In this document: in pieces, positions 1 through 64,000 of the stretch | Layout of the letters: every line of letters begins with the position of its first letter | Position numbering within the stretch: the stretch's first letter is position 1 | Assembly (NCBI RefSeq): GCF_001677475.2 | Contig: NZ_CP015229.1 | Strand: one strand, 5' to 3' | Origin: Escherichia coli | Lineage (GTDB): Bacteria; Pseudomonadota; Gammaproteobacteria; Enterobacterales; Enterobacteriaceae | Length of the DNA stretch: 64,000 nt | Notes under the pieces: generated by a model | The model's input: only the letters and a program-made list of their open reading frames with translations | Told to the model about the DNA's origin: nothing | Database searches by the model: none | Position numbers and translations under genes: made by a program

Positions 1-2829
1 AAGGTATTTGATTACCATCTGGATATTCCTGGTGTTCAGACGCAAACCCATACCCTGGCAACCGGTCCGGTTAATGACCTTGAACTGGCCCTGTTCCCGG
101 ATGAACACGGTGATTTGAGTATTGAAATCCTCGCCAATAAACAGCGTTACGCTGAGCCAACGTTAATCCAGCATGCTGAACGCCTGAAAATGCTGATCGC
201 CCAGTTTGCCGCGGATCCGGCGCTGTTGTGCGGCGATGTCGATATTATGCTGCCAGGTGAGTATGCGCAGCTGGCGCAGATCAACGCCACTCAGGTTGAG
301 ATTCCAGAAACCACGCTGAGCGCGCTGGTGGCAGAACAAGCGGCAAAAACACCGGATGCTCCGGCGCTGGTTGATGCGAGTTACCAGTTTAGCTATCGGG
401 AAATGCGCGAGCAGGTGGTGGCGCTGGCGAATCTGCTGCGTGAGCGCGGCGTTAAACCGGGGGACAGCGTGGCGGTGGCACTACCGCGCTCGGTCTTTTT
501 GACCCTGGCGCTACATGCGATAGTTGAAGCTGGCGCGGCCTGGCTACCGCTGGATACCGGCTATCCGGACGATCGCCTGAAAATGATGCTGGAAGATGCG
601 CGTCCGTCGCTGTTAATCACCACCGACGATCAACTGCCGCGCTTTGCCGATGTTCCAGATTTAACCAACCTTTGCTATAACGCCCCGCTTACACCGCAGG
701 GCAGTGCGCCGCTGCAACTTTCACAACCGCATCACACGGCTTATATCATCTTTACCTCTGGCTCCACCGGCAGGCCGAAAGGGGTAATGGTCGGGCAGAC
801 GGCTATCGTTAACCGCCTGTTGTGGATGCAAAATCATTATCCGCTTACAGGCGAAGATGTCGTTGCCCAAAAAACGCCGTGCAGTTTTGATGTCTCGGTG
901 TGGGAGTTTTTCTGGCCGTTTATTGCCGGGGCTAAACTGGTGATGGCTGAACCGGAAGCGCACCGCGACCCGCTCGCTATGCAGCAATTCTTTGCCGAAT
1001 ATGGCGTAACGACCACGCACTTTGTTCCCTCAATGCTGGCGGCATTTGTTGCATCGCTGACGCCGCAAACCGCTCGCCAGAGTTGCGTGACGTTGAAACA
1101 GGTTTTCTGTAGTGGTGAGGCCTTACCGGCTGATTTATGCCGCGAATGGCAACAGTTAACCAGCGTGCCGTTGCATAATCTATATGGCCCAACGGAAGCG
1201 GCGGTAGATGTCAGCTGGTATCCGGCTTTTGGCGAGGAACTGGCACAGGTGCGCGGCAGCAGTGTGCCGATTGGTTATCCGGTATGGAATACGGGTCTGC
1301 GTATTCTTGATGCGATGATGCATCCGGTGCCGCCGGGTGTGGCGGGTGATCTCTATCTCACCGGCATTCAACTGGCGCAGGGGTATCTTGGACGACCCGA
1401 TCTGACCGCCAGCCGTTTTATTGCCGATCCTTTTGCCCCAGGTGAACGGATGTACCGTACCGGAGACGTTGCCCGCTGGCTGGATAACGGCGCGGTGGAG
1501 TACCTCGGGCGCAGTGACGATCAGCTAAAAATTCGCGGGCAGCGTATCGAACTGGGCGAAATCGATCGCGTGATGCAGGCGCTGCCGGATGTCGAACAAG
1601 CCGTTACCCACGCCTGTGTGATTAACCTGGCGGCAGCCACCGGTGGTGATGCGCGTCAGTTGGTGGGCTATCTGGTGTCGCAATCAGGTCTGCCGTTGGA
1701 TACCAGCGCATTACAGGCACAGCTTCGCGAAACATTGCCGCCGCATATGGTGCCGGTCGTTCTGATGCAACTGCCGCAGTTGCCACTTAGCGCCAACGGC
1801 AAGCTGGATCGCAAAGCCTTACCGTTGCCTGAACTGAAGGCACAAGCGCCGGGACGTGCGCCGAAAGCGGGCAGTGAAACGATTATCGCCGCGGCATTCG
1901 CATCGTTGCTGGGTTGTGACGTGCAGGATGCCGATGCTGATTTCTTCACGCTTGGCGGTCACTCGCTACTGGCAATGAAACTGGCAGCGCAGTTAAGTCG
2001 ACAGTTTGCTCGTCAGGTGACGCCGGGGCAGGTGATGGTCGCGTCAACCGTCGCCAAACTGGCAACGATTATTGATGGTGAAGAAGACAGCTCCCGGCGC
2101 ATGGGATTCGAAACCATTCTGCCGTTGCGTGAAGGTAATGGCCCGACGCTGTTTTGTTTCCATCCGGCGTCCGGTTTTGCCTGGCAGTTTAGTGTGCTCT
2201 CGCGTTATCTCGATCCACAATGGTCGATTATTGGCATTCAGTCGCCGCGCCCTCATGGACCCATGCAGACAGCGACAAACCTGGATGAAGTCTGCGAAGC
2301 GCATCTGGCAACGCTACTTGAGCAACAACCGCACGGTCCTTATTACCTGCTGGGGTATTCCCTTGGCGGTACGCTGGCGCAGGGTATTGCGGCGCGACTG
2401 CGTGCCCGTGGCGAACAGGTGGTATTTCTTGGCTTGCTGGATACCTGGCCGCCAGAAACGCAAAACTGGCAGGAAAAAGAGGCTAATGCTCTGGACCCGG
2501 AAGTGCTGGCGGAGATTAACCGCGAACGCGAGGCCTTCCTGGCGGCACAGCAGGGAAGTACTTCAACGGAGTTGTTTACCACCATTGAAGGCAACTACGC
2601 TGATGCTGTGCGCCTGCTGACGACTGCTCATAGCGTACCGTTTGACGGTAAAGCGACGCTGTTTGTTGCTGAACGCACGCTTCAGGAAGGTATGAGTCCC
2701 GAACGCGCCTGGTCGCCGTGGATAGCGGAGCTGGATATCTATCGTCAGGATTGTGCGCATGTGGATATTATCTCTCCAGGGGCGTTTGAAAAAATTGGGC
2801 CGATTATTCGCACTACGCTAAACAGGTAA
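1..2829 (+). CDS. entF: Enterobactin NRPS component F, 3' portion (5' end lies outside the window)
   Basis: Frame is open from base 1 to the stop at 2829. Translation shows adenylation core FTSGSTGRPKG, carrier-domain serine motif FFTLGGHSLLAMKL and thioesterase GYSLGG. Followed by fepE/fepCGD. Confidence 0.95.
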   Translation, partial: KVFDYHLDIPGVQTQTHTLATGPVNDLELALFPDEHGDLSIEILANKQRYAEPTLIQHAERLKMLIAQFAADPALLCGDVDIMLPGEYAQLAQINATQVEIPETTLSALVAEQAAKTPDAPALVDASYQFSYREMREQVVALANLLRERGVKPGDSVAVALPRSVFLTLALHAIVEAGAAWLPLDTGYPDDRLKMMLEDARPSLLITTDDQLPRFADVPDLTNLCYNAPLTPQGSAPLQLSQPHHTAYIIFTSGSTGRPKGVMVGQTAIVNRLLWMQNHYPLTGEDVVAQKTPCSFDVSVWEFFWPFIAGAKLVMAEPEAHRDPLAMQQFFAEYGVTTTHFVPSMLAAFVASLTPQTARQSCVTLKQVFCSGEALPADLCREWQQLTSVPLHNLYGPTEAAVDVSWYPAFGEELAQVRGSSVPIGYPVWNTGLRILDAMMHPVPPGVAGDLYLTGIQLAQGYLGRPDLTASRFIADPFAPGERMYRTGDVARWLDNGAVEYLGRSDDQLKIRGQRIELGEIDRVMQALPDVEQAVTHACVINLAAATGGDARQLVGYLVSQSGLPLDTSALQAQLRETLPPHMVPVVLMQLPQLPLSANGKLDRKALPLPELKAQAPGRAPKAGSETIIAAAFASLLGCDVQDADADFFTLGGHSLLAMKLAAQLSRQFARQVTPGQVMVASTVAKLATIIDGEEDSSRRMGFETILPLREGNGPTLFCFHPASGFAWQFSVLSRYLDPQWSIIGIQSPRPHGPMQTATNLDEVCEAHLATLLEQQPHGPYYLLGYSLGGTLAQGIAARLRARGEQVVFLGLLDTWPPETQNWQEKEANALDPEVLAEINREREAFLAAQQGSTSTELFTTIEGNYADAVRLLTTAHSVPFDGKATLFVAERTLQEGMSPERAWSPWIAELDIYRQDCAHVDIISPGAFEKIGPIIRTTLNR

Positions 2830-2844
2830 ATTAATATTATCTAT

Positions 2845-2890
2845 AAACCCATAATTACAGAAAATAATTATGGGTTTGTTATTTATTTTA
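2845..2890 (+). terminator. Intrinsic terminator downstream of entF
   Basis: Perfect 13-bp inverted repeat aaacccataatta / taattatgggttt with 7-nt loop, followed by a T-rich tract. Confidence 0.6.
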
Positions 2891-3044
2891 TTTATAAGTT
2901 TAGTGGTTATTTCTCTTAAATAGAATGAATGTTGCATTCAGTGGAAGGAATTTACAAACTTCAGCTTCGGATAATTCTCACCAACTGGTAAAGTGAGCGC
3001 CGTGGAGATTTTCCCCTATTGGACTCATTTTCAGGTTATACCCC

Positions 3045-4178
3045 ATGTCATCACTGAATATTAAACAGGGAAGTGACGCTCATTTTCCTGAGTATCCTCT
3101 GGCGTCGCCCAGTAATAATGAAATTGATTTACTTAATCTAATCGAAGTTTTATGGCGGGCCAAAAAAACGGTCATGGCGGTCGTTTTTGCATTTGCCTGC
3201 GCAGGTTTACTGATCTCTTTCATCCTGCCGCAAAAATGGACCAGCTCAGCCGTTATTACTCCCGCCGAAGCCATTCAGTGGCAGGACCTGGAGAAAACCT
3301 TTACCAAACTCCGCGTTCTTGATCTCGATGTTAATATCGACCGTGGCGGTGCATTTAACCTGTTTATCAAGAAGTTTCAGTCGGTTAGCTTGCTGGAAGA
3401 GTACCTACGTTCATCACCTTATGTGATGGACCAATTAAAAGAGGCGAAAATCGACGAACTGGATTTGCATCGCGCAATTGTCGCATTGAGCGAAAAAATG
3501 AAAGCGGTTGATGACAATGCCAGTAAGAAAAAAGATGAACCGTCACTGTATACCTCCTGGACGCTAACTTTTACCGCACCAACCAGTGAAGAAGCGAAGA
3601 CCGTTTTGAGCGGGTATATCGATTATATCTCTGCGTTGGTGGTGAAAGAGTCGATAGAAAACGTCCGTAATAAACTGGAGATCAAAACCCAGTTTGAAAA
3701 AGAAAAACTGGCTCAGGATCGCATTAAAACGAAAAATCAACTTGATGCAAACATTCAGCGCCTCAATTATTCACTCGACATTGCCAACGCGGCAGGAATT
3801 AAAAAGCCCGTATACAGTAATGGTCAGGCCGTTAAAGATGACCCCGATTTCTCTATTTCTCTCGGCGCAGACGGTATTGAACGCAAACTGGAAATTGAAA
3901 AAGCGGTCACTGACGTTGCGGAACTGAACGGTGAATTACGTAATCGTCAGTATCTTGTTGAGCAGTTAACAAAAGCAAATATCAACGATGTGAATTTTAC
4001 GCCATTTAAATATCAGTTAAGCCCGTCATTGCCAGTGAAAAAAGACGGTCCGGGTAAGGCGATTATTGTGATCCTTTCCGCGTTGATCGGCGGAATGGTG
4101 GCTTGTGGTGGCGTGCTGTTGCGCCATGCGATGGCATCCAGAAAACAGGATGCCATGATGGCAGACCACTTAGTTTAA
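3045..4178 (+). CDS. fepE: Polysaccharide co-polymerase (Wzz-like chain-length regulator)
   Basis: 377-aa ORF with N- and C-terminal hydrophobic segments flanking a long coiled periplasmic region; position between entF and fepC. Confidence 0.9.
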   Translation: MSSLNIKQGSDAHFPEYPLASPSNNEIDLLNLIEVLWRAKKTVMAVVFAFACAGLLISFILPQKWTSSAVITPAEAIQWQDLEKTFTKLRVLDLDVNIDRGGAFNLFIKKFQSVSLLEEYLRSSPYVMDQLKEAKIDELDLHRAIVALSEKMKAVDDNASKKKDEPSLYTSWTLTFTAPTSEEAKTVLSGYIDYISALVVKESIENVRNKLEIKTQFEKEKLAQDRIKTKNQLDANIQRLNYSLDIANAAGIKKPVYSNGQAVKDDPDFSISLGADGIERKLEIEKAVTDVAELNGELRNRQYLVEQLTKANINDVNFTPFKYQLSPSLPVKKDGPGKAIIVILSALIGGMVACGGVLLRHAMASRKQDAMMADHLV

Positions 4179-4990
4179 ATATTTGCGGTTGAAGGTGCCG
4201 TTCGTCCGAGCGGCACCACGAGCGGCGTTCCGGCTACCGGATCGTCAATTATCATGCAGCGCAGACCATAAATGCGCTCGATCAATTCAGCAGTGACAAT
4301 CTCCTTCGGCGCTCCCTGAGCAATAATTTTCCCTTCCCGCAATGCAATCAAATGGCTGGCGTAACGACAGGCCTGGTTAAGATCGTGCAGCACTGCCGCC
4401 AGGGTATAGCCTTTCTCACGGTTCAGTTCGCTCAACAGTTCCAGTAGATCAATCTGATGACTGATATCCAGCCAGGTCGTTGGTTCGTCGAGCAGCATAA
4501 TTGCCGTTTCCTGGGCCAGCACCATCGCGATCCACGCTCGCTGGCGTTGTCCACCAGAAAGGGTATCCACGCTTTGATTTGCCAGATGAGTTATTCCCGT
4601 GGCCTGCATCGCTTTCGTTACCGCTTCTTCATCTTCTTTGCGCCAGCGGGTAAACAGCGGTTGATGCGGGTAACGTCCACGCGCCACCAGCTCCTGCACG
4701 GTGATATCGCCCGGCGTGGTAGCATTTTGCGCCAACAGACCAATCCGGCGTGCAACCTCTTTACTGGCGTAATGTTGAATGTGCTCACCATCCAGCCAGA
4801 CATGCCCGTGAGCAGGCGTCATCAGGCGGCTTAAAGTACGCAGTAAAGTGGATTTACCGCAGCCATTTGGCCCGATAATTGCCGTGAAGTGACCATCAGG
4901 TATTTCTACAGTCAGATTTTCCGCAACGGTATATTTGCCATATCCGAGGGTTAACTGTTCGCCGCGCAAACGGGCTACTGATTCGGTCAT
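4175..4990 (-). CDS. fepC: Ferric enterobactin ABC transporter ATP-binding protein
   Basis: ORF-track frame trimmed to internal ATG (MTESV...). Walker A GPNGCGKST, ABC signature LSGGQRQR, Walker B LLDEPT. ATGA overlap with fepG. Confidence 0.93.
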   Translation of the reverse strand: MTESVARLRGEQLTLGYGKYTVAENLTVEIPDGHFTAIIGPNGCGKSTLLRTLSRLMTPAHGHVWLDGEHIQHYASKEVARRIGLLAQNATTPGDITVQELVARGRYPHQPLFTRWRKEDEEAVTKAMQATGITHLANQSVDTLSGGQRQRAWIAMVLAQETAIMLLDEPTTWLDISHQIDLLELLSELNREKGYTLAAVLHDLNQACRYASHLIALREGKIIAQGAPKEIVTAELIERIYGLRCMIIDDPVAGTPLVVPLGRTAPSTANI

Positions 4991-5979
4991 TTTTTGCGAG
5001 ACTCCTGAATTAACAAGACGATAAGGTAAATACCGCCGAGGCTGACGGTAACGACGCCAACCGGAAGTTGATACGGCATAAACAGTTGTTGGGCGCAGAG
5101 ATCGGCCGCCAGCAGTAACAGCGCCCCGCACAGCGCCGCCTGGGTCAGCCCCCAGCGAGCGGTGCCGCTAATGCGTCGGGCAATGTGCGGCGCGACTAAA
5201 GCAATAAAGGAAATCGGCCCGGCAAGCGCTGTTGCCGCAGCGGTAAGCACCACTGCAACCAGCATCATTAATAGACGCGAACGTTCGACGCTGACGCCCA
5301 GCGCACACGCGGTATCATCGCCCATCTCCAGCAAGCGCATTCGCCGCACCAGTAAGGCGGCGGCAATGAGCATCAATATAATGATGGGGGCGGAAGGCGA
5401 GGTTTTTGCCCACGTCAGGCCGTTGAGCGATCCGGCATTCCACAAACCTGCTGTTAGCGCCGTTTCTAAAGACGCTTTCAGCAACAGCCAGGTATTAAAG
5501 GCCACCAGCATGGCGCGAACACCGATACCGATAATAATCAACCGAAAGGTGTCGATGCCGTTACGCCAGGCGAGCAGCCAGACCAACAGCGAAGTGACAA
5601 TGCCGCCCATCATTGCTGCCAGCGCGATAGCCGTCAGGTCCTGACCAAACAGCACCATCGCCACCAGCACGCCGCTCCACGCCCCGGTGTTAAAACCCAT
5701 TACGTCAGGGCTGCCGAGCGGGTTACGCATCAGCGACTGAAAAATCGCGCCGCTGACGCCCAGCGCCGCGCCAATCAACAGCGCCATCAGCACGCGTGGT
5801 AAACGCCATTCGGTGACCACCATCGTCATACTGCGCGGCGCATCGCCCATCAGCGCGGCGAATACCTGCGAGGTTTCCAGCGTGACGGCACCGCTGCGTA
5901 ATCCCCAGATACCTGCAACCACACAGGCGGAAATCAGCAGCAAACAGGTGATGAGTAATCGGCGAGAGACGTAAATCAT
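4987..5979 (-). CDS. fepG: Ferric enterobactin ABC transporter permease
   Basis: 330-aa polytopic membrane ORF of the FecCD permease type; 4-nt overlaps with fepC and fepD. Confidence 0.93.
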   Translation of the reverse strand: MIYVSRRLLITCLLLISACVVAGIWGLRSGAVTLETSQVFAALMGDAPRSMTMVVTEWRLPRVLMALLIGAALGVSGAIFQSLMRNPLGSPDVMGFNTGAWSGVLVAMVLFGQDLTAIALAAMMGGIVTSLLVWLLAWRNGIDTFRLIIIGIGVRAMLVAFNTWLLLKASLETALTAGLWNAGSLNGLTWAKTSPSAPIIILMLIAAALLVRRMRLLEMGDDTACALGVSVERSRLLMMLVAVVLTAAATALAGPISFIALVAPHIARRISGTARWGLTQAALCGALLLLAADLCAQQLFMPYQLPVGVVTVSLGGIYLIVLLIQESRKK

Positions 5980-6980
5980 GCACCACCTCGCGTTTTACGT
6001 CGCACGAGGAAGATTAGCACCGGTGCACCAATAAACGCACTGACCACAGAAACGCGCAACTCGCCGGGCACAATCACCCGCCCGATGATATCGGCAAACA
6101 GCAGCAGGGCAGGGGTGGCGAGTAGCGTGACGGGCAGCGACCAGCGATGATCGGCACCCACCAGCCAACGCGCCATATGCGGCATCATCAGGCCAATAAA
6201 GGCAATCGGGCCAACTACCGCTGTCGCACTACCACAAAGCACGGTAATCGCCAGCAGACCAATTAACTGTGTGCGCGCCACGCGACTGCCCAGCGCCGTC
6301 GCGGTGTCGCTGCCGAGGCTTAAACTGTTCAGTGCGCGGCTCAGTAATAGCGCGGTTGCTCCGGCGACCAGCACCGGGATCAGCACCACTTTTAAGGTAT
6401 GTAGATTGCGAATATCCAGCGAACCGGCTTGCCAGAAACGTAGTTGATCGTAGACGTCAGGATTAAGCAGGGCGATGCCGCTGGTCAGCCCTTCCAGCAC
6501 CGCCGCCAGCGCCACGCCCGCCAGGGTTAAACGCACCGGACTTAACTGCCCGCCGCCCTGGCTGCCGGTAAAGGCAACAATCAACGAGGCCACCAGCGCC
6601 CCGGCGAAGGCCATCGCCAGTTGTTCCTGTGCGGAAGAGTAACCAAACAGCGCCGCACCCAGCACAATGGCAAAGCTGGCTCCGGCGTTCACGCCAAGCA
6701 AGCCGGGGTCGGCAAGTGGATTTCGGGTGAGGGTTTGCATCAACGCCCCGGCAAGGCCAAGCGCGCCGCCTGCAAGTAAACCGGCAAGGGTGCGCGGCAG
6801 TCGCGCGTCGAGCACGATGGTGCAGTCGGCGCTCTGACAGGTGCCGGAGAGGGCCTCCAGCACTACGGAAGCGGGGAGTGATTTTGCCCCAATGAGCAGG
6901 CTTAATGCCGTCGCGATAATCAGTAATAACAGCAATCCGGGCACGGCAATGGCGCGTGTCACGGCAACAGAACCAGACAT
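5976..6980 (-). CDS. fepD: Ferric enterobactin ABC transporter permease
   Basis: ORF-track frame trimmed to second ATG (MSGSVAV...), which has GGAAG 5 nt upstream. The first ATG directly abuts the Fur box. Confidence 0.9.
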   Translation of the reverse strand: MSGSVAVTRAIAVPGLLLLLIIATALSLLIGAKSLPASVVLEALSGTCQSADCTIVLDARLPRTLAGLLAGGALGLAGALMQTLTRNPLADPGLLGVNAGASFAIVLGAALFGYSSAQEQLAMAFAGALVASLIVAFTGSQGGGQLSPVRLTLAGVALAAVLEGLTSGIALLNPDVYDQLRFWQAGSLDIRNLHTLKVVLIPVLVAGATALLLSRALNSLSLGSDTATALGSRVARTQLIGLLAITVLCGSATAVVGPIAFIGLMMPHMARWLVGADHRWSLPVTLLATPALLLFADIIGRVIVPGELRVSVVSAFIGAPVLIFLVRRKTRGGA

Positions 6981-6992
6981 ACGAACTTCCAT

Positions 6993-7011
6993 GATAATGA
7001 AATTAATTATC
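6993..7011. promoter_or_regulatory. Fur box in the divergent fepD / entS promoter region
   Basis: gataatgaaattaattatc is a close match to the Fur consensus GATAATGATAATCATTATC; lies between divergent iron-uptake genes. Confidence 0.7.
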
Positions 7012-7090
7012 GTTATCGATCTTATTTGGATATGTTAGCATGTGCAGCCTAAGAATAGGTATTTAAAATATTTGATGGCAAGGCATTGTA

Positions 7091-8341
7091 ATGAATAAAC
7101 AATCCTGGCTGCTTAACCTCAGCCTGTTGAAAACGCACCCGGCGTTTCGCGCAGTATTCCTCGCTCGTTTTATCTCAATTGTGTCTCTGGGTTTGCTCGG
7201 CGTCGCGGTACCGGTGCAGATCCAGATGATGACGCATTCTACCTGGCAGGTGGGGCTTTCGGTGACGCTGACCGGCGGCGCGATGTTTGTTGGCCTGATG
7301 GTCGGCGGTGTGCTGGCGGATCGCTATGAGCGCAAAAAAGTGATTTTACTGGCGCGCGGCACCTGTGGCATTGGCTTCATTGGACTGTGCCTGAATGCGC
7401 TGCTGCCGGAGCCGTCATTGCTGGCAATCTATTCACTCGGTTTATGGGATGGTTTTTTCGCATCGCTTGGCGTTACGGCGCTACTGGCGGCGACACCTGC
7501 ACTGGTAGGGCGTGAAAACCTAATGCAGGCCGGGGCGATCACCATGTTGACCGTGCGTCTGGGATCGGTGATTTCGCCCATGATTGGCGGTTTACTGCTG
7601 GCGACTGGCGGCATAGCCTGGAACTACGGGCTGGCGGCGGCGGGCACGTTTATTACCTTGCTACCGTTGTTAAGCCTTCCGGCGTTGCCACCGCCACCGC
7701 AGCCGCGTGAGCATCCGTTGAAATCATTACTGGCAGGATTTCGTTTTCTGCTCGCCAGCCCGCTGGTAGGAGGGATTGCGCTGCTGGGTGGTTTATTGAC
7801 GATGGCGAGCGCGGTGCGGGTACTGTATCCGGCGCTGGCTGACAACTGGCAGATGTCGGCGGCACAGATTGGTTTTCTCTATGCGGCGATCCCGCTCGGT
7901 GCGGCTATTGGCGCGTTAACCAGCGGGAAGCTGGCACATAGCGCGCGACCAGGGTTATTGATGTTGCTCTCCACGCTGGGATCGTTCCTCGCCATTGGTC
8001 TGTTTGGCCTGATGCCGATGTGGATTTTAGGCGTGGTTTGTCTGGCGCTGTTCGGCTGGCTGAGCGCGGTTAGTTCGTTGCTGCAATATACAATGCTGCA
8101 AACGCAAACCCCGGAAGCGATGTTAGGGCGGATTAACGGTTTGTGGACGGCGCAAAATGTGACGGGAGATGCCATAGGCGCGGCGCTGCTGGGCGGTTTG
8201 GGAGCGATGATGACACCGGTTGCTTCCGCAAGCGCGAGCGGTTTTGGTTTGTTGATTATCGGCGTGTTGTTGTTGCTGGTGCTGGTGGAGTTGCGACGTT
8301 TTCGCCAGACGCCGCCGCAGGTGACAGCGTCCGACAGTTAG
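7091..8341 (+). CDS. entS: Enterobactin exporter, MFS family
   Basis: 416-aa ORF with about 12 hydrophobic segments; divergent from fepD behind a Fur box. Confidence 0.93.
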
Positions 8342-8353
8342 CTAAAGGTGCAT

Positions 8354-8396
8354 TTTCCCCTCACCCTAACCCTCTCCCCAAAGGGGCGAGGGGACT
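8354..8396. repeat. GC-rich palindromic intergenic element, copy 1
   Basis: cccctcaccctaaccctctcccc aaa ggggcgaggggac; the same 23-nt core recurs at 16753-16775. Sits between convergent entS and fepB, so a likely bidirectional terminator hairpin. Confidence 0.6.
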
Positions 8397-8421
8397 GTTA
8401 GTGCTCTAATTTTATGTTTTA

Positions 8422-9387
8422 TCAATCTTTTTTAAACAGTGAATTAAGTCTGTCCAGCACTTGCATGGCGCTGTAGTAATCCAGGCGGAACGTCTCGGTT
8501 CCCAGCGCATAAACCTGCTTGTTTTGTACTGCGGGCAGGTGTGCGAGCAGCGGATTAGCATAAATAGCATCGGCGTCTTTCTGATCACCGGCGAACAGGA
8601 ATAGTGACTCGCCATTTAACCCTGCAGCCAGATTTTCCCCACCAAGCTGAATGATGTCATGGCGTTTGCCCTGGCTTTGGCTGGCGTTTAAGCCTGCGGG
8701 CAACTTCGCCAGCGTAAAGCCGAGTTGTTCCAGCATCTGCCCTTGTGCTGATTCCGGCGTCCAGAGATTGGCACTGTGTGCAGCGGCAGTATAGACAATG
8801 GCAGTGATCGGCTGCGGCGGTAATTTGATTTGCTCTTTCGCCGCTGCCAGTTGCTTATCAAACTGTGCAATCCGCTTTGCCGCTTGTTTCTCATGCCCGG
8901 TAATTTCGCCAAGCTGCGTTAACAGCGACTGCCAGCTTTTGTCGTCGTAATTGATGATTAATGTCGGGGCGATGGTAGAGAGCTGATCATACAGCGCCAG
9001 CGCCGAATCACCGCCGGTTGCGCTAATTAAAATCAGATCCGGCATTTGCGCGGCAACGGCTTCTGCACTCGGTTCGCCGATATAGAGCCGTTGCAGTTTG
9101 CGTTCTGTCGCCACCTTGCTCCACTGGCGTAAAAAGCCCTGGTCATCCGCGACGCGGTTATTTGGCGTGGTCGCGCCGCTGGCGATCACCGGAGCATCAA
9201 TCGCCAGCAGTGAGCCGGTCAAGGTGACGCTGGTGGAAACAATACGCTGCGGCTGGCTTTCCAGGGTATGAGTGCCACGGCTGTCAGTAATCTGACGCGG
9301 CCAGTCGGCAGCCTGAACTACGGCTATTCCTGAAAGCAAAAGTCCTGTTAATAGAAGGGCGTTGCGGTAGAGCGAGGCGAGTCTCAC
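8422..9387 (-). CDS. fepB: Ferric enterobactin periplasmic binding protein
   Basis: 321-codon ORF beginning at GTG (MRLASLYRN...), signal-peptide-like N-terminus; Fur-regulated divergent partner of entC. Confidence 0.9.
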
Positions 9388-9527
9388 AAATCAGCTTCCT
9401 GTTATTAATGAAGTTAATGCTTCTCATTTTCATTGTAACCACAACCAGATGCAACCCCGAGTTGCAGATTGCGTTACCTCAAGAGTTGACATAGTGCGCG
9501 TTTGCTTTTAGGTTAGCGACCGAAAAT

Positions 9528-9546
9528 ATAAATGATAATCATTATT
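9528..9546. promoter_or_regulatory. Fur box in the divergent fepB / entC promoter region
   Basis: Core tgataatcattat (9533-9545) matches the Fur consensus exactly, with partial matches on both flanks. Confidence 0.7.
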
Positions 9547-9575
9547 AAAGCCTTTATCATTTTGTGGAGGATGAT

Positions 9576-10751
9576 ATGGATACGTCACTGGCTGAGGAAG
9601 TACAGCAGACCATGGCAACACTTGCGCCCAATCGCTTTTTCTTTATGTCGCCGTACCGCAGTTTTACGACGTCAGGATGTTTCGCCCGCTTCGATGAACC
9701 GGCTGTGAACGGGGATTCGCCCGACAGTCCCTTTCAGCAAAAACTCGCCGCGCTGTTTGCCGATGCCAAAGCGCAGGGCATCAAAAATCCGGTGATGGTC
9801 GGGGCGATTCCCTTCGATCCACGTCAGCCTTCGTCGCTGTATATTCCTGAATCCTGGCAGTCGTTCTCCCGTCAGGAAAAACAAGCTTCCGCACGCCGCT
9901 TCACCCGCAGCCAGTCGCTGAACGTGGTGGAACGCCAGGCAATTCCGGAACAAACCACGTTTGAACAGATGGTTGCTCGCGCTGCCGCACTTACCGCCAC
10001 GCCGCAGGTCGACAAAGTGGTGTTGTCACGGTTGATTGATATCACCACTGACGCCGCCATTGATAGTGGCGTATTGCTGGAACGGTTGATTGCGCAAAAC
10101 CCGGTTAGTTACAACTTCCATGTCCCGCTGGCTGATGGTGGCGTCCTGCTGGGGGCCAGCCCGGAACTGCTGCTACGTAAAGACGGCGAGCGTTTTAGCT
10201 CCATTCCGTTAGCCGGTTCCGCGCGTCGTCAGCCGGATGAAGTGCTCGATCGCGAAGCGGGTAATCGTCTGCTGGCGTCAGAAAAAGATCGCCATGAACA
10301 TGAACTGGTGACTCAGGCGATGAAAGAGGTACTGCGCGAACGCAGTAGTGAGTTACACGTTCCCTCCTCTCCACAATTGATTACCACGCCGACGCTGTGG
10401 CATCTCGCAACTCCCTTTGAAGGTAAAGCGAATTCGCAAGAAAACGCACTGACTCTGGCCTGTCTGCTGCATCCGACCCCCGCGCTGAGCGGTTTCCCGC
10501 ATCAGGCCGCGACCCAGGTTATTGCTGAACTGGAGCCGTTCGACCGCGAACTGTTTGGAGGCATCGTGGGTTGGTGTGACAGCGAAGGTAACGGCGAATG
10601 GGTGGTGACCATCCGCTGCGCGAAGCTGCGGGAAAATCAGGTGCGTCTGTTTGCCGGAGCGGGGATTGTGCCTGCGTCGTCACCGTTGGGTGAGTGGCGC
10701 GAAACAGGCGTCAAACTTTCTACCATGTTGAACGTTTTTGGATTGCATTAA
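9576..10751 (+). CDS. entC: Isochorismate synthase
   Basis: ORF-track GTG start trimmed to ATG at 9576 (MDTSLAEEV...), which has GGAGG upstream; first gene of entCEBAH. Confidence 0.93.
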
Positions 10752-10760
10752 GGAGCGAGG

Positions 10761-12371
10761 ATGAGCATTCCATTCACCCGCTGGCCGGAAGAGTTTGCCC
10801 GTCGCTATCGGGAAAAAGGCTACTGGCAGGATTTGCCGCTGACCGACATTCTGACTCGCCACGCTGCGAGTGACAGCATCGCGGTTATCGACGGCGAGCG
10901 GCAGTTGAGTTATCGGGAGCTGAATCAGGCGGCGGATAACCTCGCGTGTAGTTTACGCCGTCAGGGCATTAAACCTGGTGAAACCGCGCTGGTACAATTG
11001 GGTAACGTCGCTGAACTTTACATTACCTTTTTCGCACTACTGAAACTGGGCGTTGCGCCGGTGCTGGCGCTGTTCAGCCATCAGCGTAGTGAACTGAACG
11101 CCTATGCCAGCCAGATTGAACCGGTGTTACTGATTGCCGATCGCCAACATGCGCTGTTTAGCGGAGATGATTTCCTTAATACTTTCGTCACAGAACATTC
11201 CTCCATTCGCGTGGTGCAACTGCTCAACGACGGCGGTGAGCATAACTTGCAGGATGCGATTAACCATCCGGCTGAGGATTTTACTGCCACGCCATCACCT
11301 GCTGATGAAGTGGCTTATTTCCAGCTTTCCGGCGGCACCACCGGCACACCGAAACTGATCCCGCGCACTCATAACGACTACTACTACAGCGTGCGTCGTA
11401 GCATCGAGATTTGTCAGTTCACACAACAGACACGCTACCTGTGTGCGATCCCGGCGGCTCATAACTATGCCATGAGTTCGCCAGGATCGCTGGGCGTCTT
11501 TCTTGCCGGAGGAACGGTTGTTCTGGCGGCCGATCCCAGCGCCACGCTTTGCTTCCCATTGATTGAAAAACATCAGGTGAACGTCACCGCGCTGGTGCCG
11601 CCAGCAGTCAGCCTGTGGTTGCAGGCACTGGCTGAAGGCGAAAGCCGAGCGCAGCTTGCCTCGCTGAAACTGTTACAGGTCGGTGGTGCACGTCTTTCTG
11701 CCACGCTTGCGGCGCGTATTCCCGCAGAGATTGGCTGCCAGTTACAGCAGGTGTTTGGCATGGCGGAAGGGCTGGTGAACTACACCCGTCTTGATGATAG
11801 CGCGGAGAAAATTATCCATACCCAGGGTTACCCAATGTGCCCGGACGATGAAGTGTGGGTTGCCGATACTGAAGGAAATCCACTGCCGCAAGGGGAAGTC
11901 GGACGCCTGATGACGCGCGGTCCGTACACCTTCCGTGGCTATTACAAAAGCCCGCAGCACAATGCCAGCGCCTTTGATGCCAACGGTTTTTACTGTTCCG
12001 GCGATCTGATCTCTATTGATCCCGACGGTTATATCACCGTGCAGGGGCGCGAGAAAGATCAGATCAACCGTGGCGGCGAGAAGATCGCAGCCGAAGAGAT
12101 CGAAAACCTGCTGCTGCGCCATCCGGCGGTGATCTACGCCGCACTGGTGAGCATGGAAGATGAGCTGATGGGCGAAAAAAGCTGTGCTTATCTGGTGGTA
12201 AAAGAGCCTCTACGCGCGGTGCAGGTGCGTCGTTTCTTGCGTGAACAGGGTATTGCCGAATTTAAATTACCGGATCGCGTGGAGTGTGTGGATTCACTTC
12301 CGCTGACGGCGGTCGGGAAAGTCGATAAAAAACAATTACGTCAGTGGCTGGCGTCACGCGCATCAGCCTGA
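10761..12371 (+). CDS. entE: 2,3-dihydroxybenzoate-AMP ligase
   Basis: 536 aa; adenylation motif SGGTTGTPK. Confidence 0.95.
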
Positions 12372-12384
12372 AGGAGAGAACACG

Positions 12385-13241
12385 ATGGCTATTCCAAAAT
12401 TACAGGCTTACGCACTGCCGGAGTCTCACGATATTCCGCAGAATAAAGTCGACTGGGCCTTTGAACCGCAACGTGCCGCGTTGTTAATCCATGATATGCA
12501 GGACTATTTTGTCAGCTTCTGGGGCGAGAACTGCCCGATGATGGAGCAGGTGATCGCGAATATTGCGGCACTACGCGACTACTGCAAACAGCACAATATC
12601 CCGGTTTATTACACCGCCCAGCCGAAAGAGCAGAGCGATGAAGATCGGGCGCTGTTGAATGATATGTGGGGACCGGGCCTGACCCGTTCGCCGGAACAGC
12701 AAAAGGTGGTGGATCGCCTGACGCCAGATGCCGACGACACGGTGCTGGTGAAGTGGCGCTACAGCGCGTTTCATCGTTCTCCGCTGGAGCAAATGCTCAA
12801 AGAGAGTGGACGTAACCAGCTGATTATTACCGGGGTATATGCCCACATTGGCTGTATGACCACCGCAACCGACGCATTTATGCGCGATATTAAACCGTTT
12901 ATGGTGGCGGATGCGCTGGCCGATTTCAGCCGTGACGAGCATTTGATGTCGCTGAAATATGTGGCTGGACGTTCTGGCCGGGTGGTGATGACCGAAGAAT
13001 TACTGCCAGCACCTATCCCCGCCAGCAAAGCGGCGCTGCGTGAGGTTATCCTGCCGTTGCTGGACGAGTCCGATGAACCGTTCGATGATGACAACCTGAT
13101 CGACTACGGTTTGGATTCGGTGCGCATGATGGCGCTGGCGGCGCGCTGGCGCAAAGTACATGGCGATATCGACTTTGTCATGCTGGCGAAAACCCCAACC
13201 ATTGATGCCTGGTGGAAACTGCTCTCCCGCGAGGTGAAATA

Positions 13242-13242
<1 letters not shown>
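12385..13242 (+). CDS. entB: Isochorismatase / aryl carrier protein
   Basis: 285 aa; C-terminal carrier motif DYGLDSVRMMAL; stop overlaps the entA start by 1 nt. Confidence 0.95.
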
Positions 13243-14404
<1,162 letters not shown>

Positions 14405-14447
14405 GCCCGACAGAATTAAATGAGATTGCAGGAAAACTCGGTTAACG

Positions 14448-14467
14448 GAGTGATCGAGTTAACATTG
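14448..14467. promoter_or_regulatory. Candidate CRP-type site upstream of cstA
   Basis: gaGTGATcgagtTAACAttg resembles TGTGA-N6-TCACA; cstA is a known CRP-dependent gene. Weak call. Confidence 0.3.
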
Positions 14468-14584
14468 TTAAGTTAAATATTGGTTTCAACTCCGATTTAC
14501 ATGGTTGCTGTGTTGTTAAATTGTACAAAGATGTTATAGAAACAAAATGTAACATCTCTATGGACACGCACACGGATAACAACT

Positions 14585-16690
14585 ATGAACAAATCAGGGA
14601 AATACCTCGTCTGGACAGTGCTCTCTGTAATGGGAGCATTTGCTCTGGGATACATTGCTTTAAATCGTGGGGAACAGATCAACGCGCTGTGGATTGTGGT
14701 GGCGTCGGTCTGTATCTATCTGATCGCTTATCGTTTTTATGGTCTGTATATCGCCAAAAATGTGCTGGCGGTTGACCCGACGCGTATGACGCCAGCGGTG
14801 CGCCATAACGACGGGCTGGATTATGTGCCGACGGACAAGAAAGTGCTGTTCGGTCACCATTTTGCGGCCATTGCCGGAGCTGGTCCGTTGGTGGGGCCGG
14901 TGCTGGCAGCGCAAATGGGCTACCTGCCGGGGATGATCTGGCTGCTTGCTGGGGTGGTTCTCGCCGGTGCGGTACAGGATTTCATGGTGCTGTTTGTTTC
15001 CACGCGCCGTGACGGTCGCTCGCTGGGTGAGCTGGTCAAAGAAGAGATGGGGCCAACCGCCGGGGTGATTGCGCTGGTTGCCTGCTTTATGATCATGGTC
15101 ATCATCCTTGCCGTGCTGGCGATGATCGTGGTGAAAGCCCTGACCCATAGCCCGTGGGGAACGTATACCGTTGCGTTCACCATTCCGCTGGCGCTGTTCA
15201 TGGGGATCTACCTGCGCTATCTGCGTCCAGGGCGTATTGGCGAAGTGTCGGTCATTGGCCTGGTGTTCCTGATTTTCGCCATTATCTCTGGCGGCTGGGT
15301 GGCAGAAAGTCCGACCTGGGCACCGTACTTTGACTTTACCGGCGTGCAGCTGACCTGGATGCTGGTGGGTTACGGCTTCGTGGCGGCGGTGCTGCCGGTG
15401 TGGTTGCTGCTGGCCCCGCGTGACTACCTCTCAACCTTCCTGAAAATCGGGACTATTGTCGGTCTGGCGGTAGGCATTCTGATTATGCGCCCGACGCTGA
15501 CCATGCCTGCTCTGACCAAATTTGTTGATGGCACTGGCCCGGTATGGACCGGTAACCTGTTCCCGTTCCTGTTTATTACTATCGCCTGTGGCGCGGTGTC
15601 TGGCTTCCATGCGCTGATCTCTTCTGGCACCACGCCGAAGATGCTGGCGAACGAAGGGCAGGCGTGCTTTATCGGCTACGGTGGGATGTTAATGGAATCC
15701 TTCGTGGCGATTATGGCGCTGGTTTCCGCCTGTATCATCGATCCGGGCGTTTACTTCGCAATGAACAGCCCAATGGCGGTGCTGGCTCCGGCAGGGACGG
15801 CGGATGTGGTTGCTTCTGCCGCGCAGGTGGTGAGTAGCTGGGGCTTTGCGATTACCCCGGATACGCTAAACCAGATTGCCAGCGAAGTGGGTGAACAGTC
15901 GATCATTTCCCGTGCGGGCGGTGCGCCGACCCTGGCGGTGGGGATGGCCTACATTCTGCACGGTGCGCTGGGCGGCATGATGGATGTGGCGTTCTGGTAT
16001 CACTTCGCCATTCTGTTTGAAGCACTGTTTATTCTGACGGCGGTGGATGCAGGTACGCGTGCTGCGCGCTTTATGTTGCAGGATCTGCTGGGCGTGGTGT
16101 CTCCGGGCCTGAAACGGACAGATTCTCTGCCTGCTAACCTGCTGGCAACGGCGCTGTGTGTGCTGGCGTGGGGCTACTTCCTGCATCAGGGCGTGGTCGA
16201 TCCGCTGGGCGGTATTAACACCCTGTGGCCGCTGTTTGGTATTGCCAACCAGATGCTGGCAGGGATGGCGCTGATGCTCTGTGCCGTAGTGCTGTTCAAG
16301 ATGAAACGTCAACGTTACGCCTGGGTGGCGCTGGTGCCAACGGCCTGGCTGCTGATTTGTACCCTGACCGCAGGCTGGCAGAAAGCGTTCAGCCCGGATG
16401 CGAAAGTGGGCTTCCTGGCCATTGCTAATAAGTTCCAGGCAATGATCGACAGCGGTAATATTCCGTCGCAGTATACTGAGTCACAACTGGCGCAACTGGT
16501 GTTCAACAACCGTCTGGATGCCGGGTTGACCATCTTCTTTATGGTGGTTGTGGTGGTTCTGGCGCTGTTCTCGATTAAGACGGCACTGGCGGCATTGAAA
16601 GAGCCGAAGCCAACGGCGAAAGAAACGCCGTATGAGCCAATGCCGGAAAATGTCGAGGAGATCGTGGCGCAGGCGAAAGGCGCGCACTAA
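14585..16690 (+). CDS. cstA: Carbon starvation protein A (peptide/pyruvate transporter family)
   Basis: 701-aa polytopic membrane ORF; characteristic N-terminus MNKSGKYLVWT. Confidence 0.95.
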   Translation: MNKSGKYLVWTVLSVMGAFALGYIALNRGEQINALWIVVASVCIYLIAYRFYGLYIAKNVLAVDPTRMTPAVRHNDGLDYVPTDKKVLFGHHFAAIAGAGPLVGPVLAAQMGYLPGMIWLLAGVVLAGAVQDFMVLFVSTRRDGRSLGELVKEEMGPTAGVIALVACFMIMVIILAVLAMIVVKALTHSPWGTYTVAFTIPLALFMGIYLRYLRPGRIGEVSVIGLVFLIFAIISGGWVAESPTWAPYFDFTGVQLTWMLVGYGFVAAVLPVWLLLAPRDYLSTFLKIGTIVGLAVGILIMRPTLTMPALTKFVDGTGPVWTGNLFPFLFITIACGAVSGFHALISSGTTPKMLANEGQACFIGYGGMLMESFVAIMALVSACIIDPGVYFAMNSPMAVLAPAGTADVVASAAQVVSSWGFAITPDTLNQIASEVGEQSIISRAGGAPTLAVGMAYILHGALGGMMDVAFWYHFAILFEALFILTAVDAGTRAARFMLQDLLGVVSPGLKRTDSLPANLLATALCVLAWGYFLHQGVVDPLGGINTLWPLFGIANQMLAGMALMLCAVVLFKMKRQRYAWVALVPTAWLLICTLTAGWQKAFSPDAKVGFLAIANKFQAMIDSGNIPSQYTESQLAQLVFNNRLDAGLTIFFMVVVVVLALFSIKTALAALKEPKPTAKETPYEPMPENVEEIVAQAKGAH

Positions 16691-16706
16691 AGTCAGAGTG
16701 AGGGGG

Positions 16707-16736
16707 GAATGTTGGCGAATGTTGGCGAAAGTTGGC
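16707..16736. repeat. Tandem 10-mer repeat, three copies
   Basis: gaatgttggc gaatgttggc gaaagttggc, lying between the cstA stop and the second copy of the GC-rich palindrome. Confidence 0.6.
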
Positions 16737-16748
16737 ATGGTGCCGAGG

Positions 16749-16793
16749 GTTCCCCCTCACCCTAACCCTCTCCCCGGTGGGGTGAGGGGACTG
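16749..16793. repeat. GC-rich palindromic intergenic element, copy 2
   Basis: ccccctcaccctaaccctctcccc ggt ggggtgaggggac; same core and orientation as 8354-8396. Confidence 0.6.
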
Positions 16794-16853
16794 ACCGAGC
16801 GCGTTGATAGCTATTAATGCACTCTCTCAGCAATCTGATTACCGGAGGTATTG

Positions 16854-17051
16854 ATGTTTGATTCACTGGCAAAAGCCGGAAAATATTTAGGTCAGGCGGC
16901 GAAGCTGATGATTGGTATGCCTGATTACGACAACTATGTCGAACATATGCGGGTTAACCATCCCGATCAAACGCCGATGACCTACGAAGAGTTTTTCCGT
17001 GAGCGGCAGGACGCGCGCTACGGTGGAAAAGGTGGCGCGCGCTGCTGCTAA
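16854..17051 (+). CDS. ybdD: Small DUF466-family protein paired with cstA
   Basis: 65 aa from the ATG at 16854, with GGAGG upstream; conserved cstA-ybdD pairing. Confidence 0.85.
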
Positions 17052-17060
17052 ATTTGTACG

Positions 17061-18149
17061 TCAGGCTTTAAACGATTCCACTTTTTCGAACGCTGCACGC
17101 AACGTATCTGGTGTCAGCGTGACTGGCAGGTAATGAATGGACTCCACCGGACGTAAGGTGTGGGCAATCACTTTGTCGATCTCCGCCTGATTATTGATAT
17201 CCACTTCCAGCTCCGCCAGCGTAGTCGGCAGATGAAAACGTTGATACGCCCCGGTTAATTGCGCCAGCACATCATCCTGACCCAGCAAGGCGCTTTGCAC
17301 CAGAATGCCGTAGGCGACTTTGGTGCCGTGGAGAAACTTCTCGGTTTGCGGCAAAACGGTCAGACCGTTATGCACGGCATGGGCCGCCGCCACACGCGTA
17401 AAACGATCGCCCAGACCACCGACCATCCCACCACCAGCAATAATAGCATCCACCACATCGCAAAATGATTGCGTTAACTGTTGTTTTTGCTGATCGCTCA
17501 GCGCCTGTTCGCTACTGTTTAACAAGACGTCGCGAATGGCCTGCGCATTATTGATCCCCAGACGCACGGTTAGCGGCAAGGTTTCTGGTTGCGGAGCCAG
17601 CACCACCGCTTCATACCATTTCGCCAGCGTGTCACCGATCCCCGCCAGCAGATATTCTTGCGGCGCATTGAGGATAATCTCTGGCTCCACCAGCACCATA
17701 AAATTGGCGTCGTCGAAAATCTCATAATGCAGCGCCTGTCCGGCATCGTTATACCAGACGGAGAGCGGTGTCCAGGCGGCGCAGGTGGCGGCGATCGTCG
17801 GAACGGCAACAAACGGCAGACCGAGACGGCGGGCGAGGGCTTTCGCGGTGTCGAGCAGTGCGCCGCCGCCGACGCCAATCACCACGCTGCGATCGTCACC
17901 GGACTCAGCCGCCAGGTGCTGTACATCGCTTTCGCTGCAATGACCGCGAAACAAAATATGCTTTGCACCAGGCAGTTGAAACGCTGGTGGAAGTCTGATT
18001 TGCGCCGCAGCAATGGCGCGTTCGCCGTAGATCCACACCGCGCGAGAAAGCTGTTCATCAGTGAAAAAGTCGTGCAGGTGATTGAAACTTCCTGGATGTG
18101 AAAAGTAGTTAGCCGGGCCGACGACGACGCGGATAGGATTGTGAGGCAT
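17061..18149 (-). CDS. ybdH: Iron-containing alcohol/hydroxycarboxylate dehydrogenase family protein
   Basis: 362-aa ORF with glycine-rich NAD-binding stretch GVGGGALLDTAK. Confidence 0.9.
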   Translation of the reverse strand: MPHNPIRVVVGPANYFSHPGSFNHLHDFFTDEQLSRAVWIYGERAIAAAQIRLPPAFQLPGAKHILFRGHCSESDVQHLAAESGDDRSVVIGVGGGALLDTAKALARRLGLPFVAVPTIAATCAAWTPLSVWYNDAGQALHYEIFDDANFMVLVEPEIILNAPQEYLLAGIGDTLAKWYEAVVLAPQPETLPLTVRLGINNAQAIRDVLLNSSEQALSDQQKQQLTQSFCDVVDAIIAGGGMVGGLGDRFTRVAAAHAVHNGLTVLPQTEKFLHGTKVAYGILVQSALLGQDDVLAQLTGAYQRFHLPTTLAELEVDINNQAEIDKVIAHTLRPVESIHYLPVTLTPDTLRAAFEKVESFKA

Positions 18150-18257
18150 GTTGTGTTGTCCTTATTGTTTTATTTAGACATCTAAACGTCTTGATTGCCA
18201 AATACTAGCATCGTGTTATAGTGCCTTCAACACGCAACTTCGTCAGGCACAATAAAA

Positions 18258-19418
18258 ATGACAAATAACCCTCTGATTCCACAAAGCAAACTTCCACAAC
18301 TTGGCACTACCATTTTCACCCAGATGAGCGCGCTGGCGCAGCAACACCAGGCGATTAACCTGTCGCAAGGCTTTCCTGATTTTGATGGTCCGCGCTATTT
18401 ACAGGAGCGGCTGGCGTACCACGTTGCCCAGGGGGCAAACCAATACGCGCCCATGACCGGCGTGCAGGCCTTGCGCGAGGCGATTGCTCAGAAAACGGAA
18501 CGTTTGTATGGCTATCAACCAGATGCCGATAGCGATATCACCGTAACGGCAGGGGCGACGGAAGCGTTATATGCAGCGATTACCGCATTGGTGCGCAATG
18601 GTGATGAAGTGATCTGCTTTGATCCCAGCTATGACAGTTACGCGCCCGCCATCGCGCTTTCGGGGGGAATAGTGAAACGTATTGCACTGCAACCACCGCA
18701 TTTTCGCGTGGACTGGCAGGAATTTGCCGCATTGTTAAGCGAGCGCACCCGACTGGTGATCCTCAACACCCCGCATAACCCCAGTGCAACTGTCTGGCAG
18801 CAGGCTGATTTCGCCGCTTTGTGGCAGGCAATTGCCGGGCACGAGATTTTTGTCATTAGCGATGAAGTTTACGAGCACATCAACTTTTCACAACAGGGCC
18901 ATGCCAGCGTGCTGTCGCATCCGCAGCTGCGTGAGCGGGCGGTGGCAGTTTCTTCATTTGGCAAGACTTATCATATGACCGGCTGGAAAGTGGGTTATTG
19001 CGTTGCGCCAGCGCCCATCAGTGCCGAAATTCGCAAGGTACATCAGTATCTGACCTTTTCGGTAAATACCCCGGCGCAACTGGCGCTTGCCGATATGCTA
19101 CGTGCAGAACCTGAGCATTATCTTGCGTTACCGGACTTTTATCGCCAGAAACGCGATATTCTGGTGAATGCCTTAAGTGAGAGTCGGCTGGAGATTTTAC
19201 CGTGCGAAGGTACATACTTTTTGCTGGTGGATTACAGCGCCGTGTCTACGCTGGATGACGTTGAGTTTTGCCAGTGGCTGACGCGGGAGCACGGTGTAGC
19301 GGCGATTCCGCTGTCGGTGTTTTGCGCCGATCCCTTCCCCCATAAACTGATTCGTCTCTGTTTTGCCAAGAAGGAATCGACGTTGCTGGCAGCAGCTGAA
19401 CGCCTGCGCCAGCTGTAG
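18258..19418 (+). CDS. ybdL: PLP-dependent aminotransferase (methionine aminotransferase family)
   Basis: 386 aa; PLP-lysine motif SFGKTYHMTGWKVGY. Confidence 0.9.
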   Translation: MTNNPLIPQSKLPQLGTTIFTQMSALAQQHQAINLSQGFPDFDGPRYLQERLAYHVAQGANQYAPMTGVQALREAIAQKTERLYGYQPDADSDITVTAGATEALYAAITALVRNGDEVICFDPSYDSYAPAIALSGGIVKRIALQPPHFRVDWQEFAALLSERTRLVILNTPHNPSATVWQQADFAALWQAIAGHEIFVISDEVYEHINFSQQGHASVLSHPQLRERAVAVSSFGKTYHMTGWKVGYCVAPAPISAEIRKVHQYLTFSVNTPAQLALADMLRAEPEHYLALPDFYRQKRDILVNALSESRLEILPCEGTYFLLVDYSAVSTLDDVEFCQWLTREHGVAAIPLSVFCADPFPHKLIRLCFAKKESTLLAAAERLRQL

Positions 19419-20048
19419 TTATTTAACCGTCCAGGCGCGGGAAAATTGACGGTCGGCAAACAGTTCTTGCAGGCCGTTAATTTGCTTCAGGCGCAGCACT
19501 TCGTCGCTGTCCATTCCCAGCTCTTTGCCGATTTTATGATCGTCCCATCCCAACTGGCTGAGTTCACGAACAATTTCGGACATGGCAGTGATTTGGTGGC
19601 GACCACGAGCGCGGTTATGACGAATAGTCGCGGCGATGCGTTGATTACGCGTACCTTCCAGACAGGTCACCGGCAAATAACCTTTTAAGCGTAATTTTAA
19701 CGATGATGAGCCTTTACCAATTTCATGGCGGTGAAAACCATCCACGATTTCCAGGGCATTTTTATCCGTATGCGTGACCACAATGGGTTGGGTAAAACCA
19801 TCTATTTCAATGGATTTTTTCAGCAGTTTTTTTTCGGGTGGTGCCACGTTGTTTGGGTTGTAATCATTAGGCATAAGTTGGCTGTTTTTAACCCACAGAA
19901 CGCAATCCACTGGCTCTTCTCGAAAGGGGCTAACCTGATGGATCGCCATGCGGATTTCATTAATCGCTTTGATGCGATCGTCTTCCGGCAAGCTGGCGAG
20001 AAATTGGGTTAAATCCTGCGTTAATCGTTGTTGCATAGTATCCCCCAT
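19419..20048 (-). CDS. ybdM: ParB/sulfiredoxin-like domain protein
   Basis: 209 aa; DGFHRH motif and arginine-rich RHNRARGRH; start overlaps the 3' end of ybdN by 28 nt. Confidence 0.85.
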   Translation of the reverse strand: MGDTMQQRLTQDLTQFLASLPEDDRIKAINEIRMAIHQVSPFREEPVDCVLWVKNSQLMPNDYNPNNVAPPEKKLLKKSIEIDGFTQPIVVTHTDKNALEIVDGFHRHEIGKGSSSLKLRLKGYLPVTCLEGTRNQRIAATIRHNRARGRHQITAMSEIVRELSQLGWDDHKIGKELGMDSDEVLRLKQINGLQELFADRQFSRAWTVK

Positions 20049-21241
20049 TCCTGACGTTTTCCTTTTATTCGTTCGTTATAACGCTGATAGTTCTTCGCTT
20101 TGGTCGGGCTAAATGATAATGCCCGACACCAGTAATCGTTATTGAGTAAAACTTTGCATATTCGCCGCCAGGAGGGGATATCTTTCGCGCCAATGTCCCC
20201 TTGCTGGGTTTGTGGAACCTCGATGCCTTTTTTCTGATACCAGTGCAAATAAATGGCGATTTTATTGCGATAATGCTCAGCTGTTTTCTCCGGCATGCTG
20301 TTGAGTAGCAATAATGCATACTCCTGCCAGTCTAAATGTTCGGGCTTGAGGATTTTCCGATGACCATAAAAATGGTTGTCATGTCCGGCGTAAATGCCGC
20401 CACTTTTTACCCCGCTGACTCGTGCGCACATAGCAGCCCAGCGATCCGGTTCGATAACGTGATAGAGCCATAATCCTTGCCGTTGTTCCGGACCAAAAGG
20501 TTCGCAAATTCGCATATGACGCAGAGGAACGCCTGCCTGATACATTAGGTTATACAGTGGGTTGCAGAGACTTTGATGATTTGCATACCAGGTCCAGATA
20601 TCAGCCACTTTCCAGTCGTAGATGGGGTAAATGTACCAACTATGACCGCCTGGTGCGGCAGTAGTCCAGGGCTTATCATCGGCAAAACGTTGTTTATTTA
20701 AACTGGCGATGGCGACAAAACGGTTGTAGGACTCATCCGCACGGATGCCGATCATCATCGCCGCCGGACGTTTTTGCGAAAACCATTCGGCAAACTCACG
20801 CACAAATTGTTCGAAGGTCATGCCAGGCTGGTAAAAGGAGAAAAAGTCAGGATCGGTTATCGCATCTTGCGGGGGCTGACGTACCCATTCGACATCAGGT
20901 TCCCAGCACTGCCATTCGGGTTGGTATTGTGATAGGGAATTTTGCGTTGTAAGCGGGAGCGCAACCCAGTAAAACTCTTCGATGACATCGGTGTACAACT
21001 CGCGCAGAGACTGAACATAGTTAATGGTGCAAGAGAACTGAGCTTCCCAGTCGATAAATAAAACACAAATTTTTTTGCCCATTTGTCGGGCAAGTTCGGC
21101 GGTCAGATGCAGCATTAATCCGGAATCTTTACCACCCGAAAAAGAAACGCAGACGCGGGGTAGGGTGTTAAGTGTCCAGGTAATACGTTCTTTTGCAGCT
21201 TCCAGAATATTCAGTGGAAGCGGGATTTTATAAATAGACAT
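20021..21241 (-). CDS. ybdN: PAPS-reductase-like / PP-loop ATP pyrophosphatase family protein
   Basis: 406 aa; PP-loop SFSGGKDS near the N-terminus. Confidence 0.85.
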   Translation of the reverse strand: MSIYKIPLPLNILEAAKERITWTLNTLPRVCVSFSGGKDSGLMLHLTAELARQMGKKICVLFIDWEAQFSCTINYVQSLRELYTDVIEEFYWVALPLTTQNSLSQYQPEWQCWEPDVEWVRQPPQDAITDPDFFSFYQPGMTFEQFVREFAEWFSQKRPAAMMIGIRADESYNRFVAIASLNKQRFADDKPWTTAAPGGHSWYIYPIYDWKVADIWTWYANHQSLCNPLYNLMYQAGVPLRHMRICEPFGPEQRQGLWLYHVIEPDRWAAMCARVSGVKSGGIYAGHDNHFYGHRKILKPEHLDWQEYALLLLNSMPEKTAEHYRNKIAIYLHWYQKKGIEVPQTQQGDIGAKDIPSWRRICKVLLNNDYWCRALSFSPTKAKNYQRYNERIKGKRQEWGILCNND

Positions 21242-21387
21242 CTGAAAACGCTCTCTGAACGTTACGGGGTGATCAGTGAGATAAGACTGTTAATTATAAA
21301 GTAAACACTGTAAAGCAGAGTGTTTTATTTTTCATTCGCGCCGTGAATAAATAGATGAAAGTTATAGTAGCTGTCTGAAGTTATATA

Positions 21388-22290
21388 TCAAAAACTCTCA
21401 TTTAGGCGGTCAATAAATCGGGAGAACACCAGGTTATTTAAAGAAGATTTATTATAGGAAATGTAAAGCTTTATTGAAGGTAACGGATGCTCTAGTTTTA
21501 TCTCTTTTAAATTAAGAAAGTCACGGTGGGAGTTATAAAGTTCATAGGGAACTATTCCCAGTAAATCTGTAACTGCAATGCTATTAATGATTGTCAGCAA
21601 AGAGGAACCACGAAATGAAATTTTGCGATTCATAAACTTCTCATCTATTTCCATTTGAATATCATCAACCCCTGCTGATTTGGATATTAATTGGGTGAAC
21701 TCTTCTGCCATAATTTGCTCATAAGTGCTATTGTCAGTAATTCGCGGATGCTTATTACTACAAATTAGAGTATTGCGAATTGTATGCAATGGCATGCAAA
21801 TAACGGAACGGCTGATTACTGGCATTTGGGTGATCACCAGATCGGCTTTGCGGTGAACCAACAGTTCTTCAGCATTCTCTGCTGACATGAGGATATCATG
21901 GCACTCAATCTCGACAGAGGCATCTTGTCGTAGGCAGCGGATCAGCATACTATTATTAGAGCAAGAAATGAGCTGAGGGCCGTAGATAATAAAATTTTTC
22001 TTTAGTTCGGACTTATTGACTATATTAATTGTTTGTTCAAGGTCTCTGAGATTTTTCTCAAGATGGTGATGCAGATTTAACCCTGTCGTCGTCGGCGCGA
22101 TACCTTTTCCTGAGCGAATGAATAAAGGGTCATTAAATTGCGCACGTAAGCGTTGTAACGACTGGCTCACGGCTGATGGGGTGATATATAGTGATTCAGC
22201 AGCCTTGCTAATGCTTAAATGCTGATAAATACACTCAAATATGACAAGAAGATTTAAGTCGAACTTTTTCAAGTCGTAGAGATTGGCCAT
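21388..22290 (-). CDS. ybdO: LysR-family transcriptional regulator
   Basis: 300 aa; N-terminal helix-turn-helix (ISKAAESLYITPSAVSQSLQRL); AT-rich gene. Confidence 0.85.
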   Translation of the reverse strand: MANLYDLKKFDLNLLVIFECIYQHLSISKAAESLYITPSAVSQSLQRLRAQFNDPLFIRSGKGIAPTTTGLNLHHHLEKNLRDLEQTINIVNKSELKKNFIIYGPQLISCSNNSMLIRCLRQDASVEIECHDILMSAENAEELLVHRKADLVITQMPVISRSVICMPLHTIRNTLICSNKHPRITDNSTYEQIMAEEFTQLISKSAGVDDIQMEIDEKFMNRKISFRGSSLLTIINSIAVTDLLGIVPYELYNSHRDFLNLKEIKLEHPLPSIKLYISYNKSSLNNLVFSRFIDRLNESF

Positions 22291-22499
22291 ACACTACTCC
22301 GGTTATATTTTTCTTCCATGGTATATTCACTTAATCAATGTTTTTTTGCGTATATATTTTTATTGATTATATTTTTTTGCTTAACTCAGGATTAAGTTTT
22401 TCTAAAATAGCACAGCCACTTAGGGCAGAGCGAGCAATTCATGCTTTTTTAGGATGGTTGAAAAGCAGGGATGTATTTCAACCATCCATGAATTATCTT

Positions 22500-23246
22500 T
22501 TATTTATTCCCCATAATGATATTAAGCGTTTTCTGATCGGGCAACCCCACGGCCTGTTGCAGCGTATTTTCCTTACTCATGTAATAGATAGCTGGTGTGA
22601 CATTTGCCCCCAGATCGTCCATGAGTTTTTCGTTGTCGCTTAACACTTTCATTTGCTCTGTACTTACGTTTGCAGGCACGTTTAGCTTAAGCTTGCCACC
22701 AGAGGATTCATATTCTTGCCAGGTTTTTGCGGGATCTTTGGAGGCAAGAATTGCCGCTGCTGTAGCCGGGCTTTCTGGCTTGATAACCCCAACCAACAAT
22801 GTTCTTAATTGCACTTTGCCAGAATCTACCCACGGGCGCGCCTGCTGCCAGAACTGTTTACAATATGGGCAGAACGGATCGGCGAAGACGTAGACAATGA
22901 CCGGCGCATCTTTTTTACCGTCGAGGAGCCAGTGGGATTGTTCCATCCGTTGCCACATTTCGCGTCCGGCTGGTGCGTAAATTTCTTTTTCGATAAGTGT
23001 GTTACTCAGGTTTTCACCTTTCTCGTTGTACATGTAACCGGATATGGCGTGCTTACCATCTGGAGTCAGGTAGATGGTGACGCCCATATCCTGATACTTT
23101 CCGAGATAACCTTTCATTCCTCCGGGGGCATCGAACGTTTTGATGATTGTAATGCCCTGTTTTTCAATCGCTTTTACTGGGGCAGGAAGTTCCTCTGCGA
23201 AGGCGATTGCTGGAAGCAGAGCCAGTAAAAGTATCTTTTTTAACAT
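22500..23246 (-). CDS. dsbG: Periplasmic thiol:disulfide interchange protein
   Basis: Trimmed to ATG at 23246 ([11 protein letters not shown]...); signal peptide; CPYC active site. Confidence 0.9.
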
Positions 23247-23617
23247 TAATTTGTCCTTTTCAGTCAGTGCAAAAGTCGAGTAAAAGGCATAACCTATCAC
23301 TGTCATAGGTAAGAGCTTAGATCAGGTGATTGCCCTTTGTTTATGAGGGTGTTGTAATCCATGTCGTTGTTGCATTTGTAAGGGCAACACCTCAGCCTGC
23401 AGGCAGGCGCTGAAGATACCAAAGGGTAGTTCAGATTACACGGTCACCTGGAAAGGGGGCCATTTTACTTTTTATCGCCGCTGGCGGTGCAAAGTTCACA
23501 AAGTTGTCTTACGAAGGTTGTAAGGTAAAACTTATCGATTTGATAATGGAAACGCATTAGCCGAATCGGCAAAAATTGGTTACCTTACATCTCATCGAAA
23601 ACACGGAGGAAGTATAG

Positions 23618-24181
23618 ATGTCCTTGATTAACACCAAAATTAAACCTTTTAAAAACCAGGCATTCAAAAACGGCGAATTCATCGAAATCACCGAAAAAGA
23701 TACCGAAGGCCGCTGGAGCGTCTTCTTCTTCTACCCGGCTGACTTTACTTTCGTATGCCCGACCGAACTGGGTGACGTTGCTGACCACTACGAAGAACTG
23801 CAGAAACTGGGCGTAGACGTATACGCAGTATCTACCGATACTCACTTCACCCACAAAGCATGGCACAGCAGCTCTGAAACCATCGCTAAAATCAAATATG
23901 CGATGATCGGCGACCCGACTGGCGCCCTGACCCGTAACTTCGACAACATGCGTGAAGATGAAGGTCTGGCTGACCGTGCGACCTTCGTTGTTGACCCGCA
24001 GGGTATCATCCAGGCAATCGAAGTTACCGCTGAAGGCATTGGCCGTGACGCGTCTGACCTGCTGCGTAAAATCAAAGCAGCACAGTACGTAGCTTCTCAC
24101 CCAGGTGAAGTTTGCCCGGCTAAATGGAAAGAAGGTGAAGCAACTCTGGCTCCGTCTCTGGACCTGGTTGGTAAAATCTAA
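23618..24181 (+). CDS. ahpC: Alkyl hydroperoxide reductase, peroxiredoxin subunit C
   Basis: 187 aa; peroxidatic cysteine motif FTFVCPTEL. Confidence 0.97.
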
Positions 24182-24320
24182 ATTTCCTTCGTCTTTCACG
24201 CCATAGCGGCGTTGGCGTCGCCCGCTCACCCCGGTCACTTACTTGTGTAAGCTTCCGGGGATTCACAGGCTAGCCGCCTTGCTCTGGCGTGAAATACTTC
24301 GGAAATTCACCTAATTCTTC

Positions 24321-24345
24321 GGGTGCTGCGGCACCCGATTTTCTT
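24321..24345 (+). terminator. Intrinsic terminator/attenuator between ahpC and ahpF
   Basis: gggtgc-tgcg-gcaccc hairpin followed by gattttctt. Confidence 0.55.
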
Positions 24346-24425
24346 CCCCGCATCATGATGCAAGCTGCATCCAGGTAGCCGCAGAGGCCGCTTGCATGAT
24401 GATGTTTAAAGCCCAGGAGATAAAC

Positions 24426-25991
24426 ATGCTCGACACAAATATGAAAACTCAACTCAAGGCTTACCTTGAGAAATTGACCAAGCCTGTTGAGTTAATTGCC
24501 ACGCTGGATGACAGCGCTAAATCGGCAGAAATCAAGGAACTGTTGGCTGAAATCGCAGAACTGTCAGACAAAGTCACCTTTAAAGAAGATAACAGCTTGC
24601 CGGTGCGTAAGCCGTCTTTCCTGATCACCAACCCAGGTTCCAACCAGGGGCCACGTTTTGCAGGCTCCCCGCTGGGCCACGAGTTCACCTCGCTAGTACT
24701 GGCGTTGCTGTGGACCGGTGGTCATCCGTCGAAAGAAGCGCAGTCTCTGCTGGAGCAGATTCGCCATATTGACGGTGATTTTGAATTCGAAACCTATTAC
24801 TCGCTCTCTTGCCACAACTGCCCGGACGTGGTGCAGGCGCTGAACCTGATGAGCGTACTGAACCCGCGCATCAAGCACACTGCAATTGACGGCGGCACCT
24901 TCCAGAACGAAATCACTGATCGCAACGTGATGGGCGTTCCGGCAGTGTTCGTAAACGGGAAAGAGTTTGGTCAGGGCCGCATGACGTTGACTGAAATCGT
25001 TGCCAAAATTGATACTGGCGCGGAAAAACGTGCGGCAGAAGAGCTGAACAAGCGTGATGCTTATGACGTATTAATCGTTGGTTCCGGCCCGGCGGGTGCA
25101 GCGGCAGCGATTTACTCCGCACGTAAAGGCATCCGTACCGGCCTGATGGGCGAACGTTTCGGTGGTCAGATCCTCGATACCGTTGATATCGAAAACTACA
25201 TTTCTGTACCGAAGACCGAAGGGCAGAAACTGGCAGGTGCGCTGAAAGTTCACGTTGATGAATACGACGTTGATGTGATCGACAGCCAGAGCGCCAGCAA
25301 ACTGATCCCGGCAGCGGTTGAAGGTGGTCTGCATCAGATTGAAACAGCTTCTGGCGCGGTACTGAAAGCACGCAGCATTGTCGTGGCGACCGGTGCAAAA
25401 TGGCGCAACATGAACGTTCCGGGCGAAGATCAGTATCGCACCAAAGGCGTGACCTACTGCCCGCACTGCGACGGCCCGCTGTTTAAAGGCAAACGCGTAG
25501 CGGTTATCGGCGGCGGTAACTCCGGCGTGGAAGCAGCAATCGACCTGGCGGGTATCGTTGAGCACGTAACTCTGCTGGAATTTGCGCCAGAAATGAAAGC
25601 CGACCAGGTTCTGCAGGACAAACTGCGCAGCCTGAAAAACGTCGACATTATTCTGAATGCGCAAACCACGGAAGTGAAAGGCGACGGCAGCAAAGTCGTT
25701 GGTCTGGAATATCGAGATCGTGTCAGCGGCGATATTCACAACATCGAACTGGCCGGTATTTTCGTCCAGATTGGTCTGCTGCCGAACACCAACTGGCTGG
25801 AAGGCGCAGTCGAACGTAACCGCATGGGCGAGATTATCATTGATGCGAAATGCGAAACCAACGTCAAAGGCGTGTTCGCAGCGGGTGACTGTACAACGGT
25901 TCCGTACAAGCAGATCATCATCGCCACTGGCGAAGGTGCCAAAGCCTCTCTGAGTGCTTTTGACTACCTGATTCGCACCAAAACAGCATAA
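24426..25991 (+). CDS. ahpF: Alkyl hydroperoxide reductase, flavoprotein subunit F
   Basis: Trimmed to ATG at 24426 ([10 protein letters not shown]...), which has AGGAG upstream; redox motifs CHNCPD and CPHCDG. Confidence 0.95.
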
Positions 25992-26020
25992 GAAGAAGTA
26001 AGATTCACCTGCAATTGCTT

Positions 26021-26053
26021 AGCCGCCGGGGTCAAACCTGGCGGCTTTTTTAT
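26021..26053 (+). terminator. Intrinsic terminator of ahpF
   Basis: agccgcc...ggcggc hairpin followed by a T6 run. Confidence 0.6.
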
Positions 26054-26055
26054 TG

Positions 26056-26096
26056 CAATAAAAAGCCCCGCCGGGATGGCTCCGGGCAGGGCGGGA
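26056..26096 (-). terminator. Intrinsic terminator of uspG (convergent with the ahpF terminator)
   Basis: GC-rich inverted repeat cccgcc...ggcggg followed on the minus strand by a U-run (plus-strand aataaaaag). Confidence 0.5.
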
Positions 26097-26112
26097 TAAA
26101 TACTTTTATCTA

Positions 26113-26541
26113 TTAGCGAACGACCAGCACCGGCAGATTGGCGTGGCGGATAACGCTGGAGGCGTTAGAACCTAACAGATGGGTCGAAATCGATGGGTTG
26201 CGCGAACCGATAACGACAACATCAGCCCCCAGTTCTTCTGCCAACTCATTGACTTCATCCCGCACGCTACCAAAACGGACATGTTGTTTAATGCGGGAAG
26301 GATCGATGGTGAAGTGGCTGACCATCGTTTGCAGACGTTCTTCTGCTTCATGTTGCAGATGCTCTTCAAAACGACGCACATCAGCGGCAAAACGGTGCAG
26401 GCTCAGGCTGGCTGACCCCGGTAGTACGTGAAGTAGATGAATAACTCCGTCATCCTGGGCGAGGAATTCAGCGTGGCGAACAGCTTTGTCGCTCAATTCC
26501 ATTTCGAAAACATCCACTGGCATGATGATTGTTTTGTACAT
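26113..26541 (-). CDS. uspG: Universal stress protein G
   Basis: Trimmed to ATG at 26541 ([10 protein letters not shown]...), which has AGGAGAG upstream; 142 aa UspA fold. Confidence 0.9.
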
Positions 26542-26664
26542 AAGCATTCTCTCCTTGTTTTTGCATGTATACATAACAGCACATTATTGGTTATGAATCT
26601 ATAATTTGCGAGGCTGATTTGATCTGAATTTGCTATTGAGCTGGAAAATAAATAAAACCAGGCG

Positions 26665-26754
26665 CTACCAGCGTTGTTCAAGGTATAGCACTGCAGCAAC
26701 AATAATTGCTGCTATGAATATATAAAATGCAGTGATACCGAGAGCTTCGCTCAT
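26665..26754 (-). CDS. Hypothetical 29-aa hydrophobic small protein (unverified)
   Basis: ATG-to-TAG ORF MSEALGITAFYIFIAAIIVAAVLYLEQRW, one predicted transmembrane helix; weak GGAA upstream. Could be a chance ORF. Confidence 0.15.
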   Translation of the reverse strand: MSEALGITAFYIFIAAIIVAAVLYLEQRW

Positions 26755-26896
26755 ATGAGGTTCCGCAGATGAATAACCAGTTCAGATTAGAATGCTGCGC
26801 TTAAGAGCAAAATGATAAATCTGGTTGATATTTGAGCGGAAAGAGGATGCGAGTGCATCCTCTGGGCAAAGCGAGTTATCGCTTGTGCAGATGGGA

Positions 26897-27307
26897 TTAA
26901 AGCAGGTAGTCGCCAGCAGCTTCTGGCTGGTATTCGAGTTCCAGCACTTCAAGGTGGGTTGCAACGCCGCCCGGAAGTTCCCAGTGAATGGAATCGCCAA
27001 CGCGCAGTCCCAGCAGTGCGGCACCTACCGGAGCCATAACGGAAAGCTGAGTATTGCTATCGGTCATTTTTGCCGGATACACCAGCGTGCGCACACGCAC
27101 TTCGCCATCGCTAAGATTGCGGAATTTAACCCGGCTGTTCATTGTCACCACGTCGTGTGGCATCTGTTCTGGCGAACACATTTGGGCGCGATCCAACTCT
27201 GCGTTTAACGCGTCGGCGATTGGCAAACCAGCATAGGCGGGTTGCTCCAGCAGAATATCGATGCGTTCGGCATCCAGGTCGTTAATGATGATAGTTGGTC
27301 TGGACAT
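26897..27307 (-). CDS. rnk: Regulator of nucleoside diphosphate kinase (GreA/GreB-like)
   Basis: ORF-track TTG-initiated frame trimmed to ATG at 27307 ([10 protein letters not shown]...); 136 aa. Confidence 0.9.
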
Positions 27308-27535
27308 TTTTACTCCATGTCGTCGGTACTGCGAGTGTCGCAGTAAACATACCCAAAAGAAAACCCTCACCGTCAGGCGGCGAGGGTTTAACTCACATGA
27401 TGATACTGACTGTTGCTCACTCTTTGAAGTGATTTGCGTCACATTCAGGGAATTCCTCAATGCAGCGCATTATGTATAATTCTTAATCGTCACGGTTTAT
27501 GGAAGACGAATTAGCGTGTTTTGTAAATCAGATGA

Positions 27536-28342
27536 TTAATAACCCACTTTATCAATCAGAAAGGTTTTGCCACAGTTGCCTGGGTGTGGTTGTGGCAAGA
27601 ATGAGTTTGCAGAAAGCGGAGCGTTGATGGCGTCAGCTTTGATCGAGATCTGAATTTCAGTCAAATACGCAGGGTTACCCTGGCACGTTAGCTTAACTGC
27701 TTTCACGTTCTCTTTTCCCCAGCTTTTGGCAAAGGCGGCATCAAAGTCACGGCGGCTCACTGTTTTACCGTAGTTATCCGCTAGGAATTTTCCGGCTTCG
27801 CTCTCTTTAATTTCTTGATTCAGGCGTACCATCGTGCCGAAGTATGCGTCTGGATCAAAACCAAAGCAGGCACCGTGTTTGGCATATTCGTAGCGTTCCA
27901 GGCAGGAACGTCCGCCAGCTCCTGGCATGACTTCACTTAGTTTAGCGGCCGTTTCCAGTGATAACCCGGTTTCCGGCGATGAACACATTCGGCTGGCGCG
28001 CGCTTCTGGTAGATTCGGGATTGGGCGAGTAGCGCAACCGAAGCGCATCCAGCGGCGTTCATCAACACCACGAGCAGCAACCGATTTAGGCAATCCTGGC
28101 CACAGACCATGTACGGTCAGAAAATCAGCTTTGTTGGTCGTTTCGGTTTGCAGGCGACATTCATCTCGTTCGTTACGATTTCGATCGTGTTGACTCTGGC
28201 AAAATCCGGTTTGCCAGGAGAGGGCCAGGACATAGCGATCAAAATCGCCATACTGTTTTGCCTGCAACGCCACGGCGTTGGCAGAAGAGAAGGGAAGCAG
28301 AGAAACCGCGAGCAACGCGGCGTTACGCCAGAATGCTTTCAT
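27536..28342 (-). CDS. rna: Periplasmic ribonuclease I (RNase T2 family)
   Basis: Trimmed to ATG at 28342 (MKAFWRNAAL...); signal peptide; RNase T2 active-site motifs HGLWP and KHGAC. Confidence 0.93.
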   Translation of the reverse strand: MKAFWRNAALLAVSLLPFSSANAVALQAKQYGDFDRYVLALSWQTGFCQSQHDRNRNERDECRLQTETTNKADFLTVHGLWPGLPKSVAARGVDERRWMRFGCATRPIPNLPEARASRMCSSPETGLSLETAAKLSEVMPGAGGRSCLERYEYAKHGACFGFDPDAYFGTMVRLNQEIKESEAGKFLADNYGKTVSRRDFDAAFAKSWGKENVKAVKLTCQGNPAYLTEIQISIKADAINAPLSANSFLPQPHPGNCGKTFLIDKVGY

Positions 28343-28389
28343 AATGGGTGTGGAACTCATACATACACTGAATACTATCTATTAAATCA

Positions 28390-28424
28390 TAAAAAAGCCC
28401 GCCAGGTGGGCTTACCTGGCGGGC
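28390..28424 (-). terminator. Intrinsic terminator of citT
   Basis: gcccgccagg / cctggcgggc inverted repeat, followed on the minus strand by a U6 run. Confidence 0.65.
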
Positions 28425-28455
28425 GTGATGATTTATTCAGCGTTTGGCGAACGTA

Positions 28456-29919
28456 TTAGTTCCACATGGCGAGAATCGGCCAGCCAACCAACAGCAACAT
28501 AGAGATGTAAATCACCCCGAAGATTGCGCCAAGTCGCCAGTAATCTTTTGATTTCACATAGCCACAGCCGTAAATAATCACCCCAGGACCGGTTGCATAC
28601 GGCGTCAGACAGCCCATGATACCGATAGACAGCACCAGCAGGATACACAGTTGTTCCATTGGTACGCCCGGAATACCTTTACCGACGGCCAGAATAACCG
28701 GCAGCATGGTTGCAGTGTGCGCAGACAGGCTGGCAAACAGGTAGTGTGCAAAGTAGAACACCAGAACCAGTACAATCACCGTTGCGTTTGGTGAGAATCC
28801 TTCCAGGTGCGTACTCATGGTACCGGCGAACCAGTCAATAAAACCAGAACGAGTCAGGCCGTTAGCCATCACAACCAGAGTTGCCAGGTTGACCAGCGTG
28901 TTCCATGCGCTGTTATAGCGGGTAATGTCTTTCCACGGCACAACGTGCAGGGCCAGCATTAGCGAAACTGCCAGCAGACCAACCGCAGTAGCATTAATGA
29001 CTTCACTGCCAAATACCCACAAACCTAAGCTGAGCAATACAAGGCCAATCAGCGTCCACTCTCTGCGTGTCAGCGCACCCATGGTTTTTAGTTCATCACC
29101 CGCCCAGGTTGCCACTTCTTCACTGTGTGTGATTTCCGGTTTGTACAACACGTAGGAAAGCCACGGCGCAATGATAAGCAAGATAACCCCAACCGGCAGG
29201 AAGCAGAGGAACCACTGCAACCAGCTAATCTGGATACCGGCAATTTTGCTGACGAACTCCAGACCCAGCACGTTTGGTGCCGCACCGGTGACAAACATGG
29301 ACGAACTCAGACTGGTACTAATGACCATCATCCACATCAAATAGCCGCCAATACGACGCGCGGACGGATCGTTCGGGAATGATTTAAACAACGGCGGCAG
29401 GTTTTTAATGACCGGAAAAACCGTACCCCCGGTACGCGCGGTGTTGGACGGTGTAAACGGTGCCAGCAGAATGTCGATAATGACAATCGCATAACCCAAC
29501 GTCAGCGTGCGTTTGCCCATGAATTTCACCAGGAAAAGGGCAATGCGACGACCTAACCCGGAAACTTCATACCCTAATGCAAAAATAAATGCGCCAAATA
29601 CCAGCCATACCGTGGTGCTGGAAAAACCAGCCAGACCCCATTTCAGCGCCTGTTTTTGCGCATTAAACGCTGGGTCAGCTAATTCTTTGGCATCAAAGAG
29701 CAGGTAATTACTGCCAATAACGCAAATAGTAACCGCAATAAAACTGATCGCTGTTGCCGGAATTGGCTCGAGGATCATGCCGACAATCATTGCCACAAAC
29801 ACAGCGAAGTAATGCCATGCCTGCGGCGGCATACCGTCGGGGACAGGGATAAGAAACATGACACCCATCACCACCAGTGGGGCCAATAGTTTCCATATAT
29901 TATCTTTTGCTAAAGACAT
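28456..29919 (-). CDS. citT: Citrate:succinate antiporter
   Basis: 487-aa polytopic membrane ORF at the distal end of the cit gene cluster. Confidence 0.93.
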   Translation of the reverse strand: MSLAKDNIWKLLAPLVVMGVMFLIPVPDGMPPQAWHYFAVFVAMIVGMILEPIPATAISFIAVTICVIGSNYLLFDAKELADPAFNAQKQALKWGLAGFSSTTVWLVFGAFIFALGYEVSGLGRRIALFLVKFMGKRTLTLGYAIVIIDILLAPFTPSNTARTGGTVFPVIKNLPPLFKSFPNDPSARRIGGYLMWMMVISTSLSSSMFVTGAAPNVLGLEFVSKIAGIQISWLQWFLCFLPVGVILLIIAPWLSYVLYKPEITHSEEVATWAGDELKTMGALTRREWTLIGLVLLSLGLWVFGSEVINATAVGLLAVSLMLALHVVPWKDITRYNSAWNTLVNLATLVVMANGLTRSGFIDWFAGTMSTHLEGFSPNATVIVLVLVFYFAHYLFASLSAHTATMLPVILAVGKGIPGVPMEQLCILLVLSIGIMGCLTPYATGPGVIIYGCGYVKSKDYWRLGAIFGVIYISMLLLVGWPILAMWN

Positions 29920-29969
29920 ACGAGTTCTCCGAAAATTAATATTTCCAAATTTATCAAGTGCTTAAATAA

Positions 29970-31374
<1,405 letters not shown>

Positions 31375-31377
31375 GGC

Positions 31378-32910
31378 TTATTCCTTCACCTGATGCACAA
31401 CATCGATCACCGAGCCATCGCGGTAACGCACAACGGCAACGACGCGGTCGGTGAATTCAATCGGCTGTGGTTCACCGGTCAGCAGACGCGCACGTTCGCG
31501 CAGCCACTCAATAGAAACCACTTTGATACCTGCTTCCTGCAGACGTTCTGCCAGCTCCGGACGTGCCGGGTTAACAGCGATACCGTGGTCGGTAACCAGG
31601 ATATCGACGCTGGAACCCGGGGTGATGCAGGTCAGCACGTTATCCACCAGAGTCGGAATACGACCGCGTACCAGCGGTGCGACGATGATGGAAAGGGCGG
31701 ATGCAATCGCGGTATCGCAGTGACCGCCGGAAGCGCCACGCAGTACGCCGTCAGAGCCAGTCAGCACGTTGACGTTGAACTGGGTGTCAATTTCCAGCGC
31801 GCTCAGTACCACCACGTCGAGACGATCAACCGATGCACCTTTCGAACCCCAGTTGGCGTACTGGTTGGCGCTGATTTCGATATGATTCGGGTTACGAGCC
31901 AGCGATTGCGCAGCGTGGCTGTCAAAGCTCTGCACATCCAGCAGTTTGCGGATCAGACCTTTTTCGTGCAGGTCAACCATCGTCGCGGTAATACCGCCAA
32001 GGGCGAAGTCGGCGCGAATATCGTGGCTACGCATTTTGTCTTCCAGGAAACGGGTTACCGCCAGCGATGCGCCGCCGGTGCCGGTTTGCATGGAGAAACC
32101 TTCTTTGAAGTAGCCAGAGTTGACAATCACATCCGCAGCGCTACGGGCAATAAGCAGTTCGCGCGGGTTAGTGGTCATACGGGTTGCACCAGCGCCGATT
32201 TTTGCAGCATCGCCAACGCGATCAACTTTGACGATCAGATCAACCTGATCTTGCTCAATGCTTGCCGGATTATGCGGATAAGGCAGCAGTTCTTCGGTAA
32301 GCATCACAACCTGTTTTGCGTTGTCGGCATCAACCATTGCATAGCCGAGGGAGCCGCAGCAGGCTTTACCGGTGTAGCCGTTGGCATTACCGAATTCATC
32401 ACAGGACGGGACGCCGAGGAAAGCCACGTCGATATTCAGTTCGCCGCTCTGTACCAGATGCACACGTCCGCCGTGAGAGTGGATTTGCACCGGTTCCGCC
32501 AGCAGACCACGGGAGATCTCTTCCGCCAGTGGACCGCGCAGGCCGGAGGTATAAATGCGGGTGACCACACCCTGACGAATATGTTCTACCAGCGGTGCAT
32601 GGCAGTCGCTCAAAGAGCTGGACGCCAGGGTCAGGTTTTTAAAGCCCATCTTCGCGATGACGTCCATCACCATATTGACGGTCAGGTCACCGCCACGGAA
32701 AGCGTGGTGGAAGGAGACGGTCATGCCGTCCTTTAAACCAGAACGACGAATAGCGTCTTCCAGGTTGGCGCACAGTTTGCGATCGCGCGCTTTTTCAGCC
32801 TGGTAGGTTTGCTTTGGCGAGTTCTGGAAAGCGGCAAGATCGCATTCAGCGCGACGATTCCAGGCCGCTACCCGTTCTTGTCGTTGAGATTGTTCAATTT
32901 TCTGCGTCAT
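31378..32910 (-). CDS. citF: Citrate lyase alpha subunit
   Basis: Trimmed to ATG at 32910 (MTQKIEQSQR...); 510 aa. Confidence 0.95.
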   Translation of the reverse strand: MTQKIEQSQRQERVAAWNRRAECDLAAFQNSPKQTYQAEKARDRKLCANLEDAIRRSGLKDGMTVSFHHAFRGGDLTVNMVMDVIAKMGFKNLTLASSSLSDCHAPLVEHIRQGVVTRIYTSGLRGPLAEEISRGLLAEPVQIHSHGGRVHLVQSGELNIDVAFLGVPSCDEFGNANGYTGKACCGSLGYAMVDADNAKQVVMLTEELLPYPHNPASIEQDQVDLIVKVDRVGDAAKIGAGATRMTTNPRELLIARSAADVIVNSGYFKEGFSMQTGTGGASLAVTRFLEDKMRSHDIRADFALGGITATMVDLHEKGLIRKLLDVQSFDSHAAQSLARNPNHIEISANQYANWGSKGASVDRLDVVVLSALEIDTQFNVNVLTGSDGVLRGASGGHCDTAIASALSIIVAPLVRGRIPTLVDNVLTCITPGSSVDILVTDHGIAVNPARPELAERLQEAGIKVVSIEWLRERARLLTGEPQPIEFTDRVVAVVRYRDGSVIDVVHQVKE

Positions 32911-32920
32911 TTTGATTGCC

Positions 32921-33829
32921 TTATTCTTCGCGGATGCCGGAAAGTTCTGCGCGGGAGAGCACCAGACGGGCACGATCGATAACCGGACCGTCAACCATCT
33001 TGCCGTTCAGGGAAACCACACCGAGGCCTTCGCGAGCGGCGGCTTCAGCGGCTTCTACGACGCGGCGTGCGTGATCCACTTCTTTCTGGGTTGGTGCGTA
33101 GAGGTTGTGGAGCAGATCAATCTGACGCGGGTTGATCAGCGATTTGCCGTCAAAGCCCAGCTGTTTGATGTGGGCGGCTTCTTGCAGGAATCCGGCTTCG
33201 TTGTTGGCGTCGGAATAGACGGTATCGAACGCCTGGATACCGGCAGAGCGCGCGGCTTGCAAAATGGAGCAGCGAGCGAACAGCAGTTCCGTACCTTCCG
33301 GTGAGCGTTCAGTGCGCAGGTTACGCACGTAGTCTTCCGCGCCCAGCGCGATACCGATTAAACGTTCAGATGCGTGAGCGATTTCTACCGTGCGGGTAAT
33401 ACCCAGCGGAGATTCAATCGCCGCCAGCAGGCCGGTGCTGCCGGGTTCACGACCACAGGCTTTTTCGATACGCAGGATCTCTTTTTCGATATCCAGCACA
33501 TCCTGAGCGGTATCGGTTTTCGGCAGACGCACAACGTCCGCACCACCGCGAACGACGGCTTCCAGGTCGTTAACACCCCATTCGGAATCCAGCGCGTTTA
33601 CACGCACAATGGTTTCAATATCGCGATACAGCGGATGTTGCAGCGCGTGGTAAACCATGCGGCGGGCGGTGTCTTTTTCACGCAATGCTACGGAGTCTTC
33701 GAGGTCAAACATCAGGGCATCAGCCGGGTAGATGAAGGAGTTGCTGACCATCGCGGCATTGGCACCAGGCACAAACAACATGCTGCGGCGGGTGCGAGTT
33801 TTACGTTGTTGCAGCGAAGCGGAAATCAT
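32921..33829 (-). CDS. citE: Citrate lyase beta subunit
   Basis: Trimmed to ATG at 33829 ([10 protein letters not shown]...); 302 aa; 4-nt overlap with citD. Confidence 0.95.
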
Positions 33830-34122
33830 TGGCAATCCTCCCATGGCAGAGCCGGGATACCGCTGGCGCGTGCCAGCAGGGCTTCCAGTCGTGCACGTAA
33901 AATGCAGTCCAGTGCGCCTTTGTCATCGACATTCAGCTGTACGCCGCGCACGTTGTAGCGGGCGAGAACGTCCAGAATGGTGGTGCGAATGGCATCGCCA
34001 AACTGTTTCTCAACGCTGCTGTTGATTTGCAGGTCGATATCCTGCGTATCGAGTGGGGCGATGCGTATCATCACATCCCCAGACTCAAGGGTGCCTGCAA
34101 CGGCGGGCTGGTTTATTTTCAT
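33826..34122 (-). CDS. citD: Citrate lyase acyl carrier protein (gamma subunit)
   Basis: 98 aa. Confidence 0.93.
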
Positions 34123-34136
34123 TTTTCACCTGTTTC

Positions 34137-35195
34137 TCATGCGGGGGTCTTTTGACGAGCTGCCGCGTCCTGGCGGGAGTGCTCAAGCAGGTTCTGCAAA
34201 TAATGCAGCGTGACTGCAGGGACCAGCGGCGCGATAGCCGTGAGATCGTTTTTCGCCAGCAGTTGACGTACCCGGGAAGCGGATATCGGCATCTCCTGGT
34301 AACGCAGCCGCTCAATTTCAACCAGTTCGATGGGCGGTGCGGAGATAGTCGGCGTTTCCAGCCAGTAGCGCATATCCTGGTTGTACTGGGCGGTAACGCG
34401 ACAAAAGGGTTCAGTACCGACAAAGCGGTGAGTTACACCCAGCGCGGGAGCGAGGTACTGACGGAAAATCTTCAGATCAATTTCGGTGTAACAATGGTTA
34501 ATGACGCTCTGTTCTTTAATGAAGTAGCAAGGGAACGTGGCGCGGGAGATGATGTATTCGGAGCCGCGATGCACAGTCAGGCGTGGAATATCGGCGGTGC
34601 CTTTTAACACCAGATCCAGCCGGTCTTCATAGGGGAAGCGTGAAGAATCTTCTTTGACTAAAAACAGATGCAACCAGTCGCACTGTGCTGCAGCCTGTTG
34701 AATCAGATAACGGTGACCATTCGTAAAGGGATTGGCGTTCATCACAATGCAGCCAATCTTATTCCCTGGATGACGAAATTTTTTCAGCGATTCGGCATAG
34801 CGTTTCAGTCGCGTGGCGCTGTTTTCCATCAGCACCATCACGCCGGGTACACTAGTCAGCGTGGAAAAACCGCACTGGCGGAACAGCGCCTCGTATTCGG
34901 TTTTGGTATAAATAAATAGATGCGTGCTGTGCCGCTCATAGGCGAGGTTAATTAGCTCGGTGGCTAATGTCAGCGCCAGTCCTTCACCGCGAACGGATTC
35001 ACTGATAGCAACGCATTTAATAATATTTCCGGCAATTCCACCGCACGCGATAAGCTTTTCATCGCGGGTTACGGTAATAAATACTTCGACTGTGGTGTCA
35101 ACGCTCAAATCATTTTCATGCAGGAATTGGGCGATTTCCGCCATTTTTTTATTTTCTGAACGTTTTACACGGGTGAAAATATCATTGCCGAACAT
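34137..35195 (-). CDS. citC: [Citrate (pro-3S)-lyase] ligase
   Basis: Trimmed to ATG at 35195 (MFGNDIFTRV...); 352 aa; first gene of the cit operon. Confidence 0.9.
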   Translation of the reverse strand: MFGNDIFTRVKRSENKKMAEIAQFLHENDLSVDTTVEVFITVTRDEKLIACGGIAGNIIKCVAISESVRGEGLALTLATELINLAYERHSTHLFIYTKTEYEALFRQCGFSTLTSVPGVMVLMENSATRLKRYAESLKKFRHPGNKIGCIVMNANPFTNGHRYLIQQAAAQCDWLHLFLVKEDSSRFPYEDRLDLVLKGTADIPRLTVHRGSEYIISRATFPCYFIKEQSVINHCYTEIDLKIFRQYLAPALGVTHRFVGTEPFCRVTAQYNQDMRYWLETPTISAPPIELVEIERLRYQEMPISASRVRQLLAKNDLTAIAPLVPAVTLHYLQNLLEHSRQDAAARQKTPA

Positions 35196-35574
35196 AATAA
35201 ATAGTATCCTGAAGGTGCATGTTGTTATCGATTTGCAACAAATGTTGTTCGATGTTGCAAACTGATAACCTTTTATTTTCACTTGGGAGAAAGGGGGGCG
35301 ATCGAGGTATATCTTTTTCTCCTTTCGCTATACATCCTAAGGAGTATTGCAGCGTGAAATTTTGATTTATTTCACATAGAGTTAGTGGTTTTTTATTTAT
35401 TTAATGGTTTTAAGTTTTTTAATTAATGTAATTACGAAATGACCCGCAGGTTTAAGTGATTTAATTGATTTAATGAATAAAATTTGCCACGATTATATTT
35501 AATATCTATGTATTTTGATTCAACATTTTAATTACATTCGTCAAAGAGGCTCGGGACAACCCGCAAGGAAAACA

Positions 35575-37233
35575 ATGTTGCAGCTTAACGAGAATAAACA
35601 GTTTGCATTTTTCCAAAGACTGGCATTTCCGCTGCGTATCTTTTTGCTGATTCTGGTGTTCTCAATATTTGTCATTGCAGCCCTGGCGCAATATTTTACG
35701 GCCAGTTTTGAGGACTATTTAACGCTTCATGTACGCGACATGGCAATGAATCAGGCAAAAATTATTGCTTCTAATGACAGTATCATCAGCGCAGTGAAAA
35801 CGCGTGACTACAAGAGGCTGGCGACCATCGCTGACAAATTACAAAGAGATACTGATTTCGATTATGTGGTGATTGGCGATCGGCACTCGATTCGTCTTTA
35901 CCATCCTAATCCGGAGAAAATTGGTTATCCTATGCAGTTCACCAAACCGGGCGCGCTGGAGAAAGGGGAGAGCTACTTCATCACCGGGAAAGGGTCAATT
36001 GGCATGGCAATGCGTGCCAAAACGCCAATCTTTGATGACGATGGAAAAGTCATCGGCGTGGTGTCGATTGGCTACCTGGTGAGTAAAATCGATAGCTGGC
36101 GTGCTGAGTTTTTATTACCGATGGCAGGTGTGTTTGTCGTGCTGTTAGGGATTCTGATGTTGCTATCGTGGTTCCTGGCCGCGCATATCCGTCGGCAGAT
36201 GATGGGCATGGAGCCAAAGCAAATCGCACGCGTGGTCCGTCAGCAAGAGGCGCTGTTTAGTTCGGTTTATGAAGGGCTGATTGCGGTGGATCCGCACGGT
36301 TACATTACCGCCATCAATCGTAACGCAAGAAAGATGCTGGGGCTGAGTTCCCCTGGACGACAATGGTTGGGTAAACCCATTGCTGAAGTGGTCAGGCCTG
36401 CCGATTTCTTTACCGAACAGATTGATGAAAAACGTCAGGATGTGGTGGCTAACTTTAACGGCCTGAGCGTTATTGCCAATCGGGAAGCTATTCGTTCAGG
36501 TGATGATTTGCTGGGGGCCATTATCAGCTTTCGCAGTAAAGACGAAATTTCCACCCTCAATGCGCAACTGACGCAAATTAAACAATACGTCGAGAGCCTG
36601 CGCACATTGCGACACGAGCATCTCAATTGGATGTCGACGCTCAATGGTCTGTTGCAGATGAAAGAGTATGATCGCGTGCTGGCGATGGTGCAGGGGGAGT
36701 CTCAGGCCCAGCAACAGCTTATTGACAGCCTGCGCGAGGCGTTTGCCGATCGCCAGGTGGCGGGGCTGCTTTTTGGTAAAGTGCAGCGCGCCCGCGAACT
36801 GGGGCTAAAAATGATCATCGTCCCCGGCAGCCAGCTTTCGCAACTGCCGCCAGGACTGGATAGCACCGAGTTTGCCGCCATTGTTGGCAATTTACTTGAT
36901 AACGCCTTCGAAGCCAGCCTGCGTAGCGATGAAGGAAACAAGATCGTTGAATTATTCCTCAGCGATGAAGGCGATGATGTGGTGATTGAAGTCGCCGATC
37001 AGGGCTGCGGCGTTCCAGAGTCTCTACGAGACAAAATATTTGAGCAGGGTGTCAGTACGCGTGCTGACGAGCCCGGCGAACATGGCATTGGGTTGTACTT
37101 GATTGCCAGCTACGTAACGCGCTGCGGTGGTGTTATCACTCTCGAAGATAATGATCCCTGCGGTACCTTATTTTCAATCTATATTCCGAAAGTGAAACCT
37201 AATGACAGCTCCATTAACCCTATTGATCGTTGA
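35575..37233 (+). CDS. dpiB: Sensor histidine kinase (citrate-responsive)
   Basis: Trimmed to ATG at 35575 (MLQLNENKQF...), which has AAGGA upstream; two transmembrane segments; H-box LRHEHLNW; ATPase domain. Confidence 0.9.
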   Translation: MLQLNENKQFAFFQRLAFPLRIFLLILVFSIFVIAALAQYFTASFEDYLTLHVRDMAMNQAKIIASNDSIISAVKTRDYKRLATIADKLQRDTDFDYVVIGDRHSIRLYHPNPEKIGYPMQFTKPGALEKGESYFITGKGSIGMAMRAKTPIFDDDGKVIGVVSIGYLVSKIDSWRAEFLLPMAGVFVVLLGILMLLSWFLAAHIRRQMMGMEPKQIARVVRQQEALFSSVYEGLIAVDPHGYITAINRNARKMLGLSSPGRQWLGKPIAEVVRPADFFTEQIDEKRQDVVANFNGLSVIANREAIRSGDDLLGAIISFRSKDEISTLNAQLTQIKQYVESLRTLRHEHLNWMSTLNGLLQMKEYDRVLAMVQGESQAQQQLIDSLREAFADRQVAGLLFGKVQRARELGLKMIIVPGSQLSQLPPGLDSTEFAAIVGNLLDNAFEASLRSDEGNKIVELFLSDEGDDVVIEVADQGCGVPESLRDKIFEQGVSTRADEPGEHGIGLYLIASYVTRCGGVITLEDNDPCGTLFSIYIPKVKPNDSSINPIDR

Positions 37234-37882
37234 GGACGAAACGCCGCTGGCAGAGATGCATGCGGAATATATTCGTCACATTCCCGGATTCAGTCAGATA
37301 TTACTGGCGGGAAACCTGGCGCAGGCCCGAATGATGATCGAGCGTTTTAAGCCGGGGCTAATCTTGCTCGATAACTATCTTCCTGACGGTAGAGGGATTA
37401 ATTTACTGCATGAACTGGTGCAGGCGCATTTTCCCGGCGACGTGGTGTTTACCACTGCAGCCAGCGATATGGAAACGGTGTCTGAAGCCGTACGTTGTGG
37501 TGTATTTGATTATCTCATTAAGCCCATTGCCTATGAGCGGCTGGGGCAAACGCTAACCCGTTTCCGCCAGCGTAAACATATGCTGGAAAGTATTGATAGC
37601 GCCAGCCAGAAGCAAATTGATGAGATGTTTAATGCCTATGCTCGCGGTGAACCTAAAGACGAACTGCCGACCGGCATTGACCCCTTGACGCTAAACGCGG
37701 TGCGAAAACTGTTTAAAGAGCCTGGTGTGCAACATACGGCAGAAACGGTGGCGCAGGCACTGACCATCAGCCGCACCACTGCCAGGCGTTATCTTGAATA
37801 TTGCGCCAGCCGCCATCTGATTATTGCTGAAATTGTTCACGGCAAAGTTGGCAGACCGCAACGCATATACCACAGTGGGTGA
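37202..37882 (+). CDS. dpiA: Response regulator
   Basis: 226 aa; receiver-domain aspartate context LLDNYLPDG; overlaps dpiB by 32 nt. Confidence 0.93.
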   Translation: MTAPLTLLIVEDETPLAEMHAEYIRHIPGFSQILLAGNLAQARMMIERFKPGLILLDNYLPDGRGINLLHELVQAHFPGDVVFTTAASDMETVSEAVRCGVFDYLIKPIAYERLGQTLTRFRQRKHMLESIDSASQKQIDEMFNAYARGEPKDELPTGIDPLTLNAVRKLFKEPGVQHTAETVAQALTISRTTARRYLEYCASRHLIIAEIVHGKVGRPQRIYHSG

Positions 37883-37885
37883 CAT

Positions 37886-37914
37886 GAAAAAGCCGGAGGA
37901 AACTTGCCTCCGGC
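37886..37914 (-). terminator. Intrinsic terminator of dcuC, in the dpiA/dcuC convergent gap
   Basis: gccggagg-aaacttg-cctccggc hairpin with an A5 run on the plus strand (U-run on the minus strand). Confidence 0.6.
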
Positions 37915-37922
37915 ATGACTAT

Positions 37923-39308
37923 TTACTTGCCTGTGACCACTGCTGCCGTTCCTGGCACCATCAGCTCTGTAGCAACGATAACAATCACTAGCCCAACAAG
38001 CACCGGCACCGAGGTGCGTTTTACGACTTCAAATGGTGAGATTTTCGCCATCCCGGCAACCGCAACGACTACGCCAGAAACGGGTGATAGGGTACGACCC
38101 AGGTTTGACGCCTGCAGCATCGGGATAGTCAAATACGCCGGGTTAATGCCGGAAGAGTGCGCCAGTTTCGGGATCATCTCAACAAACGCATAAAACGGCG
38201 CATTGCCTGAACCGGTCGTGACTGCCGCCAGCATTGTCAGAATCACCAATACCAGCATCAGGATGATACTCGCCGAACCAAACGAGGTAGCAATAGAAAT
38301 CAGACTTTGAATAAAGCCGATGGTGCTAAGCCCCTGAGCGAATACCCCAGCGGCAACCAGCAGCATCACCACGTTAGCAAACGCATCTGCCATCCCGCGA
38401 TAAGCCACTTCCAGACCAGAGAAAACTTTCTGGGTATTAAAGCTGCGGATGAACTCCAGAATGGAGGCAATCAGCATACAAATCACCAGAATAGTGATGA
38501 TGTGTAATTGCGGACCCCATTTGCCGTCAAAAATCAGTACACCGATGATAGGCGTGAACGGCAAAATGGCATAAAACGCAGGAGCAGTGGTGGTGATTTC
38601 ACTGACATCTAACATTTCATGAGAGATGTGCTCTTTTTTATCCAGATAACGTTGCCAGAAGAAGTGGGCGATCGCCATGCCGATAATTGCAGCAATTGAG
38701 ATAGGCAGCGTCGTTTTGAAGGCGAAGTCAATCAGCGACATTTCGGAAGCCTGCGCCGCCAGCACCACATCCCCTGAAGTCGGTGCGAGAATAATCGCCG
38801 CCGGGGAGGCACAAATGGCAGCTGCTGCGCCACGACTGATACCAACGTTTACCATCACCGGAAACAGGGTTGCCATCAGCAAAACACCCAGACCGGTCGC
38901 GGAAGAGACGGCCAGAGACATCAGACAGGCGACAAAATAGGCGGCAATCATCAGCAGGTAAGGGGAGTTAATATACTGCAATGGTTTTGACGCCAGCTTG
39001 ACCACCATATCATTCGCGCCGATATGGGTCATGTAAGCGGCAAAGCCACACAGCATCATAATCATCATGCCGAGGTCGCCGCCGCGGCTCATTAGCAATA
39101 TTTTAACGTATTCAACGATATCCGTGGCGCTGTAGCCTGTTGAAGCCTGGCTGGACGGTAACACTTTGTGCCCCATAATGGCACTGATAATCAGCAATAA
39201 CAGGCCACCGACAAATAACACGCCAGTGGCGGAATACCCTTTAATGATGTAGCGAGCTACACCCACAATAACCACAACCCCAATAAGGAGTTCAATGAAT
39301 GTCAGCAT
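37923..39308 (-). CDS. dcuC: Anaerobic C4-dicarboxylate transporter
   Basis: 461-aa polytopic membrane ORF; uninterrupted. Confidence 0.93.
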   Translation of the reverse strand: MLTFIELLIGVVVIVGVARYIIKGYSATGVLFVGGLLLLIISAIMGHKVLPSSQASTGYSATDIVEYVKILLMSRGGDLGMMIMMLCGFAAYMTHIGANDMVVKLASKPLQYINSPYLLMIAAYFVACLMSLAVSSATGLGVLLMATLFPVMVNVGISRGAAAAICASPAAIILAPTSGDVVLAAQASEMSLIDFAFKTTLPISIAAIIGMAIAHFFWQRYLDKKEHISHEMLDVSEITTTAPAFYAILPFTPIIGVLIFDGKWGPQLHIITILVICMLIASILEFIRSFNTQKVFSGLEVAYRGMADAFANVVMLLVAAGVFAQGLSTIGFIQSLISIATSFGSASIILMLVLVILTMLAAVTTGSGNAPFYAFVEMIPKLAHSSGINPAYLTIPMLQASNLGRTLSPVSGVVVAVAGMAKISPFEVVKRTSVPVLVGLVIVIVATELMVPGTAAVVTGK

Positions 39309-39896
39309 AATTTTTCCTGTCTCCAGGCCCCAAAGTAAATAATAAAAAATTCCTAAAACTTAAGGAAAAAATATGCCCAATAAATTGGCGATGAATGCTG
39401 ATTAAAATCAAGAAAAACTGCCATTAACACATTGAAGTTACTGTTTTTATACATAGATAACAAAACACATATTTAGCGGTTGGTAATTATCACATAATAA
39501 TGTGTGTAAATTGATGGCGGATTGATGCAAATTTGTTAATAGCAATGGTGTTAGCTGCGATTGCGTGCTCAAAAAATAATCTGTAATGAGCATGGGTTGA
39601 CGATATATAATATATTTTTCGTTAAGATTCTTTTTGTATGTTGTTAAAAAATAAAGTAATTTTATCCTGGTTGTATTTTGTTATCAGAACCGACTTGCTT
39701 TTTATTTAATGACTATTCCCATCACAGAAAACGAAGTATCATCTTAAATCGATGCGCGGAAATATTTAACTTGAACAAGCGGAAATAAATAGAGCAGCTA
39801 TTCAGATTATTCTTTATATTGGGGCTATTAAGGTTATGTTAATTGTAGCTTTGCTATGCTAGTAGTAGATTTTTGATAAATGTTTTATGGTCACAA

Positions 39897-40457
39897 ATGA
39901 ACGTGAGTAAGTATGTCGCTATCTTTTCCTTTGTTTTTATTCAGTTAATCAGCGTTGGTAAAGTTTTTGCTAACGCAGATGAGTGGATGACAACGTTTGG
40001 AGAAAATATTACACAAACCTGGCAACAGCCTGAACATTATGATTTATATATTCCTGCCATCACCTGGCATGCTCGTTTCGCTTACGACAAAGAAAAAACC
40101 GATCGCTATAACGAGCGACCGTGGGGTGGCGGTTTTGGTCAGTCGCGATGGGATGAAAAAGGAAACTGGCATGGCCTGTATGCCATGGCATTTAAGGACT
40201 CGTGGAACAAATGGGAACCGATTGCCGGATACGGATGGGAAAGTACCTGGCGACCGCTGGCGGATGAAAATTTTCATTTAGGACTGGGATTCACCGCTGG
40301 CGTAACGGCACGCGATAACTGGAATTACATCCCTCTCCCGGTTCTACTGCCATTGGCCTCTGTGGGTTATGGTCCAGTGACTTTTCAGATGACCTACATT
40401 CCGGGTACCTATAACAATGGCAATGTGTACTTTGCCTGGATGCGCTTTCAGTTTTGA
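39897..40457 (+). CDS. pagP: Lipid A palmitoyltransferase (outer-membrane beta-barrel)
   Basis: ORF-track TTG start trimmed to ATG at 39897 ([10 protein letters not shown]...); 186 aa. Confidence 0.9.
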
Positions 40458-40631
40458 GACAAATGAAATTTTAGTAAACTCTTTAAAATCAATGGGTAAA
40501 ATAATTAACATCAAAAATAACGCGACTTTTATCACTTTTTAGTAAAGTTGCACTGGACAAAGCGTACCACAATTGGTGTACTGGTAACCGACACAGCATT
40601 TGTGTCTATTTTTCATGTAAAGGTAATTTTG

Positions 40632-40841
40632 ATGTCTAAGATTAAAGGTAACGTTAAGTGGTTTAATGAGTCCAAAGGATTCGGTTTCATTACTCCGGAA
40701 GACGGCAGCAAAGACGTGTTCGTACACTTCTCTGCAATCCAGACTAATGGTTTTAAAACTCTTGCTGAAGGTCAGCGCGTAGAGTTCGAAATCACTAACG
40801 GTGCCAAAGGCCCTTCTGCTGCAAACGTAATCGCTCTGTAA
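40632..40841 (+). CDS. cspE: Cold-shock-domain protein
   Basis: 69 aa; RNP1 motif KGFGFI. Confidence 0.97.
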
Positions 40842-40860
40842 GATACGTCAGCAAGAATTC

Positions 40861-40889
40861 AAAACCCGCTTAATCAGCGGGTTTTTTTT
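40861..40889. terminator. Bidirectional intrinsic terminator between cspE and crcB
   Basis: aaacccgct-taatc-agcgggttt hairpin flanked by an A-run and a T8 run. Confidence 0.7.
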
Positions 40890-40894
40890 GGTCT

Positions 40895-41278
40895 TTAGTG
40901 TGCGGTTGAGGCTGAAAACAGCCAGAATGCCAGTGCGGTCATGGCAAAAGAGCCCAGAAGGTTGACGAAAACGTTCAGTAATGCCCAGCCAAAGCGACCC
41001 TCTTGTAACAAAAACACCACTTCTGCCGAAAATGTTGAGAAGGTTGTTAGACCGCCACAAAATCCGGTGGTGATTAATACTTTCCACACTGGATCAATGT
41101 TCGTCATCCTGCTGAACCAGGCGAATCCCATTCCTATGATGAATGCCCCAATCAGGTTTGCTGTCAGCGTCCCCAACGGAATCGCCTGATGCAGTGGGTT
41201 AAATCGCATACTTAACAGCCATCTCGCCACGCTTCCCGTACCACCGCCAATAAAAACTGCTAAAAGAAGTTGTAACAC
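40895..41278 (-). CDS. crcB: Fluoride channel
   Basis: 127-aa small membrane protein with four hydrophobic segments. Confidence 0.93.
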
Positions 41279-41370
41279 TGCAAAATCCTGCTATTTGATT
41301 TGTATGAGTGATAAGTGTAACGCCGAATAATCGTCGTTGGCGAATTTTACGACTCTGACAGGAGGTGGCA

Positions 41371-42159
41371 ATGCTGGTTGCTGCAGGACAGTTTGCTGTT
41401 ACATCTGTGTGGGAAAAGAACGCTGAGATTTGTGCCTCGTTGATGGCGCAGGCGGTGGAAAACGACGTATCGCTGTTTGTCCTGCCGGAAGCATTGCTGG
41501 CGCGCGATGATCATGATGCAGATCTATCGGTTAAATCAGCACAGCTGCTGGAAGGCGAATTCCTCGGACGTTTACGGCGAGAAAGTAAACGTAACATGAT
41601 GACGACAATTCTGACGATTCATGTTCCTTCAACGCCGGGGCGCGCATGGAATATGCTGGTGGCACTTCAGGCAGGAAACATCGTCGCCCGTTATGCCAAA
41701 CTGCATCTCTATGATGCATTTGCCATTCAGGAATCACGTCATGTTGATGCTGGTAATGAAATAGCTCCGTTACTGGAGGTGGAAGGGATGAAGGTCGGTC
41801 TGATGACCTGTTATGACTTACGCTTTCCAGAGCTGGCGCTGGCACAGGCATTACAGGGAGCTGAAATCCTGGTAGTTCCTGCCGCCTGGGTTCGTGGGCC
41901 GCTCAAAGAGCATCACTGGTCAACGTTGCTTGCCGCTCGTGCGCTGGATACCACCTGTTATATGGTGGCGGCGGGGGAGTGCGGGAACAAAAATATCGGG
42001 CAAAGCCGAATTATAGATCCCTTTGGCGTCACGATTGCGGCAGCGTCAGAAATGCCTGCACTCATTATGGCGGAAGTGACGCCCGAACGTGTGCGTCAGG
42101 TGCGCGCGCAACTGCCCGTCTTAAACAACCGTCGCTTTGCGCCGCCGCAATTATTATGA
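41371..42159 (+). CDS. ybeM: Nitrilase-superfamily (C-N hydrolase) protein, intact reading frame
   Basis: 262 aa from the ATG, with GGAGG 5 nt upstream. Catalytic triad contexts present: Glu (VLPEAL), Lys (YAKLHLYD), Cys ([10 protein letters not shown]). Confidence 0.85.
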
Positions 42160-42287
42160 TGTTTTTTTACTCGGCGCTTGATTCACCTTGTTACAGATTG
42201 CTATTGTGTGCGCGCGTCGAATGACCGTTAATATTCTCTGGTTTTTAAGGCGCGTTCTGTTGCCGGTTATATGTCAAGAAGGTATCT

Positions 42288-42491
42288 ATGGGTGAGATTA
42301 GTATTACCAAACTGCTGGTAGTTGCGGCGCTGGTCGTTCTGCTGTTTGGGACTAAGAAGTTACGTACGCTGGGCGGAGACCTTGGAGCGGCCATTAAAGG
42401 GTTCAAGAAGGCGATGAATGATGACGATGCTGCGGCGAAAAAAGGCGCAGACGTTGATCTTCAGGCTGAAAAGCTCTCTCATAAAGAGTGA
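42288..42491 (+). CDS. tatE: Twin-arginine translocase subunit (TatA paralog)
   Basis: 67 aa; single transmembrane helix followed by an amphipathic segment. Confidence 0.95.
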
Positions 42492-42531
42492 CGTGGCGAG
42501 CAGGACGCTCCCTCAATATCTTGTTCGATAC

Positions 42532-42563
42532 AAAAAAACCCGCTTCAAAAAGCGGGTTTTTTA
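42532..42563. terminator. Bidirectional intrinsic terminator between tatE and lipA
   Basis: aaacccgctt-caaaa-agcgggttt hairpin flanked by an A7 run and a T6 run. Confidence 0.7.
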
Positions 42564-42592
42564 TCAGACAGATGTAAGTAATTATTACAGGA

Positions 42593-43558
42593 TTACTTAA
42601 CTTCCATCCCTTTCGCCTGCAAATCGGCGTGGTAAGACGAGCGGACAAACGGACCGCATGCAGCATGGGTAAAGCCCATCGCCAGCGCTTCGGCTTTCAT
42701 TTCGTCGAACTCATCCGGGCTAACGTAACGTTGAACCGGCAGGTGATGGCGGCTTGGCTGCAAATATTGCCCCAGCGTTAGCATCGTCACACCATGACGG
42801 CGCAGGTCGCGCATTACCTCAATAATTTCTTCATTGGTTTCACCCAGACCCACCATCAGACCAGACTTGGTCGGGATTTCCGGATGCGCTTCTTTAAAGC
42901 GTTCCAGCAGCTTCAGCGACCAGTTGTAATCTGCACCAGGCCGTACCTGACGGTAAATACGCGGTACGTTTTCCAGGTTATGGTTGAACACATCTGGTGG
43001 TGTGGCGGTCAGAATATCCAGAGCACGATCCATACGACCGCGGAAATCCGGCACCAGAGTTTCAATTTTGATTTGCGGGCTTTTTTCCCGAATGGCAGTA
43101 ATGCAATCCGCAAAGTGTTGGGCACCGCCATCGCGCAGGTCATCACGGTCAACGGAGGTGATAACCACATAACGCAGCGCCATATCGGCAATGGTCTGCG
43201 CCAGTTTCACTGGTTCATTGGCATCCGGAGCTACCGGGCGACCGTGGGCAACGTCACAGAACGGACAACGGCGGGTACAAATAGCGCCGAGGATCATAAA
43301 CGTTGCTGTGCCGTGGTTGAAGCATTCCGCCAGGTTAGGGCAGGAGGCTTCCTCGCAGACAGAATGCAGGCCATTTTTGCGCATTGCGGCTTTGATGCCC
43401 TGGATACGTGTAGAGTCCGCTGGAAGCTTGATTTTCATCCATTCCGGCTTGCGCAGCAGGGCTTCGCGCTCTGTTGCCACGTTTTTAACCGGGATAAGGG
43501 CCATCTTATCGGCATCGCGGTATTTAACACCGCGTTCCATCACAATGGGTTTACTCAT
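42593..43558 (-). CDS. lipA: Lipoyl synthase (radical SAM)
   Basis: 321 aa; radical-SAM CTRRCPFC and auxiliary cluster [12 protein letters not shown]. Confidence 0.97.
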
Positions 43559-43766
43559 AGCGTGCGTGTTCCAGTTGCGAATTACGAAGGAAAGCGTTTC
43601 AATTCAATAGATTGTTGTAATTATCAACTATTTTTGAATTAACGACTGGCAGTATATCATTGAAACGGACCTGAAAGCAGCCAAAGCGGTCGCGAAAATG
43701 TAAAATTGTTGTTGGATTGTGCCATTTTTTCGCTCTTCGCTGTGATCTGGCTGTAACAATACTTTT

Positions 43767-44720
43767 TCAAAATGCATTACGGATAACATCTATTACCCCG
43801 TGCAGGATGGGATCACGCAGGCTGAATTTGTTGTAGTGGATAGAGAAATCTATTTGCTCCTCATTTAAGGACGGAAAAGGCAGTTTTTCTAGCGGCCAAC
43901 AACGGCTAAACAGGTTATAAAAACGGCTGGGAATAATCGCTAACATGTCACTGTTGGCAACCAGTGCAGCGATTGTCAAAATGTTGTAGCTGGTGAAACT
44001 GATTTGCCGGTCCGGAAACATCTCTTGAACTCTCTGCCGCAGACCGCTGAAATTTTGCCCTTCCGGTAACAGGAGTATATGCGCAGCGTTGTCGATAGTC
44101 TCCCTGTCATCTTCTAAAGAGAGTAGTGGATTTCCCTCACGGCAAATTAACACCATATTGTCGGTGAACAGAACATGATGTTGCACCGTACGATTGGTGC
44201 AAAACATGTTATCGATGATGAGATCGGTTTGAAACTGACTGAGTTGGTTTTCCGCGTCGCTGATGGGCGGGTTGCGCAGTAAAAGCTGCGGATAGTGAGT
44301 TTTAATCGCCCGATAGATGACAGGAAGGACCAGGGCTCCGACCGAGGGGGTGGTCGCAATAGTTATCGTTCGTTGCTTATCATAGCTTCCTTCGATATCC
44401 AGCGCGCCAAGAATGGACTCAAGGCCCTGACTGATATACTCATGTAGATGCATCGCAAATGCGGTAGGAGTGACACCCTGGCCTTTGCGAATAAACAATG
44501 GGTCAGGGAATATAACGCGCAGTTTCTGAATAGACTGACTGATTGCCGAGGGTGTCAGATTAAGCACTTTCGCTGCATTAACGATCCCTTTATGTACATA
44601 TACAGCTTCAAAAATAGTCAGAAGGTTAAGATCAATATTTCGTAAGGTTGTAAATATTTGTGGTTTACCTTCTGACGACTTTCTGCTTAAACAGGTTTCA
44701 ATTTGATTATTACTATCCAC
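43767..44720 (-). CDS. ybeF: LysR-family transcriptional regulator
   Basis: 317 aa; N-terminal helix-turn-helix (VNAAKVLNLTPSAISQSIQKLR). Confidence 0.88.
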   Translation of the reverse strand: MDSNNQIETCLSRKSSEGKPQIFTTLRNIDLNLLTIFEAVYVHKGIVNAAKVLNLTPSAISQSIQKLRVIFPDPLFIRKGQGVTPTAFAMHLHEYISQGLESILGALDIEGSYDKQRTITIATTPSVGALVLPVIYRAIKTHYPQLLLRNPPISDAENQLSQFQTDLIIDNMFCTNRTVQHHVLFTDNMVLICREGNPLLSLEDDRETIDNAAHILLLPEGQNFSGLRQRVQEMFPDRQISFTSYNILTIAALVANSDMLAIIPSRFYNLFSRCWPLEKLPFPSLNEEQIDFSIHYNKFSLRDPILHGVIDVIRNAF

Positions 44721-44979
44721 GCACTTACTCCAATTTTATTCATGGAAAAATAATATTTAAAAAAATTACAATAATCTTATGTCTAATTGGAACGGAACGC
44801 TTTTGCTCACCATAATCAACTATTTCAATAAGTTAATCAATGGGGTGAGTTACGGAGCAAGGCGTAGCATCGCATTTCTGCAAGTGATAAAGAAAATATA
44901 CAAACGCGAAGGAGATGTAAAGCATTAGCGGGTATTATGAGTAATGACCCAGTGTAAATTGGGCCATTGAGGTATGCAA

Positions 44980-45621
44980 TTAAGCGGTAATATATTCGAA
45001 GTCAGGATTGTTTAGTAGCGCTAAAATATTTTCCAGTAAACGTGGTGCAATATTATTAGTCGTCGCTTCGGGTTTCCATTGTGATATTTTAGCCATTTCC
45101 ATTCCGGCATACCCACAAGGATTAATACGTAAAAATGGTGAAAGATCCATATTGACGTTTAATGCCAGACCGTGGAATGAACAACCGCGTCGAATACGTA
45201 AACCCAGTGAGCAAATTTTCTTTTCCCCGACATAGACACCAGGCGCGTCAGCCCGAGGATGCGCTTCTATACCCAGTTCAGCCAGGGTATTCACCACTGT
45301 TTGCTCAAGCAAGGTCACCAGTTCACGCACACCGAGTTTACGGCGTTTCAGGTTAAGCAACACATACATCACCTGTTGCCCCGGCCCGTGATAAGTCACC
45401 TGCCCACCGCGATCGCTCTGAATCACCGGAATATCACCCGGCATTAAAATGTGCTCCGCTTTTCCTGCCTGCCCTTGAGTGAATACCGGATAGTGCTCGA
45501 CCAGCCAGATTTCATCAAGGGTACTTTCATCGCGGGTATCGGTGAATTCATGCATAGCCTGGGAGATTGGCTCGTAAGGCTGAAGACCGAGCTGGCGGAC
45601 AAGAATTTTATCCTGATACAA
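44980..45621 (-). CDS. lipB: Octanoyltransferase (lipoate-protein ligase B)
   Basis: 213 aa; conserved position between ybeD and ybeF/lipA. Confidence 0.93.
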
Positions 45622-45721
45622 AACGGCATCTCCGTGGAGAATGAGTAAAAGTGGGGGAAAAGTATATCACAGCGAGGAGAGGGGAGTTACCCGACCAGGA
45701 GCCGGGTAACGGAGAAGCGAG

Positions 45722-45985
45722 TTACAGAACCATGCGGACAATATCGATTTTGCCCAGTTCTTCATACAGTGTTTCAACCTGCTCGATATGAGTCGCGTTG
45801 ATAGTGATAGATACCGAGTGGTAGTTGCCTTTGCTGCTTGGTTTTACCGTTGGGGTGTAGTCACCTGGCGCATGGCGCTGTACCACTTCAACCACCTGAT
45901 CAACCAGCTCAGGTAACGCCTGCCCCATAACTTTGTAAGTAAAAGGAGTAGGGAATTCAAGCAGTTCGTTAAGTTTGGTTTTCAT
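45722..45985 (-). CDS. ybeD: UPF0250 family small protein
   Basis: 87 aa; between dacA and lipB. Confidence 0.93.
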
Positions 45986-46094
45986 GTCAGCTCCGGCGTA
46001 ACGTAATTAAATAGCAACTCCCGCCAGAAGGCGGGAGTTTTTTACTGATGCTTAGTATATGGGGACGGAAATTACACTTTCAAGTGTTCAATTT

Positions 46095-47306
46095 TTAACC
46101 AAACCAGTGATGGAACATTAATTTAATGTAATCAATGATTTTGCCGAAGAAGTTACCTTCCGGGATTTCTTGCAACACAACCAGCGGGCGTTGCTCGATC
46201 GTTTTGCCATCAAGCTGGAAGTTGATAGTTCCGACGACCTGATTCTTTTGCAGCGGCGCATGCAATTCACTGCTGTTCAGCACATAGCTGGCTTTCAGAT
46301 CTTTCATGCGACCACGCGGAATGGTCAGGTACACGTCTTTATCAACCCCTAACGAAGCGCGATCAGAATCACCAAACCAAACCGGTTCAGAGGCGAACTC
46401 TTTACCTACTTTCAGTGGGTTAACGGTTTCGAAGAAACGGAAGCCCCAGGTCAGCAGTTTTTTACTTTCGGCTTCACGGCCTTTAAAAGTACGTCCGCCC
46501 ATCACCGCAGAGATCAAGCGCATCTGGCCTTCAGTCGCAGAAGCAACAAGGTTGTAACCTGCTTTGTCAGTGTGTCCGGTTTTGATGCCGTCGACATTCA
46601 GGCTGTTATCCCATAACAGACCGTTACGGTTCAGCTGGCGAATACCGTTAAACGTAAATTCTTTTTCTTTATAGATCGAGTATTCATTTGGTACGTCACG
46701 GATCAACGCCTGGCCGATCAGCGCCATATCGCGCGCGGAGCTGTACTGACCATCAGCATCCAGACCATGTACCGTCTGGAAGTGGGTATTTTTCAGGCCC
46801 AGGGCGTTAACGTAGCTGTTCATCAAGCCAACAAAAGCGTCCTGGCTACCAGCGGCAAAATCGGCCATGGCGACGCAAGCATCGTTACCCGATTGCAGGT
46901 TAATACCGCGGATCAGCTGAGAAACCGGAACCTGCATGCCCGGTTTGAGGAACATCAGCGAAGAACCTTTAAACACCGGGTTACCGGTGGCCCATGCGTC
47001 GTTGCCGATAGTGACTAAATCAGTTTCTTTAAATTTACCGGCTTTCATTGCCTGGCCGATAACGTAACTGGTCATCATTTTGGTCAGGCTGGCAGGATCG
47101 CGGCGGACATCTGCGTTCTGTTCGGCGAGCACTTTGCCGGAGTTATAGTCAATCAGGATGTAGGACTCCGCGTCGATCTGCGGTACACCCGGGATCATAG
47201 TTTTGATATTCAGGTCATCGGCATGTGCAGCAGAGATAAAGGCTGTGCAAAGAGCCGTGGTGAGCGCCAGGCGCTTCATGATACGAGCGGAAAAAATGGT
47301 ATTCAT
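46095..47306 (-). CDS. dacA: D-alanyl-D-alanine carboxypeptidase (PBP5)
   Basis: 403 aa; signal peptide; SLTK, SGN and KTG motifs. Confidence 0.96.
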
Positions 47307-47445
47307 GGTCTGAACTACGACATCCGTGATGGAATTAAAAAAAGTGCCCTACTATAGCAAATGCACTACCGGCAGGCATCTGACTTTCCGCGTGACTTTG
47401 TTAACGTCATTTACAGAAATTGACACATCAGATGCCTGCTTTACG

Positions 47446-48534
47446 CTACTGCGCGGTGGTAATAAATGACTGTAATTGGGCTTCGGTTTGCAAACGTTGC
47501 TGCAAGGTACTGGCTTCGGCTTTGCTGGCGAATGGGCCAAGCTGGATCCGCCAGACCGCGCCATTTTGAGTTACGCGACCGGGGACGCCGAACTTCTGTC
47601 CCAGTTGCTGTTGGTACTGTTGCGCACGCGCCTGATCGCTTACGGCCCCAACTTGCACCATAAAGTTGCCGCTGGCGCTTTGCGAGGCGGCTTGCGGTGT
47701 CACCATTGCAGGCGAGGTTGCAGGCGTTGTCGACGGAGCTGTAACAACGGGCTGTGGCGCAGGTGTTGGTTCGCTGCCTTCCAGAACACCAGGCGCTAAG
47801 GTCGTTGGTGCACCGAGGAAACCGCTGCTGGTTACCGGCGCGCCGGTCGGATCTTCGCTTTTTAGCGTCGAATTACTGACCGGAAGAATGTCACCCTGCG
47901 GGCCAGACACTGAACTTGTTCCCGCGCCACCGCTTAAATCGGGAGGTGCAGGCAGGGCATAAGTCTGTTTAGCAACTGTGGTACAGGCCATACCAGGACC
48001 AGAAAGCGAACCATCCTGGGCGACAATAATCGGATCGATACGAACTTTGGTGTTGTTTGACGTGTTAAGACGGTCAGCTGCCGCGCGAGAAAGCGAAATA
48101 ACGCGGTCGTTGCCGTAAGGACCGCGATCATTAATGCGCACCACGATCATTCGCCCGTTAGCCAGGTTAGTGATTCTGGCGTAGCTGGGGATCGGAAGCG
48201 TTGGATGGGCCGCCGTCAACTGTGTCGGATCGAATGCTTCGCCAGAGGCCGTCAGGTTACTGCCGGGTTCGGCATCATAGATTGCCGCCAGTCCCGCCAG
48301 GCTAAATCGAGACGGATCCTGTACGATTTTGTAGCTTTTACCGTCGCGCTGGTAATCCTGGTTTGCCGTCGCGTTCAGTGGTTCGAAACGCGGGTCCGCC
48401 CCGCTAATTTCAACTATGGGGCCGTTACATACCGCAGGCTGCGGTACACTTACCGTCTGTTGCTGACCATCATCGCTTGTACATGCCGCGAGCATTCCTG
48501 CCGCGATGCAGATCCCGAGCCACTGCTTACGCAT
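47446..48534 (-). CDS. rlpA: Septal ring lytic transglycosylase RlpA (rare lipoprotein A)
   Basis: 362 aa; lipobox LAAC; Pro/Thr/Ala-rich linker; C-terminal SPOR-like region. Confidence 0.93.
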   Translation of the reverse strand: MRKQWLGICIAAGMLAACTSDDGQQQTVSVPQPAVCNGPIVEISGADPRFEPLNATANQDYQRDGKSYKIVQDPSRFSLAGLAAIYDAEPGSNLTASGEAFDPTQLTAAHPTLPIPSYARITNLANGRMIVVRINDRGPYGNDRVISLSRAAADRLNTSNNTKVRIDPIIVAQDGSLSGPGMACTTVAKQTYALPAPPDLSGGAGTSSVSGPQGDILPVSNSTLKSEDPTGAPVTSSGFLGAPTTLAPGVLEGSEPTPAPQPVVTAPSTTPATSPAMVTPQAASQSASGNFMVQVGAVSDQARAQQYQQQLGQKFGVPGRVTQNGAVWRIQLGPFASKAEASTLQQRLQTEAQLQSFITTAQ

Positions 48535-48544
48535 TGCGCACCTC

Positions 48545-49657
48545 TTACACGCTTTTCGACAACATTTTCCTGTGGGTGTGGATTGACATTACAATCCCGA
48601 ACCCAGCCATCAGCACAATAAGCGCCGATCCTCCATAACTGACCAGTGGGAGCGGAACCCCTACAACCGGCAGAATACCGCTTACCATACCAATATTTAC
48701 GAAGACATAAACGAATAATATCAGCATTAAGCCGCCAGCCATGACGCGACCAAAGGTGGTTTGCGCTCTGGCGGCTATCCACAGCCCGCGCATGATCAGC
48801 AGAATGTAAAGAGCGAGCAGAATCAAAATGCCCACTAATCCCAGCTCTTCCGCCAGTACCGCGAAGATAAAGTCGGTATGGCGTTCGGGGAGAAATTCAA
48901 GCTGTGACTGAGTGCCATGCAGCCAGCCTTTGCCGCGTAATCCGCCGGAGCCAATAGCAATTTTAGACTGAATAATGTGATAGCCCGCGCCGAGTGGGTC
49001 TGATTCCGGGTCCAGGAGCATCATTACGCGCTGGCGCTGGTAATCATGCATCAGGAAGAACCACAGAATAGGAATGAACGCCGCCACCAGCACTACTGCG
49101 ACGCCAATCAGACGCCAGCTAAGGCCAGAGAGGAACAGTACAAACAGACCGGAAAGCGCAACGAGGATTGATGTCCCCAGGTCAGGCTGCGCAGCCACCA
49201 GCAGCGTGGGCATAAATATCAGCACCAGCGCGATGCCTGTGTTCTTCAACGACGGCGGGCAAACGTCGCGGTTGATAAAGCGCGCAACCATCAGTGGTAC
49301 GGCTATTTTGGCAATTTCCGACGGCTGAAAACGAACAATACCGAGGTCCAGCCAGCGTTGAGCGCCTTTAGAGATGGCACCGAAAGCATCTACCGCCACC
49401 AGCAAAATAATACAGATGATATAGAGATAGGGGGCCCAGCCTTCATAAACGCGTGGAGGAATTTGCGCCATCACCACCATGATGACCAGACCCATCGCGA
49501 TTTGGCCTATTTTACGCTCCATCATGCCAATATCCTGACCGCTGGCGCTCCAGATAACCAGGGCGCTGTAAACCAGCAATGCCAGTAAAATCAGCAGCAT
49601 TGTGGGATCGAGATGGACTTTATCCCAGAATGTTTTTTTATTCGGATTATCCGTCAT
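48545..49657 (-). CDS. mrdB: Peptidoglycan glycosyltransferase RodA (SEDS family)
   Basis: 370-aa polytopic membrane ORF immediately downstream of mrdA. Confidence 0.96.
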
Positions 49658-49659
49658 GA

Positions 49660-51561
49660 TTAATGGTCCTCCGCTGCGGCAACCGCTGGATTTTCCGCAG
49701 GCAGATCGGTGTTGTTATCACCCAGCATAATGTGGTCGAGGATCTGGCGCATCAGCGTACCAACCGCTGGACCCGCGCCACCGTTCTCCAGAATCATGGC
49801 GACAGCCACTTGCGGATTGTTGTATGGCGCAAAGGCAGTCATCAGTTTGTGGTCACGTAAACGCTCGGCAATTTTGTGCGCATTATAGGTTTCGTTCGCT
49901 TTCAGACCGAAGACCTGAGCTGTACCAGATTTCGCCGCAATTTTGTACGGTGCGCTGGCAAAGTATTTATGCGCCGTACCGTTAGGGCGGTTAGCAACAC
50001 CGTACATACCGTCTTTCGCCAGCTCCCAGTAACCGGAATGAATATCGCCGACGGGTGGTTCATGCGGTTGTACCCATGGCACCTGTTTGCCGTCTTCGGC
50101 GGTGCTCATCAGCAAATGCGGAACCTTCACGATACCGTCATTAATCAGGATCATCAGTGCCTTACTCATCTGGATTGGGGTCGCTGTCCAGTAACCCTGG
50201 CCGATACCAACCGGAATGGTGTCACCCTGATACCACGGTTTTTTAAAGCGTTTCTGTTTCCATTCGCGGGTAGGCATGTTGCCGGAACGTTCTTCCGCCA
50301 GGTCGATACCGGTATAATGACCATAACCGAATTTACCCATCCATTCGGAGAGGCGATCGATCCCCATATCGTAGGCCACCTGATAGAAGAAGGTATCCGC
50401 AGATTCTTCCAGCGATCTTGTGACATTCAGACGCCCGTGGCCCCATTTTTTCCAGTCACGATAACGTTTTTCCGAACCTGGCAGTTGCCACCAGCCTGGG
50501 TCAAACAGCGTCGTATTGCGCGTGATCACCCCGGCGCTTAATGCCGAAACCGCCACATAGGGTTTAACTGTAGACGCGGGAGGATAAACCCCCTGTGTGG
50601 CGCGGTTCACCAGCGGTGTATTCGGGTCGTTCAGCAAGGCGGAATAATCTTTGCTGGAGATACCGTCAACAAATAGGTTTGGGTCATAACTAGGCGTGGA
50701 AACCAGCGCCAGCACCCCACCTGTACGCGGATCGGTGACTACCACAGCTGCGCGGCTACCCGCCAGCAGCGTTTCAATATATTGCTGGAGTTTGAGATCC
50801 AGCGTCAGGTAAATATCGTGTCCGGCTTGCGGTGGCACTTCTTTTAACTGGCGGATAACACGCCCACGGTTGTTAACTTCAACCTCTTCATAACCAGTCT
50901 GACCGTGCAGCACGTCTTCATAGTAACGCTCAATGCCCAGCTTACCTATATCATGCGTTGCCGCATAGTTGGCCAGTTTGCCGTCATTATTCAGGCGTTC
51001 GACGTCTTTATCGTTGATTTTCGACACATAGCCGATGACGTGGGTCAACGCCGAACCGTAAGGATAGTAACGACGTTTATAGCCTTTAACTTCAACACCC
51101 GGAAAACGGTACTGATTGACGGCAAAGCGAGCTACTTGTACTTCGGTCAGGTTAGTTTTCACCGGAATGGAGGTGAAACGGTGTGAACGTGCGCGCTCTT
51201 TTCGGAATGCAGCAATATCGTCATCGGTCAGATCAACCACGCTGCGCAAAGCGTCCAGCGTTTGCTGCACGTTATCGACTTTCTCCGGCATCATCTCTAT
51301 CTGGTAGATAGTGCGGTTAAGTGCCAGAGGGATACCGTTACGGTCGTAGATAATGCCGCGGCTGGGCGCGATAGGCACCAGCTTAATGCGGTTTTCATTA
51401 GAGCGGGTCTGGTAATCGGTAAAGCGAACAATTTGCAGATTATACAGGTTGGCGATAAGCACGCCGGTCAGCAGCAAAATCCCCAAAAAGGCGACCAGCG
51501 CCCGGCGCACAAACAGCGCGGACTCTGCCGTATAGTCGCGAAAAGAGTTCTGTAGTTTCAT
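49660..51561 (-). CDS. mrdA: Penicillin-binding protein 2 (elongasome transpeptidase)
   Basis: 633 aa; STVK and KSGT motifs. Confidence 0.96.
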
Positions 51562-51591
51562 CCGCTGCGTTTTCTACTCAAAGCTCCCTTA

Positions 51592-52059
51592 TCACTCACG
51601 GTGATAAGGATGGTTGGTGGTGATGCTCCACGCCCGGTACAGACTCTCTGCGACCAGCACGCGAACCAGCGGATGGGGGAGGGTAAGCGCCGACAGCGAC
51701 CAGCTCTGCTCTGCCGCCGCTTTACAGGCAGGCGACAACCCTTCAGGCCCGCCAATCAGTAGACTGACGTCGCGACCATCCAGCTTCCAGCGTTCCAGCT
51801 CAGCGGCTAACTGCGGCGTATCCCAGGGCTTGCCTGGAATATCGAGGGTGACAATGCGGTTTTTGCCTGCGGCCGCCAACATCTGCTCACCCTCTTTGTC
51901 GAGTATGCGCTTGATGTCCGCATTCTTGCCGCGTTTTCCGGCCGGAATTTCAATCAGCTCGAAGGGCATATCTTTCGGAAAACGACGCAGGTACTCGGTA
52001 AAACCGGTTTGTACCCAGTCCGGCATTTTCGTTCCCACGGCGACAAGTTGCAGCTTCAC
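51592..52059 (-). CDS. rlmH: 23S rRNA (pseudouridine1915-N3)-methyltransferase (SPOUT)
   Basis: 155 aa; operon position after rsfS. Confidence 0.95.
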
Positions 52060-52062
52060 GCA

Positions 52063-52398
<336 letters not shown>

Positions 52399-52639
52399 TC
52401 AAATAGATAAAAATGGTCTGTCAGTATACCTGAACCAGAGGCGATTTCGGGACAATTGTCGCCGAATCGGCTTTCGAAAGTGGGCTATCATCCCACCCCG
52501 CGCCGCAGATTGCATCGCCATTTTTGTAAAACAATTTCTACAAAGTCGTGTCTGGCGAAAAAAGTCTGGCTGCGGAGAATATCAGCCTGCCCGGGGCTGT
52601 CAATGGTCGTTGCGGCTTACCCGTAAAAAAACAGAAAAG

Positions 52640-53251
52640 TCATGCATTCTCGACCCCGATGGCACGGCTATTGAGGACGCGTAGCGTCGCGAATTTTTGG
52701 TTGATATCAATGGCGCTCCAACACCCCTGGTCAACGCGAAAATGCCACATAGCTTCGGCAGGCATACCAATTAAACGGGCGATTAACAGACTCAGTACAC
52801 CCTGATGGCTGACGACTAAAATATTCTGATAGTGCTGAAATTCACTAAGCCTTGCGATAAACCGTTCCACTCGTTGTGAAAATGCCTGAAATCCTTCACC
52901 GTTCGTGGGGATAGCATGCTGCCAGTCATTGCACCACGCGCTATAGTTTTCGGCATCTTCTTGCATGAGGTCGCGATGATGTCGCATCTCCCAGTCGCCA
53001 AAAAACATTTCGTTGAGTTCAGGGATGATTTGCACGGGAAGCTGGCGATCACTGAGAACCAGTCGCGCGGTATGCTGTGCCCGTTCCAGTTCACTGCATA
53101 AAACCAGGTCAAAGGAAACATCATCTAGCAGCGTATGCAGATTTTGCGCTTGCTCAATACCGCGCGCGGTCAGGGGAGTGGGCGCATGACCGCTGTACAG
53201 ACCATCGACATTCGCTTGCGTTTCGCCATGACGAATTAACCACAGTCGCAT
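52640..53251 (-). CDS. cobC: Alpha-ribazole phosphatase / histidine-phosphatase family
   Basis: Trimmed to second ATG (MRLWLIRHGETQ...); RHG catalytic motif. Confidence 0.9.
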   Translation of the reverse strand: MRLWLIRHGETQANVDGLYSGHAPTPLTARGIEQAQNLHTLLDDVSFDLVLCSELERAQHTARLVLSDRQLPVQIIPELNEMFFGDWEMRHHRDLMQEDAENYSAWCNDWQHAIPTNGEGFQAFSQRVERFIARLSEFQHYQNILVVSHQGVLSLLIARLIGMPAEAMWHFRVDQGCWSAIDINQKFATLRVLNSRAIGVENA

Positions 53252-53274
53252 CATGCCCTCCGTAACGACAGGTA

Positions 53275-53916
53275 TCAGCGATACAAGCCTTGTTGGTTAA
53301 TGTAAGTCAGTACCGGTTCCGGCAATAAATCCTCACACGATTCACCGTTTTGCAAACGTTCGCGGATGATGGTCGCCGAGATGTTAAACCACGGCGTTTC
53401 AGCCAGATAAATTTTACCGGCAGGCTGAAGGTGAAGATCTTCCGGGTTATGTGTCAAATGATCTTCCAGCCATTGCTGGTATTGCGTTTGCGCCATTTCA
53501 AGTGGGTAACCTGGACGCCGACAGACGATCAAATGTGCATTGTCGAGTATCGTTTCGTATTCGTACCAGGTCGGAAAGGTCAGCAATGAATCCTGACCAA
53601 TAATAAACGCCAGCGGCACGTCCGGTCCTTGTTCCTGCCGCCACTCTTTCAGTGTTTGCGCAGTGTAAGAAGGGGCATTGCGCTTTAGCTCGCGTTCATC
53701 AAGAGTAAATAATGGCTTGTCGGCAATCGCCAGTTCAAGCATGTGTTTACGCTGCACGCTGTTCGCTTCCGGCTGGGGACGATGCGGAGGAACATTATTA
53801 GGAATTATTGTGACCCGCGTCAGACCAATCAAATTCGCCAGCGTTTCCACGGGTTTTAGATGACCATAGTGCACCGGATCAAAGGTGCCGCCAAACAGAG
53901 CCTGTAAAGATTTCAT
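53275..53916 (-). CDS. nadD: Nicotinate-nucleotide adenylyltransferase
   Basis: 213 aa; nucleotidyltransferase motif [11 protein letters not shown]. Confidence 0.95.
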
Positions 53917-53917
53917 A

Positions 53918-54949
53918 TCAACCGTCGATAAATACGTCCGCCAGGGGTTTATGGCACAACAGAAGAGATAACCCTTCCAGCTCTGCCCACACTGACTGAC
54001 CGTAATCTTGTTTGAGGGTGAGTTCCGTTCGTGTCAGGAGTTGCACGGCCTGACGTAACTGCGGCTGGCTTAAGCGATTTAACGCCTCGCCCATCATGCC
54101 CCGGCGGTTCTGCCATACCCGATGCTTATCAAACAACGCACGCAGTGGCGTATGGGCAGACTGGCGTTTCAGGTTAACCAGTAACAACAGTTCACGTTGT
54201 AATGTGCGCAACAAAATAACCGGCTCGCTGCCTTCCAGACGCAGTTGCTGAAGAATGTGCAATGCGCGCTTGCTTTTGCCCATCAACAAAGCATCGACCC
54301 AATGAAAAGGGGTGAAATGCGCGGCATCATTCACTGCCTGCTCAACGCGCGGTAATGTCAGTTTGCCGTCCGGCCAGAGAAGCGATAAACGCTCCAGCGC
54401 CTGTGCCAGCGCCAGCAGGTTACCTTCATAACAATAGCAGAGCATCTGATTTGCAGCGTCATCCAGTTCTAAGTTGAGCTGTTTTGCACGCGCAGCAACC
54501 CAGCGAGGAAGCTGAGCCTGCTCCGGTGTCTGACAGGTTACCTGCACGCTTCGATTAGCAAGAGCAGTAAACCAGGCAGCATTTTCCTGCGCTTTGCTTA
54601 ATTTATTGCCGCGCACGATCAGCAGCAAATCGTCATGCAGCAGTCCGGTCAGTGTCAGAAGTTGGTCATTGATCGCCGCATTTGGTCCGTTTTCTGGTAA
54701 CAGCAGCAATAGCGTTTGTCGACTGGCGAACAGGCTCATGGCCTGGCATAGCGAAAATATCGCATTCCAGTCGGTGTTGGGATCAATGGAAAAAGTGTGG
54801 TGTTCTGCAAATCCTTGTGCTGCAGCTACCTGACGAACAGCGTCCTGGCTTTCCTGCAACAACAGAGGATCGTTACCAAGCAAAAGATACGCCGCGCGCA
54901 GCCCTTCATTGAGCTGCGCGCGGAGTTGTTCCGGGTACAACCGAATCAT
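53918..54949 (-). CDS. holA: DNA polymerase III delta subunit
   Basis: 343 aa; conserved lptE-holA-nadD arrangement. Confidence 0.95.
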
Positions 54950-55527
54950 CAGTTACCCAGCGTAGTAGAGACGCGTGCAGGCGTTGCTGCAGTATCCGTT
55001 GTTTTCGACGTATCTTCGTCGGAACGGATATCCGCAGCGCGGATGCTTGGCAGCTTACGTATCAGCTGTTCGGCAGCACGGTCGTACATCTCTTGAATGA
55101 TCATGCTTTGCTCATTATCTTTCGCTAACGCCATTTGCGGGTTATCGAAGAACGAACGGAAGACTTTGGCGCTAATCGGGTAGATGTCACGGCCAGGGAT
55201 CAATACTGACGCGCTGACAGTCATCACCATTTGATATTCAGCGGTTTGACCATTACGGAAAACTGAAGCGGTATCCTGGGAGATTGATACAGCACCCAAA
55301 CGCAGGGATGGAACATCCTTACGCGTGGTTTCTTTATCAAGCAACTCAACACCGTTCAGACGCAACTGATTACGCACCGCACGGCTTAACGGCCCGTTCG
55401 GGTCGCCAGAGTCCAGGATCATGACCTTCATAGTGGAAGGAACCTGCGTGGTATCACGCAGATGCCAGCCACACCCGGCGGTGATTAACACCGCCAGAGA
55501 TAACAACAATGTTGCCAGATATCGCAC
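54949..55527 (-). CDS. lptE: LPS assembly lipoprotein
   Basis: 192 aa; lipobox ITAGC; 1-nt overlap with holA. Confidence 0.93.
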
Positions 55528-55541
55528 GCTTCCTCCCGCGC

Positions 55542-58124
55542 TTAGCCAACGACCAGATTGAGGAGTTTACCCGGTACGTAAATCACTTTACGCACGGTAA
55601 CGCCATCAAGATATTTTGCTACCAGATGTTCCTGGCCAGCACGTTCGCGAACCTGTTCTTCCGTTGCATCTACCGGAACGGTGATTTTGGCACGGACTTT
55701 ACCGTTAACCTGCACCACCACCAGCGTGGAATCTTCCACCATCGCTTTCTCGTCTGCAACCGGCCACGGCGCGTTGTCGATATCGCCTTCGCCTTTCAGT
55801 TCCTGCCACAGCGTGAAGCAGATGTGCGGCGTGAACGGGTTAAGCATACGAACAACGGCCAGCAGGGCTTCCTGCATCAGCGCGCGATCCTGCTCACCAT
55901 CGGTCGGTGCTTTTGCCAGTTTGTTCATCAGCTCCATAATCGCCGCAATTGCAGTGTTAAAGGTCTGACGACGACCGATATCATCGGTCACTTTAGCGAT
56001 AGTTTTATGAACATCACGACGCAGAGCTTTCTGATCTTCAGTCAGTGCGTCAACGTTCAGCGCCGCAACATCACCTTTCGCAGTGTGCTCGTAAACCAGT
56101 TTCCAGACACGTTTCAGGAAGCGGTTAGCCCCTTCAACGCCGGACTCCTGCCATTCGAGAGTCATATCCGCCGGAGAAGCGAACATCATAAACAGACGAA
56201 CGGTGTCCGCGCCGTAACGTTCAACCATCACCTGCGGGTCGATACCGTTGTTCTTCGACTTAGACATTTTGCTCATGCCGGTATACACCAGTTCATGGCC
56301 TGCCGCGTCTTTCGCTTTCACGATACGGCCTTTCTCGTCGCGCTCAACGATAGCATCAACCGGGGAAACCCAGTTACGTTCGCCGTTTTCGCCTACATAG
56401 TAGAAGGCATCTGCCAGCACCATCCCCTGACACAGCAGCTGTTTCGCTGGCTCGTCAGAGTTCACCATGCCTGCATCACGCATCAGTTTGTGGAAGAAGC
56501 GGAAGTAGAGCAGGTGCATGATGGCGTGTTCGATACCACCAATGTAGATATCCACTGGCAGCCAGTAGTTAGCTGCTTTGGAATCCAGCATACCCTCTTT
56601 GTACTCCGGGCAAGTGTAGCGCGCATAGTACCAGGAGGACTCCATAAAGGTGTCGAAAGTATCGGTTTCACGCAGTGCCGGCATACCATTAACGGTGGTT
56701 TTCGCCCACTCAGGATCTGCTTTGATCGGGCTGGTAATACCATCCATTACCACATCTTCCGGCAGGATCACCGGCAACTGGTCGTCCGGAGTAGGCATCA
56801 CAGTGCCGTCCTCCAGCGTCACCATCGGAATCGGTGCGCCCCAGTAACGCTGACGGGAAACACCCCAGTCGCGCAGGCGATAGTTTACTTTACGCTCGCC
56901 AACGCCCATTGCCGTCAATTTGTCGGCAATGGCGTTAAAGGCCGCTTCATGGTCAAGACCGTTGAACTCGCCAGAGTTGAACAGCACGCCTTTTTCAGTC
57001 AGGGCTTGCTGAGAAAGATCTGGCTCAGAGCCGTCAGCTGCCAGGATAACCGGTTTGATATTCAGGCCGTATTTAGAGGCAAACTCGTAGTCGCGCTGGT
57101 CGTGACCCGGAACCGCCATAACTGCGCCCGTGCCGTATTCCATCAATACGAAGTTTGCTGCCCAAACGGGAATTTCTTCGCCCGTTAATGGGTGAACCGC
57201 TTTAAAGCCAGTATCGACGCCTTTTTTCTCCATCGTCGCCATTTCAGCTTCGGCAACTTTGGTGTTACGGCATTCGTCAATAAAGGCCGCCAGTTCAGGA
57301 TTATTTTCCGCCGCTTTCTGCGCCAGCGGATGACCCGCAGCTACCGCCAGGTAGGTACAACCCATAAAGGTGTCCGGGCGGGTAGTGTAAACGGTCAGCG
57401 TGTTGTCATAGTCGTTAACGTTGAAGGTGATCTCCACGCCTTCGGAACGACCGATCCAGTTACGCTGCATGGTTTTAACGGTGTCTGGCCAGTGATCCAG
57501 TTTATCCAGATCGTTGAGCAGCTCGTCAGCGTAAGCGGTGATTTTGATAAACCACTGCGGGATCTCTTTACGCTCAACTTTGGTATCGCAGCGCCAGCAG
57601 CAGCCGTCGATAACTTGTTCGTTCGCCAGTACGGTCTGGTCGTTCGGGCACCAGTTGACCGCAGAAGTCTTCTTATATACCAGGCCTTTTTTATACAGCT
57701 CGGTGAAGAATTTCTGTTCCCAACGGTAGTATTCCGGCGTACAGGTTGCCAGCTCGCGGCTCCAGTCATAACCAAAGCCCAGCATTTTGAGCTGGTTTTT
57801 CATATACGCGATGTTGTCGTACGTCCACGGTGCCGGAGCGGTGTTGTTTTTCACCGCCGCGCCTTCCGCAGGCAGACCAAACGCGTCCCAGCCGATCGGC
57901 TGCAGAACGTTTTTGCCCAGCATGCGCTGGTAACGGGCGATCACGTCACCGATGGTGTAGTTACGTACGTGGCCCATGTGTAGTCGACCAGAAGGATAGG
58001 GAAGCATAGACAGGCAGTAATACTTCTCTTTGCTCTCGTCTTCGGTTACTTCAAATGTGCGCTTCTCATCCCAATGAAGCTGTACTTTGGATTCTATCTC
58101 TTCCGGGCGGTATTGCTCTTGCAT
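55542..58124 (-). CDS. leuS: Leucine--tRNA ligase
   Basis: Trimmed to ATG at 58124 ([10 protein letters not shown]...); class I motifs HMGH and KMSKS. Confidence 0.97.
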
Positions 58125-58359
58125 GGCAGCCAGTGGTCCTGTTTTCATTACGGCTACAAAAGTAGCGTTAGAGGTGGTTTTTCAGATCCGCATAGCATAG
58201 CCCAAACGTCCGCGTCAAAACAGCCTTTCGCGCACTCGACGTTGAAATGATGCCCGGATTATTCATACATTAATTTACAGAGTTTGTGGGCGTATTAGCA
58301 AAGCAAGGAACAAAGAACGTCTATTATTATAGTCAGTTAACGACCCGGGAGATGAAACG

Positions 58360-58842
58360 ATGAACAAGGTTGCTCAATATTACCGTGAACTGGTCGCGTC
58401 ACTGAGCGAACGCCTGCGTAATGGCGAACGTGATATCGACGCACTGGTGGAACAGGCGCGCGAGCGCGTAATAAAAACAGGGGAGTTAACGCGAACCGAG
58501 GTCGATGAGCTGACGCGAGCTGTCAGACGTGACCTGGAAGAGTTCGCCATGAGCTATGAAGAGAGCCTGAAAGAAGAATCTGACAGCGTCTTTATGCGGG
58601 TGATTAAAGAAAGCTTATGGCAGGAGCTGGCAGACATCACCGATAAAACGCAGCTTGAATGGCGCGAAGTTTTCCAGGACCTCAATCATCACGGGGTTTA
58701 TCACAGCGGAGAAGTGGTAGGGCTGGGAAATCTGGTCTGCGAGAAATGTCACTTCCATCTCCCAATCTACACACCGGAAGTGCTGACGCTATGCCCGAAA
58801 TGTGGTCATGATCAGTTCCAGAGACGCCCGTTCGAGCCGTAA
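58360..58842 (+). CDS. ybeL: DUF1451 family protein with C-terminal CxxC pairs
   Basis: 160 aa; two Cys pairs (CEKCH ... CPKCGH). Confidence 0.9.
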   Translation: MNKVAQYYRELVASLSERLRNGERDIDALVEQARERVIKTGELTRTEVDELTRAVRRDLEEFAMSYEESLKEESDSVFMRVIKESLWQELADITDKTQLEWREVFQDLNHHGVYHSGEVVGLGNLVCEKCHFHLPIYTPEVLTLCPKCGHDQFQRRPFEP

Positions 58843-58875
58843 TAGTCTGATTTCGCACAGCAATAAAGAGAATAT

Positions 58876-58908
58876 GGGCCGAATGAAATTCCCCGGCCCT
58901 TGTTTTTA
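58876..58908 (+). terminator. Intrinsic terminator of ybeL
   Basis: gggccg...cggccc stem followed by ttgttttta. Confidence 0.55.
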
Positions 58909-58911
58909 TCT

Positions 58912-59889
58912 CTACAGTAAATCTTCAATCTCACGAATTTCTTGACTGACATCTCTGGTTCCGGATGACTGAACTTTACGATACAGGTCGAGAGCCTGTC
59001 GGAGATCGACAGGTCTTCCTTCTCCGTAGTGATACATAATGGCCAGGTTATACCAGGCAGTGGCGTCATTGCATTCAGCGGCTTTCGTAAACCATTCAAA
59101 GGCGGCCTGATAATCTTTCTCAACGCCTTGTCCGTGTTTATACATATAACCGATGTTGACGTAAGCGCCGACGCTCCCCTGAGCGGCAGCCTTCAGATAC
59201 CAGTACATCGCTTGCTTATAGTCCTGGTCCACCCCTTCGCCAGCGTTATAATCCCATGCAATTTGAAACTGAGCATGCCGATTACCCTGCTGTGCGCTTT
59301 TCAAATACCAGAATGCGGCGAGTGTCTCGTTTTGAGCGACGCCTTTTCCGTCTTCATAAAGATCGGCCAGATTGTTTTGCGCGTCACTATGGCCTTGTAA
59401 TGCAGCTTGTTTGTACCAGAAAAATGCCAGCGTATAGTCTTGTGCGACTCCGTTGCCATTTCTGTACATCCACCCAAGATTATTTTGCGCATAAGACATT
59501 CCGCTCTCCGCGGCTATCTGATACCAGGCAACCGCTTCTTTATAGTTGGGGTCTTCTCCACGATCCAGTATCCAGCCAAGGGCGTTGGAAGCGAAAGTAT
59601 GGCCTTGTAGGGCAGCTTTTTTCAGCCAAAAGATGGCTTGCTCATTATCTTTATGACGGCTTTTATCCTCGGAGTATTTCCGCCCTAAGGAATATTGTGC
59701 TTCACAATGGCTTTGCTCAGCGGCCAGCTTCAGCCAGTAAAAGGCCTTTTCGTCGTCCGGAGAGTCAATTGCGCTATCGCGATTATAATAAAACCCAATA
59801 ATATATTGAGCCTCGCAATCGCCTTTTTCAGCACGTTCGATAATCTCATCTATTGATAAATTATCGCAGCAACTTGACGTAAAAATCAT
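58912..59889 (-). CDS. ybeQ: Sel1-repeat (TPR-like) protein
   Basis: Repeated Sel1 units (e.g. AQYSLGRKY, AQNNLGWMYRNG); start set at the second ATG, which has better AAGGA spacing. Confidence 0.85.
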   Translation of the reverse strand: MIFTSSCCDNLSIDEIIERAEKGDCEAQYIIGFYYNRDSAIDSPDDEKAFYWLKLAAEQSHCEAQYSLGRKYSEDKSRHKDNEQAIFWLKKAALQGHTFASNALGWILDRGEDPNYKEAVAWYQIAAESGMSYAQNNLGWMYRNGNGVAQDYTLAFFWYKQAALQGHSDAQNNLADLYEDGKGVAQNETLAAFWYLKSAQQGNRHAQFQIAWDYNAGEGVDQDYKQAMYWYLKAAAQGSVGAYVNIGYMYKHGQGVEKDYQAAFEWFTKAAECNDATAWYNLAIMYHYGEGRPVDLRQALDLYRKVQSSGTRDVSQEIREIEDLL

Positions 59890-60052
59890 TATCATTTCCT
59901 TATGGTTGTAGATAAAACATATTATATTTTTATGTGTTCCATTTTTGCGTAAACCTTATTTTATGCGTATTATGTTGCGTCAGAAAAGTATAAATAAATG
60001 AGCCTCGCAACGTGGTTAATATTCATTGAATGAATATTTAAGGATAAATTAT

Positions 60053-60759
60053 ATGGACATGGAGTCGCAAAAAATATTGTTTGCACTTTCCACTCCGATG
60101 GAAATACGCAATAAATGCTGTTTACCTTCGCATTCATCCCCCAAAATGTATTTAGGTACATGCTTTTTGACCTTTCTTCCTCATGGGGAATTGATGGCCG
60201 TGATGACCTGCTGCGCACAATTCACCGAATGATCGATAACGGTCATGCCGCGCGGTTGGCAGGGCTTTATCACCGCTGGTTTCGTTATTCTCCGTGTGAA
60301 TGGCGTGACTATCTTGCTGAACTAAATGAGCAAGGTCAGGCTTATGCGCAATTTGTCGCCAGCACCGCCGAATGCTGTGGCGAAGGGGGAATCAAAGCCT
60401 GGGATTATGTCCGGATGGGTTTTTTAAGCCGAATGGGCGTACTTAATAACTGGTTGAGCGAAGAAGAAAGTCTATGGATCCAGTCGCGCATTCATCTACG
60501 GGCGCTACGTTATTATAGTAACTGGCAGCAATACTTTGCCGGTTATACCTTTGGTCGGCAATATTGGCAGTCTCCCGAAGATGATAATCTTCAGTTATTA
60601 CGTGAATTCTTAGCGCGTAAAGAATACGACGATTCCGGCAATGATATGTTTTATCAATTATTTGCCAGTGATGATGCGTATTACCCTACCTTGTCCTGGC
60701 AACCATTGGCTTACTATTCTGCATGCCCGGAAACGCTTAAGGATATGAGCGACCTATGA
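60053..60759 (+). pseudogene. ybeR: DUF1266 family gene disrupted by a -1 frameshift in a T-run
   Basis: N-terminal 38 codons (60053..) and the C-terminal body (ORF 60115-60759) are in different frames. Alignment to the intact paralog ybeU shows the break at the T5 run 60164-60168. Confidence 0.75.
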
Positions 60760-62183
60760 AAAATTGCTGGCAGATCCTCGATATATCTCAAACGACTGAC
60801 GTCGATATTATCCGCCGCGCTTATCTGGCGCTGTTACCGTCCTTTCATCCAGAAACCGATCCGCAGGGTTTTAAACAACTTCGTCAGGCGTATGAGGATG
60901 CGCTACGGATTGCGCAGTCGCCTGCTAAATCTGTTTGGCAACCAGAAGAATATGAGGTAGCAGAACATGAAATTCTGCTCGCCTTTCGCGCGTTACTTGC
61001 CTCTGATAGCGAACGTTTTCTGCCCTCCGCCTGGCAGCGATTCATTCAGCAATTAAATTATTGCTCGATGGAAGAGATTGATGAATTACGCTGGTCGCTG
61101 TGCACAATCGCCATGAACACTGCCCATTTATCCTTCGAGTGCGTGGTGTTATTAGCAGAAAGATTGCGGTGGTTGCAGGAGGAAAACGTCGGGGAAATAG
61201 ACGAAGAAGAACTGGAATCCTTTTTATATGCCATTGCGAAGGGGAATGTTTTTAACTTCCAGACCATTCTGCATCTGCACGTTGCCGTGCAAAATGACAC
61301 TATCGATTTTTACCAAATGTTCGCTCGGATTTGGTTATCGCATCCAGAATGGCTGACATTGTATTTAGCGCAACATCGCGCAGTGATTATCCCCGATGAT
61401 GCAAAACTGCACAGAAATTTACTCCGCTGGTATAGCGCAGGTCGCCTGGGAATCCCCGAACTCCTGGATTACGCCCGGTCGTGGCGGGAAGCTGAACCTG
61501 ATAATGAAGATGCGCGTTATTATGAATACGCACAACGCGTCTATTGTGGAGAAGGCGAAAGCTTGCTGGCAGAACTTTGTGACTACTGGCGCGAGTATCC
61601 CTCCACCCAGGCGGATGCTTTAATGTTGCAATGGTGCCGTCAGCATCGGGTCGATTATTACCCGTTAGTGGTGATGATGATTGAAGCTCGTGAACTGGTT
61701 AACGATCAGGGAAAACCGCTACTTTATATCCCCGGCGACAGCGCCCGTACGCGTTTTCATTTATACGAAATACTCAGCGATGAAAAACTCTCTGCTCTGG
61801 GGCGTTCACTGGTCGAGATGGTTTTGCACAAAGGACGTAAGCCGCGAATCTCACTCACGCGTGATACAGAACATCCCTTATGGCCATTATATTTAGTTGC
61901 TAAACAATTAGTTCAGGCCAGCCAACCGACAGAAGAATCATTAATGCCGATTGTGAGCCGCCTTGATGCAGAAGCTCGTTGTCCACTGGAAGCATTAATG
62001 ATTCGTCGATTATTAATTCAGGCGGCAAATTTTACCGAGAAGCAAACCGTCGAACCGGAGCCGCAACCGCAGCCAATGCCCGTTGACGATGGTGGGCCGG
62101 GCTGTCTGGGCGTCATCAAAATTATTTTCTACATTTTTATCTTTGCCGGTTTGATAGGGAAAATACTCCATCTGTTCGGGTGA
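60756..62183 (+). CDS. djlB: J-domain (DnaJ-like) membrane-anchored co-chaperone
   Basis: 475 aa; N-terminal J-domain; C-terminal hydrophobic anchor; ATGA overlap with ybeR. Confidence 0.9.
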
Positions 62184-62192
62184 CAGTCGACG

Positions 62193-62747
62193 TTAATGTG
62201 CGGGAAGCCCGGCAAGTAATCTTTCCGCATTTTTGTAATGTTGTTTGGCGGCCAGTTTTAACCATTTTTGAGATTCATAATGGTTAACATTAATACCTGA
62301 GCCATTTCTGTAGATCAAACCCAAAGTATATTGAGCATGAGCATACCCTTGTTCAGCTGCTTCCTTATACCAGAGAATTGCTTTACGGGTATCGGGTTTG
62401 ACCCCCAGACCTTTGAGGTAGATCCACCCCAGTTTACTTTGCGCGCGTGGATTTTCCTGTTCCGCTGATTGCTCATACCAGTATCTCGCCTGTGTATAAT
62501 CCAGTGGTTTACCGTCGCTACCATGAAGATAAAATTCTCCAAGTCGATATTGCGACGTTGAGTGACCATGAATCGCGGAAAGCTCTGTGGCTGCCGTGGT
62601 GAATGGAAGACTGCCCGGTGAGCTTAAATAATCAAAGGCATAATTCGCCATGGCTTTATCACGCAACGTCGTTTTCTTGGGTTGGCTAATACAGGTTATT
62701 GCTGCAACTATAAATATTGCGAATATATACATTAATTTTTTATTCAT
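62193..62747 (-). CDS. ybeT: Sel1-repeat protein
   Basis: 184 aa; signal-peptide-like N-terminus; Sel1 units ([24 protein letters not shown]). Confidence 0.88.
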
Positions 62748-62848
62748 GTGTGAATACTTCGATTTTCTTTTTATTTTGAAAGCGTCAAGTTTATACTCAT
62801 CAATAATAAAAAAGTAGTCAGTTAATGCACTTAAGGGATTATTAACAA

Positions 62849-63556
62849 ATGAACAAGGAAGAACAATATCTTCTTTTTGCGCTTTCTGCGCCCATGGAAA
62901 TACTTAATCAGGGTTGCAAACCCGCGCATGACTCGCCAAAAATGTATACCGGGATAAAAGAATTCGATCTCTCATCATCCTGGGGAATAAATAATCGTGA
63001 TGATTTAATTCACACTATTTATCAGATGACCGATGATGGTCATGCTAATGATTTAGCTGGCTTATATCTGACATGGCATCGCTCTTCCCCTGAAGAGTGG
63101 AAAGCATTAATTGCTGGCGGCTCGGAGAGAGGGTTGATTTATACCCAATTCGTTGCCCAAACCGCTATGTGTTGTGGGGAAGGGGGAATCAAAGCCTGGG
63201 ATTATGTGCGGATGGGTTTTTTATCACGGGTTGGTGTGCTCAACAAGTGGCTGACGGAAGACGAGAGTTTATGGCTGCAATCGCGCGTCTATATACGAGC
63301 ACACCATTACTATCACAGCTGGATGCACTATTTTTCCGCCTATTCGTTAGGGCGTCTCTACTGGCAATCTTCTCAGTGCGAAGACAACGCTTCGCTACGC
63401 GAGGCGCTAACCCTGTACAAATACGATAGCGCCGGGAGTCGGATGTTCGAAGAGCTGGCAGCGGGAAGCGATCGTTTCTATGCCACGCTTCCCTGGCAGC
63501 CATTAACTGTCCAGCCTGAATGCCCGGTAACGCTTAAGGATGTGAGCGGCCTATGA
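62849..63556 (+). CDS. ybeU: DUF1266 family protein (intact paralog of ybeR)
   Basis: 235 aa; high identity to the ybeR translation (e.g. [20 protein letters not shown] identical). Confidence 0.88.
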
Positions 63557-64000
63557 AAACATGTTGGCAAATCCTCGAAATTGAAAGCACGACGCAAATA
63601 GACATTATCCGCCAGGCTTATCTTGCTCGCTTACCGTTGTGTCATCCCGAAACCGATCCGCAGGGGTTTAAAGCATTACGCCAGGCCTATGAAGAGGCGC
63701 TGCGACTGGCGGTAAATCCTGTCGAGGAAGCAGATAATGAAGAAAAAGATGCCACCGCTGAACATGAAATACTACGAGCATTCAGGACATTACTGGATTC
63801 AGAAAGTGATCGTTTTCAGCCCTCCGCCTGGCAGAAATTTATTCAGCAATTAAATACCTGGAACATGGAGGATGTCGATCAATTACGCTGGCCGCTGTGT
63901 GCAATCGCTATAGAAGCGCGATATCTTTCATTAAATTGTGCTTCTTTGCTGGCAGAGCGTTTGAACTGGCATTCGTTTAATGACAGCGAAGGAATGGATG
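63553..64000 (+). CDS. djlC: J-domain co-chaperone, 5' portion (3' end lies outside the window)
   Basis: ATG at 63553 overlaps the ybeU stop (ATGA). Translation [40 protein letters not shown]... is paralogous to the djlB N-terminus. Frame open to the window end. Confidence 0.85.

Follow-up and report, generated by a model that had tools for sequence, protein, structure and literature searches.

The 29-codon open reading frame in the spacer between uspG and rnk of Escherichia coli is yldA, a gene that is already named and annotated in Escherichia. It is a real gene and, because its name and annotation precede this analysis, we do not present it as a discovery. The frame lies in a 64,000-nt stretch of E. 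coli DNA (the window), for which an initial annotation had proposed a candidate small membrane protein and had added that the frame might equally have arisen by chance. Our comparisons establish the identity of the gene, its conservation and synteny, the selection on its peptide and its homology to the small protein YoaI; they settle the doubtful call in favour of a genuine, conserved gene and illustrate that a reading of the sequence alone may suffice to spot a real gene of 29 codons within a spacer. Overall, we consider it very probable that yldA encodes a single-pass inner-membrane paralogue of YoaI that likely binds and tunes a larger inner-membrane protein.

The frame is present exactly as first described in position, strand, start and stop codons and length (Table 1), and it encodes MSEALGITAFYIFIAAIIVAAVLYLEQRW. 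Residues 4-25 form an unbroken run of 22 positions that lacks any charged or strongly polar residue (highest Kyte-Doolittle mean over 19 residues, 2.67) and is followed by the tail EQRW; the description of the product as a single predicted helix with a C-terminal tail is therefore accurate. The GGAA reported upstream is also there; it occupies -10 to -7 relative to the ATG (minus strand ...CTGCGGAACCTCAT-ATG), which puts the interval of 6-9 nt originally given for it off by one at most. A purine-rich GGA or GGG lies at about the same distance from the start codon in K-12 (GGGAATAACC-ATG), E. albertii (GGAAGCCATT-ATG) and Enterobacter ludwigii (GGGGACGGTC-ATG). The spacer that holds the gene is 355 nt long, and uspG starts 123 nt past the yldA stop codon.

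Table 1. Features of the uspG-rnk interval, in window coordinates.
Feature	Position	Strand	Basis
uspG, co-directional downstream neighbour	26113..26541	(-)	annotation of identical DNA; 96% identical to K-12 uspG
Haplotype-specific cassette, 276 bp: yldA, its upstream region and the uspG upstream region	26560..26835	.	blastn breakpoints against K-12
yldA coding sequence, 29 codons and TAG, Escherichia-type allele	26665..26754	(-)	ORF and translation; NF041476; identical annotated DNA
Shine-Dalgarno-like GGAA, 6-nt spacing to ATG	26761..26764	(-)	read from sequence; function inferred
rnk 3' hairpin, GAGGATGC-ACTC-GCATCCTC then TTTCC	26843..26862	(-)	predicted fold
rnk, co-directional upstream neighbour	26897..27307	(-)	annotation of identical DNA

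To identify the gene, we compared the spacer with 5426 complete E. coli genomes by megablast, which returned identical DNA annotated as yldA; in strain SK1144 the product of this identical DNA is called "small membrane protein YldA" (WP_001287361.1). The exact peptide occurs under the same product name on at least 1000 contigs. Against the NCBIfam equivalog model for YldA (NF041476), the window peptide scores 59 bits, above the cutoff of 45, with its residues 1-29 aligned to model positions 1-29. Its score against the local Pfam model PF23689.1 is 22.9 bits, below the gathering threshold of 27, and the representative of its 90% identity cluster (P0076) has a precomputed match to PF23689.3.

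Synthesis of the product of the K-12 allele has been shown by others. The gene is named in the work of VanOrsdel et al. 2018, in which 80 short open reading frames were tagged on the K-12 chromosome, and it is listed there among the "SPs detected in this study" (ybdR/rnk interval, 643330-643419, 29 aa, MAEAFYILIGFLIMAAIIVMAVLYLENHS); detection was by a chromosomal SPA tag at the gene's own locus and immunoblot (PMC6001520). In MG1655 it is annotated as b4734 (YP_009518757.1). The K-12 and window proteins share a length of 29 aa, a place directly downstream of rnk, the RefSeq family name, an M-x-E-A N-terminus, the C-terminal half AAIIVxAVLYLE and an SD-like GGA at equal distance from the ATG. 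They differ in that they are only 52% identical, with the divergence in the helix's N-terminal half and at the last three positions (window EQRW, K-12 ENHS), and the protein-level evidence concerns the K-12 allele, not that of the window. With the gene annotated, its peptide under selection (below) and the K-12 product detected, the reading of the frame as a small membrane protein has held up.

To determine what is being conserved, we compared substitutions between alleles and species, a check that had been proposed with the original call. Window yldA differs from that of E. albertii at six positions, all of them third-position and synonymous (Sd 6, Nd 0). Identity across the frame is 84/90 with no indels; it is 126/146 upstream and 75/95 downstream, with some indels in these flanks. 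Over the greater distance to K-12, synonymous sites are saturated (pS 0.80) and pN is 0.36, and within codons 15-26 pS is 0.90 and pN 0.09; the motif AAIIVxAVLYLE has thus been kept between window and K-12 despite saturation of the synonymous sites around it. This pattern indicates purifying selection on the amino-acid sequence of YldA, beyond the mere maintenance of an open frame. All 23 family members that we aligned, from Escherichia, Citrobacter, Enterobacter and Huaxiibacter, are 29 aa long, and the columns I7, I17, V19, A21, V22, L23, Y24, L25 and E26 are invariant among them; window YldA has every one. Stops or frameshifts in homologous spacers had been named as evidence that would tell against the gene, and what is found is a frame of 29 codons with an ATG in E. 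albertii, a strain of an Escherichia clade (MOD1), K-12 and Enterobacter, the exceptions being one Citrobacter copy and one E. coli copy; this check thus speaks for the gene.

The first of these exceptions, in Citrobacter farmeri (4109-4198 of the excerpt L009), has ATA at the start position where every other member has ATG, and it is annotated as a 65-residue, upstream-extended open reading frame; it may use another start codon, be decaying or contain a sequencing error. The second, in E. coli HS-02 (601-716 of L011), has two single-base insertions within the frame and a deletion that removes its 3' end and most of the spacer to uspG. This copy, which could be a pseudogene or an assembly error, is the sole damaged one among 40 records sampled evenly from genomes with the window allele. 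Together, the two suggest that yldA is dispensable at least occasionally, unless they are assembly errors.

The gene is a single-copy core gene with a fixed position in the core genome. Its place is directly behind rnk, with both genes on one strand, at every locus that we examined (window, SK1144, K-12, O145, E. albertii, MOD1 clade, C. farmeri, E. ludwigii), and this order is kept both with and without a neighbouring ybdR. Among 5426 complete E. coli genomes, 1817 have the window type of yldA and 3605 the K-12 type, so that one or the other is found in 5422. In the ranking of the 1817 window-allele genomes, only three best matches fall in the 90-95% identity band, and yldA is annotated in 39 of the 40 records sampled evenly down it. 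The family appears narrow, because a profile search of 1.84 billion representative proteins gave only 58 matches at E<=0.001, and the 22 of these that we retrieved are all YldA-like save one YoaI orthologue. The genera named among the database matches suggest, and no more than suggest, that yldA is absent from Salmonella and Klebsiella; a scan of contigs with N-terminal peptide patterns, which were too allele-specific, recovered three Escherichia loci only.

Profile comparison identifies YldA as a paralogue of YoaI (b1788, 34 aa, PhoB-regulated). The NCBIfam YoaI model NF041475 aligns with window YldA in full register at 30 bits (E 4e-7) without reaching its cutoff of 45; it matches both YldA alleles at this sub-cutoff level, and K-12 YoaI in turn matches the YldA model in the same register. 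Six shuffled versions and one reversed version of YldA and two unrelated hydrophobic small proteins matched neither model at E<=10, so the similarity, which extends over about 26 mostly hydrophobic residues, is real and at the level of paralogues. By hhalign, YldA 3-28 align with YoaI 8-33 at a probability of 86.8%, and BLASTP of the single sequences finds no match, the relationship being visible to profile methods only. A YoaI orthologue of Cedecea davisae bridges the two families: it has the core MNDPAFFDTLCITAVFLVIASALVMSVLYLERRW, ends in SVLYLERRW and scores 68.9 bits against the YoaI model and 38.4 against the YldA model, and its gene lies where yoaI is expected, flanked by yeaL and yeaK homologues. 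For every YoaI protein in the large database there is a precomputed match to PF23689 ("YldA-like"), so Pfam already unites YldA and YoaI. Since yldA and yoaI coexist in Escherichia, Citrobacter and Enterobacter, including at least one Citrobacter strain, they are paralogues, not orthologues.

The two proteins have much in common. Both consist of a single helix of the same length that aligns in register, with an acidic residue before the helix and [A/S]-V-L-x-[L/I]-E at its end, followed by a three-residue tail, and precomputed matches place both in PF23689. They differ in five extra N-terminal residues of YoaI that YldA lacks and in the location of their genes, yoaI lying between yeaK and yeaL and yldA between rnk and uspG. 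Vellappan et al. showed by two-hybrid assay that EnvZ is a binding partner of YoaI, and that YoaI activates EnvZ-OmpR reporters. They further found S26, V27 and E31 of YoaI to be invariant; replacing the glutamate (E31A or E31Q) abolishes EnvZ binding as well as activation and leaves membrane levels unaffected (PMC11429745). In our alignment, A21-V22-L23-Y24-L25-E26 of YldA correspond to S26-V27-L28-L29-I30-E31 of YoaI; the three invariant YoaI residues therefore align with A21, V22 and E26, each invariant across the YldA family, and the glutamate essential for the action on EnvZ is matched by E26.

Based on these correspondences, we propose how YldA may act. Residues 4-25 would form a membrane helix, with the MSE N-terminus probably in the periplasm and the E26-Q-R-W tail probably in the cytoplasm; membrane insertion in this N-out/C-in topology is the part of the model that we hold with the greatest confidence. 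YldA would then dock on a larger inner-membrane protein and tune it, using as its docking surface the invariant half of the helix nearer the cytoplasm together with the juxtamembrane glutamate (A-I-I-V-x-A-V-L-Y-L-E). In agreement with such a surface, this half is fixed between the two E. coli alleles, whose differences are concentrated in the helix's N-terminal half and the final three residues. Because the paralogue YoaI activates EnvZ through the glutamate that aligns with E26, we think it reasonably likely that YldA works by binding and modulating a larger membrane protein. The partner would most plausibly be a histidine kinase, although the conserved glutamate alone does not fix its identity, and the assignment to a sensor kinase, drawn from homology, is tentative. 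A search of the accessible literature found no experiment on the function, localisation, topology or partners of YldA, nor on toxicity upon its overexpression, and the main text of a study of about 150 E. coli small proteins under magnesium starvation makes no mention of it.

Many characterised small membrane proteins of E. coli bind transporters or respiratory complexes. Like AcrZ, KdpF, MgtS or CydX, YldA could be a membrane-embedded accessory subunit in a transporter or an enzyme complex, and not a regulator of a kinase, a possibility that we regard as less likely than not yet worth keeping in view. It would fit what is generally known of this class of protein, and YldA is tied to a kinase solely through its homology to YoaI. 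Against it, the sole characterised homologue acts on a histidine kinase via a residue that is invariant in YldA, and no gene for a transporter or complex travels with yldA, whose neighbours are rnk and either uspG or ybdR.

YoaI links two-component systems via a glutamate that YldA keeps invariant, which makes the modulator model a direct and cheap hypothesis. In addition, the two deeply diverged yldA alleles, present in E. coli at about 1:2, amount to a natural experiment on which residues matter. In its most specific and rather speculative form, which we think improbable, YldA would be a second connector of the YoaI type that docks on EnvZ or another kinase via its AVLYLE end, and the two alleles would be functionally distinct. 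If so, different E. coli lineages would be wired differently for stress signalling: the yldA alleles diverge in the tail and in the half of the helix nearer the periplasm, one goes with ybdR and the other without it, and the sequences upstream of uspG that accompany them are unrelated.

The type I toxins TisB, ZorO, ShoB and DinQ are similar in size to YldA and likewise consist of a single hydrophobic helix with a short polar tail. The initial annotation had described the architecture as typical of small membrane proteins and of such toxins alike; the architecture does fit both, but the reading as a toxin is not supported. As a type I toxin, YldA would depolarise the membrane and its translation would normally be blocked by an antisense RNA. 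Besides its 29 aa, one hydrophobic helix and polar tail, such a role could draw on the growth delay caused by overexpression of the paralogue YoaI (PMC11429745) and on the convergent overlap of the ybdR and yldA transcripts in K-12, where the pair is given as a convergent excludon (PMC12288877). However, ybdR is absent from the window haplotype, so this overlap cannot exist here, and the frame is equally conserved. At E<=1 YldA matches the NCBIfam families YldA and YoaI and three weak, unrelated ones (SpoIIQ, a flagellin subfamily and YtzI), and no type I toxin family, though the library contains such models. Rfam finds no small RNA in or beside yldA, the rnk leader being its only match in 26000-27600, a result to be read with the caveat that a missing consensus match does not prove an RNA absent; nor did a consensus scan find a promoter-like site on the opposite strand. 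Unlike type I loci, which are usually patchy and multi-copy, yldA is a single-copy gene at a fixed position in 5422 of 5426 genomes and in four genera, and tagged K-12 YldA was detected from its own chromosomal locus. We therefore judge a toxin function very unlikely.

The spacer had been described as one from which a larger gene appeared to be missing, and comparison with K-12 confirms this: the missing gene is ybdR, and its absence is a natural cassette polymorphism. When the window is aligned to K-12 by blastn, similarity breaks at 26559/26560 and 26835/26836 between flanks that are 98-99% identical. The K-12 counterpart of the 276-bp window cassette is 1611 bp long (2886-4496 of the K-12 excerpt L008) and contains ybdR and the K-12-type yldA, with ybdR between uspG and yldA; yldA is thus present in both cassettes, between which E. 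coli is split at about 1:2. In K-12, yldA is linked to and convergent with ybdR, whereas in the window, which lacks ybdR, yldA is followed by uspG. E. albertii and the Escherichia clade strain (MOD1) share the window arrangement and allele, and the 90% cluster of the window peptide includes E. marmotae proteins. The K-12 form of YldA, by comparison, resembles Citrobacter proteins. ybdR is present in K-12, O145 and Enterobacter ludwigii and absent from the window, E. albertii, the MOD1 clade and Citrobacter farmeri; a strict linkage of the K-12-type allele to ybdR, which we had considered, is wrong, as C. farmeri has a K-12-like allele without ybdR. Because the yldA alleles are saturated at synonymous sites while the flanks are nearly identical, the two cassettes point to an ancient polymorphism or to replacement between species.

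The cassettes also differ in the region upstream of uspG (26542-26664 in the window), its presumed promoter, where no similarity between them can be detected. The K-12 version has a homologue in C. farmeri (local alignment score 45, shuffle maximum 25), and the window version matches neither of these. As these upstream regions are unrelated, uspG may be regulated differently in different E. coli lineages. In K-12, both paralogous small genes are convergent with, and almost abut the stop codon of, a larger gene: the gap is 0 nt for yeaK-yoaI (yoaI at 10079-10183 of L007) and 3 nt for ybdR-yldA (yldA at 4331-4420 of L008). This arrangement, absent from the window haplotype, is possibly a coincidence.

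Several sequence features bear on the transcription of yldA. The hairpin at the 3' end of rnk is terminator-like with a weak T tract and lies just on the rnk side of the cassette boundary; its stem is conserved in six loci and its loop is variable, and it fails the T-run rule of our terminator scan. The same consensus scan, which covers promoters and terminators, detected nothing promoter-like upstream of yldA and no terminator between yldA and uspG. Two candidates picked by hand as a yldA promoter, TTGCTC-N15-TAATCT and the sigma-S-like TCTAATCT, were unconvincing and were dropped. As no promoter candidate was convincing, yldA may be transcribed from a weak promoter of its own or by read-through of the weak rnk terminator, and in this haplotype it may share a transcript with uspG. 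We also considered a fold in which UUCCGC after the rnk hairpin pairs with GCGGAA and hides the ribosome-binding site, but another pairing partner is predicted in K-12, E. albertii, Citrobacter and Enterobacter, so this is not a conserved structure. As to conditions of expression, K-12 yldA mRNA belongs to a 100-gene cluster that anaerobic cells induce in response to fluoride and that also holds envelope and osmotic stress genes, phoPQ and rstAB (PMC10100675), a weak clue; in the supplement of an acid-stress ribosome-profiling study yldA is entered only as a 'previously known sORF', and we extracted no clear regulation from it. Upstream of rnk lies the Enterobacteria rnk leader (Rfam RF01771; 27352-27460 on the minus strand, 124.9 bits against a gathering score of 50), which contains a strong terminator-like hairpin at 27389-27361.

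This layout raises the idea that the act of translating yldA matters and the peptide does not, for example if yldA were an upstream open reading frame that couples rnk read-through to uspG 123 nt downstream. All three genes run in one direction here, the stretch from yldA to uspG yielded no terminator-like site, and the T tract of the rnk hairpin is poor, all of which would allow such coupling. It is nevertheless highly improbable, since the substitution pattern indicates selection on the amino-acid sequence and not just on the open frame, and since in K-12-type strains and in Enterobacter the convergent ybdR separates yldA from uspG and yldA is equally conserved.

Finally, the notion that the frame is a chance one or translational noise with a functionless peptide, which could appeal to the several other 20-70-codon open reading frames on both strands of the spacer, to a length not above chance expectation, to a weak ribosome-binding site (GGAA) with no predicted promoter and to expression data confined to the K-12 allele, is scarcely credible when all six differences from E. 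albertii are synonymous and the frame is free of indels found in its flanks, when frame, length and the 12-residue motif survive synonymous saturation between alleles and genera, when the protein of the K-12 orthologue has been detected and when damaged copies, at one in 40 evenly sampled records, are not widespread. The suggestion that the frame "may equally be" a chance one is accordingly set aside in favour of yldA as a gene for a conserved peptide.

Two oddities in database annotation concern the length of this gene. Some genomes, such as that of O145:H28 RM12581 (2835-3023 of L002), annotate yldA with 62 residues (MHSHPL...), taking as start codon an ATG that lies within the loop of the rnk terminator hairpin; the window has this ATG too, but there it opens only a 23-codon frame in another register (26787-26858, minus strand). 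The 62-residue form looks like an annotation artefact that occurs where this ATG happens to be in frame. A few database entries (P0154, P0156) join rnk and yldA in one open reading frame of 139-169 residues, and these are most likely frameshifted assemblies and no real fusions.

Follow-up and report, generated by a model that had tools for sequence, protein, structure and literature searches.

Why is the spacer between the divergent genes dcuC and pagP so long, and does it hide a gene? We addressed these questions in a 64-kb stretch of an Escherichia coli chromosome (hereafter the window) by combining comparative sequence analysis with published data. We read the spacer as the common control region of both genes, with a promoter at each end, an H-NS-coated middle and no gene in between, and put the probability of this reading at roughly 0.8. 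In this respect, the dcuC-pagP spacer is an ordinary, already-characterised divergent regulatory region, and its regulators FNR, PhoP, H-NS and SlyA, together with RcsB/GadE, are known from published work. The experimental data on FNR, sigma70, H-NS, SlyA and RcsB all refer to the K-12 locus, and those on PhoP to Shigella and Salmonella. The useful outcome is a negative one, namely that the long spacer needs no hidden gene as its explanation. Besides, two new details emerged: an Escherichia-specific island and a block around a direct repeat that Escherichia shares with Citrobacter.

Position, composition and gene context

In the ORF map of the window, the dcuC(-)/pagP(+) spacer spans 588 bp; as the ATG of dcuC on the minus strand ends at 39308 and that of pagP starts at 39897, its limits are exactly 39309-39896 (Table 1). 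The proteins encoded on both sides are 99.6% (DcuC) and 98.4% (PagP) identical to their K-12 counterparts, and both gene names also correspond to the RefSeq E. coli annotation. The same holds for the neighbourhood of dpiB-dpiA, dcuC, pagP, cspE and crcB in the window, as the genes on either side carry the same annotation in RefSeq E. coli genomes. With a G+C content of 0.29-0.32 (about 30%) versus about 0.5 in the flanks, the spacer is clearly AT-rich. It is also the longest intergenic gap in the collinear 70 kb of the K-12 annotation, where the next gaps measure 378, 374 and 371 bp. Extent, base composition and unusual length had all been described correctly in the first-pass annotation of this DNA.

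The spacer of K-12 MG1655 likewise comprises 588 bp and aligns to that of the window without indels, so that a window coordinate equals the NC_000913.3 coordinate minus 616,660. Positions given for U00096.2 were converted by subtracting 615,883, which was verified on the FNR motif (655,281 = 39398). Across the 64 kb, identity to K-12 is 96.6-97.7%, which places the DNA in E. coli, broadly defined. In its spacer, the window carries a rare allele: of 5,413 complete E. coli genomes, the closest reaches 96.9%, and most reach 93-94%.

Table 1. Features of the dcuC-pagP spacer and its borders in window coordinates.
Feature	Position	Strand	Remarks
dcuC coding sequence, anaerobic C4-dicarboxylate transporter	37923-39308	-	461-aa ORF; borders the spacer on the left
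Predicted dcuC 5' leader, about 55 nt	39309-39363	-	start placed by the FNR box at -41.5
-10-like hexamer CATATT (CACATT in other genera)	39370-39375	-	within conserved AAATRTGCCnAATAA
FNR box CTGATTAAAATCAA	39398-39411		9/10 consensus positions (1 mismatch to TTGAT-N4-ATCAA)
Near-palindrome tgtttttatacatagataacaaaaca	39442-39467		centred about 91 bp upstream of the start predicted for dcuC
Conserved block ATTGATG-gcgg-ATTGATG-caaat-TTGTTAAT	39510-39541		three related 6-7-mers in 11-bp phase
Escherichia-specific hypervariable AT-rich island	39560-39749		gapped in all non-Escherichia spacers
Weak RcsB-box-like element TCAGATTATTCTTT, tentative pagP upstream element	39802-39815		10/14 to TAAGAATATTCCTA
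Direct repeat TATTAA-ggtta-TGTTAA (PhoP-box-type, ArcA-type)	39826-39842	+	12 nt upstream of the -10
pagP -10 hexamer TATGCT	39855-39860	+	TAnnnT invariant in all genera
Predicted pagP 5' leader, about 30 nt	39867-39896	+	start placed by the -10 position and the Salmonella mapping
H-NS high-affinity motif match TTGATAAATG	39873-39882		8/10; chance gives about 2 per spacer
pagP coding sequence, lipid A palmitoyltransferase	39897-40457	+	ORF; right boundary of the spacer

Conservation across genera

A conservation profile had been named in the first-pass annotation as a way to check its reading of the spacer, and it does reveal conserved blocks. We collected 80 pagP loci from other Enterobacteriaceae, 47 of them with dcuC adjoining pagP, and based the phylogenetic footprint on an alignment of 16 spacers from at least eight genera. 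Spacer length rises from about 280-305 bp in Klebsiella, Raoultella and an Enterobacter sp. over 403 bp in Salmonella and 412-465 bp in most Citrobacter to 558-588 bp in Escherichia, and reaches up to about 1 kb where unrelated DNA has inserted. In the 16-spacer alignment, conservation across genera is limited to two blocks, 39365-39418 next to dcuC and 39825-39860 next to pagP. The remaining spacer is kept within Escherichia only or not at all, with the block 39510-39541 as the sole exception.

The dcuC promoter

The conserved block on the dcuC side combines an FNR box, kept in 16 of the 16 aligned spacers, with the sub-block 39365-39389 that includes a -10-like hexamer. Both elements occur together in 41 of the 47 dcuC-linked loci, and in these 92-106 bp separate the centre of the FNR box from the ATG of dcuC. 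In every genus aligned, the box starts with C instead of T, and a -35 element is not recognisable at this promoter. Further downstream, the stretch 39309-39363 has only moderate cross-genus identity (0.47-0.60) and contains the ribosome-binding site AGGAAAAATT directly before the ATG.

These elements fit well to the published data for K-12. There, ChIP-seq and ChIP-chip peaks demonstrate FNR occupancy upstream of dcuC, the motif given for the ChIP-seq peak is the same 14-mer as the FNR box of the window (Table S6), and dcuC is classed as FNR-activated with a 20-fold higher anaerobic expression (PMC3688515). The anaerobic sigma70 ChIP-seq peak at 655,235 of the same study corresponds to about 39352 in the window, and its authors remark for dcuC that the 'TSS is not in the peak region' (Myers et al., PMC3688515). 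The position of CATATT, read from 39375 to 39370, and the sigma70 peak are consistent with an FNR box near -41.5. On the basis of the sequence, we propose this position and, with it, that dcuC has a class II FNR promoter. In the absence of oxygen, FNR bound to CTGATTAAAATCAA would recruit sigma70 RNA polymerase to the -10-like hexamer; transcription would probably start near 39363, and the leader would measure about 55 nt.

The pagP promoter

On the pagP side, conservation centres on a direct repeat and the -10 hexamer. The repeat at 39826-39842 is the only match with one mismatch to TGTTAA-N5-TGTTAA in the 64-kb window, and both half-sites are kept in all genera aligned. Compared to the PhoP consensus (T/G)GTTTA-N5-(T/G)GTTTA, it agrees at 9 of 12 positions (3 mismatches); PhoP-type matches are common in this AT-rich spacer, with 11 observed versus 4 expected. 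A PhoP-activated promoter should have its box in direct orientation and, counted from the -10, a whole number of helical turns upstream (about 12 or 23 nt); the repeat shows this arrangement with a distance of 12 nt. The combination of PhoP-type repeat and TAnnnT is found in 49 of the 80 pagP loci. Upstream of it, the weak RcsB-box-like element has a core, 'TCnGATT', that is partly conserved across genera.

Dependence of pagP on PhoPQ, which the first-pass annotation had given as established knowledge, has direct experimental backing in two relatives. In Shigella flexneri, PhoP shifts a pagP promoter fragment and pagP depends on phoPQ (PMC5775216). For Salmonella pagP, the PhoP box TGTTTA-N5-TGTTAA was footprinted 23 nt from a TATTAT -10, and an S1-mapped start with a 16-nt leader as well as in vitro transcription were reported (PMC3335776). 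In the alignment, the Salmonella TATTAT falls on TATGCT, and TATTAA, the upstream half-site here, falls on the second half of the footprinted box. Since the half-site further upstream is degenerate in E. coli and the downstream one is better, we infer a PhoP pair 12 nt from the -10, which from its sequence would sit one helical turn closer than in Salmonella.

Besides PhoP, ArcA is a possible ligand. A motif match for ArcA in the K-12 spacer has been reported with no location given and no ChIP peak (PMC3798270); because 39826-39842 is the only one-mismatch TGTTAA-N5-TGTTAA in the 64 kb, it is presumably this match. A side possibility is that PhoP and ArcA both use the repeat, and this would account for the higher sigma70 occupancy of pagP under anaerobic conditions: in K-12, the sigma70 ChIP-seq peak at 655,742 (about 39859 in the window) is about 10-fold higher anaerobically, and pagP (crcA) itself is 3.4-fold higher anaerobically (PMC3688515). 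In the mechanism that we propose, the repeat occupies the usual -35 position 12 nt before TATGCT, where PhoP, and possibly ArcA, would bind and activate pagP. By homology with the mapped Salmonella promoter, transcription probably starts near 39867 and would give a leader of about 30 nt.

H-NS and further regulators

The spacer is AT-rich relative to the genome, as is typical for H-NS-bound regions, and the K-12 data bear out the earlier idea of a divergent regulatory hub occupied by nucleoid proteins. The H-NS ChIP-chip regions 654,590-655,558 and 655,584-656,283 (PMC3688515, Table S3) map to about 38707-39675 and 39701-40400 of the window, that is, to the whole spacer and into both genes. 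The FNR site lies within one of these regions, contrary to Table S6 of the same paper, which gives 'None' in the nucleoid-protein column for this site. Genomic SELEX recovered the K-12 spacer as bound by RNA polymerase holoenzyme and flagged it 'HNS' (PMC3946193). Mutation of hns derepresses pagP 18-fold, and the gene is SlyA-dependent (Chalabaev et al., PMC4147861). Expression of pagP also depends on RcsB/GadE (Szczesny et al., PMC6106083).

Consensus scans of the spacer returned no credible match for an ArcA 15-mer, SlyA, CRP, IHF, Fur or NarL. A scan for TTAGCAAGCTAA gave no match with up to three mismatches, and SlyA and RcsB/GadE sites were not located by these scans. Matches to EvgA, GadE, RcsB and H-NS motifs are present, weak and near chance level. 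We suppose that the AT-rich middle of the spacer (39412-39825, about 410 bp) acts mainly as a substrate for H-NS. The H-NS coat continues into both genes and silences pagP as long as SlyA, RcsB-GadE or PhoP does not counteract it.

Repeats in the spacer and the block 39510-39541

Two motifs had been singled out in the first-pass annotation, the near-palindrome and the direct repeat ttgatggcggattgatgc at about 39511-39528, in which ATTGATG occurs twice at a distance of 11 bp from start to start. Both are present, and neither is more than chance would provide as a repeat: judged by 300 composition-matched shuffles, 6.7 inverted repeats with arms of 6 nt or more are expected and 6 were observed, and for direct repeats of 7 nt or longer the expected number is 1.5 and the observed number 2. 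With up to three mismatches, the near-palindrome was recovered in all E. coli loci fetched and remained unmatched in other species. The alignment shows it near-identical in two other Escherichia species, and in Citrobacter and Salmonella the T-rich left arm alone is recognisable. The ATTGATG repeat motif does not recur beyond chance elsewhere in the window.

What sets the direct repeat apart is its location inside the conserved block 39510-39541. The pattern TTGATG-N5-TTGATG-N6-TGTTAAT (39511-39540) is present with up to three mismatches in all Escherichia loci and in 10 loci of Citrobacter; in the six loci for which the distance to the dcuC ATG was measured, it amounts to 171-213 bp. The aligned Klebsiella and Raoultella spacers of about 290 bp lack the block. 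This block is a candidate for a factor-binding site, and the left part of the middle may serve a further factor in addition to H-NS. As a 32-bp phased repeat block common to Escherichia and Citrobacter, it is a new detail worth follow-up.

A hypervariable island in the centre

The central 190 bp differ from K-12 at 34 positions (17.9%), 3.3 times the divergence at 4-fold sites of the flanking genes (5.4%), and the outer parts of the spacer diverge by 3.2% and 1.4%. Among nine E. coli alleles, 33% of the island columns segregate, compared to 8-12% of the third-codon positions in the flanks. Between O157 and K-12, there are 35 differences in the island and 8 in the other about 1010 bp. This places the island among the three most diverged sites of the 64 kb; because the entF-fepE spacer and a stretch in lptE are comparable, such divergence spikes are not unique to it. 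The best island match among the 5,413 complete E. coli genomes is 94.7% identical. Alleles appear to differ between lineages and not within them, which argues against a phase-variable locus.

In E. coli, the island is single copy, and it has no match to a phage, a true plasmid or an insertion sequence. Some apparent 'plasmid' matches were rejected as mislabelled chromosomes. Other genera carry insertions at the same place, among them Enterobacter, Kosakonia and Silvania, and these are unrelated and show no similarity to the island. The hexamers predicted for the spacer from selection by RNA polymerase in vitro (PMC3946193) were placed in the island by us. All in all, the island reads as an H-NS-bound, tolerant filler zone between two fixed promoters that contains no gene, and it appears that base composition is kept here and not sequence.

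Alternative readings of the spacer middle

Room for an unannotated small RNA had been seen in this spacer, and this part of the earlier description finds no support. We consider it very unlikely that the middle gives rise to a small RNA or cryptic transcript, perhaps silenced by H-NS, or that dcuC has a long leader from a distal promoter. Some observations would fit: a weak promoter-like site, CTGATA-17-TAAAAT, lies on the minus strand at 39687-39659; RNA polymerase holoenzyme selects the spacer in vitro, with the predicted hexamers placed in the island; and an inverted repeat (39305-39318/39363-39376) might, if the leader were longer, mask the ribosome-binding site of dcuC. Folding of 46 windows on both strands yielded one segment below -2, the plus strand of 39555-39654 (z = -2.9), and A-to-G changes among the alleles keep G-U pairs in its first stem (39566-39571/39587-39592). 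Across nine alleles, however, the predicted folds of this segment differ, with energies from -14.7 to -21.7 and a consensus that keeps two short hairpins only. A small RNA gene would be expected to have its own promoter or start and a terminator, together with conserved sequence or structure or membership in a known family, and the spacer displays none of these sets. A permissive Rfam scan of 38800-41000 found nothing in the spacer, with none better than E = 2.5, and the only real match in the scanned region is the cspA-type element at cspE. Terminator-like sites are lacking in the promoter/terminator scan of the spacer, and promoter-like sites number 1 versus 4.1 in shuffles. Anaerobic sigma70 ChIP-seq in K-12 has no peak between about 39352 and 39859 (PMC3688515), and we found no literature record of a small RNA in the spacer. 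The start-site mapping that had been proposed as a check is also negative where published K-12 tables cover it: Cappable-seq has no plus-strand start from about 38717 to 40507, and the table of Kim et al. 2012 has none in the spacer. Both come from cultures that would not induce either promoter, and these two negatives are weak evidence against a small RNA when taken alone. Moreover, there is only one stretch that could accommodate a gene, and conservation of the spacer is lowest there. A small protein is more improbable still, in agreement with the earlier verdict that there is no convincing ORF. Several short ORFs exist, for instance a hydrophobic one of 23 aa (39638-39709) and one of 48 aa on the minus strand (39447-39593), but the ATG of the former is ATC in K-12 and the latter is truncated in 4 of 9 alleles. 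The ORFs that stay open in all nine E. coli alleles lie in the conserved left part only and use TTG or GTG starts; they show no constraint at the protein level, and in a 36-aa minus-strand ORF each variable site alters the protein. The RefSeq annotation of MG1655 has no feature inside the spacer either. Together with the hypervariability of the island, these negatives for small RNAs and ORFs make a gene in the middle of the spacer unlikely.

The island could also be more than filler, that is, a strain-specific module that sets the silencing of pagP by H-NS or a cryptic promoter, shaped by diversifying selection or maintained as old balanced alleles. Divergence far above that of 4-fold sites, its concentration in the island between O157 and K-12, and the existence of several deep alleles that apparently differ between lineages would all suit such a module, as would the G+C content of 0.27-0.31 in all alleles, the few indels despite a high substitution rate and the strong control of pagP by H-NS. 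Nevertheless, we regard this as an unlikely explanation: at least three other places of the same 64 kb have similar divergence spikes, other genera lack the island altogether and still have the same core promoter at pagP, and the unrelated insertions found there in those genera are what an unconstrained zone would be expected to collect. Somewhat less probable again is the specific version in which the island allele acts as a fast-evolving 'rheostat' and determines how strong the H-NS filament between the promoters is or which geometry it takes. If this were true, basal or inducible lipid A palmitoylation by pagP would be lineage-specific, with diversifying selection imposed by hosts. As one of the fastest-evolving stretches of the 64 kb, the island could underlie strain differences in lipid A palmitoylation. 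The reading that we prefer remains the control region with two fixed promoter ends and a tolerant, H-NS-bound centre.

Comparison with known systems

The closest relative is the dcuC-pagP (crcA) region of E. coli K-12 (b0621/b0622), which is orthologous and equal in length and aligns without gaps. Both loci share the same FNR box, PhoP-type repeat and -10 elements, and identity is 97-99% in the outer 250 bp and 147 bp; the difference is confined mainly to the central 190 bp described above. At the dcuC end, the arrangement resembles FNR class II promoters with respect to the 9/10 box, a -10-like element at the spacing for -41.5 and the lack of a recognisable -35, and the anaerobic induction and FNR ChIP occupancy of K-12 dcuC are in line with this class. 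It deviates in that the box begins with C, and its assignment to -41.5 is deduced from sequence.

For the pagP end, the best comparison is Salmonella enterica pagP, a PhoP promoter of 'architecture IV' (Zwir et al. 2012, PMC3335776). The core promoters are orthologous with aligned -10s, the conserved TGTTAA half-site of Salmonella corresponds to TATTAA here, and both are virulence-associated promoters of the H-NS and SlyA type. In contrast to the 23 nt between box and -10 in Salmonella, the distance here is 12 nt, as in the simple phoP/mgtA type, and the upstream half-site is degenerate (TATATT). The Salmonella spacer is also shorter (403 bp) and lacks the island.

As a whole, the spacer belongs with the long AT-rich regions silenced by H-NS, such as hlyE with SlyA and H-NS (PMC2156107) or the 750-bp gadE region (PMC6106083). 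It shares with these the H-NS occupancy into the flanking genes and relief of the SlyA or RcsB type, and differs from them in that its visible conservation is limited to the ends of about 55 bp and 36 bp and the 32-bp block.

Sequence features on the dcuC side of the spacer

At the dcuC end of the spacer, a 14-nt inverted repeat with 13 of 14 complementary positions places the dcuC Shine-Dalgarno sequence and AUG opposite the predicted FNR promoter's -10 region. Masking of the dcuC ribosome-binding site by this repeat would be possible only for transcripts with a more upstream start. In Citrobacter, the complementarity is retained only in part. The palindrome TTCCTAAAACTTAAGGAA, with 15 of 18 positions fitting the EvgA consensus, is located at the predicted start site itself; E. 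coli K-12 retains this palindrome, but E. whittamii and Escherichia sp. E1V33 do not. Further into the spacer, a conserved phased composite repeat, TTGATG-N5-TTGATG-N6-TGTTAAT, is common to Escherichia and Citrobacter, and its distance to dcuC is roughly constant across both genera.

A variable center of the dcuC-pagP spacer

The AT-rich middle of the spacer forms an Escherichia-specific island with 17.9% divergence from K-12 compared with 5.4% at flanking 4-fold sites (3.3 times), and several deep alleles exist within E. coli, which apparently differ between lineages. In E. coli O18ac:H14 strain 873.10, the island is reduced to a 109-bp remnant with 95% identity to the window allele. This remnant lies between transposase genes of the IS3 family and of IS1, so insertion sequences have disrupted the spacer in this strain. 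In other genera with dcuC-pagP spacers of 700-1000 bp, the middle is occupied by unrelated insertions, including what look like fragments of an RND-type efflux pump gene as well as small ORFs with hydrophobic, membrane-protein-like sequence.

Features of the window in comparison to K-12

Downstream of pagP, a cspA-type thermoregulator (Rfam RF01766, 123 bits, E = 1.7e-32) spans cspE together with its leader. Between uspG and rnk, K-12 has a segment of about 1.6 kb, carrying ybdR and yldA, that is without counterpart in the window, where about 265 bp unalignable to K-12 are the sole sequence at this place. Elsewhere, divergence from K-12 rises in sharp spikes of 29-38 differences per 200 bp, compared with a median of 4. 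Besides, the window carries an intact ORF of 264 aa at the position that ybeM (deaminated glutathione amidase), a pseudogene with a frameshift, occupies in K-12.

Coordinates of the features in the window and in the comparison loci
Feature	Sequence	Position
Inverted repeat of dcuC, arms	window	39305-39318 and 39363-39376
Palindrome TTCCTAAAACTTAAGGAA	window	39350-39367
Phased composite repeat	window	39510-39541
Phased composite repeat	L009-L013, L016, L023, L024, L030, L034	about 2690-2780
Island	window	39560-39749
Island remnant locus	L090 (strain 873.10)	1-1509
Mid-spacer insertion	L055 (Kosakonia oryziphila)	2254-2931
Mid-spacer insertion	L022	2567-2830
Mid-spacer insertion	L056	2481-2666
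cspA-type thermoregulator	window	40531-40889
Sequence at the ybdR-yldA place	window	26560-26824
Divergence spike, entF-fepE spacer	window	3151-3450
Divergence spike, cstA-ybdD spacer	window	16651-16900
Divergence spike, inside lptE	window	55101-55400
Intact ORF at the ybeM place	window	41365-42159

Follow-up and report, generated by a model that had tools for sequence, protein, structure and literature searches.

An intact ybeM allele of Escherichia coli, probably encoding a Nit1-type deaminated glutathione amidase, and the single-nucleotide deletion that interrupts the gene in K-12

Results

We investigated the ybeM locus in a 64,000-nucleotide stretch of an Escherichia coli genome (contig NZ_CP015229.1; hereafter, the window). 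The coding sequence lies at 41371..42159 on the plus strand and comprises 789 nt, that is, 262 sense codons followed by TGA, with no internal stop. This agrees with an earlier sequence-only reading of the same DNA, which had described an uninterrupted open reading frame (ORF) of 262 codons. Judging from the ORF itself, its matches to Pfam PF00795 and NCBIfam NF033621, and an identical NCBI protein, the product is probably a Nit1-type deaminated glutathione amidase. A Shine–Dalgarno sequence, AGGAGG, was read at 41360..41365 (plus strand), separated by the 5-nt spacer TGGCA from the ATG at 41371; the GGAGG that the sequence-only reading had placed 5 nt before the ATG is part of it. An alternative GTG start occurs at 41365, two codons 5' of the ATG. 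Because this GTG overlaps the Shine–Dalgarno sequence, the ATG at 41371 is the plausible start, and RefSeq records of homologous ybeM genes begin at the position equivalent to the ATG, not the GTG.

Upstream, ybeM is flanked by the divergent gene crcB, encoding a fluoride channel (40895..41278, minus strand; identified from its ORF and from annotation in homologous records). crcB is conserved context of ybeM and is no functional part of the enzyme. Downstream, tatE (42288..42491, plus strand; identified from its ORF, annotation, and synteny) follows on the same strand, 128 nt past the ybeM stop. When positions 40800-42600 were scanned for promoters and terminators, the counts were not above those in shuffled sequence, and no sigma-70-like promoter beyond chance was found upstream of ybeM on the plus strand.

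The YbeM protein matched the Pfam CN_hydrolase profile (PF00795) with 141.8 bits against a gathering score of 23.2 (E = 3.3e-41), and the match paired residues 3-245 with positions 2-255 of the 256 profile positions. A match of this significance, running end to end, indicates that ybeM is no chance ORF. In a HMMER alignment with Caenorhabditis elegans NitFhit (PDB 1EMS), Glu40, Lys110, Glu121, and Cys147 of YbeM corresponded to Glu54, Lys127, Glu143, and Cys169, respectively. We take Glu54, Lys127, and Cys169 of 1EMS to be the catalytic triad and Glu143 to complete the tetrad of the superfamily. In the window, all four codons are on the plus strand: catalytic Glu40 (GAA, 41488..41490) lies in the motif VLPEAL, which starts at residue 37; catalytic Lys110 (AAA, 41698..41700) lies in YAKLHLYD, which starts at residue 108; the second catalytic glutamate, Glu121 (GAA, 41731..41733), lies in IQES; and the nucleophile Cys147 (TGT, 41809..41811) lies in a motif that starts at residue 145. 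None of the four residues varied across 106 aligned homologues with 70-100% identity. The sequence-only reading had recognized the contexts of the Glu, Lys, and Cys triad; all three are retained as it stated, with Glu121 in addition.

The AlphaFold model of YbeM (pTM 0.84, mean pLDDT 79.8) is an alpha-beta-beta-alpha sandwich, which Foldseek aligned to yeast Nit2, mouse Nit2, and NitFhit with TM-scores of 0.80-0.84 (E ~1e-21). Near the active site, residues 115-123 and 174-193 were modelled with low confidence. Thus, by profile, catalytic tetrad, and fold, YbeM is a member of the nitrilase (C-N hydrolase) superfamily.

The annotation of K-12 MG1655 (NC_000913.3) lists a 788-nt pseudogene, ybeM (b4581), between crcB and tatE, which bears out what the sequence-only reading had stated about this strain. 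Alignment to the K-12 locus, which that reading had proposed as a check, showed that the K-12 copy is neither identical nor intact. In a three-way DNA alignment, the only indel within ybeM between the window and K-12 was a 1-nt loss in K-12, namely that of G 41570, the middle base of codon 67 (CGT, Arg; 41569..41571, plus strand), and the allele counts given below refer to this base. A stop codon consequently ends the K-12 product at 75 residues, short of Lys110, Glu121, and Cys147. Besides the indel, the two copies differ by 12 substitutions over 789 nt; reinsertion of the G into K-12 ybeM gives a protein of 262 aa with 5 residue differences from that of the window.

We found ybeM in 5424 of the 5426 complete E. 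coli genomes. An 80-mer centred on the deletion, used as a probe for the K-12 allele, had an exact match in 859 of the 5424 genomes, a number inflated by K-12 laboratory derivatives, and none in the remaining 4565; the exact 81-mer of the window allele was present in 3533. These counts are exact probe matches and not reading frames, and genomes matching neither probe presumably carry nearby substitutions. Approximately half of the first 60 of the 859 matches were K-12 laboratory derivatives; the others among these 60 were isolates from humans, dogs, chickens, cattle, water, and food. One of these isolates, strain 300709 from human stool, has a ybeM with the K-12-type frameshift that PGAP labels "deaminated glutathione amidase, frameshifted". 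Since natural isolates carry the frameshift as well, it is a polymorphism at the level of a clade rather than an artefact of K-12 in the laboratory.

The order of events may be read from strain 300709. Its ybeM (locus L004, 1342-2129) has the frameshift of K-12 yet keeps Val33 and Val37, whereas the K-12 copy (locus L001, 2532-3319) has the changes V33A and V37A; Val37 is otherwise invariant (105 of 106 homologues). This suggests that the frameshift came first and that the amino-acid changes gathered after ybeM had been inactivated. The window gene, then, is the ordinary intact allele and the broken K-12 copy is the exception, most complete genomes being free of the K-12 lesion. With 4565 of 5424 genomes lacking the deletion allele and 3533 sharing the window 81-mer exactly, intactness does not have the notability that the sequence-only reading had implied. 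There is a small chance that the interesting object is instead the polymorphism, in the form of one ancient 1-nt deletion fixed in a clade to which K-12 and many natural isolates of human, animal, and environmental origin belong.

Two sets of candidates were rejected in the course of this survey. The first was recurrent inactivation of ybeM, for which the candidates were truncated or fused protein clusters (P0055, 215 aa; P0060, 214 aa; P0073, 205 aa; P0128; and P0032; the size of a homologue cluster is its number of members at 90% identity, not of alleles). On the contigs behind P0055 and on one of the two behind P0060, the neighbouring gene pagP or lipA is split as well, indicating that these contigs are laden with indel errors. 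The two P0060 contigs each measure less than 4 kb, and the truncated P0073 protein ends at a contig end. The second was the single divergent E. coli hit, in strain UTME-9 (84.5% identity; NZ_CP157110.1), considered as a distant allele for the dN/dS analysis. We set it aside as a poor assembly because every gene around its ybeM is annotated as frameshifted: dcuC, pagP, crcB, tatE, and lipA are all frameshifted or split in NZ_CP157110.1. In GCA_020556205.1 and GCA_020555935.1, pagP and lipA are frameshifted or split near ybeM. Indel-error-laden assemblies such as these three are a source of falsely truncated ybeM entries in protein databases.

Beyond ybeM, the whole window (1-64000) is colinear with K-12 positions 615,210-680,659, from entF to djlC, at 96.2-97.7% identity. 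The best of the 5,426 complete RefSeq E. coli genomes reached just 98.7% over window positions 32000-52000, from which it follows that the lineage of this strain is poorly represented among complete genomes. At window positions 26560-26835, K-12 ybdR (encoding a putative Zn-dependent alcohol dehydrogenase; 642,088-643,326 in K-12) is absent, and the uspG-rnk interval has 276 nt in the window in place of 1,611 nt in K-12. A divergent yldA-like ORF for a small hydrophobic protein of 29 aa lies at 26665-26754 on the minus strand (MSEALGITAFYIFIAAIIVAAVLYLEQRW; K-12 YldA, MAEAFYILIGFLIMAAIIVMAVLYLENHS). In the reverse of the ybeM case, ybeR (DUF1266; window 60053-60759) is frameshifted in the window: the T-run at 60164-60168 has 5 T versus 6 in K-12, the frame stops after 59 codons, and the remainder continues in another frame. 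An 81-mer across the ybeR frameshift had 0 exact matches among the complete RefSeq E. coli genomes, so that the frameshift is either private to the lineage or a homopolymer sequencing error. In the window strain and K-12, short GC-rich palindromic repeat units (CCCCTCACCCTAACCCTCTCCCCAAAGGGGCGAGGGG) occupy different spacers. The entS-fepB spacer of the window contains a 90-nt unmatched stretch (8341-8430; ~86 nt net) with one palindromic unit, and the fepB-entC spacer (window ~9415) is without the ~183 nt, including two palindromic units, that K-12 has there.

An intact ybeM might still be effectively non-functional or decaying, through poor expression or through crippling effects of its substitutions, with its loss being cost-free; in view of the evidence below, we consider this very unlikely. 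The window protein is identical at 259 of the 262 positions to the intact protein of BL21(DE3) (WP_000959109.1), from which it differs by A29V, R124H, and L169V. That residue 169 is Leu in 102 of the 106 homologues counts in favour of a crippling effect, but L169V is conservative and is seen in other homologues also. Positions 29 and 124 are both variable among the homologues, and His124 is found in 10 of them. We infer that the window variant (V29, H124, V169 relative to BL21) is active. Its exact protein, moreover, occurs on 34 contigs, which also speaks against decay.

Conservation between genera points in the same direction. Homologues that bear the name deaminated glutathione amidase are spread across the Enterobacteriaceae; those in E. 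fergusonii, Citrobacter, Salmonella, Leclercia, Enterobacter, and Kosakonia have 71-83% identity and a constant length of 262 aa. Salmonella, E. fergusonii, and C. sedlakii all preserve the order crcB-ybeM-tatE-lipA. The dN/dS of window ybeM versus that of Salmonella, Citrobacter, and E. fergusonii, in all of which the tetrad is conserved, was 0.06-0.11 (Nei-Gojobori), the ratios being approximate because dS is near saturation. By this estimate, ybeM is under purifying selection, and both the intergeneric ratios and the unchanged length argue against a decaying ORF.

The rate of divergence and the frequency of loss, conversely, count in favour of decay. The identity between the window and Salmonella proteins was 72% for ybeM, versus 91% for crcB, 87% for tatE, and 97% for lipA. 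Because ybeM diverges faster than its neighbours, selection on it is comparatively weak. The E. fergusonii ybeM protein is 82% identical to that of the window, and crcB, tatE, and lipA show 87-99% across the Salmonella, E. fergusonii, and Citrobacter loci; the E. fergusonii gene is as distant from E. coli as that of Citrobacter is, which could mean weak constraint or old allele exchange. In addition, ybeM is dispensable in a sizeable clade, as the frameshift in 859 complete genomes, natural isolates included, attests.

Published expression data bear on the question from both sides. In the uropathogenic E. coli (UPEC) strain CFT073, ybeM is transcribed, with NO stress down-regulating it 0.30-fold, and both CFT073 and K-12 show an NsrR ChIP peak within the gene, ~345 bp in (PMC5320621). 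This transcription and the strong Shine–Dalgarno sequence count against a silent gene, whereas a ybeM translational reporter in Salmonella gave very weak expression (bioRxiv 2020.09.09.289983) and our scan found no promoter-like site upstream. In strain UTI89, the full ybeM ORF had no effect on cell division, and overexpression of short out-of-frame ybeM sub-fragments, in either orientation, led to a division block and filamentation (PMC6206680). An amidase function explains neither the NsrR peak within ybeM nor the division block by its sub-fragments. Overall, the tetrad invariant in 106 homologues, the dN/dS of 0.06-0.11, and the 99% identity to the BL21(DE3) protein indicate that the window gene is very probably functional, in line with the "probably functional" of the sequence-only reading.

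We investigated the identity of the enzyme with function-specific profiles. The NCBIfam model NF033621, "deaminated glutathione amidase" (de_GSH_amidase), matched YbeM over its full length (YbeM 3-261; model 2-260 of 260) with 449.7 bits against a cut-off of 355. YbeM was under the cut-off for every NCBIfam equivalog other than NF033621; the YafV-type model NF007757 gave 61.4 bits, below its cut-off of 249, and the Yersinia equivalog for deaminated glutathione (dGSH) amidase gave 85 versus a cut-off of 500. NCBI and UniRef already list a 262-aa protein identical to that of the window, with the name deaminated glutathione amidase.

Comparison with solved structures gave a consistent, if less decisive, picture. 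By sequence score against YbeM, the Nit1 orthologues NitFhit (1EMS, 104.5 bits) and yeast Nit2 (4H5U, 98.4 bits) ranked above the omega-amidases mouse Nit2 (80.2 bits) and yeast Nit3 (75.0 bits), although the margin is modest. The best Foldseek matches of the model were Kluyveromyces lactis Nit2 (7ELF) and yeast Nit2, including 4HGD, which is yeast Nit2 with an endogenous peptide-like ligand (TM-scores 0.80-0.84). Our attempt to separate Nit1 from Nit2 by fold failed: Foldseek ranked the Nit1 orthologues first, but the TM-scores were equal, those to mouse Nit2 and yeast Nit3 being 0.83 and 0.81. With mouse Nit2 equally close, the fold confirms the superfamily and cannot part Nit1 from Nit2. 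The literature pairs YbeM with Nit1 and YafV with Nit2, the omega-amidase (PMC8788347); PMC8711792, citing Peracchi et al. 2017, gives YafV as the 2-oxoglutaramate amidase.

Taken together, the window ORF is in all likelihood a normal functional ybeM allele, its predicted product being a Nit1-type dGSH amidase (EC 3.5.1.128) with a role in metabolite repair. The gene, the product name, the reaction, and the pseudogene status in K-12 are all in public annotation already. The "unknown substrate" of the sequence-only reading is outdated, given that NF033621 is passed, that the identical protein is so named in NCBI and UniRef, and that the literature equates YbeM with Nit1. Since dGSH is an N-substituted 2-oxoglutaramate, however, the 2-oxoglutaramate-type amides which that reading had suggested for assay were close to the mark.

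Discussion

The substrate of Nit1 is the alpha-keto analogue of glutathione, a product of unspecific transamination of glutathione, which Nit1 hydrolyses with release of 2-oxoglutarate and Cys-Gly (PMC10452834, PMC5714238). Because its substrate arises in this unspecific manner, Nit1 is regarded as a repair enzyme. In E. coli, aminotransferases would now and then act on the free alpha-amino group of glutathione, a transamination that gives dGSH, i.e., N-(4-oxoglutaryl)-L-cysteinylglycine, and YbeM would cleave the amide bond of dGSH to release 2-oxoglutarate and Cys-Gly. By analogy with the established chemistry of the nitrilase superfamily, Cys147, activated by Glu40 as the general base, would attack the amide carbonyl; Lys110 would stabilize the tetrahedral intermediate, and Glu121 would position the substrate and water. 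Cys-Gly would then depart, leaving a thioester acyl-enzyme to be hydrolysed.

YbeM could also be active with a physiological substrate in enterobacteria other than dGSH, such as another N-substituted 2-oxoglutaramate or a damaged gamma-glutamyl compound (deaminated glutathionylspermidine or a gamma-glutamyl peptide). We regard this as most unlikely. Its identity to the eukaryotic Nit1 orthologues is ~28-30%, and the loops of the substrate pocket are modelled with low confidence, both of which would leave room for a different specificity. The score of 85 against the cut-off of 500 for the Yersinia equivalog can be read in the same way; with YbeM so far below that cut-off, bacterial dGSH amidases appear to be heterogeneous. 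Nevertheless, YbeM passes the curated model that names the function (NF033621), nothing positive favours another substrate, and E. coli makes millimolar glutathione. We infer that dGSH is the physiological substrate, a view that rests on the 2017 work of Peracchi et al., in which E. coli proteins were reportedly assayed directly, including the E. coli enzyme on dGSH.

The sequence-only reading had raised an omega-amidase-like hydrolase. An omega-amidase of the Nit2/YafV type, with 2-oxoglutaramate and 2-oxosuccinamate as the main substrates, is favoured by the shared nitrilase branch and tetrad, the TM-scores to mouse Nit2 and yeast Nit3, the significant sequence matches, and the weak omega-amidase activity that Nit1 enzymes keep, but YbeM misses the NF007757 cut-off by far while passing the dGSH-amidase model, and Nit1 orthologues outscore Nit2 and Nit3 in the sequence search, making it extremely unlikely. 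Moreover, the omega-amidase role in E. coli is given to the paralogue YafV (PMC8788347, PMC8711792).

K-12 is an unrepresentative reference at ybeM. If YbeM is a dGSH amidase, as we favour, metabolic models and knockout collections based on K-12 would be without dGSH repair, whereas BL21 has an intact ybeM. For studies of the metabolite repair of glutathione, the clade with the frameshift could provide a natural control. If it is true that the loss is tolerated or favoured, E. coli supplies natural knock-outs of glutathione-damage repair, and these would allow a direct test of the fitness cost of dGSH accumulation in bacteria.

The closest known counterpart of the window protein is that of BL21(DE3), with which it has in common the locus, the length of 262 aa, the start, the tetrad, and the crcB-ybeM-tatE context, apart from the three substitutions described above. 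The eukaryotic Nit1 orthologues, namely mammalian Nit1, yeast Nit2 (4H5U and 4HGD), and NitFhit (1EMS), have the same fold and the same E-K-E-C tetrad as YbeM and the same assigned reaction, and they provide the top sequence and structure matches among solved structures. YbeM differs from them in sequence (~28-30% identity) and in being shorter, with 262 aa versus ~290-330 aa, and, unlike these orthologues, it has neither a Fhit fusion nor a targeting peptide. YafV, mammalian Nit2, and yeast Nit3 share with YbeM the superfamily branch, the fold, and the catalytic residues; these omega-amidases, however, act on unsubstituted 2-oxoglutaramate, whereas enzymes of the Nit1 type act on the Cys-Gly-substituted amide (PMC10452834).

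Follow-up and report, generated by a model that had tools for sequence, protein, structure and literature searches.

A conserved hairpin between dacA and ybeD of Escherichia coli is probably the sense-strand terminator of dacA, nested in the leader of a sigma-32 transcript

Type I 3′-UTR-derived sRNAs, such as MicL and DapZ, are transcribed from a promoter nested in the 3′ UTR of an mRNA and share the terminator of the parental transcript. Trp and pyrBI are leader-terminator attenuators. Bidirectional terminators are usually recognized by convergent genes and by RNA ends on both strands, and canonical Rho-independent terminators stop a gene's transcripts on that gene's own strand. Here, we analyze a hairpin that shares features with each of these systems. 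It lies in the spacer between dacA and ybeD of E. coli, within a stretch of 64,000 nt that we call the window. A sequence-only reading had proposed that it is a plus-strand terminator that stops antisense transcription or, as a fallback, a weak attenuator between dacA and ybeD. We conclude that the hairpin is probably the sense-strand intrinsic terminator of dacA, situated inside the 5′ leader of the sigma-32 ybeD-lipB transcript, where it also serves as a leaky attenuator. The element is ordinary and already known, as its 3′ end is found in public E. coli maps and the adjoining promoter is a known RpoH target.

Every gene of the lipA-ybeF-lipB-ybeD-dacA-rlpA cluster lies on the minus strand according to ORF reading and sequence matching, and the ORFs bear out the earlier placement of the flanking dacA, ybeD and lipB on that strand. 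A window coordinate equals the K-12 coordinate minus 616657; the ybeD ATG at 45985, for example, is K-12 position 662642. The 701 nt round the hairpin have matches in 5424 of 5426 complete E. coli genomes, at 95-99.9% identity, and the 121 nt across the spacer are one base off K-12 MG1655, the difference falling outside the hairpin. The spacer is 109 nt long and, on the gene strand, runs from the dacA stop codon through a small palindrome, the -35 and -10 elements, an A-run, the hairpin, its tail and the Shine-Dalgarno (SD) sequence to the ybeD ATG. The features are as follows.

46095..47306, minus strand: dacA (PBP5) coding sequence, whose transcripts end at the hairpin
46095-46097, minus strand: dacA stop codon TAA, from the sequence
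46069..46094, minus strand: small hairpin/palindrome AAATT-GA-ACAC [TTGAAA] GTGT-AATTT, directly after the dacA stop codon, in the dacA 3′ UTR
46057..46084, minus strand: sigma-32 promoter of ybeD (CTTGAAA, 13 nt, CCCCATAT), from the sequence and RpoH genomic SELEX
46084-46078, minus strand: -35 element CTTGAAA, from the sequence
46064-46057, minus strand: -10 element CCCCATAT, from the sequence
46049, minus strand: ybeD transcription start site (TSS), K-12 662706, from the dRNA-seq of Thomason 2015 as listed in PMC10687069, Supplementary Data 4
46038..46043, plus strand: T6 run, seen from the sense strand as an A6 tract that precedes the hairpin, from the sequence
46016..46039, minus strand: probable terminator hairpin, sense reading AACUCCCGCC-UUCU-GGCGGGAGUU, with a 10-bp stem and a 4-nt loop
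46005..46015, minus strand: degenerate U-tract of the probable sense-strand terminator (GCUAUUUAAUU), from the sequence
46009..46011, minus strand: RNA 3′ terminus, K-12 662666-662668, listed in PMC10687069, Supplementary Data 2-4, as the primary 3′ end of dacA
45994-45991, minus strand: ybeD SD sequence GGAG, from the sequence
45722..45985, minus strand: ybeD coding sequence, with its ATG at 45985, 30 nt past the hairpin
42533-42562, both strands: tatE/lipA hairpin AAAAAACCCGC-TTCAAAAA-GCGGGTTTTTT, a textbook bidirectional terminator between the convergent tatE (plus) and lipA (minus)

On the plus strand, positions 46016-46039 read AACTCCCGCC-AGAA-GGCGGGAGTT and continue with TTTTAC to 46045. 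The perfect G+C-rich hairpin that had been read on this strand, with the stem actcccgcc/ggcgggagt, is present at 46017-46038. A hairpin scan of both strands found 10 pairs, 7 of them G-C, around a loop of 4, with the tail TTTTACTGAT on the plus strand and GCTATTTAAT on the minus strand. Folding of 51 nt gave -20.0 kcal/mol for the plus strand (z = -4.1) and -21.1 kcal/mol for the minus strand (z = -6.0), and none of 200 shuffles was as stable; overall, the hairpin's free energy ranges from -19 to -21 kcal/mol. The 64-kb window contains 9 distinct hairpins this strong, or 14 hits when overlapping calls of the same hairpin are included, compared to about 2.5 hits expected from locally shuffled sequence. 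Consequently, this class of hairpin exceeds chance.

In a permissive Rfam 15 search of positions 44500-47500, no family reached its gathering score; the best match was to the terminator part of the rnk_pseudo leader, at 19.6 bits versus a gathering score of 55 (E = 4.1). A repeat or mobile element is ruled out, as E. coli genomes carry a single copy of the 61-nt region (median of 1 place), and its same placement in other genera also contradicts this origin. In the genome of E. coli 2020CK-00188, the hairpin loop (the equivalent of window positions 46026-46029) is exactly inverted, from AGAA to TTCT, while the stem is the same; this is the pattern expected of template switching within a hairpin.

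The hairpin owes its plus-oriented look to the T6 run. The first one or two of these T's pair within the stem, and position 46044 is an A; the earlier reading of ggcgggagt followed by tttttt was right about the run itself and counted one T too many, as five T's follow ggcgggagt. The plus strand carries GGCGGGAG, TTTTTT and then AC, with the hairpin directly abutting the T-run (T-score 4.46). In this genome, a d'Aubenton-Carafa-type score is +41.9 for the plus strand and +7.9 for the minus strand, where absolute thresholds are approximate and the energies are those of ViennaRNA. The minus-strand tail from 46015 to 46005, GCTATTTAATT, is indeed only weakly U-rich, as had been noticed from the sequence. 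The E. coli sense U-tract UUGCUAUUUAAU has 7 U in 12 nt and a longest run of 3, with a T-score of 2.43 and a d of about +8. It is thus true of this genome's sequence that the hairpin looks better as a plus-strand terminator (+41.9 versus +7.9), and the plus-strand version appears competent when judged from its letters.

The length of the T-run changes within Escherichia, and across E. coli versions the plus-strand score ranges from +41.9 to +49.9. The run is T6 in the window, in K-12 and in the 3578 of 5423 matching E. coli genomes with no difference from the window across 61 nt; another 1844 genomes show 95-99% identity, and the two variants sampled at 98.4% (E. coli M6 and O111:H2 12A) carry T7. 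On the sense strand, E. albertii and one E. coli assembly have A5, and other genera have A4 or lack the run. Because the A/T-run length is polymorphic within Escherichia, a homopolymer varying between T5, T6 and T7 looks like the product of slippage, not like a constrained signal.

We compared the locus across the Enterobacterales, using a YbeD scan of one genome per species that returned 80 loci. The genera include Escherichia, Citrobacter, Salmonella, Klebsiella, Raoultella, Enterobacter, Leclercia and Pantoea, together with Erwinia, Tatumella, Brenneria, Lonsdalea, Sodalis and others. From these loci, 79 dacA-ybeD spacers were extracted, so that 80 spacers, including the window's, were compared. 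The order of stop codon, CTTGAAA-N13-CCCCATAT, hairpin, SD and ATG is kept throughout the 79 orthologous spacers and the window. Of the 80 spacers, 53 have the strict motif CTTGAAA-N12-15-CCCCAT and 65 have a looser form. The spacing is also kept within limits, with 12-20 nt from the -10 element to the hairpin and 24-32 nt from the hairpin to the ATG.

The stem changes its letters and keeps its pairing. Relatives differ in their stem pairs (CTCCCGCC/GGCGGGAG, CTCCCAC/GTGGGAG, GCTCCCGC/GCGGGAGC, GCCCCCG/CGGGGGC and CTCCTGCC/GGCAGGAG). When 64 distinct orthologous sequences are aligned with MAFFT, pairing holds in 92% of cells, versus 38-54% with the partner slid; 8 of 11 pairs are altered on both sides, and none of 500 shuffles matches the observed covariation score. 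RNAalifold independently recovers the same helix. The strand of the T-run is equally consistent among relatives. Within 12 nt past the core stem, a sense T-run of at least 4 is found in 55 of the 64 sequences and one of at least 5 in 46, whereas an antisense T-run of at least 5 is found in only four rows, all Escherichia. The relatives' counterpart of the E. coli U-tract is UUAUUAUUUUUU or CUGUUUUUU. Terminator scores on the two strands are as follows.

Klebsiella oxytoca: sense +29.8, antisense -19.9
Enterobacter cloacae: sense +21.7, antisense +22.0
Citrobacter youngae: sense +16.7, antisense -9.6
Tatumella ptyseos: sense +15.0, antisense -26.0
Salmonella arizonae: sense +10.8, antisense -11.4
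E. coli (window): sense +7.9, antisense +41.9
E. albertii: sense +1.6, antisense +32.6

In Citrobacter and Klebsiella, the stem is lengthened by A-U pairs (UGAUAACUCCCAC.../...GUGGGAGUUAUUA) and U6 follows at once; by its sequence, this element appears to be a textbook terminator that starts about 4 nt past the inferred TSS. The alignment suggests that the ancestral element was a sense-strand terminator. In Escherichia, UUAUUAUUUUUU would then have become UUGCUAUUUAAUU and the upstream A4 would have become A5-A7, giving a better score on the wrong strand in this genus alone. Because an upstream A-tract can outgrow a decaying U-tract, the strand of a terminator can be misassigned. A hairpin plus a T-run in a single genome can therefore mislead, and a handful of related genomes settles the terminator's polarity.

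Published RNA 3′ ends lie on the gene strand. Among the entries listed for this locus in PMC10687069 (the TRS study), a minus-strand terminus has its dominant position at 662666, 662667 or 662668, within a peak at 662660-662674. The listed entries place it in several data sets, including RNAtag-seq and term-seq from one RNA, with R = 0.89-0.98, p down to 1e-151 and the label 'Primary' for dacA; the listed sequence upstream of it ends ...GGCGGGAGUUGCUAUUU. This terminus sits 5-7 nt past the stem, which is the place expected from intrinsic termination. Among the entries listed in the same thresholded tables, 66268x-66271x is empty on either strand save for the minus-strand TSS, and no plus-strand 3′ end appears at about 46045. 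In the Adams et al. rows round the locus, a plus-strand end is absent at the hairpin and the minus-strand dacA terminus is absent too, while the neighbours at 662338 and 664017 are present. In the part of the TERMITe supplements covered, no entry appeared at the hairpin coordinates or for the genes, and the matches were unrelated Streptomyces rows only.

The tatE/lipA hairpin, 3.5 kb away, provides an internal positive control for two-sided detection, with termini listed in PMC10687069 on both strands (659220 on the plus strand and 659182-5 on the minus strand). As both strands are reported there, a two-sided terminus at dacA/ybeD would be detectable if both strands were transcribed. Antisense RNA ends do occur in the gene cluster: a published plus-strand 3′ terminus, present in the rows of Adams et al. 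and of the TRS study, is antisense to the end of rlpA at window positions of about 47440-47447 (K-12 664097-664104). Yet none is listed at the dacA/ybeD hairpin. As the tables are thresholded, the lack of a plus-strand end among the listed entries is evidence, not proof.

A plus-strand intrinsic terminator that is used in vivo would stop antisense RNA coming through lipB and ybeD before it enters dacA, and the A-run would have been selected for that purpose. We regard this account as improbable, even though a T6 run (T7 in two sampled variants) directly adjoins a stem of 10 bp, 7 of them G-C, the plus-strand score of +41.9 to +49.9 is far above the sense score, and the run has lengthened in Escherichia only, alongside the weakening of the sense tract. 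A plus-strand 3′ terminus is missing from the entries listed at 66268x-66271x, while the plus-strand ends at 664100 and at tatE/lipA are listed. There is no plus-strand gene upstream, and the 9 plus-strand promoter-like sites are no excess over the shuffle expectation of 7.0 +/- 3.1. The antisense T-run is not conserved beyond one genus, and its T5/T6/T7 length polymorphism is as expected for a slippage-prone neutral run. The proposal that the hairpin stops antisense transcription thus conflicts with the listed terminus at 662666-662668, which is on the minus strand and labeled 'Primary, dacA' with none on the plus strand among the entries listed, and with the orientation of the T-run in the relatives. 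The fallback reading, that of a weak attenuator acting between dacA and ybeD, is in essence correct.

A second minus-strand 3′ terminus lies just past ybeD, at window positions of about 45675-45710 (K-12 662335-662338), behind the hairpin UUACCCGGCUCCUGGUCGGGUAA. It is strong in the listed rows of both Adams et al. and the TRS study, where its label is 'Alternative primary in TU'. The tail of this hairpin is C-rich (CUCCCCUCUCC), not U-rich, and the element is not a canonical intrinsic terminator.

The hairpin had been described as lying inside an operon, which is a loose description, as ybeD is served by its own sigma-32 promoter, situated past the dacA stop codon and ahead of the hairpin. 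CTTGAAA-N13-CCCCATAT is close to the sigma-32 promoter consensus. The ybeD TSS lies 8 nt past CCCCATAT and 10 nt ahead of the stem. A sigma-70-like TTGAAA-18-TATACT, which scores 10 of 12, shares the -35 of the sigma-32 promoter that it overlaps. In RpoH genomic SELEX, the dacA-ybeD spacer gave the genome's highest peak and ybeD was called RpoH-regulated (PMC5493296). Two Reg-seq papers name ybeDp in their methods alone and do not mention the hairpin. A predicted CRP site (AAAGTGTAATTTCCGTCCCCAT) also overlaps the promoter region, at window positions 46054-46083 on the minus strand; according to PMC4398509, the E. coli site was unbound, and its counterparts in Enterobacter sp. 638, Klebsiella and Salmonella (site 1) bound CRP.

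The -35 hexamer TTGAAA forms the loop of the small hairpin, and it occupies the same place in orthologous loci. The arms vary by genus (ACAC/GTGT, GGCG/CGCC, CCCC(T)/(A)GGGG, CAGGG/CCCTG, CGCGC/GCGCG and AAATCGC/GCGATTT), and 58 distinct segments were folded, of which 88% form a helix that encloses the -35 (mean z -1.26). Combining 26 helix types by Fisher's method gives a p of about 1e-7; these types are not independent of one another. Among 22 Enterobacteriaceae rows, 83.8% of cells pair, versus 20-50% with the partner slid. Each instance is thermodynamically weak (-2.6 kcal/mol in E. coli), and the pattern is consistent. Speculatively, the cassette of dacA stop, -35-loop hairpin, -10, TSS, terminator and ybeD could be a regulatory device and not a space-saving overlap, a notion to which we give little credence. 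Most heat-shock-initiated transcripts would then stop after about 40 nt unless relieved, the upstream hairpin, whether formed within the RNA of dacA read-through transcripts or in DNA, would couple dacA transcription to use of the ybeD promoter, and Escherichia would have loosened the device by eroding its U-tract.

For the hairpin as dacA terminator and leaky attenuator, the following sequence of events is proposed. RNA polymerase arriving from dacA would form the AACUCCCGCC/GGCGGGAGUU hairpin, and RNA 3′ ends would pile up 5-7 nt past the stem, in the short UUU of GCUAUUU (46009-46011). Transcripts from the ybeD promoter, which begin 10 nt before the stem, would meet the same stop signal. 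As the ybeD start lies upstream of the stem, the hairpin would also act as a constitutive leaky terminator, or attenuator, for ybeD-lipB, and the stopped transcripts would be about 40 nt long. Expression of ybeD-lipB would need read-through; the hairpin would insulate these genes from dacA transcription and attenuate a very strong heat-shock promoter. In Escherichia, the A-run would have grown from A4 to A5-A7 by slippage, probably a neutral expansion, and the sense U-tract would have eroded from UUAUUAUUUUUU to UUGCUAUUUAAUU. The weaker U-tract should permit more read-through in this genus. With a conserved, strong heat-shock promoter ahead of the preceding gene's terminator, ybeD-lipB expression would always depend on read-through, and we know of no prior examination of this dependence. 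YbeD is among the proteins picked from a proteome data set in the Reg-seq literature, which is compatible with an inefficient stop, and the read-through is likely to be partial.

In E. coli, the sense U-tract is of low quality, its d-score being barely above zero, and the mapped 3′ end could therefore reflect read-through RNA that 3′ exonucleases shortened as far as a stable hairpin. The distance of 5-7 nt past the stem fits termination and trimming alike; we infer termination, not exonuclease trimming, as the origin of the end. A related possibility, which we consider unlikely, is that the hairpin is mainly a 5′-UTR stability or translation element of ybeD-lipB, with little termination, and that the mapped 3′ end is a protected decay intermediate. 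The 5′-terminal stem-loops of the ompA type stabilize E. coli mRNAs, and here transcription begins 10 nt ahead of the stem in E. coli and, judging from the -10 spacing, about 4 nt ahead of the lengthened stem of Citrobacter and Klebsiella. The tightly kept 24-32 nt between hairpin and ATG and the weak E. coli sense U-tract would suit such a role as well. However, the 8-10 unpaired nucleotides that precede the stem in E. coli are too many for classical stem-loop protection. The T-run directly past the stem in 55 of 64 relatives is a terminator signature that a 5′ stabilizer does not need, and the 3′ ends accumulate exactly where termination would place them.

Least probable is that the promoter and terminator encode a sigma-32-dependent sRNA of ~40 nt (46049 to 46010), the counterpart of Ssr5, which a promoter-plus-terminator search in Shigella flexneri predicted within the dacA/ybeD spacer, in the same orientation as the genes (PMC4782007): both RNA ends are mapped and at least three families retain the cassette, but the Ssr5 row of that paper has no RT-PCR 'Yes', the RNA would be almost all hairpin with a 4-12 nt 5′ segment poorly conserved outside Enterobacteriaceae, the dacA 3′-UTR/CDS read ratio in LB, as listed in PMC10687069, is no outlier, and the Rfam match is without significance.

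How, then, does the dacA hairpin, read as a sense-strand terminator and leaky attenuator, compare with known systems? Like the tatE/lipA bidirectional terminator, it is flanked by an A-run and, on the opposite side, by a T-rich tract, and its E. cloacae orthologue scores nearly equally on the two strands (+21.7/+22.0). Unlike at tatE/lipA, where both strands have termini, the dacA and ybeD genes are co-directional and the minus-strand terminus alone is reported among the entries listed. By the usual criteria, it is not a bidirectional terminator.

Like the loci of MicL and DapZ, the spacer places a stress-sigma promoter ahead of the parental terminator, and a TSS and a terminus bound a short RNA. 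Here, in contrast, the promoter serves the downstream ybeD-lipB genes, and the short RNA would be nearly devoid of a single-stranded seed. Compared to the trp and pyrBI attenuators, the locus likewise has a terminator between promoter and first codon, and its downstream expression needs read-through, but antiterminator pairing, a leader peptide and any sign of regulated read-through are not apparent here. Folding and inspection by eye of the 109-nt spacer revealed no apparent antiterminator pairing, leader peptide or ligand- or protein-binding domain. SD sequestration or antitermination was rejected by eye, as the 5′ arm and the ybeD SD pair over 4+2 bp versus the 10-bp hairpin. Most simply, the dacA/ybeD hairpin is a constitutive leaky stop. 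To 3′-UTR-nested promoters and to leader attenuators it bears a resemblance, and we claim no membership in either class.

The closest likeness is to the canonical Rho-independent terminators of E. coli. It differs from them in the interrupted U-tract of Escherichia (UUGCUAUUU), with a score near threshold, and in the promoter that lies between stop codon and terminator. It resembles them in its G+C-rich stem of 8-10 bp with a tetraloop, positioned 56-79 nt past the stop codon on the gene's own strand, in the 3′ ends 5-7 nt past the stem, in the A-tract upstream, and in the U6-7 tract of its orthologues. The hairpin is most probably a Rho-independent terminator.

Follow-up and report, generated by a model that had tools for sequence, protein, structure and literature searches.

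A conserved stem-loop without a U-tract probably marks the 3' end of rlpA mRNA and shares its DNA with the dacA promoter in Escherichia coli

What does a perfect inverted repeat do in the short gap between rlpA and dacA of Escherichia coli, and does it act as RNA or as DNA? We analysed it within a 64-kb window, by which we mean the whole stretch of 64,000 nucleotides studied here. A preliminary description of this DNA had reported a perfect 12-bp inverted repeat with a 44-nt spacer between the two genes, and the arms indeed proved to be 100% complementary: GCAGGCATCTGA at 47372–47383 and TCAGATGCCTGC at 47428–47439, separated by 44 nt. The repeat lies inside a 139-nt gap bounded by the rlpA stop codon (TAG, 47446–47448) and the dacA start codon (47304–47306), both on the minus strand, which carries mrdA, mrdB, rlpA, dacA, ybeD and lipB according to the window and the MG1655 annotation. 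Positions in the gap are also given as an intergenic index (1, the first base past the rlpA stop on the minus strand; window position = 47446 − index).

The window is from E. coli. A 271-nt query spanning the site was 100% identical to many complete genomes, and it was single-copy in 5424 of 5426 E. coli genomes, with a median of one place per genome. Across the region, MG1655 is identical to the window except for a T6 in place of T7 in a T-run. This run (47337–47343) lies right at the beginning of the dacA transcript, and its length ranges from about T4 to T8 in different species.

A long hairpin past the rlpA stop codon

The repeat could simply have arisen by chance, without a function of its own. 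Exact 12-mer inverted repeats with spacers of 3–60 nt gave 8 k-mer hits at 5 distinct loci in the window, compared with a mean of 0.29 in 200 dinucleotide shuffles of the same 64 kb. About 22% of the shuffles had at least one hit; that is, roughly one in five holds a perfect 12-mer repeat with a spacer of up to 60 nt, and a perfect 12-mer repeat by itself is only mildly improbable. The repeat is not due to chance, however, because of its folding energy (z-score −5.9) and its covariation across species, both described below. The retention of a hairpin here by three families and the RNA ends beside the stem also speak against a coincidence, whose probability we put close to nil.

Four other perfect inverted repeats of at least 12 bp were seen in the window. 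One of them has a near-identical geometry (61935–62004, 13-bp arms GAATCATTAATGC, 44-nt spacer) and sits within an ORF of 475 amino acids on the plus strand (60756–62183). The other three have short spacers (2845–2877, 22452–22487 and 42533–42562), and the last of these, beginning with AAAAAACCCGCTT, is the sequence of the cspE terminator in a published Term-seq table.

The minus-strand RNA is predicted to fold into a 68-nt hairpin that starts 6 nt past the rlpA stop codon (47372–47439, index 7–74, as defined by minimum free energy and by a covariance model). Its minimum free energy is −32.4 kcal/mol, with a z-score of −5.9, and none of 200 shuffles was as stable; the fold of the same repeat on the plus strand is weaker (−25.7 kcal/mol). 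The outer helix pairs index 7–19 with index 62–74 through 12 perfect pairs and one U-G pair. Its 5' arm (47428–47439, RNA GCAGGCAUCUGA) varies in sequence between species while keeping its complementarity to the 3' arm, UCAGAUGCCUGC (47372–47383), which is part of the highly conserved block AAAGTCRGATGCC. A bulge of 7 nt on the 5' side (index 20–26) is followed by an inner helix of 7 bp (index 27–33 with 55–61), in which UUUCUGU (47413–47419) is paired with GCGGAAA (47385–47391). The latter strand is continuous with the 3' arm, and 20 nt in a row are therefore paired on the 3' side of the hairpin. The apical region (47392–47412, index 34–54) carries the conserved motifs TGTAAA and, further along, ATTAACAAAGTCAYGCG; a 4-bp helix within it was paired in only 49% of cases across a set of 49 sequences.

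The whole interior of the hairpin (47384–47427, minus strand) holds the conserved blocks TGTCA, TGTAAA and ATTAACAAAGTCAYGCG, together with an invariant TGT-N11-ACA. The conservation of these blocks goes beyond pairing, and that of the apical region goes beyond the role of a simple barrier. A search of 46800–48000 with Rfam 15 gave no match at gathering score, only chance-level hits (E = 3 and E = 9.7).

Some features of this interior concern the DNA. In dacA promoter coordinates, the conserved blocks extend over about −82 to −39, where they could act as a UP-like element or as a site for a regulator; when the loop and spacer were compared by eye with the consensus sequences of sigma-54, sigma-E, CRP, ArcA and CpxR, none fitted at the conserved spacing. 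The loop also contains a perfect TTGACA on the plus strand (47420–47425), with a poor −10 candidate, TACGCT, 16 nt downstream, possibly a weak antisense promoter directed into rlpA. The conservation of the TGACA core of this hexamer follows from that of TGTCA, its complement. Extrusion of the repeat as a DNA cruciform was rejected by reasoning, as a 44-bp spacer would make it very unfavourable.

Covariation of the stem and the strand that folds

One DacA scan of species-representative genomes yielded 80 Enterobacterales loci. An rlpA-type C-terminus lies directly upstream of dacA in all of them except L080 (Edwardsiella ictaluri), and the rlpA–dacA synteny holds in 48 of the 48 Enterobacteriaceae loci, where the gap measures 135–153 nt. 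We aligned 49 gaps from Enterobacteriaceae with MAFFT (alignment A2) and also obtained an alignment fitted to a covariance model, R1, that contains both helices (alignment A5).

In A2, the 3' arm block is almost invariant, and few parts vary as much as the 5' arm. Within the 12-bp helix, 82.6% of cells were paired, as against 30–38% when the partner was slid by 1–3 columns, and double changes affected 7 of the 12 pairs (54 cells), which none of 500 shuffles reached. Examples of the pair types found between the 5' and 3' arms are UA (23) and CG (19), AU (15) and UA (11), and GC (12) and AU (8). The inner helix was paired in 78% of cells (77–78% for its UUUCUGU strand), and one of its pairs switches between GC (11) and CG (10). 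Over the 19 pairs of A5, 81.1% of cells were paired compared to 33–47% in slid controls, with double changes in 10 of the 19 pairs (63 cells), again reached by 0 of 500 shuffles; A5, being fitted to the model, leans towards structure, although the unfitted MAFFT alignment leads to the same result. RNAalifold independently called 6 core pairs on A5. It missed the long helix on the plain MAFFT alignment, where the variable 5' arm shifts in register, and we relied on counts for the named structure with slid and shuffled controls rather than on RNAalifold.

The pairing also distinguishes the two strands. Among the non-Watson-Crick cells of 9 core pairs, 30 were G-U and 8 were A-C. Two U-G pairs of the inner helix are kept in 36 and 41 of the 49 sequences, and they correspond to A-C mismatches on the opposite strand. 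Model R1 finds one site per locus, and its sole match in the 64-kb window reaches 89.6 bits on the minus strand, as against 26.4 bits on the plus strand. Given the G-U excess, the conserved U-G pairs and the bias of the R1 score to the minus strand, we conclude that the selected structure is the sense-strand RNA, and neither a DNA palindrome nor an antisense RNA. Compensatory base pairs and strand-specific G-U pairs, the feature expected of a conserved structured RNA, are both present.

Beyond the Enterobacteriaceae, R1 gave weak matches at the same place in Erwinia, Mixta and Pantoea. Folding of the gaps produced a single long hairpin in all Enterobacteriaceae loci, as well as in Serratia and most Erwinia, running from just past the rlpA stop to 8–18 nt before the −10 element of dacA. 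It spans 63–90 nt in Enterobacteriaceae, 106–112 nt in Serratia and 37–75 nt in Erwiniaceae (37–112 nt overall). Rahnella, Hafnia, Yersinia and Edwardsiella have instead a compact hairpin directly after rlpA. That of Rahnella bonaserana (L072) qualifies as a terminator in our consensus scan, which made no call in another Rahnella (L069), in Hafnia (L073) or in Enterobacter (L004).

The preliminary description had proposed either a processing or stability stem-loop or a protein-binding palindrome. The first proposal is supported by the lack of a U-tract, the covarying helix and the RNA 3' end mapped below, whereas the second is disfavoured by the variable 5' arm, the span of 37–112 nt and the G-U bias. 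A concrete form of the second would be a DNA palindrome bound by a regulator of dacA, for instance BolA, with a half-site on each arm. BolA has been reported at the dacA promoter region, and its ChIP-derived motif, YYGCCAGH, is statistically weak (P 6e-3). In line with such a site, GCCTG is present in the E. coli arms and GCCAG in those of Cedecea and Buttiauxella, and the 3' arm overlaps the −35 region, a typical regulator location. Yet the E. coli arms are one base off the core of this weak motif, the 5' arm is poorly conserved in sequence yet remains complementary, and the variation in span is beyond any fixed protein geometry. The G-U excess and the conserved U-G pairs point to a single folded strand, and RNA ends occur at the hairpin foot on both strands. 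The two conserved half-sites at fixed spacing that characterise a palindromic operator were not found, and binding of the repeat by BolA or a similar regulator appears very improbable.

RNA 3' ends and the dacA promoter at the hairpin

The preliminary description had also placed the dacA promoter region in this junction, which agrees with the published start site at window position 47345. Kim 2012 (PMC3415461, supplementary file 2) lists a single dacA start site, NC_000913.2 663224, with 336 reads and a promoter string that ends in TTTGCTATAGTAGGGCA. It falls at index 101 on the minus strand and leaves a 5' UTR of 38 nt in MG1655 and of 39 nt here, as the T-run is one base longer than in MG1655. 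The start is preceded by an extended −10 element, TGCTATAGT (47351–47359), composed of TATAGT (47351–47356; −11 to −6, 5 nt upstream of the mapped start) and a TG two bases further upstream (47358–47359). TATAGT and TG are invariant in 49 species, and the intervening C is nearly invariant. The likely −35 hexamer would be ATGCCT (47374–47379), inside the 3' arm, with a 17-bp spacer.

The 3' arm of the stem thus corresponds, as DNA, to −38 to −27 of the dacA promoter, and the apical region to about −67 to −47. Because the 3' arm doubles as RNA stem and −35 region, the two arms evolve asymmetrically: the 3' arm is frozen by its promoter function, and the 5' arm changes so as to stay complementary. 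The dacA start lies 27 nt downstream of the stem and the hairpin lies wholly upstream of it; the hairpin is therefore absent from the mRNA made from dacA's own promoter and belongs to the rlpA 3' UTR. The preliminary description had missed that the 3' arm covers the −35 region, the position of the hairpin relative to the dacA start, and the second hairpin with a U-run described below.

A consensus scan for promoters and terminators over 46900–47900 detected neither a promoter nor a minus-strand terminator; this outcome carries no information here, because the scan also missed the mapped dacA promoter, which relies on its extended −10. The SMRT-Cappable-seq tables hold no entry for rlpA or dacA. 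An rlpA start site is listed 142 nt upstream of its ATG, inside mrdB, with 88 reads (Kim 2012, PMC3415461). It maps to about 48676 on the minus strand, and its 88 reads compare with 4 at the start of mrdB and 2 at that of mrdA; a large share of the RNA that arrives at the hairpin may originate at this mrdB-internal promoter. Within the dacA 5' UTR, the block CACGGATGTCGT (47317–47328, minus strand) is nearly invariant and resembles the 3' arm (CGGATGYC); in read-through RNA, pairing between this block and the 5' arm is conceivable. The dacA ATG has no obvious Shine-Dalgarno sequence within 10 nt, and RNAalifold places a small conserved helix there.

Term-seq data reveal where RNAs end at this junction. 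Adams 2021 (PMC7815308, supplementary file 1) lists minus-strand 3' ends at 664018 (score 91306) and 664017 (score 41794), classed as 'orphan', the latter given as 54 nt upstream of the dacA ORF. Transferred to the window via MG1655 coordinates, with the table format checked on the row of the cspE terminator, these steady-state ends fall at 47362 and 47361 (index 84/85, A84/U85), 10–11 nt past the last stem pair and 16–17 nt upstream of the dacA start. The preliminary description was to be abandoned if no RNA ends occurred at the repeat; a strong one lies just past its stem. From the ybeD terminator to mrdB, the list has no further 3' end on the minus strand, and none in the U-run, and supplementary file 2 of the same study (bicyclomycin data) contains no Rho-termination region around 663.6–664.2 kb. 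We accordingly assign this 'orphan' end, listed upstream of dacA, to the rlpA 3' UTR and not to a dacA leader.

A weak 3' end was also recorded on the plus strand, at 47445 (MG1655 664101), 6 nt past the hairpin and with the tail UUUACG. It is listed three times, with scores of 1166 and 1788 in two of the rows (PMC7815308), while the minus-strand end is listed twice. The −10 element of dacA is near-symmetric (TACTAT/TATAGC on the plus strand) and could drive divergent transcription from about 47360.

Past the first stem, the minus strand lacks a clear U-run, as had been stated in the preliminary description; the tail there is CGGUAGUGCAUUUG. A second, weak hairpin with a U-run follows (47337–47367, minus strand, dG −8.1, terminator-like), made of a hairpin at 47343–47367 (index 79–103) and a U7 at 47337–47343 (index 103–109), which starts 28 nt beyond the first stem. 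This hairpin overlaps the −10 element and the start site of dacA, and the U-run forms +3 to +9 of dacA mRNA. Many relatives have an alternative pairing at the same place (TGCCT/AGGCA plus TATAGC/GCTATA). We did not accept the second hairpin and its U-run as a conserved terminator, since it shows almost no covariation despite pairing in about 70% of cells, its 3' half is fixed by the −10 element and the start site, and no RNA end lies in the U-run. They are a possible minor contributor.

The mapped end raises the question of whether the first hairpin itself stops the polymerase, as a terminator without a U-tract or as a long-lived pause at about −17 of the dacA promoter, which would insulate the promoter or release polymerase there. 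The 3' end is precise and strong, and its distance of 10–11 nt to the stem base is typical of pauses stabilised by a hairpin. The absence of 3' ends further downstream in the U-run and of any listed Rho region nearby is compatible with such a stop. So is the distance from the 3' end of the hairpin to the −10 element, which remains near-constant (8–18 nt) across families despite the changes in loop length, and a terminator-like hairpin occupies the corresponding site in related genera. On the other hand, the tail CGGUAGUGCAU is not U-rich, and the RNA–DNA hybrid would therefore not be weak; hairpins that lack a U-tract are not known to release the E. coli enzyme in vitro. No terminator was called here by the consensus scan, and Term-seq reports steady-state ends rather than release sites, so that release and processing are indistinguishable by this method. 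We regard a hairpin-driven stop or pause as unlikely, while giving it appreciable weight.

The strength of the end could also reflect a stable small RNA made of the hairpin and its conserved apical loop, derived from the rlpA 3' UTR and acting in trans or binding a chaperone such as ProQ. The Term-seq score of 91306 reaches the level of the ybeD terminator close by (73288) and hints at a stable, abundant species; in addition, the apical region is conserved in sequence and not in structure alone. However, the apical sequence is also promoter DNA, upstream of dacA at about −67 to −47, and conservation at the DNA level could explain it. Rfam offers no matching family, our literature search found no link between rlpA and ProQ or Hfq in enteric bacteria, and no mapped 5' end speaks for such an RNA. 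A small RNA of this kind seems highly doubtful. More broadly, we judge it improbable either that a dual-coded junction stops or releases polymerase at about −17 without a U-tract, or that an abundant hairpin fragment serves as a 3'-UTR-derived regulatory RNA. If true, the dual-coded junction would couple or insulate two peptidoglycan genes, for example with a promoter shielded from read-through or handed released polymerase.

The rlpA message end and its relation to known systems

We consider it fairly likely that the conserved stem-loop, devoid of a U-tract, marks and protects the 3' end of rlpA mRNA. This end would be created by trimming or cleavage and not by termination at the hairpin, and the hairpin is expected to raise the stability of the message. 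According to this proposal, rlpA mRNA would be produced from the mrdA-mrdB-rlpA cluster and from the promoter inside mrdB, and the transcripts would cross the repeat. The RNA would then fold into the 68-nt hairpin, with its outer helix of 12–13 bp, 7-nt bulge on the 5' side, inner helix of 7 bp and apical region. Longer transcripts would either read through towards dacA or be stopped at the weak second hairpin and its U-run. The 3'-to-5' exonucleases PNPase and RNase II would trim these longer RNAs until they stall at the stem; alternatively, an endonuclease could cut in the single-stranded, AU-rich GCA/UUUGC. In either case, the hairpin would block further decay, leaving the 3' end of the rlpA mRNA fixed and protected. 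Since the intergenic region comprises only 139 nt, the DNA would do double duty: the 3' strand of the stem would also act as −35 region of dacA, and the loop as the upstream region of its promoter.

RNase II and PNPase stall about 10 nt from a stable duplex; our literature search returned no citable figure for this distance. Against the proposal stands the lack of a listed Rho region, together with the near absence of untranslated room downstream for Rho to load; for these reasons Rho termination followed by trimming, the usual route for stem-loops of the class discussed below, finds no support here. It also counts against the proposal that the Term-seq file lists the minus-strand end twice and the plus-strand end three times.

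Literature searches on the rlpA–dacA junction and on the dacA start sites found no description of the hairpin or of its overlap with the promoter. The RNA end at the hairpin had been published, without comment, in a table. The junction provides a concrete, conserved case of an enteric message end without a classical terminator, in which half of the stem is reused as a −35 region. This double use accounts for a block of intergenic conservation that is otherwise puzzling, and for the asymmetric covariation of the arms. A mutation in the distal arm would separate the RNA structure from the promoter role at the boundary of two cell-wall genes. No general principle is changed, and the hairpin is a fairly ordinary mRNA-end element.

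Among known systems, the closest parallel to our proposal is the class described by Dar and Sorek 2018 (NAR 46:6797), in which precise 3' ends lie just past stable stem-loops without U-rich tails that shield the RNA from PNPase and RNase II, an idea that goes back to Peters et al. The rlpA junction has both structural features of this class, a stable stem-loop past the gene with a precise steady-state 3' end (664018/664017) and no U-rich tail, and its hairpin presumably forms a barrier to the same two enzymes. It differs in that its hairpin is much longer (68 nt, two helices and a bulge) than the compact, terminator-like stems of the class, and in that its end lies 10–11 nt from the stem and not immediately past it; both points count against our reading. 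Moreover, no Rho-dependent read-through is recorded nearby, and there is no room for a rut site, as the next promoter starts inside the stem.

An intrinsic terminator shares with this hairpin the location directly past a stop codon, a stable stem containing G+C and a nearby RNA 3' end. The RNA ends at the foot on both strands recall bidirectional terminators, and the equivalent site in Rahnella scores as terminator-like. In contrast, the 44 nt between the arms form a second helix in place of a short loop (about 3–8 nt), the tail CGGUAGUGCAUUUG takes the place of a U-tract of about 7–9 nt directly past the stem, and the RNA ends at A84/U85 rather than within a U-tract 7–9 nt from the stem. The hairpin thus fails three of the four defining features of an intrinsic terminator.

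REP/BIME elements are likewise intergenic palindromes at mRNA 3' ends that could block exonucleases. They occur as dispersed copies, whereas this hairpin is single-copy per genome and the sole R1 match in 64 kb, and the MG1655 annotation has no repeat feature at the site. Finally, overlapping terminator–promoter junctions resemble the present case in that a single stretch of DNA provides both the structured 3' end of one RNA and the core promoter of the gene that follows. What sets the rlpA–dacA junction apart is the shared part itself: the −35 and upstream region of dacA, held inside a long-range stem that covaries across families.

Follow-up and report, generated by a model that had tools for sequence, protein, structure and literature searches.

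Gene content of the region

The window analysed is a stretch of 64,000 nucleotides from the Escherichia coli contig NZ_CP015229.1, and the genes under study occupy its end. They represent the left two-thirds of an AT-rich 8-kb island, ybeQ-ybeR-djlB-ybeT-ybeU-djlC-hscC, located between ybeL and rihA. The features are listed in Table 1.

Table 1. Positions of genes and other features of the two modules in the window
Feature	Position	Strand	Description	Basis
ybeQ	58912-59895	-	Sel1-repeat protein, cytoplasmic, 327 aa	ORF; RefSeq start at 59889
ybeQ/ybeR intergenic	59896-60052		AT-rich, presumed promoter region	GC 0.27 vs ~0.52 in flanks
ybeR	60053-60759	+	DUF1266 gene of module 1, frameshifted	Alignment to intact ybeR of E. 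coli locus L001
T5 run	60159-60163	+	Site of 1-nt deletion (T6 in intact alleles)	Comparison with intact ybeR
ATGA	60756-60759	+	ybeR stop/djlB start	Read directly in sequence
djlB	60756-62183	+	Tail-anchored class C J-domain protein, 475 aa	ORF; annotated djlB in E. coli
ybeT	62193-62747	-	Small Sel1-repeat protein, 184 aa	ORF
ybeT/ybeU intergenic	62748-62848		AT-rich	GC 0.27
ybeU	62849-63556	+	Intact soluble DUF1266 protein of module 2, 235 aa	ORF, Pfam
ATGA	63553-63556	+	ybeU stop/djlC start	Read directly in sequence
djlC, 5' part	63553-64000	+	First 149 codons; HPE at 63643-63651	63% identity to DjlB

Module 1 begins with ybeQ, a gene so named in E. coli annotation, whose product contains eight Sel1 repeats (Pfam) and no hydrophobic segment by hydropathy. 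Its Salmonella orthologue is 53% identical, and the gene is absent from the non-enteric loci examined. ybeQ and ybeR are transcribed divergently, and a consensus promoter scan of the interval between them gave no match. The reading frame that opens at the ATG of ybeR stops at 60230-60232, and the remainder forms a 214-aa ORF (60115-60759); a 176-aa YbeR remnant is entered in the E. coli annotation as ANO87834.1. The frameshift allele occurs in none of 3086 complete E. coli genomes carrying the region, and the 214-aa product, which needs this allele, was found in only four contigs of a large collection. The lesion is rare and limited to a few strains.

DjlB carries the tripeptide HPE (codons 31-33, 60846-60854) in a predicted N-terminal J domain, followed by a helical, TPR-like cytosolic body and a single C-terminal transmembrane (TM) helix at residues 449-467 of 475 (62100-62156), with no N-terminal signal. 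The predicted J domain matches Pfam DnaJ (PF00226) weakly (E=0.0014, 19 bits, residues 4-47) and J domains in the PDB at E values of 0.08-0.9. Precomputed matches to PF00226 exist on some orthologues, and precomputed matches to Pfam PF27158 (DjlB_C_2nd) on orthologues. Pfam returned no TPR match on DjlB itself. The truncation of YbeR takes away the coupled upstream translation and thereby probably also reduces the amount of DjlB made, so that in this strain module 1 is likely crippled; over the part covered by the window, module 2 is intact.

In module 2, ybeT is convergent with djlB across a 9-nt gap and divergent from ybeU. YbeT contains three Sel1 repeats (Pfam) and, by hydropathy, a hydrophobic N-terminal stretch (residues 5-23), either a signal or an anchor, that YbeQ lacks. 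The gene is absent in Salmonella and in all non-Escherichia loci examined. YbeU matches DUF1266 (PF06889) at E=9.8e-45 over residues 41-216, covering model positions 2-175 of 175. Its AlphaFold2 (AF2) model is all-alpha with a pLDDT of 86; no TM segment was seen, and a search for a solved structural relative found none. The DUF1266 sequences share an invariant polar signature of DGH, WDxxR and ES. In the syntenic E. coli locus L001, djlC extends about 1 kb beyond the point where the window ends and is followed by a convergent hscC. Three helices are predicted within the first 55 residues of DjlC (AF2 model), and the single C-terminal TM helix also holds for the DjlC of locus L001. Membrane insertion of DjlC has been demonstrated experimentally, according to the citation of Peschke 2018 in the review PMC8215388.

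Duplication and age of the gene pairs

A sequence-only reading of the window had proposed that ybeR and ybeU, and the N-termini of djlB and djlC, are paralogous. Both proposals were borne out: YbeU and YbeR are 59% identical (E=2e-86), and DjlC(1-149) is 63% identical to DjlB (E=2e-60). Alignment of the two DUF1266/J blocks, set beforehand as a test, found them homologous at a constant offset, with a blastn match of 796 nt at 68.5% identity (E=6e-78). Four direct-repeat DNA blocks, 68-81% identical, are spaced by a constant 2797 nt, and the best conserved of them (81%) covers the stop/start junction. The likeness is far above chance, and ybeR/djlB and ybeU/djlC are true paralogues.

The same reading saw a repeated architecture that included the Sel1 genes. 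A divergent Sel1 gene does precede each module, as the ORF positions of ybeQ against ybeR and of ybeT against ybeU confirm, and the alignments bear out a duplication of the DUF1266/J pairs. The Sel1 proteins YbeT and YbeQ align with about 36% identity in more than one repeat register, and their DNA matches are spaced by 2846 and 2525 nt instead of 2797 nt, which does not establish that the Sel1 genes arose in a common duplication. Moreover, Sel1 genes were found in enterics only, and the loci of Klebsiella, Pectobacterium, Pseudomonas and Vibrio have none. These absences, together with that of ybeT from Salmonella and the hydrophobic segment confined to YbeT, place the Sel1 gene outside the conserved module, and the Sel1 genes are best read as lineage-specific additions to the core.

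Phylogenetic trees put the DUF1266/J duplication before the Escherichia/Salmonella split, and dN/dS is 0.05-0.2 in both modules, which indicates purifying selection on each of the two. The description of a module that is duplicated and diverging with one copy frameshifted thus stands for the duplication and the frameshift, but it overstates decay, given the old duplication, the low dN/dS and the rarity of the allele.

A conserved cassette of DUF1266, J-protein and HscC-type Hsp70

The gene order DUF1266, J-protein and convergent HscC-type Hsp70 is found in every complete locus examined, comprising Escherichia spp., Salmonella, Klebsiella, Pectobacterium, about 20 Pseudomonas, Vibrio aerogenes, Thaumasiovibrio and metagenomes. 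In each case the DUF1266 gene either overlaps the J gene or comes close to abutting it. Since the window ends inside djlC, hscC is not part of it; the gene is adjacent in syntenic E. coli with 97-98% DNA identity. Between genera, these three are the sole common genes, and the flanks differ and are of housekeeping type. A gene table for Dickeya also lists DUF1266, J-protein and Hsp70 genes together (PMC6329079). A conserved three-gene module was therefore rightly suspected as regards DUF1266 and J, but its third member is the HscC-type Hsp70 and not Sel1. Likewise, the background statement that J-domain proteins recruit Hsp70 partners is too generic here, since HscC is encoded just past the window and its partnership with DjlB and DjlC is published.

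DjlB, DjlC and every aligned J-protein homologue carry HPE in place of HPD. HPE is described as the one tolerated variant of HPD, restricted to DjlB/C (PMC13254874, PMC10410713). All J-proteins examined have C-terminal TM segments, and none was seen in their DUF1266 partners. Counting against a DUF1266-J complex, Escherichia sp. MOD1-EC7003 carries a third, interrupted J-protein that is not preceded by a DUF1266 gene, and the 150 best family representatives included no natural fusion of J and DUF1266. Many multidomain proteins that are secreted or lipoproteins also contain DUF1266 without a J-protein, so that a co-chaperone role is not inherent in the domain.

Both ATGA overlaps reported by the earlier reading are present. 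Among 37 other homologous DUF1266/J pairs, the ATGA overlap is kept in 34, and three Pectobacterium loci have TAATG; an overlap or abutment of stop and start is also seen in four further homologous loci (L035-L038). Co-conservation of the two genes with a stop/start overlap, as had been expected, thus extends across distant Gammaproteobacteria. At the sequence level, this pattern fits a dedicated DUF1266/J partnership and translational coupling.

Proposed function of the DUF1266-J pairs

The DUF1266-J pairs are probably part of the third Hsp70 system of E. coli (HscC), in which DUF1266 and the J-protein would form a client-selecting complex. The island encodes this Hsp70 system. Since the tandem duplication of the DUF1266-J pair in an ancestor of Escherichia and Salmonella, a single HscC would have two diverged pairs at its service, YbeR-DjlB and YbeU-DjlC. 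The gene overlap may tie translation of the J-protein to that of its DUF1266 partner, giving matched amounts. The two proteins would then assemble on the cytoplasmic side of the inner membrane, where the DUF1266 subunit and the TPR-like body of the J-protein may select or hold a client while the J domain activates the HscC ATPase.

An AF2 model of a fused YbeU-(GGGGS)6-DjlC(1-440) reached a pTM of 0.76 despite the disordered linker. The model was built from a shallow paired alignment of 15 rows and gives one pTM value; undocked parts would reach, by our estimate, at most about 0.57. The value is compatible with a YbeU-DjlC complex but is not proof of it. For the client or adaptor role put forward in the earlier reading, the model thus lends indirect support to a complex. 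DjlC stimulates the HscC ATPase, and the same is assumed for DjlB, as reported in PMC8215388 citing Kluck 2002. In its account of this stimulation, the review mentions no requirement for YbeU (PMC8215388), and DUF1266 is thus apparently dispensable for basic J-domain function.

YbeR and YbeU could instead be dedicated clients that DjlB/C hand over to HscC to be folded, remodelled or delivered to the membrane. Co-conservation and gene order would be equally expected of a client, HscA-HscB-IscU offers a precedent in which a specialised Hsp70 shares an operon with its client (PMC8215388), and the invariant DGH, WDxxR and ES could be the active or binding site of an independently functioning protein. 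However, no independent DUF1266 function is known, matched synthesis through the stop/start overlap is more in keeping with a stable partner than with a substrate subject to catalytic turnover, and the fused model points, if indirectly, to a compact assembly predicted with confidence and not to a peptide-like contact. On balance, a client role appears unlikely.

Less likely still is that DUF1266 is a mere operon neighbour of unrelated function, for instance an enzyme, and that the overlap reflects compact gene packing. Overlaps of 4 nt are common in bacterial operons generally, DUF1266 is widespread without J-proteins, and old annotations name it a 'putative tRNA ligase'.

The client-selecting complex can be extended to a more general proposal, which we put forward tentatively. 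In the YbeU/YbeR clade, DUF1266 proteins may be translationally coupled to HPE-type membrane-anchored J-proteins and serve as their obligate subunits, and the HscC machine may be three-component and membrane-tethered across Gammaproteobacteria. DUF1266 and the TPR-like body would set client choice, and pair duplications would give one Hsp70 several client-specific adaptors.

Distribution and regulation of the island

The whole 8-kb island is accessory. Both island-less and module-1-less variants are seen in E. coli: of 5426 genomes, 4265 have module 2, 3712 have module 1 and about 1025 have neither; among complete E. coli genomes, ~19% are without the island and ~12% without module 1. Between E. 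coli and Salmonella, the J-protein, DUF1266 protein and YbeQ are only 53-64% identical, compared with 92-95% in the flanks. The pair has been duplicated recurrently, in enterics and in Thaumasiovibrio. In EAEC 042, a DUF1266 gene belonging to this type of island is strongly repressed by H-NS (PMC7582179), and ybeT and ybeU-djlC are raised by SlyA overexpression as part of the H-NS/SlyA regulon (PMC5797941).

An anti-phage or other conflict system, with the Hsp70 machine sensing or remodelling an invader protein, would account for an accessory, H-NS-silenced and fast-evolving island, and the presence/absence polymorphism, low GC, H-NS repression, divergence from Salmonella, recurrent pair duplication and species-specific occurrence of the cassette in Dickeya (PMC6329079) all suit it. 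Such a role is nevertheless very improbable, as the seven proteins have no meaningful match in PADLOC-DB 2.0 (none for YbeR, YbeU, DjlB, DjlC and HscC, and for the Sel1 proteins just a weak resemblance to PtuA in which no single stretch passes), no relative was found in viral contigs, the cassette is without a nuclease, NADase, pore or other effector, the flanks are housekeeping genes and not defence islands, dN/dS is well under 1, and the literature searched gave no link between HscC and defence.

Comparison with known systems

The likeness to TPR co-chaperones and receptors such as Sti1/Hop, TOM70, Sec72 and CnoX/YbbN is at fold level only, with 7-13% identity and high rmsd. DjlA is, like DjlB/C, a class C J-protein on the inner membrane that brings an Hsp70 there. 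In contrast to DjlB/C, it has an N-terminal anchor and a C-terminal J domain with HPD, its partner is DnaK, and it has no DUF1266; the likeness is conceptual, with no homology seen outside the J domain.

HscA-HscB-IscU resembles the HscC cassette in combining a specialised low-abundance Hsp70 and an exclusive J-protein with a small third protein, encoded alongside, that defines the target of the machine. However, HscB is soluble and carries HPD, whereas DjlB/C are membrane-anchored, have a TPR-like body, and are encoded by genes overlapping that of the partner. Furthermore, IscU is a known Fe-S scaffold, and the isc gene order differs from that of the HscC cassette.

HscC is the least understood of the three E. 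coli Hsp70s (PMC8215388), and a 2026 review cites only the 2002 work on it (PMC13254874). A single paper in the literature searched mentions DUF1266. Being always joined to the J gene in this cassette, the DUF1266 gene offers experimenters a concrete third component of the HscC system. Earlier work may have missed HscC phenotypes because the island is H-NS-silenced and absent from about one-fifth of E. coli, and because the DUF1266 genes were not considered.

The ybeQ-djlC locus itself is already known and annotated, and its partnership with HscC is published. The system of HscC (Hsc62) with DjlB (YbeS) and DjlC (YbeV, Hsc56) consists of the identical genes (Kluck et al. 2002, as described in PMC8215388 and PMC13254874), and its J-proteins are tail-anchored, HPE-bearing and exclusive to HscC. 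In these descriptions, ybeR, ybeU and the Sel1 genes are not named as parts of the system. This strain differs from the known HscC locus in its frameshifted ybeR.

Conservation of the DUF1266, J-protein and HscC Genes

In every complete locus that was compared, a DUF1266 gene is followed by a DjlB/C-like J-protein gene and then by the gene of an HscC-type Hsp70. The survey searched a DUF1266 alignment against one genome per species and was extended via contigs of ever more distant DUF1266 proteins. The cassette occurs in four Escherichia lineages, Salmonella, Klebsiella spallanzanii, three Pectobacterium, approximately 20 Pseudomonas, Vibrio aerogenes, Thaumasiovibrio subtropicus, and several metagenome contigs. 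In a published gene table for Dickeya fangzhongdai, the trio likewise appears together and is listed as species-specific (PMC6329079). The Hsp70 gene is convergent, as in syntenic E. coli, where hscC comes next to djlC in convergent orientation, with rihA beyond it; the exception is L035, a short contig that has the Hsp70 gene upstream and in the same orientation. The DUF1266 stop and the J-protein start overlap by ATGA in 34 pairs and by TAATG in the three Pectobacterium loci, and the most distant loci show overlaps of 4 or 14 nt or a gap of 2 nt between the two genes.

DUF1266, the J-protein, and HscC are the only genes common to different genera. At these loci, Sel1 genes were seen in Escherichia, with both ybeQ and ybeT, and in Salmonella, with ybeQ alone, but nowhere else; the two DUF1266-J pairs of Salmonella adjoin directly. 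The sequence-only reading had proposed a module of a Sel1 gene, a DUF1266 gene, and a J-protein gene with a generic Hsp70 as partner. The Sel1 gene drops out of the module on this distribution, and the partner is of the HscC type wherever the locus is complete. The proposed dedicated DUF1266-J partnership, with likely translational coupling, is consistent with the pair order and the overlap or abutment kept across distant loci. From these genomic comparisons, DUF1266 emerges as a strong candidate for the third component of the HscC system. A defence role of the cassette is unlikely, because it has no PADLOC hits and no effector, a viral-contig scan found no relatives, and its variable flanks hold ordinary genes, e.g., those of a PAS-GGDEF-EAL protein, nitrate/nitrite reductase, RlmJ, and RdgC.

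Gene Assignments, Base Composition and Regulation

Genes were assigned from the ORF list of the window and the annotation of the syntenic genome L001, an E. coli locus with intact ybeR. Pfam agrees with the earlier Sel1 and DUF1266 assignments, and the ATGA overlaps of both pairs (60756-60759 and 63553-63556) lie exactly where they had been placed. GenBank lists proteins identical to this DjlB and YbeU as ANO87835.1 and ANO87837.1 (E. coli).

Genes assigned at the end of the window
Gene	Position	Strand	Remarks
leuS	55542-58148	-	longest ORF 868 aa
ybeL	58360-58842	+	ORF list and L001 annotation
ybeQ	58912-59895	-	8 Sel1 repeats (Pfam)
ybeR	60053-60759	+	DUF1266 gene, interrupted
djlB	60756-62183	+	Pfam DnaJ match weak, E=0.0014
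ybeT	62193-62747	-	3 Sel1 repeats (Pfam)
ybeU	62849-63556	+	full-length Pfam DUF1266 domain, E=1e-44
djlC	from 63553	+	cut off at window end

The leuS ORF has 8 codons beyond the usual 860-aa LeuS; the identical longer form is present in records of two E. coli strains and probably reflects which start codon was chosen in annotation. The convergent djlB and ybeT have stop codons 9 nt apart (62183-62193), which leaves no space for an intergenic terminator, so that their transcripts must overlap or terminate within coding sequence. Rfam gave no RNA family across 58000-64000, and a consensus promoter and terminator scan performed no better than on shuffled sequence. The GC content is 0.43-0.48 in the island genes (ybeQ to hscC), 0.27 in the two divergent intergenic regions, and ~0.52 in the flanks. 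The H-NS/SlyA regulon includes ybeT and ybeU-djlC (PMC5797941), and mutation of hns de-represses a DUF1266 gene ~300-fold (PMC7582179).

Duplication of the DUF1266-J Pair

The two DUF1266/J blocks are homologous, as had been claimed: blastn aligns 63139-63911 with 60342-61114 at 68% identity (E=6e-78). YbeU is 59% identical to YbeR (E=2e-86), and DjlC, over its first 149 residues, shares 63% identity with DjlB (E=2e-60). The four direct-repeat blocks between the modules are all spaced exactly 2797 nt, and the best conserved of them (81%) covers the overlapping stop/start junction. YbeT and YbeQ are ~36% identical in many repeat registers, and their DNA matches have spacings of 2846 and 2525 nt; joint copying of the Sel1 genes in the same event is thus not established, and the match registers neither support nor exclude an origin of ybeT in the ybeU-djlC duplication. 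YbeT has a hydrophobic N-terminal segment (aa 5-23) that YbeQ lacks, and the two are not equivalent in topology.

In neighbour-joining trees, YbeU clusters with the second of the Salmonella copies, YbeR falls with the first of them and with the only copy of Klebsiella, and DjlC clusters with the second Salmonella J-protein, which places the pair duplication before the Escherichia/Salmonella split. The two pairs of Thaumasiovibrio are sisters, indicating an independent duplication there. This tandem duplication lies at 3409-6785 of the T. subtropicus locus L038; the first of its J-proteins (873 aa) lacks a recognisable N-terminal HPE/J motif but retains a TM segment and a weak DjlB_C_2nd match. 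P0450 was considered as a third paralogue and rejected, since it is just an internally deleted allele of DjlB.

Protein Features and the Predicted YbeU-DjlC Assembly

All J-proteins of the DjlB/C-like family have HPE and not HPD, a known peculiarity of DjlB and DjlC (PMC10410713, PMC13254874). All carry C-terminal TM segments, one in enterics and elsewhere one to three ending a ~900-aa protein. None of their DUF1266 partners has a TM segment or signal peptide. The DUF1266 family comprises 1458 cluster representatives and has many secreted or lipoprotein multidomain forms without a J-protein, so the J-linked proteins are one clade of a broader domain family. This clade shares an N-terminal W-L-x-A-L-S-A-P-M motif (YbeU residues 1-19) and a C-terminal P-x-S/T-L acidic tail (residues 216-235; both in alignments A1 and A2), neither obviously shared by the secreted multidomain proteins. 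These terminal motifs could be contact points with the J-protein or HscC.

YbeU was fused to DjlC(1-440) through a 30-residue Gly/Ser linker and modelled with a shallow paired alignment of 15 natural pairs. The model has a mean pLDDT of 81.8 and a pTM of 0.76, with the linker disordered. By our own estimate, pTM would be at most ~0.57 without a confident placement of the 235-residue YbeU part against DjlC, and the higher value suggests, as indirect evidence, a confidently predicted assembly of the two.

No function for DUF1266 or the DjlB body was returned by PADLOC, NCBIfam, or Pfam, and Foldseek against AFDB50 found just other DUF1266 proteins and E. coli read-through or contaminant fusions. 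The old YbeU label "putative tRNA ligase" was rejected, as nothing supports it. No natural J-DUF1266 fusion turned up in the top 150 family representatives. Enteric sequences dominated a profile search built on the J-protein alignment, which did not extend to distant relatives. Read-through YbeU-DjlC fusion ORFs occur in some E. coli assemblies, e.g., AFDB A0A2X3M2D5 (627 aa, "Hsc56 co-chaperone of HscC"), and may be either true alleles or homopolymer or assembly errors at the ATGA junction. One 90%-identity protein cluster combines 235-aa DUF1266 and 475-aa J-proteins, and probably arises from fused records bridging both. Sequences 95-98% identical to E. coli ybeU at a contig end of Paenibacillus sp. 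USDA918EY (L011) and in A0A077ZGN2, the AFDB entry of the nematode Trichuris trichiura called "DnaJ subfamily C member 13", appear to be contaminants from E. coli in both assemblies.

The ybeR Frameshift and Spread of the Island

The ybeR of the window has one T fewer than intact ybeR in a T6 run (T5 at 60159-60163), and the shifted N-terminal frame stops at 60230-60232; the 176-aa remnant is annotated as ANO87834.1. The frameshift noticed earlier is real, though rare: the allele is missing from all 3086 complete E. coli genomes holding the stretch (best 61-mer identity 96.8%), and the 214-aa ORF product that is possible only with the deletion occurs on 4 contigs of a large public collection. 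Against intact alleles, its dN/dS is 0.07-0.14, not above that of intact copies, and the lesion is recent. Purifying selection acts on every island gene within Escherichia (dN/dS 0.05-0.2; HscC 0.035). The view of a decaying duplicate therefore goes too far for a rare and recent frameshift among genes so constrained. Protein identity between E. coli and Salmonella is 92-95% in the flanks, 83% for HscC, 64% for DUF1266, 56% for the J-proteins, and 53% for YbeQ.

The island is accessory in E. coli. Among 5426 complete genomes, module 2 (ybeU-djlC) is present in 4265 and module 1 (ybeR-djlB) in 3712, and ybeL directly adjoins rihA in ~1025. A common variant lacks ybeR together with the 5' half of ybeQ and most of djlB; in E. 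coli FDAARGOS_144 (L002, 6613-7078) this is a single deletion from mid-ybeQ to near the djlB 3' end, with ybeT-ybeU-djlC-hscC intact. The 53%-coverage class of complete genomes is the same variant, and ~650 genomes appear to have module 2 without module 1. The best full-length match to 58300-64000 among the complete RefSeq genomes is merely 98.1% identical despite the exact GenBank protein matches, so this island allele is poorly represented there.

Two loci hold additional genes. In Escherichia sp. MOD1-EC7003 (L007, 1648-3986), a third, very divergent HPE-type tail-anchored J-protein lies between ybeL and ybeQ, split into 93-aa and 344-aa ORFs, with no DUF1266 gene upstream and a 321-aa secreted protein next; neither the window nor any of the E. 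coli loci examined has this insert. In Salmonella enterica (L004, 11951-13189), an extra 412-aa gene on the hscC strand lies inside the island between hscC and rihA, has no Pfam match, and is absent from E. coli.

Comparison with the Known HscC System

Overall, the sequence-only reading erred on the Sel1 gene, the generic Hsp70, and decay; it observed a known locus correctly, and was right on a dedicated DUF1266-J partnership with likely coupling. In the literature searched, the DUF1266 genes are nowhere treated as part of the HscC system, and the word DUF1266 was met solely in a gene table of one paper. [quoted passage not shown] The genes ybeQ, ybeR, djlB, ybeU, and djlC have been described as forming one cassette, both in Salmonella LT2 and in E. 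coli K-12 (PMC6935094). Published work on DjlB/DjlC-HscC and on this cassette thus already covers the locus, the paralogy, and the Hsp70 partner.
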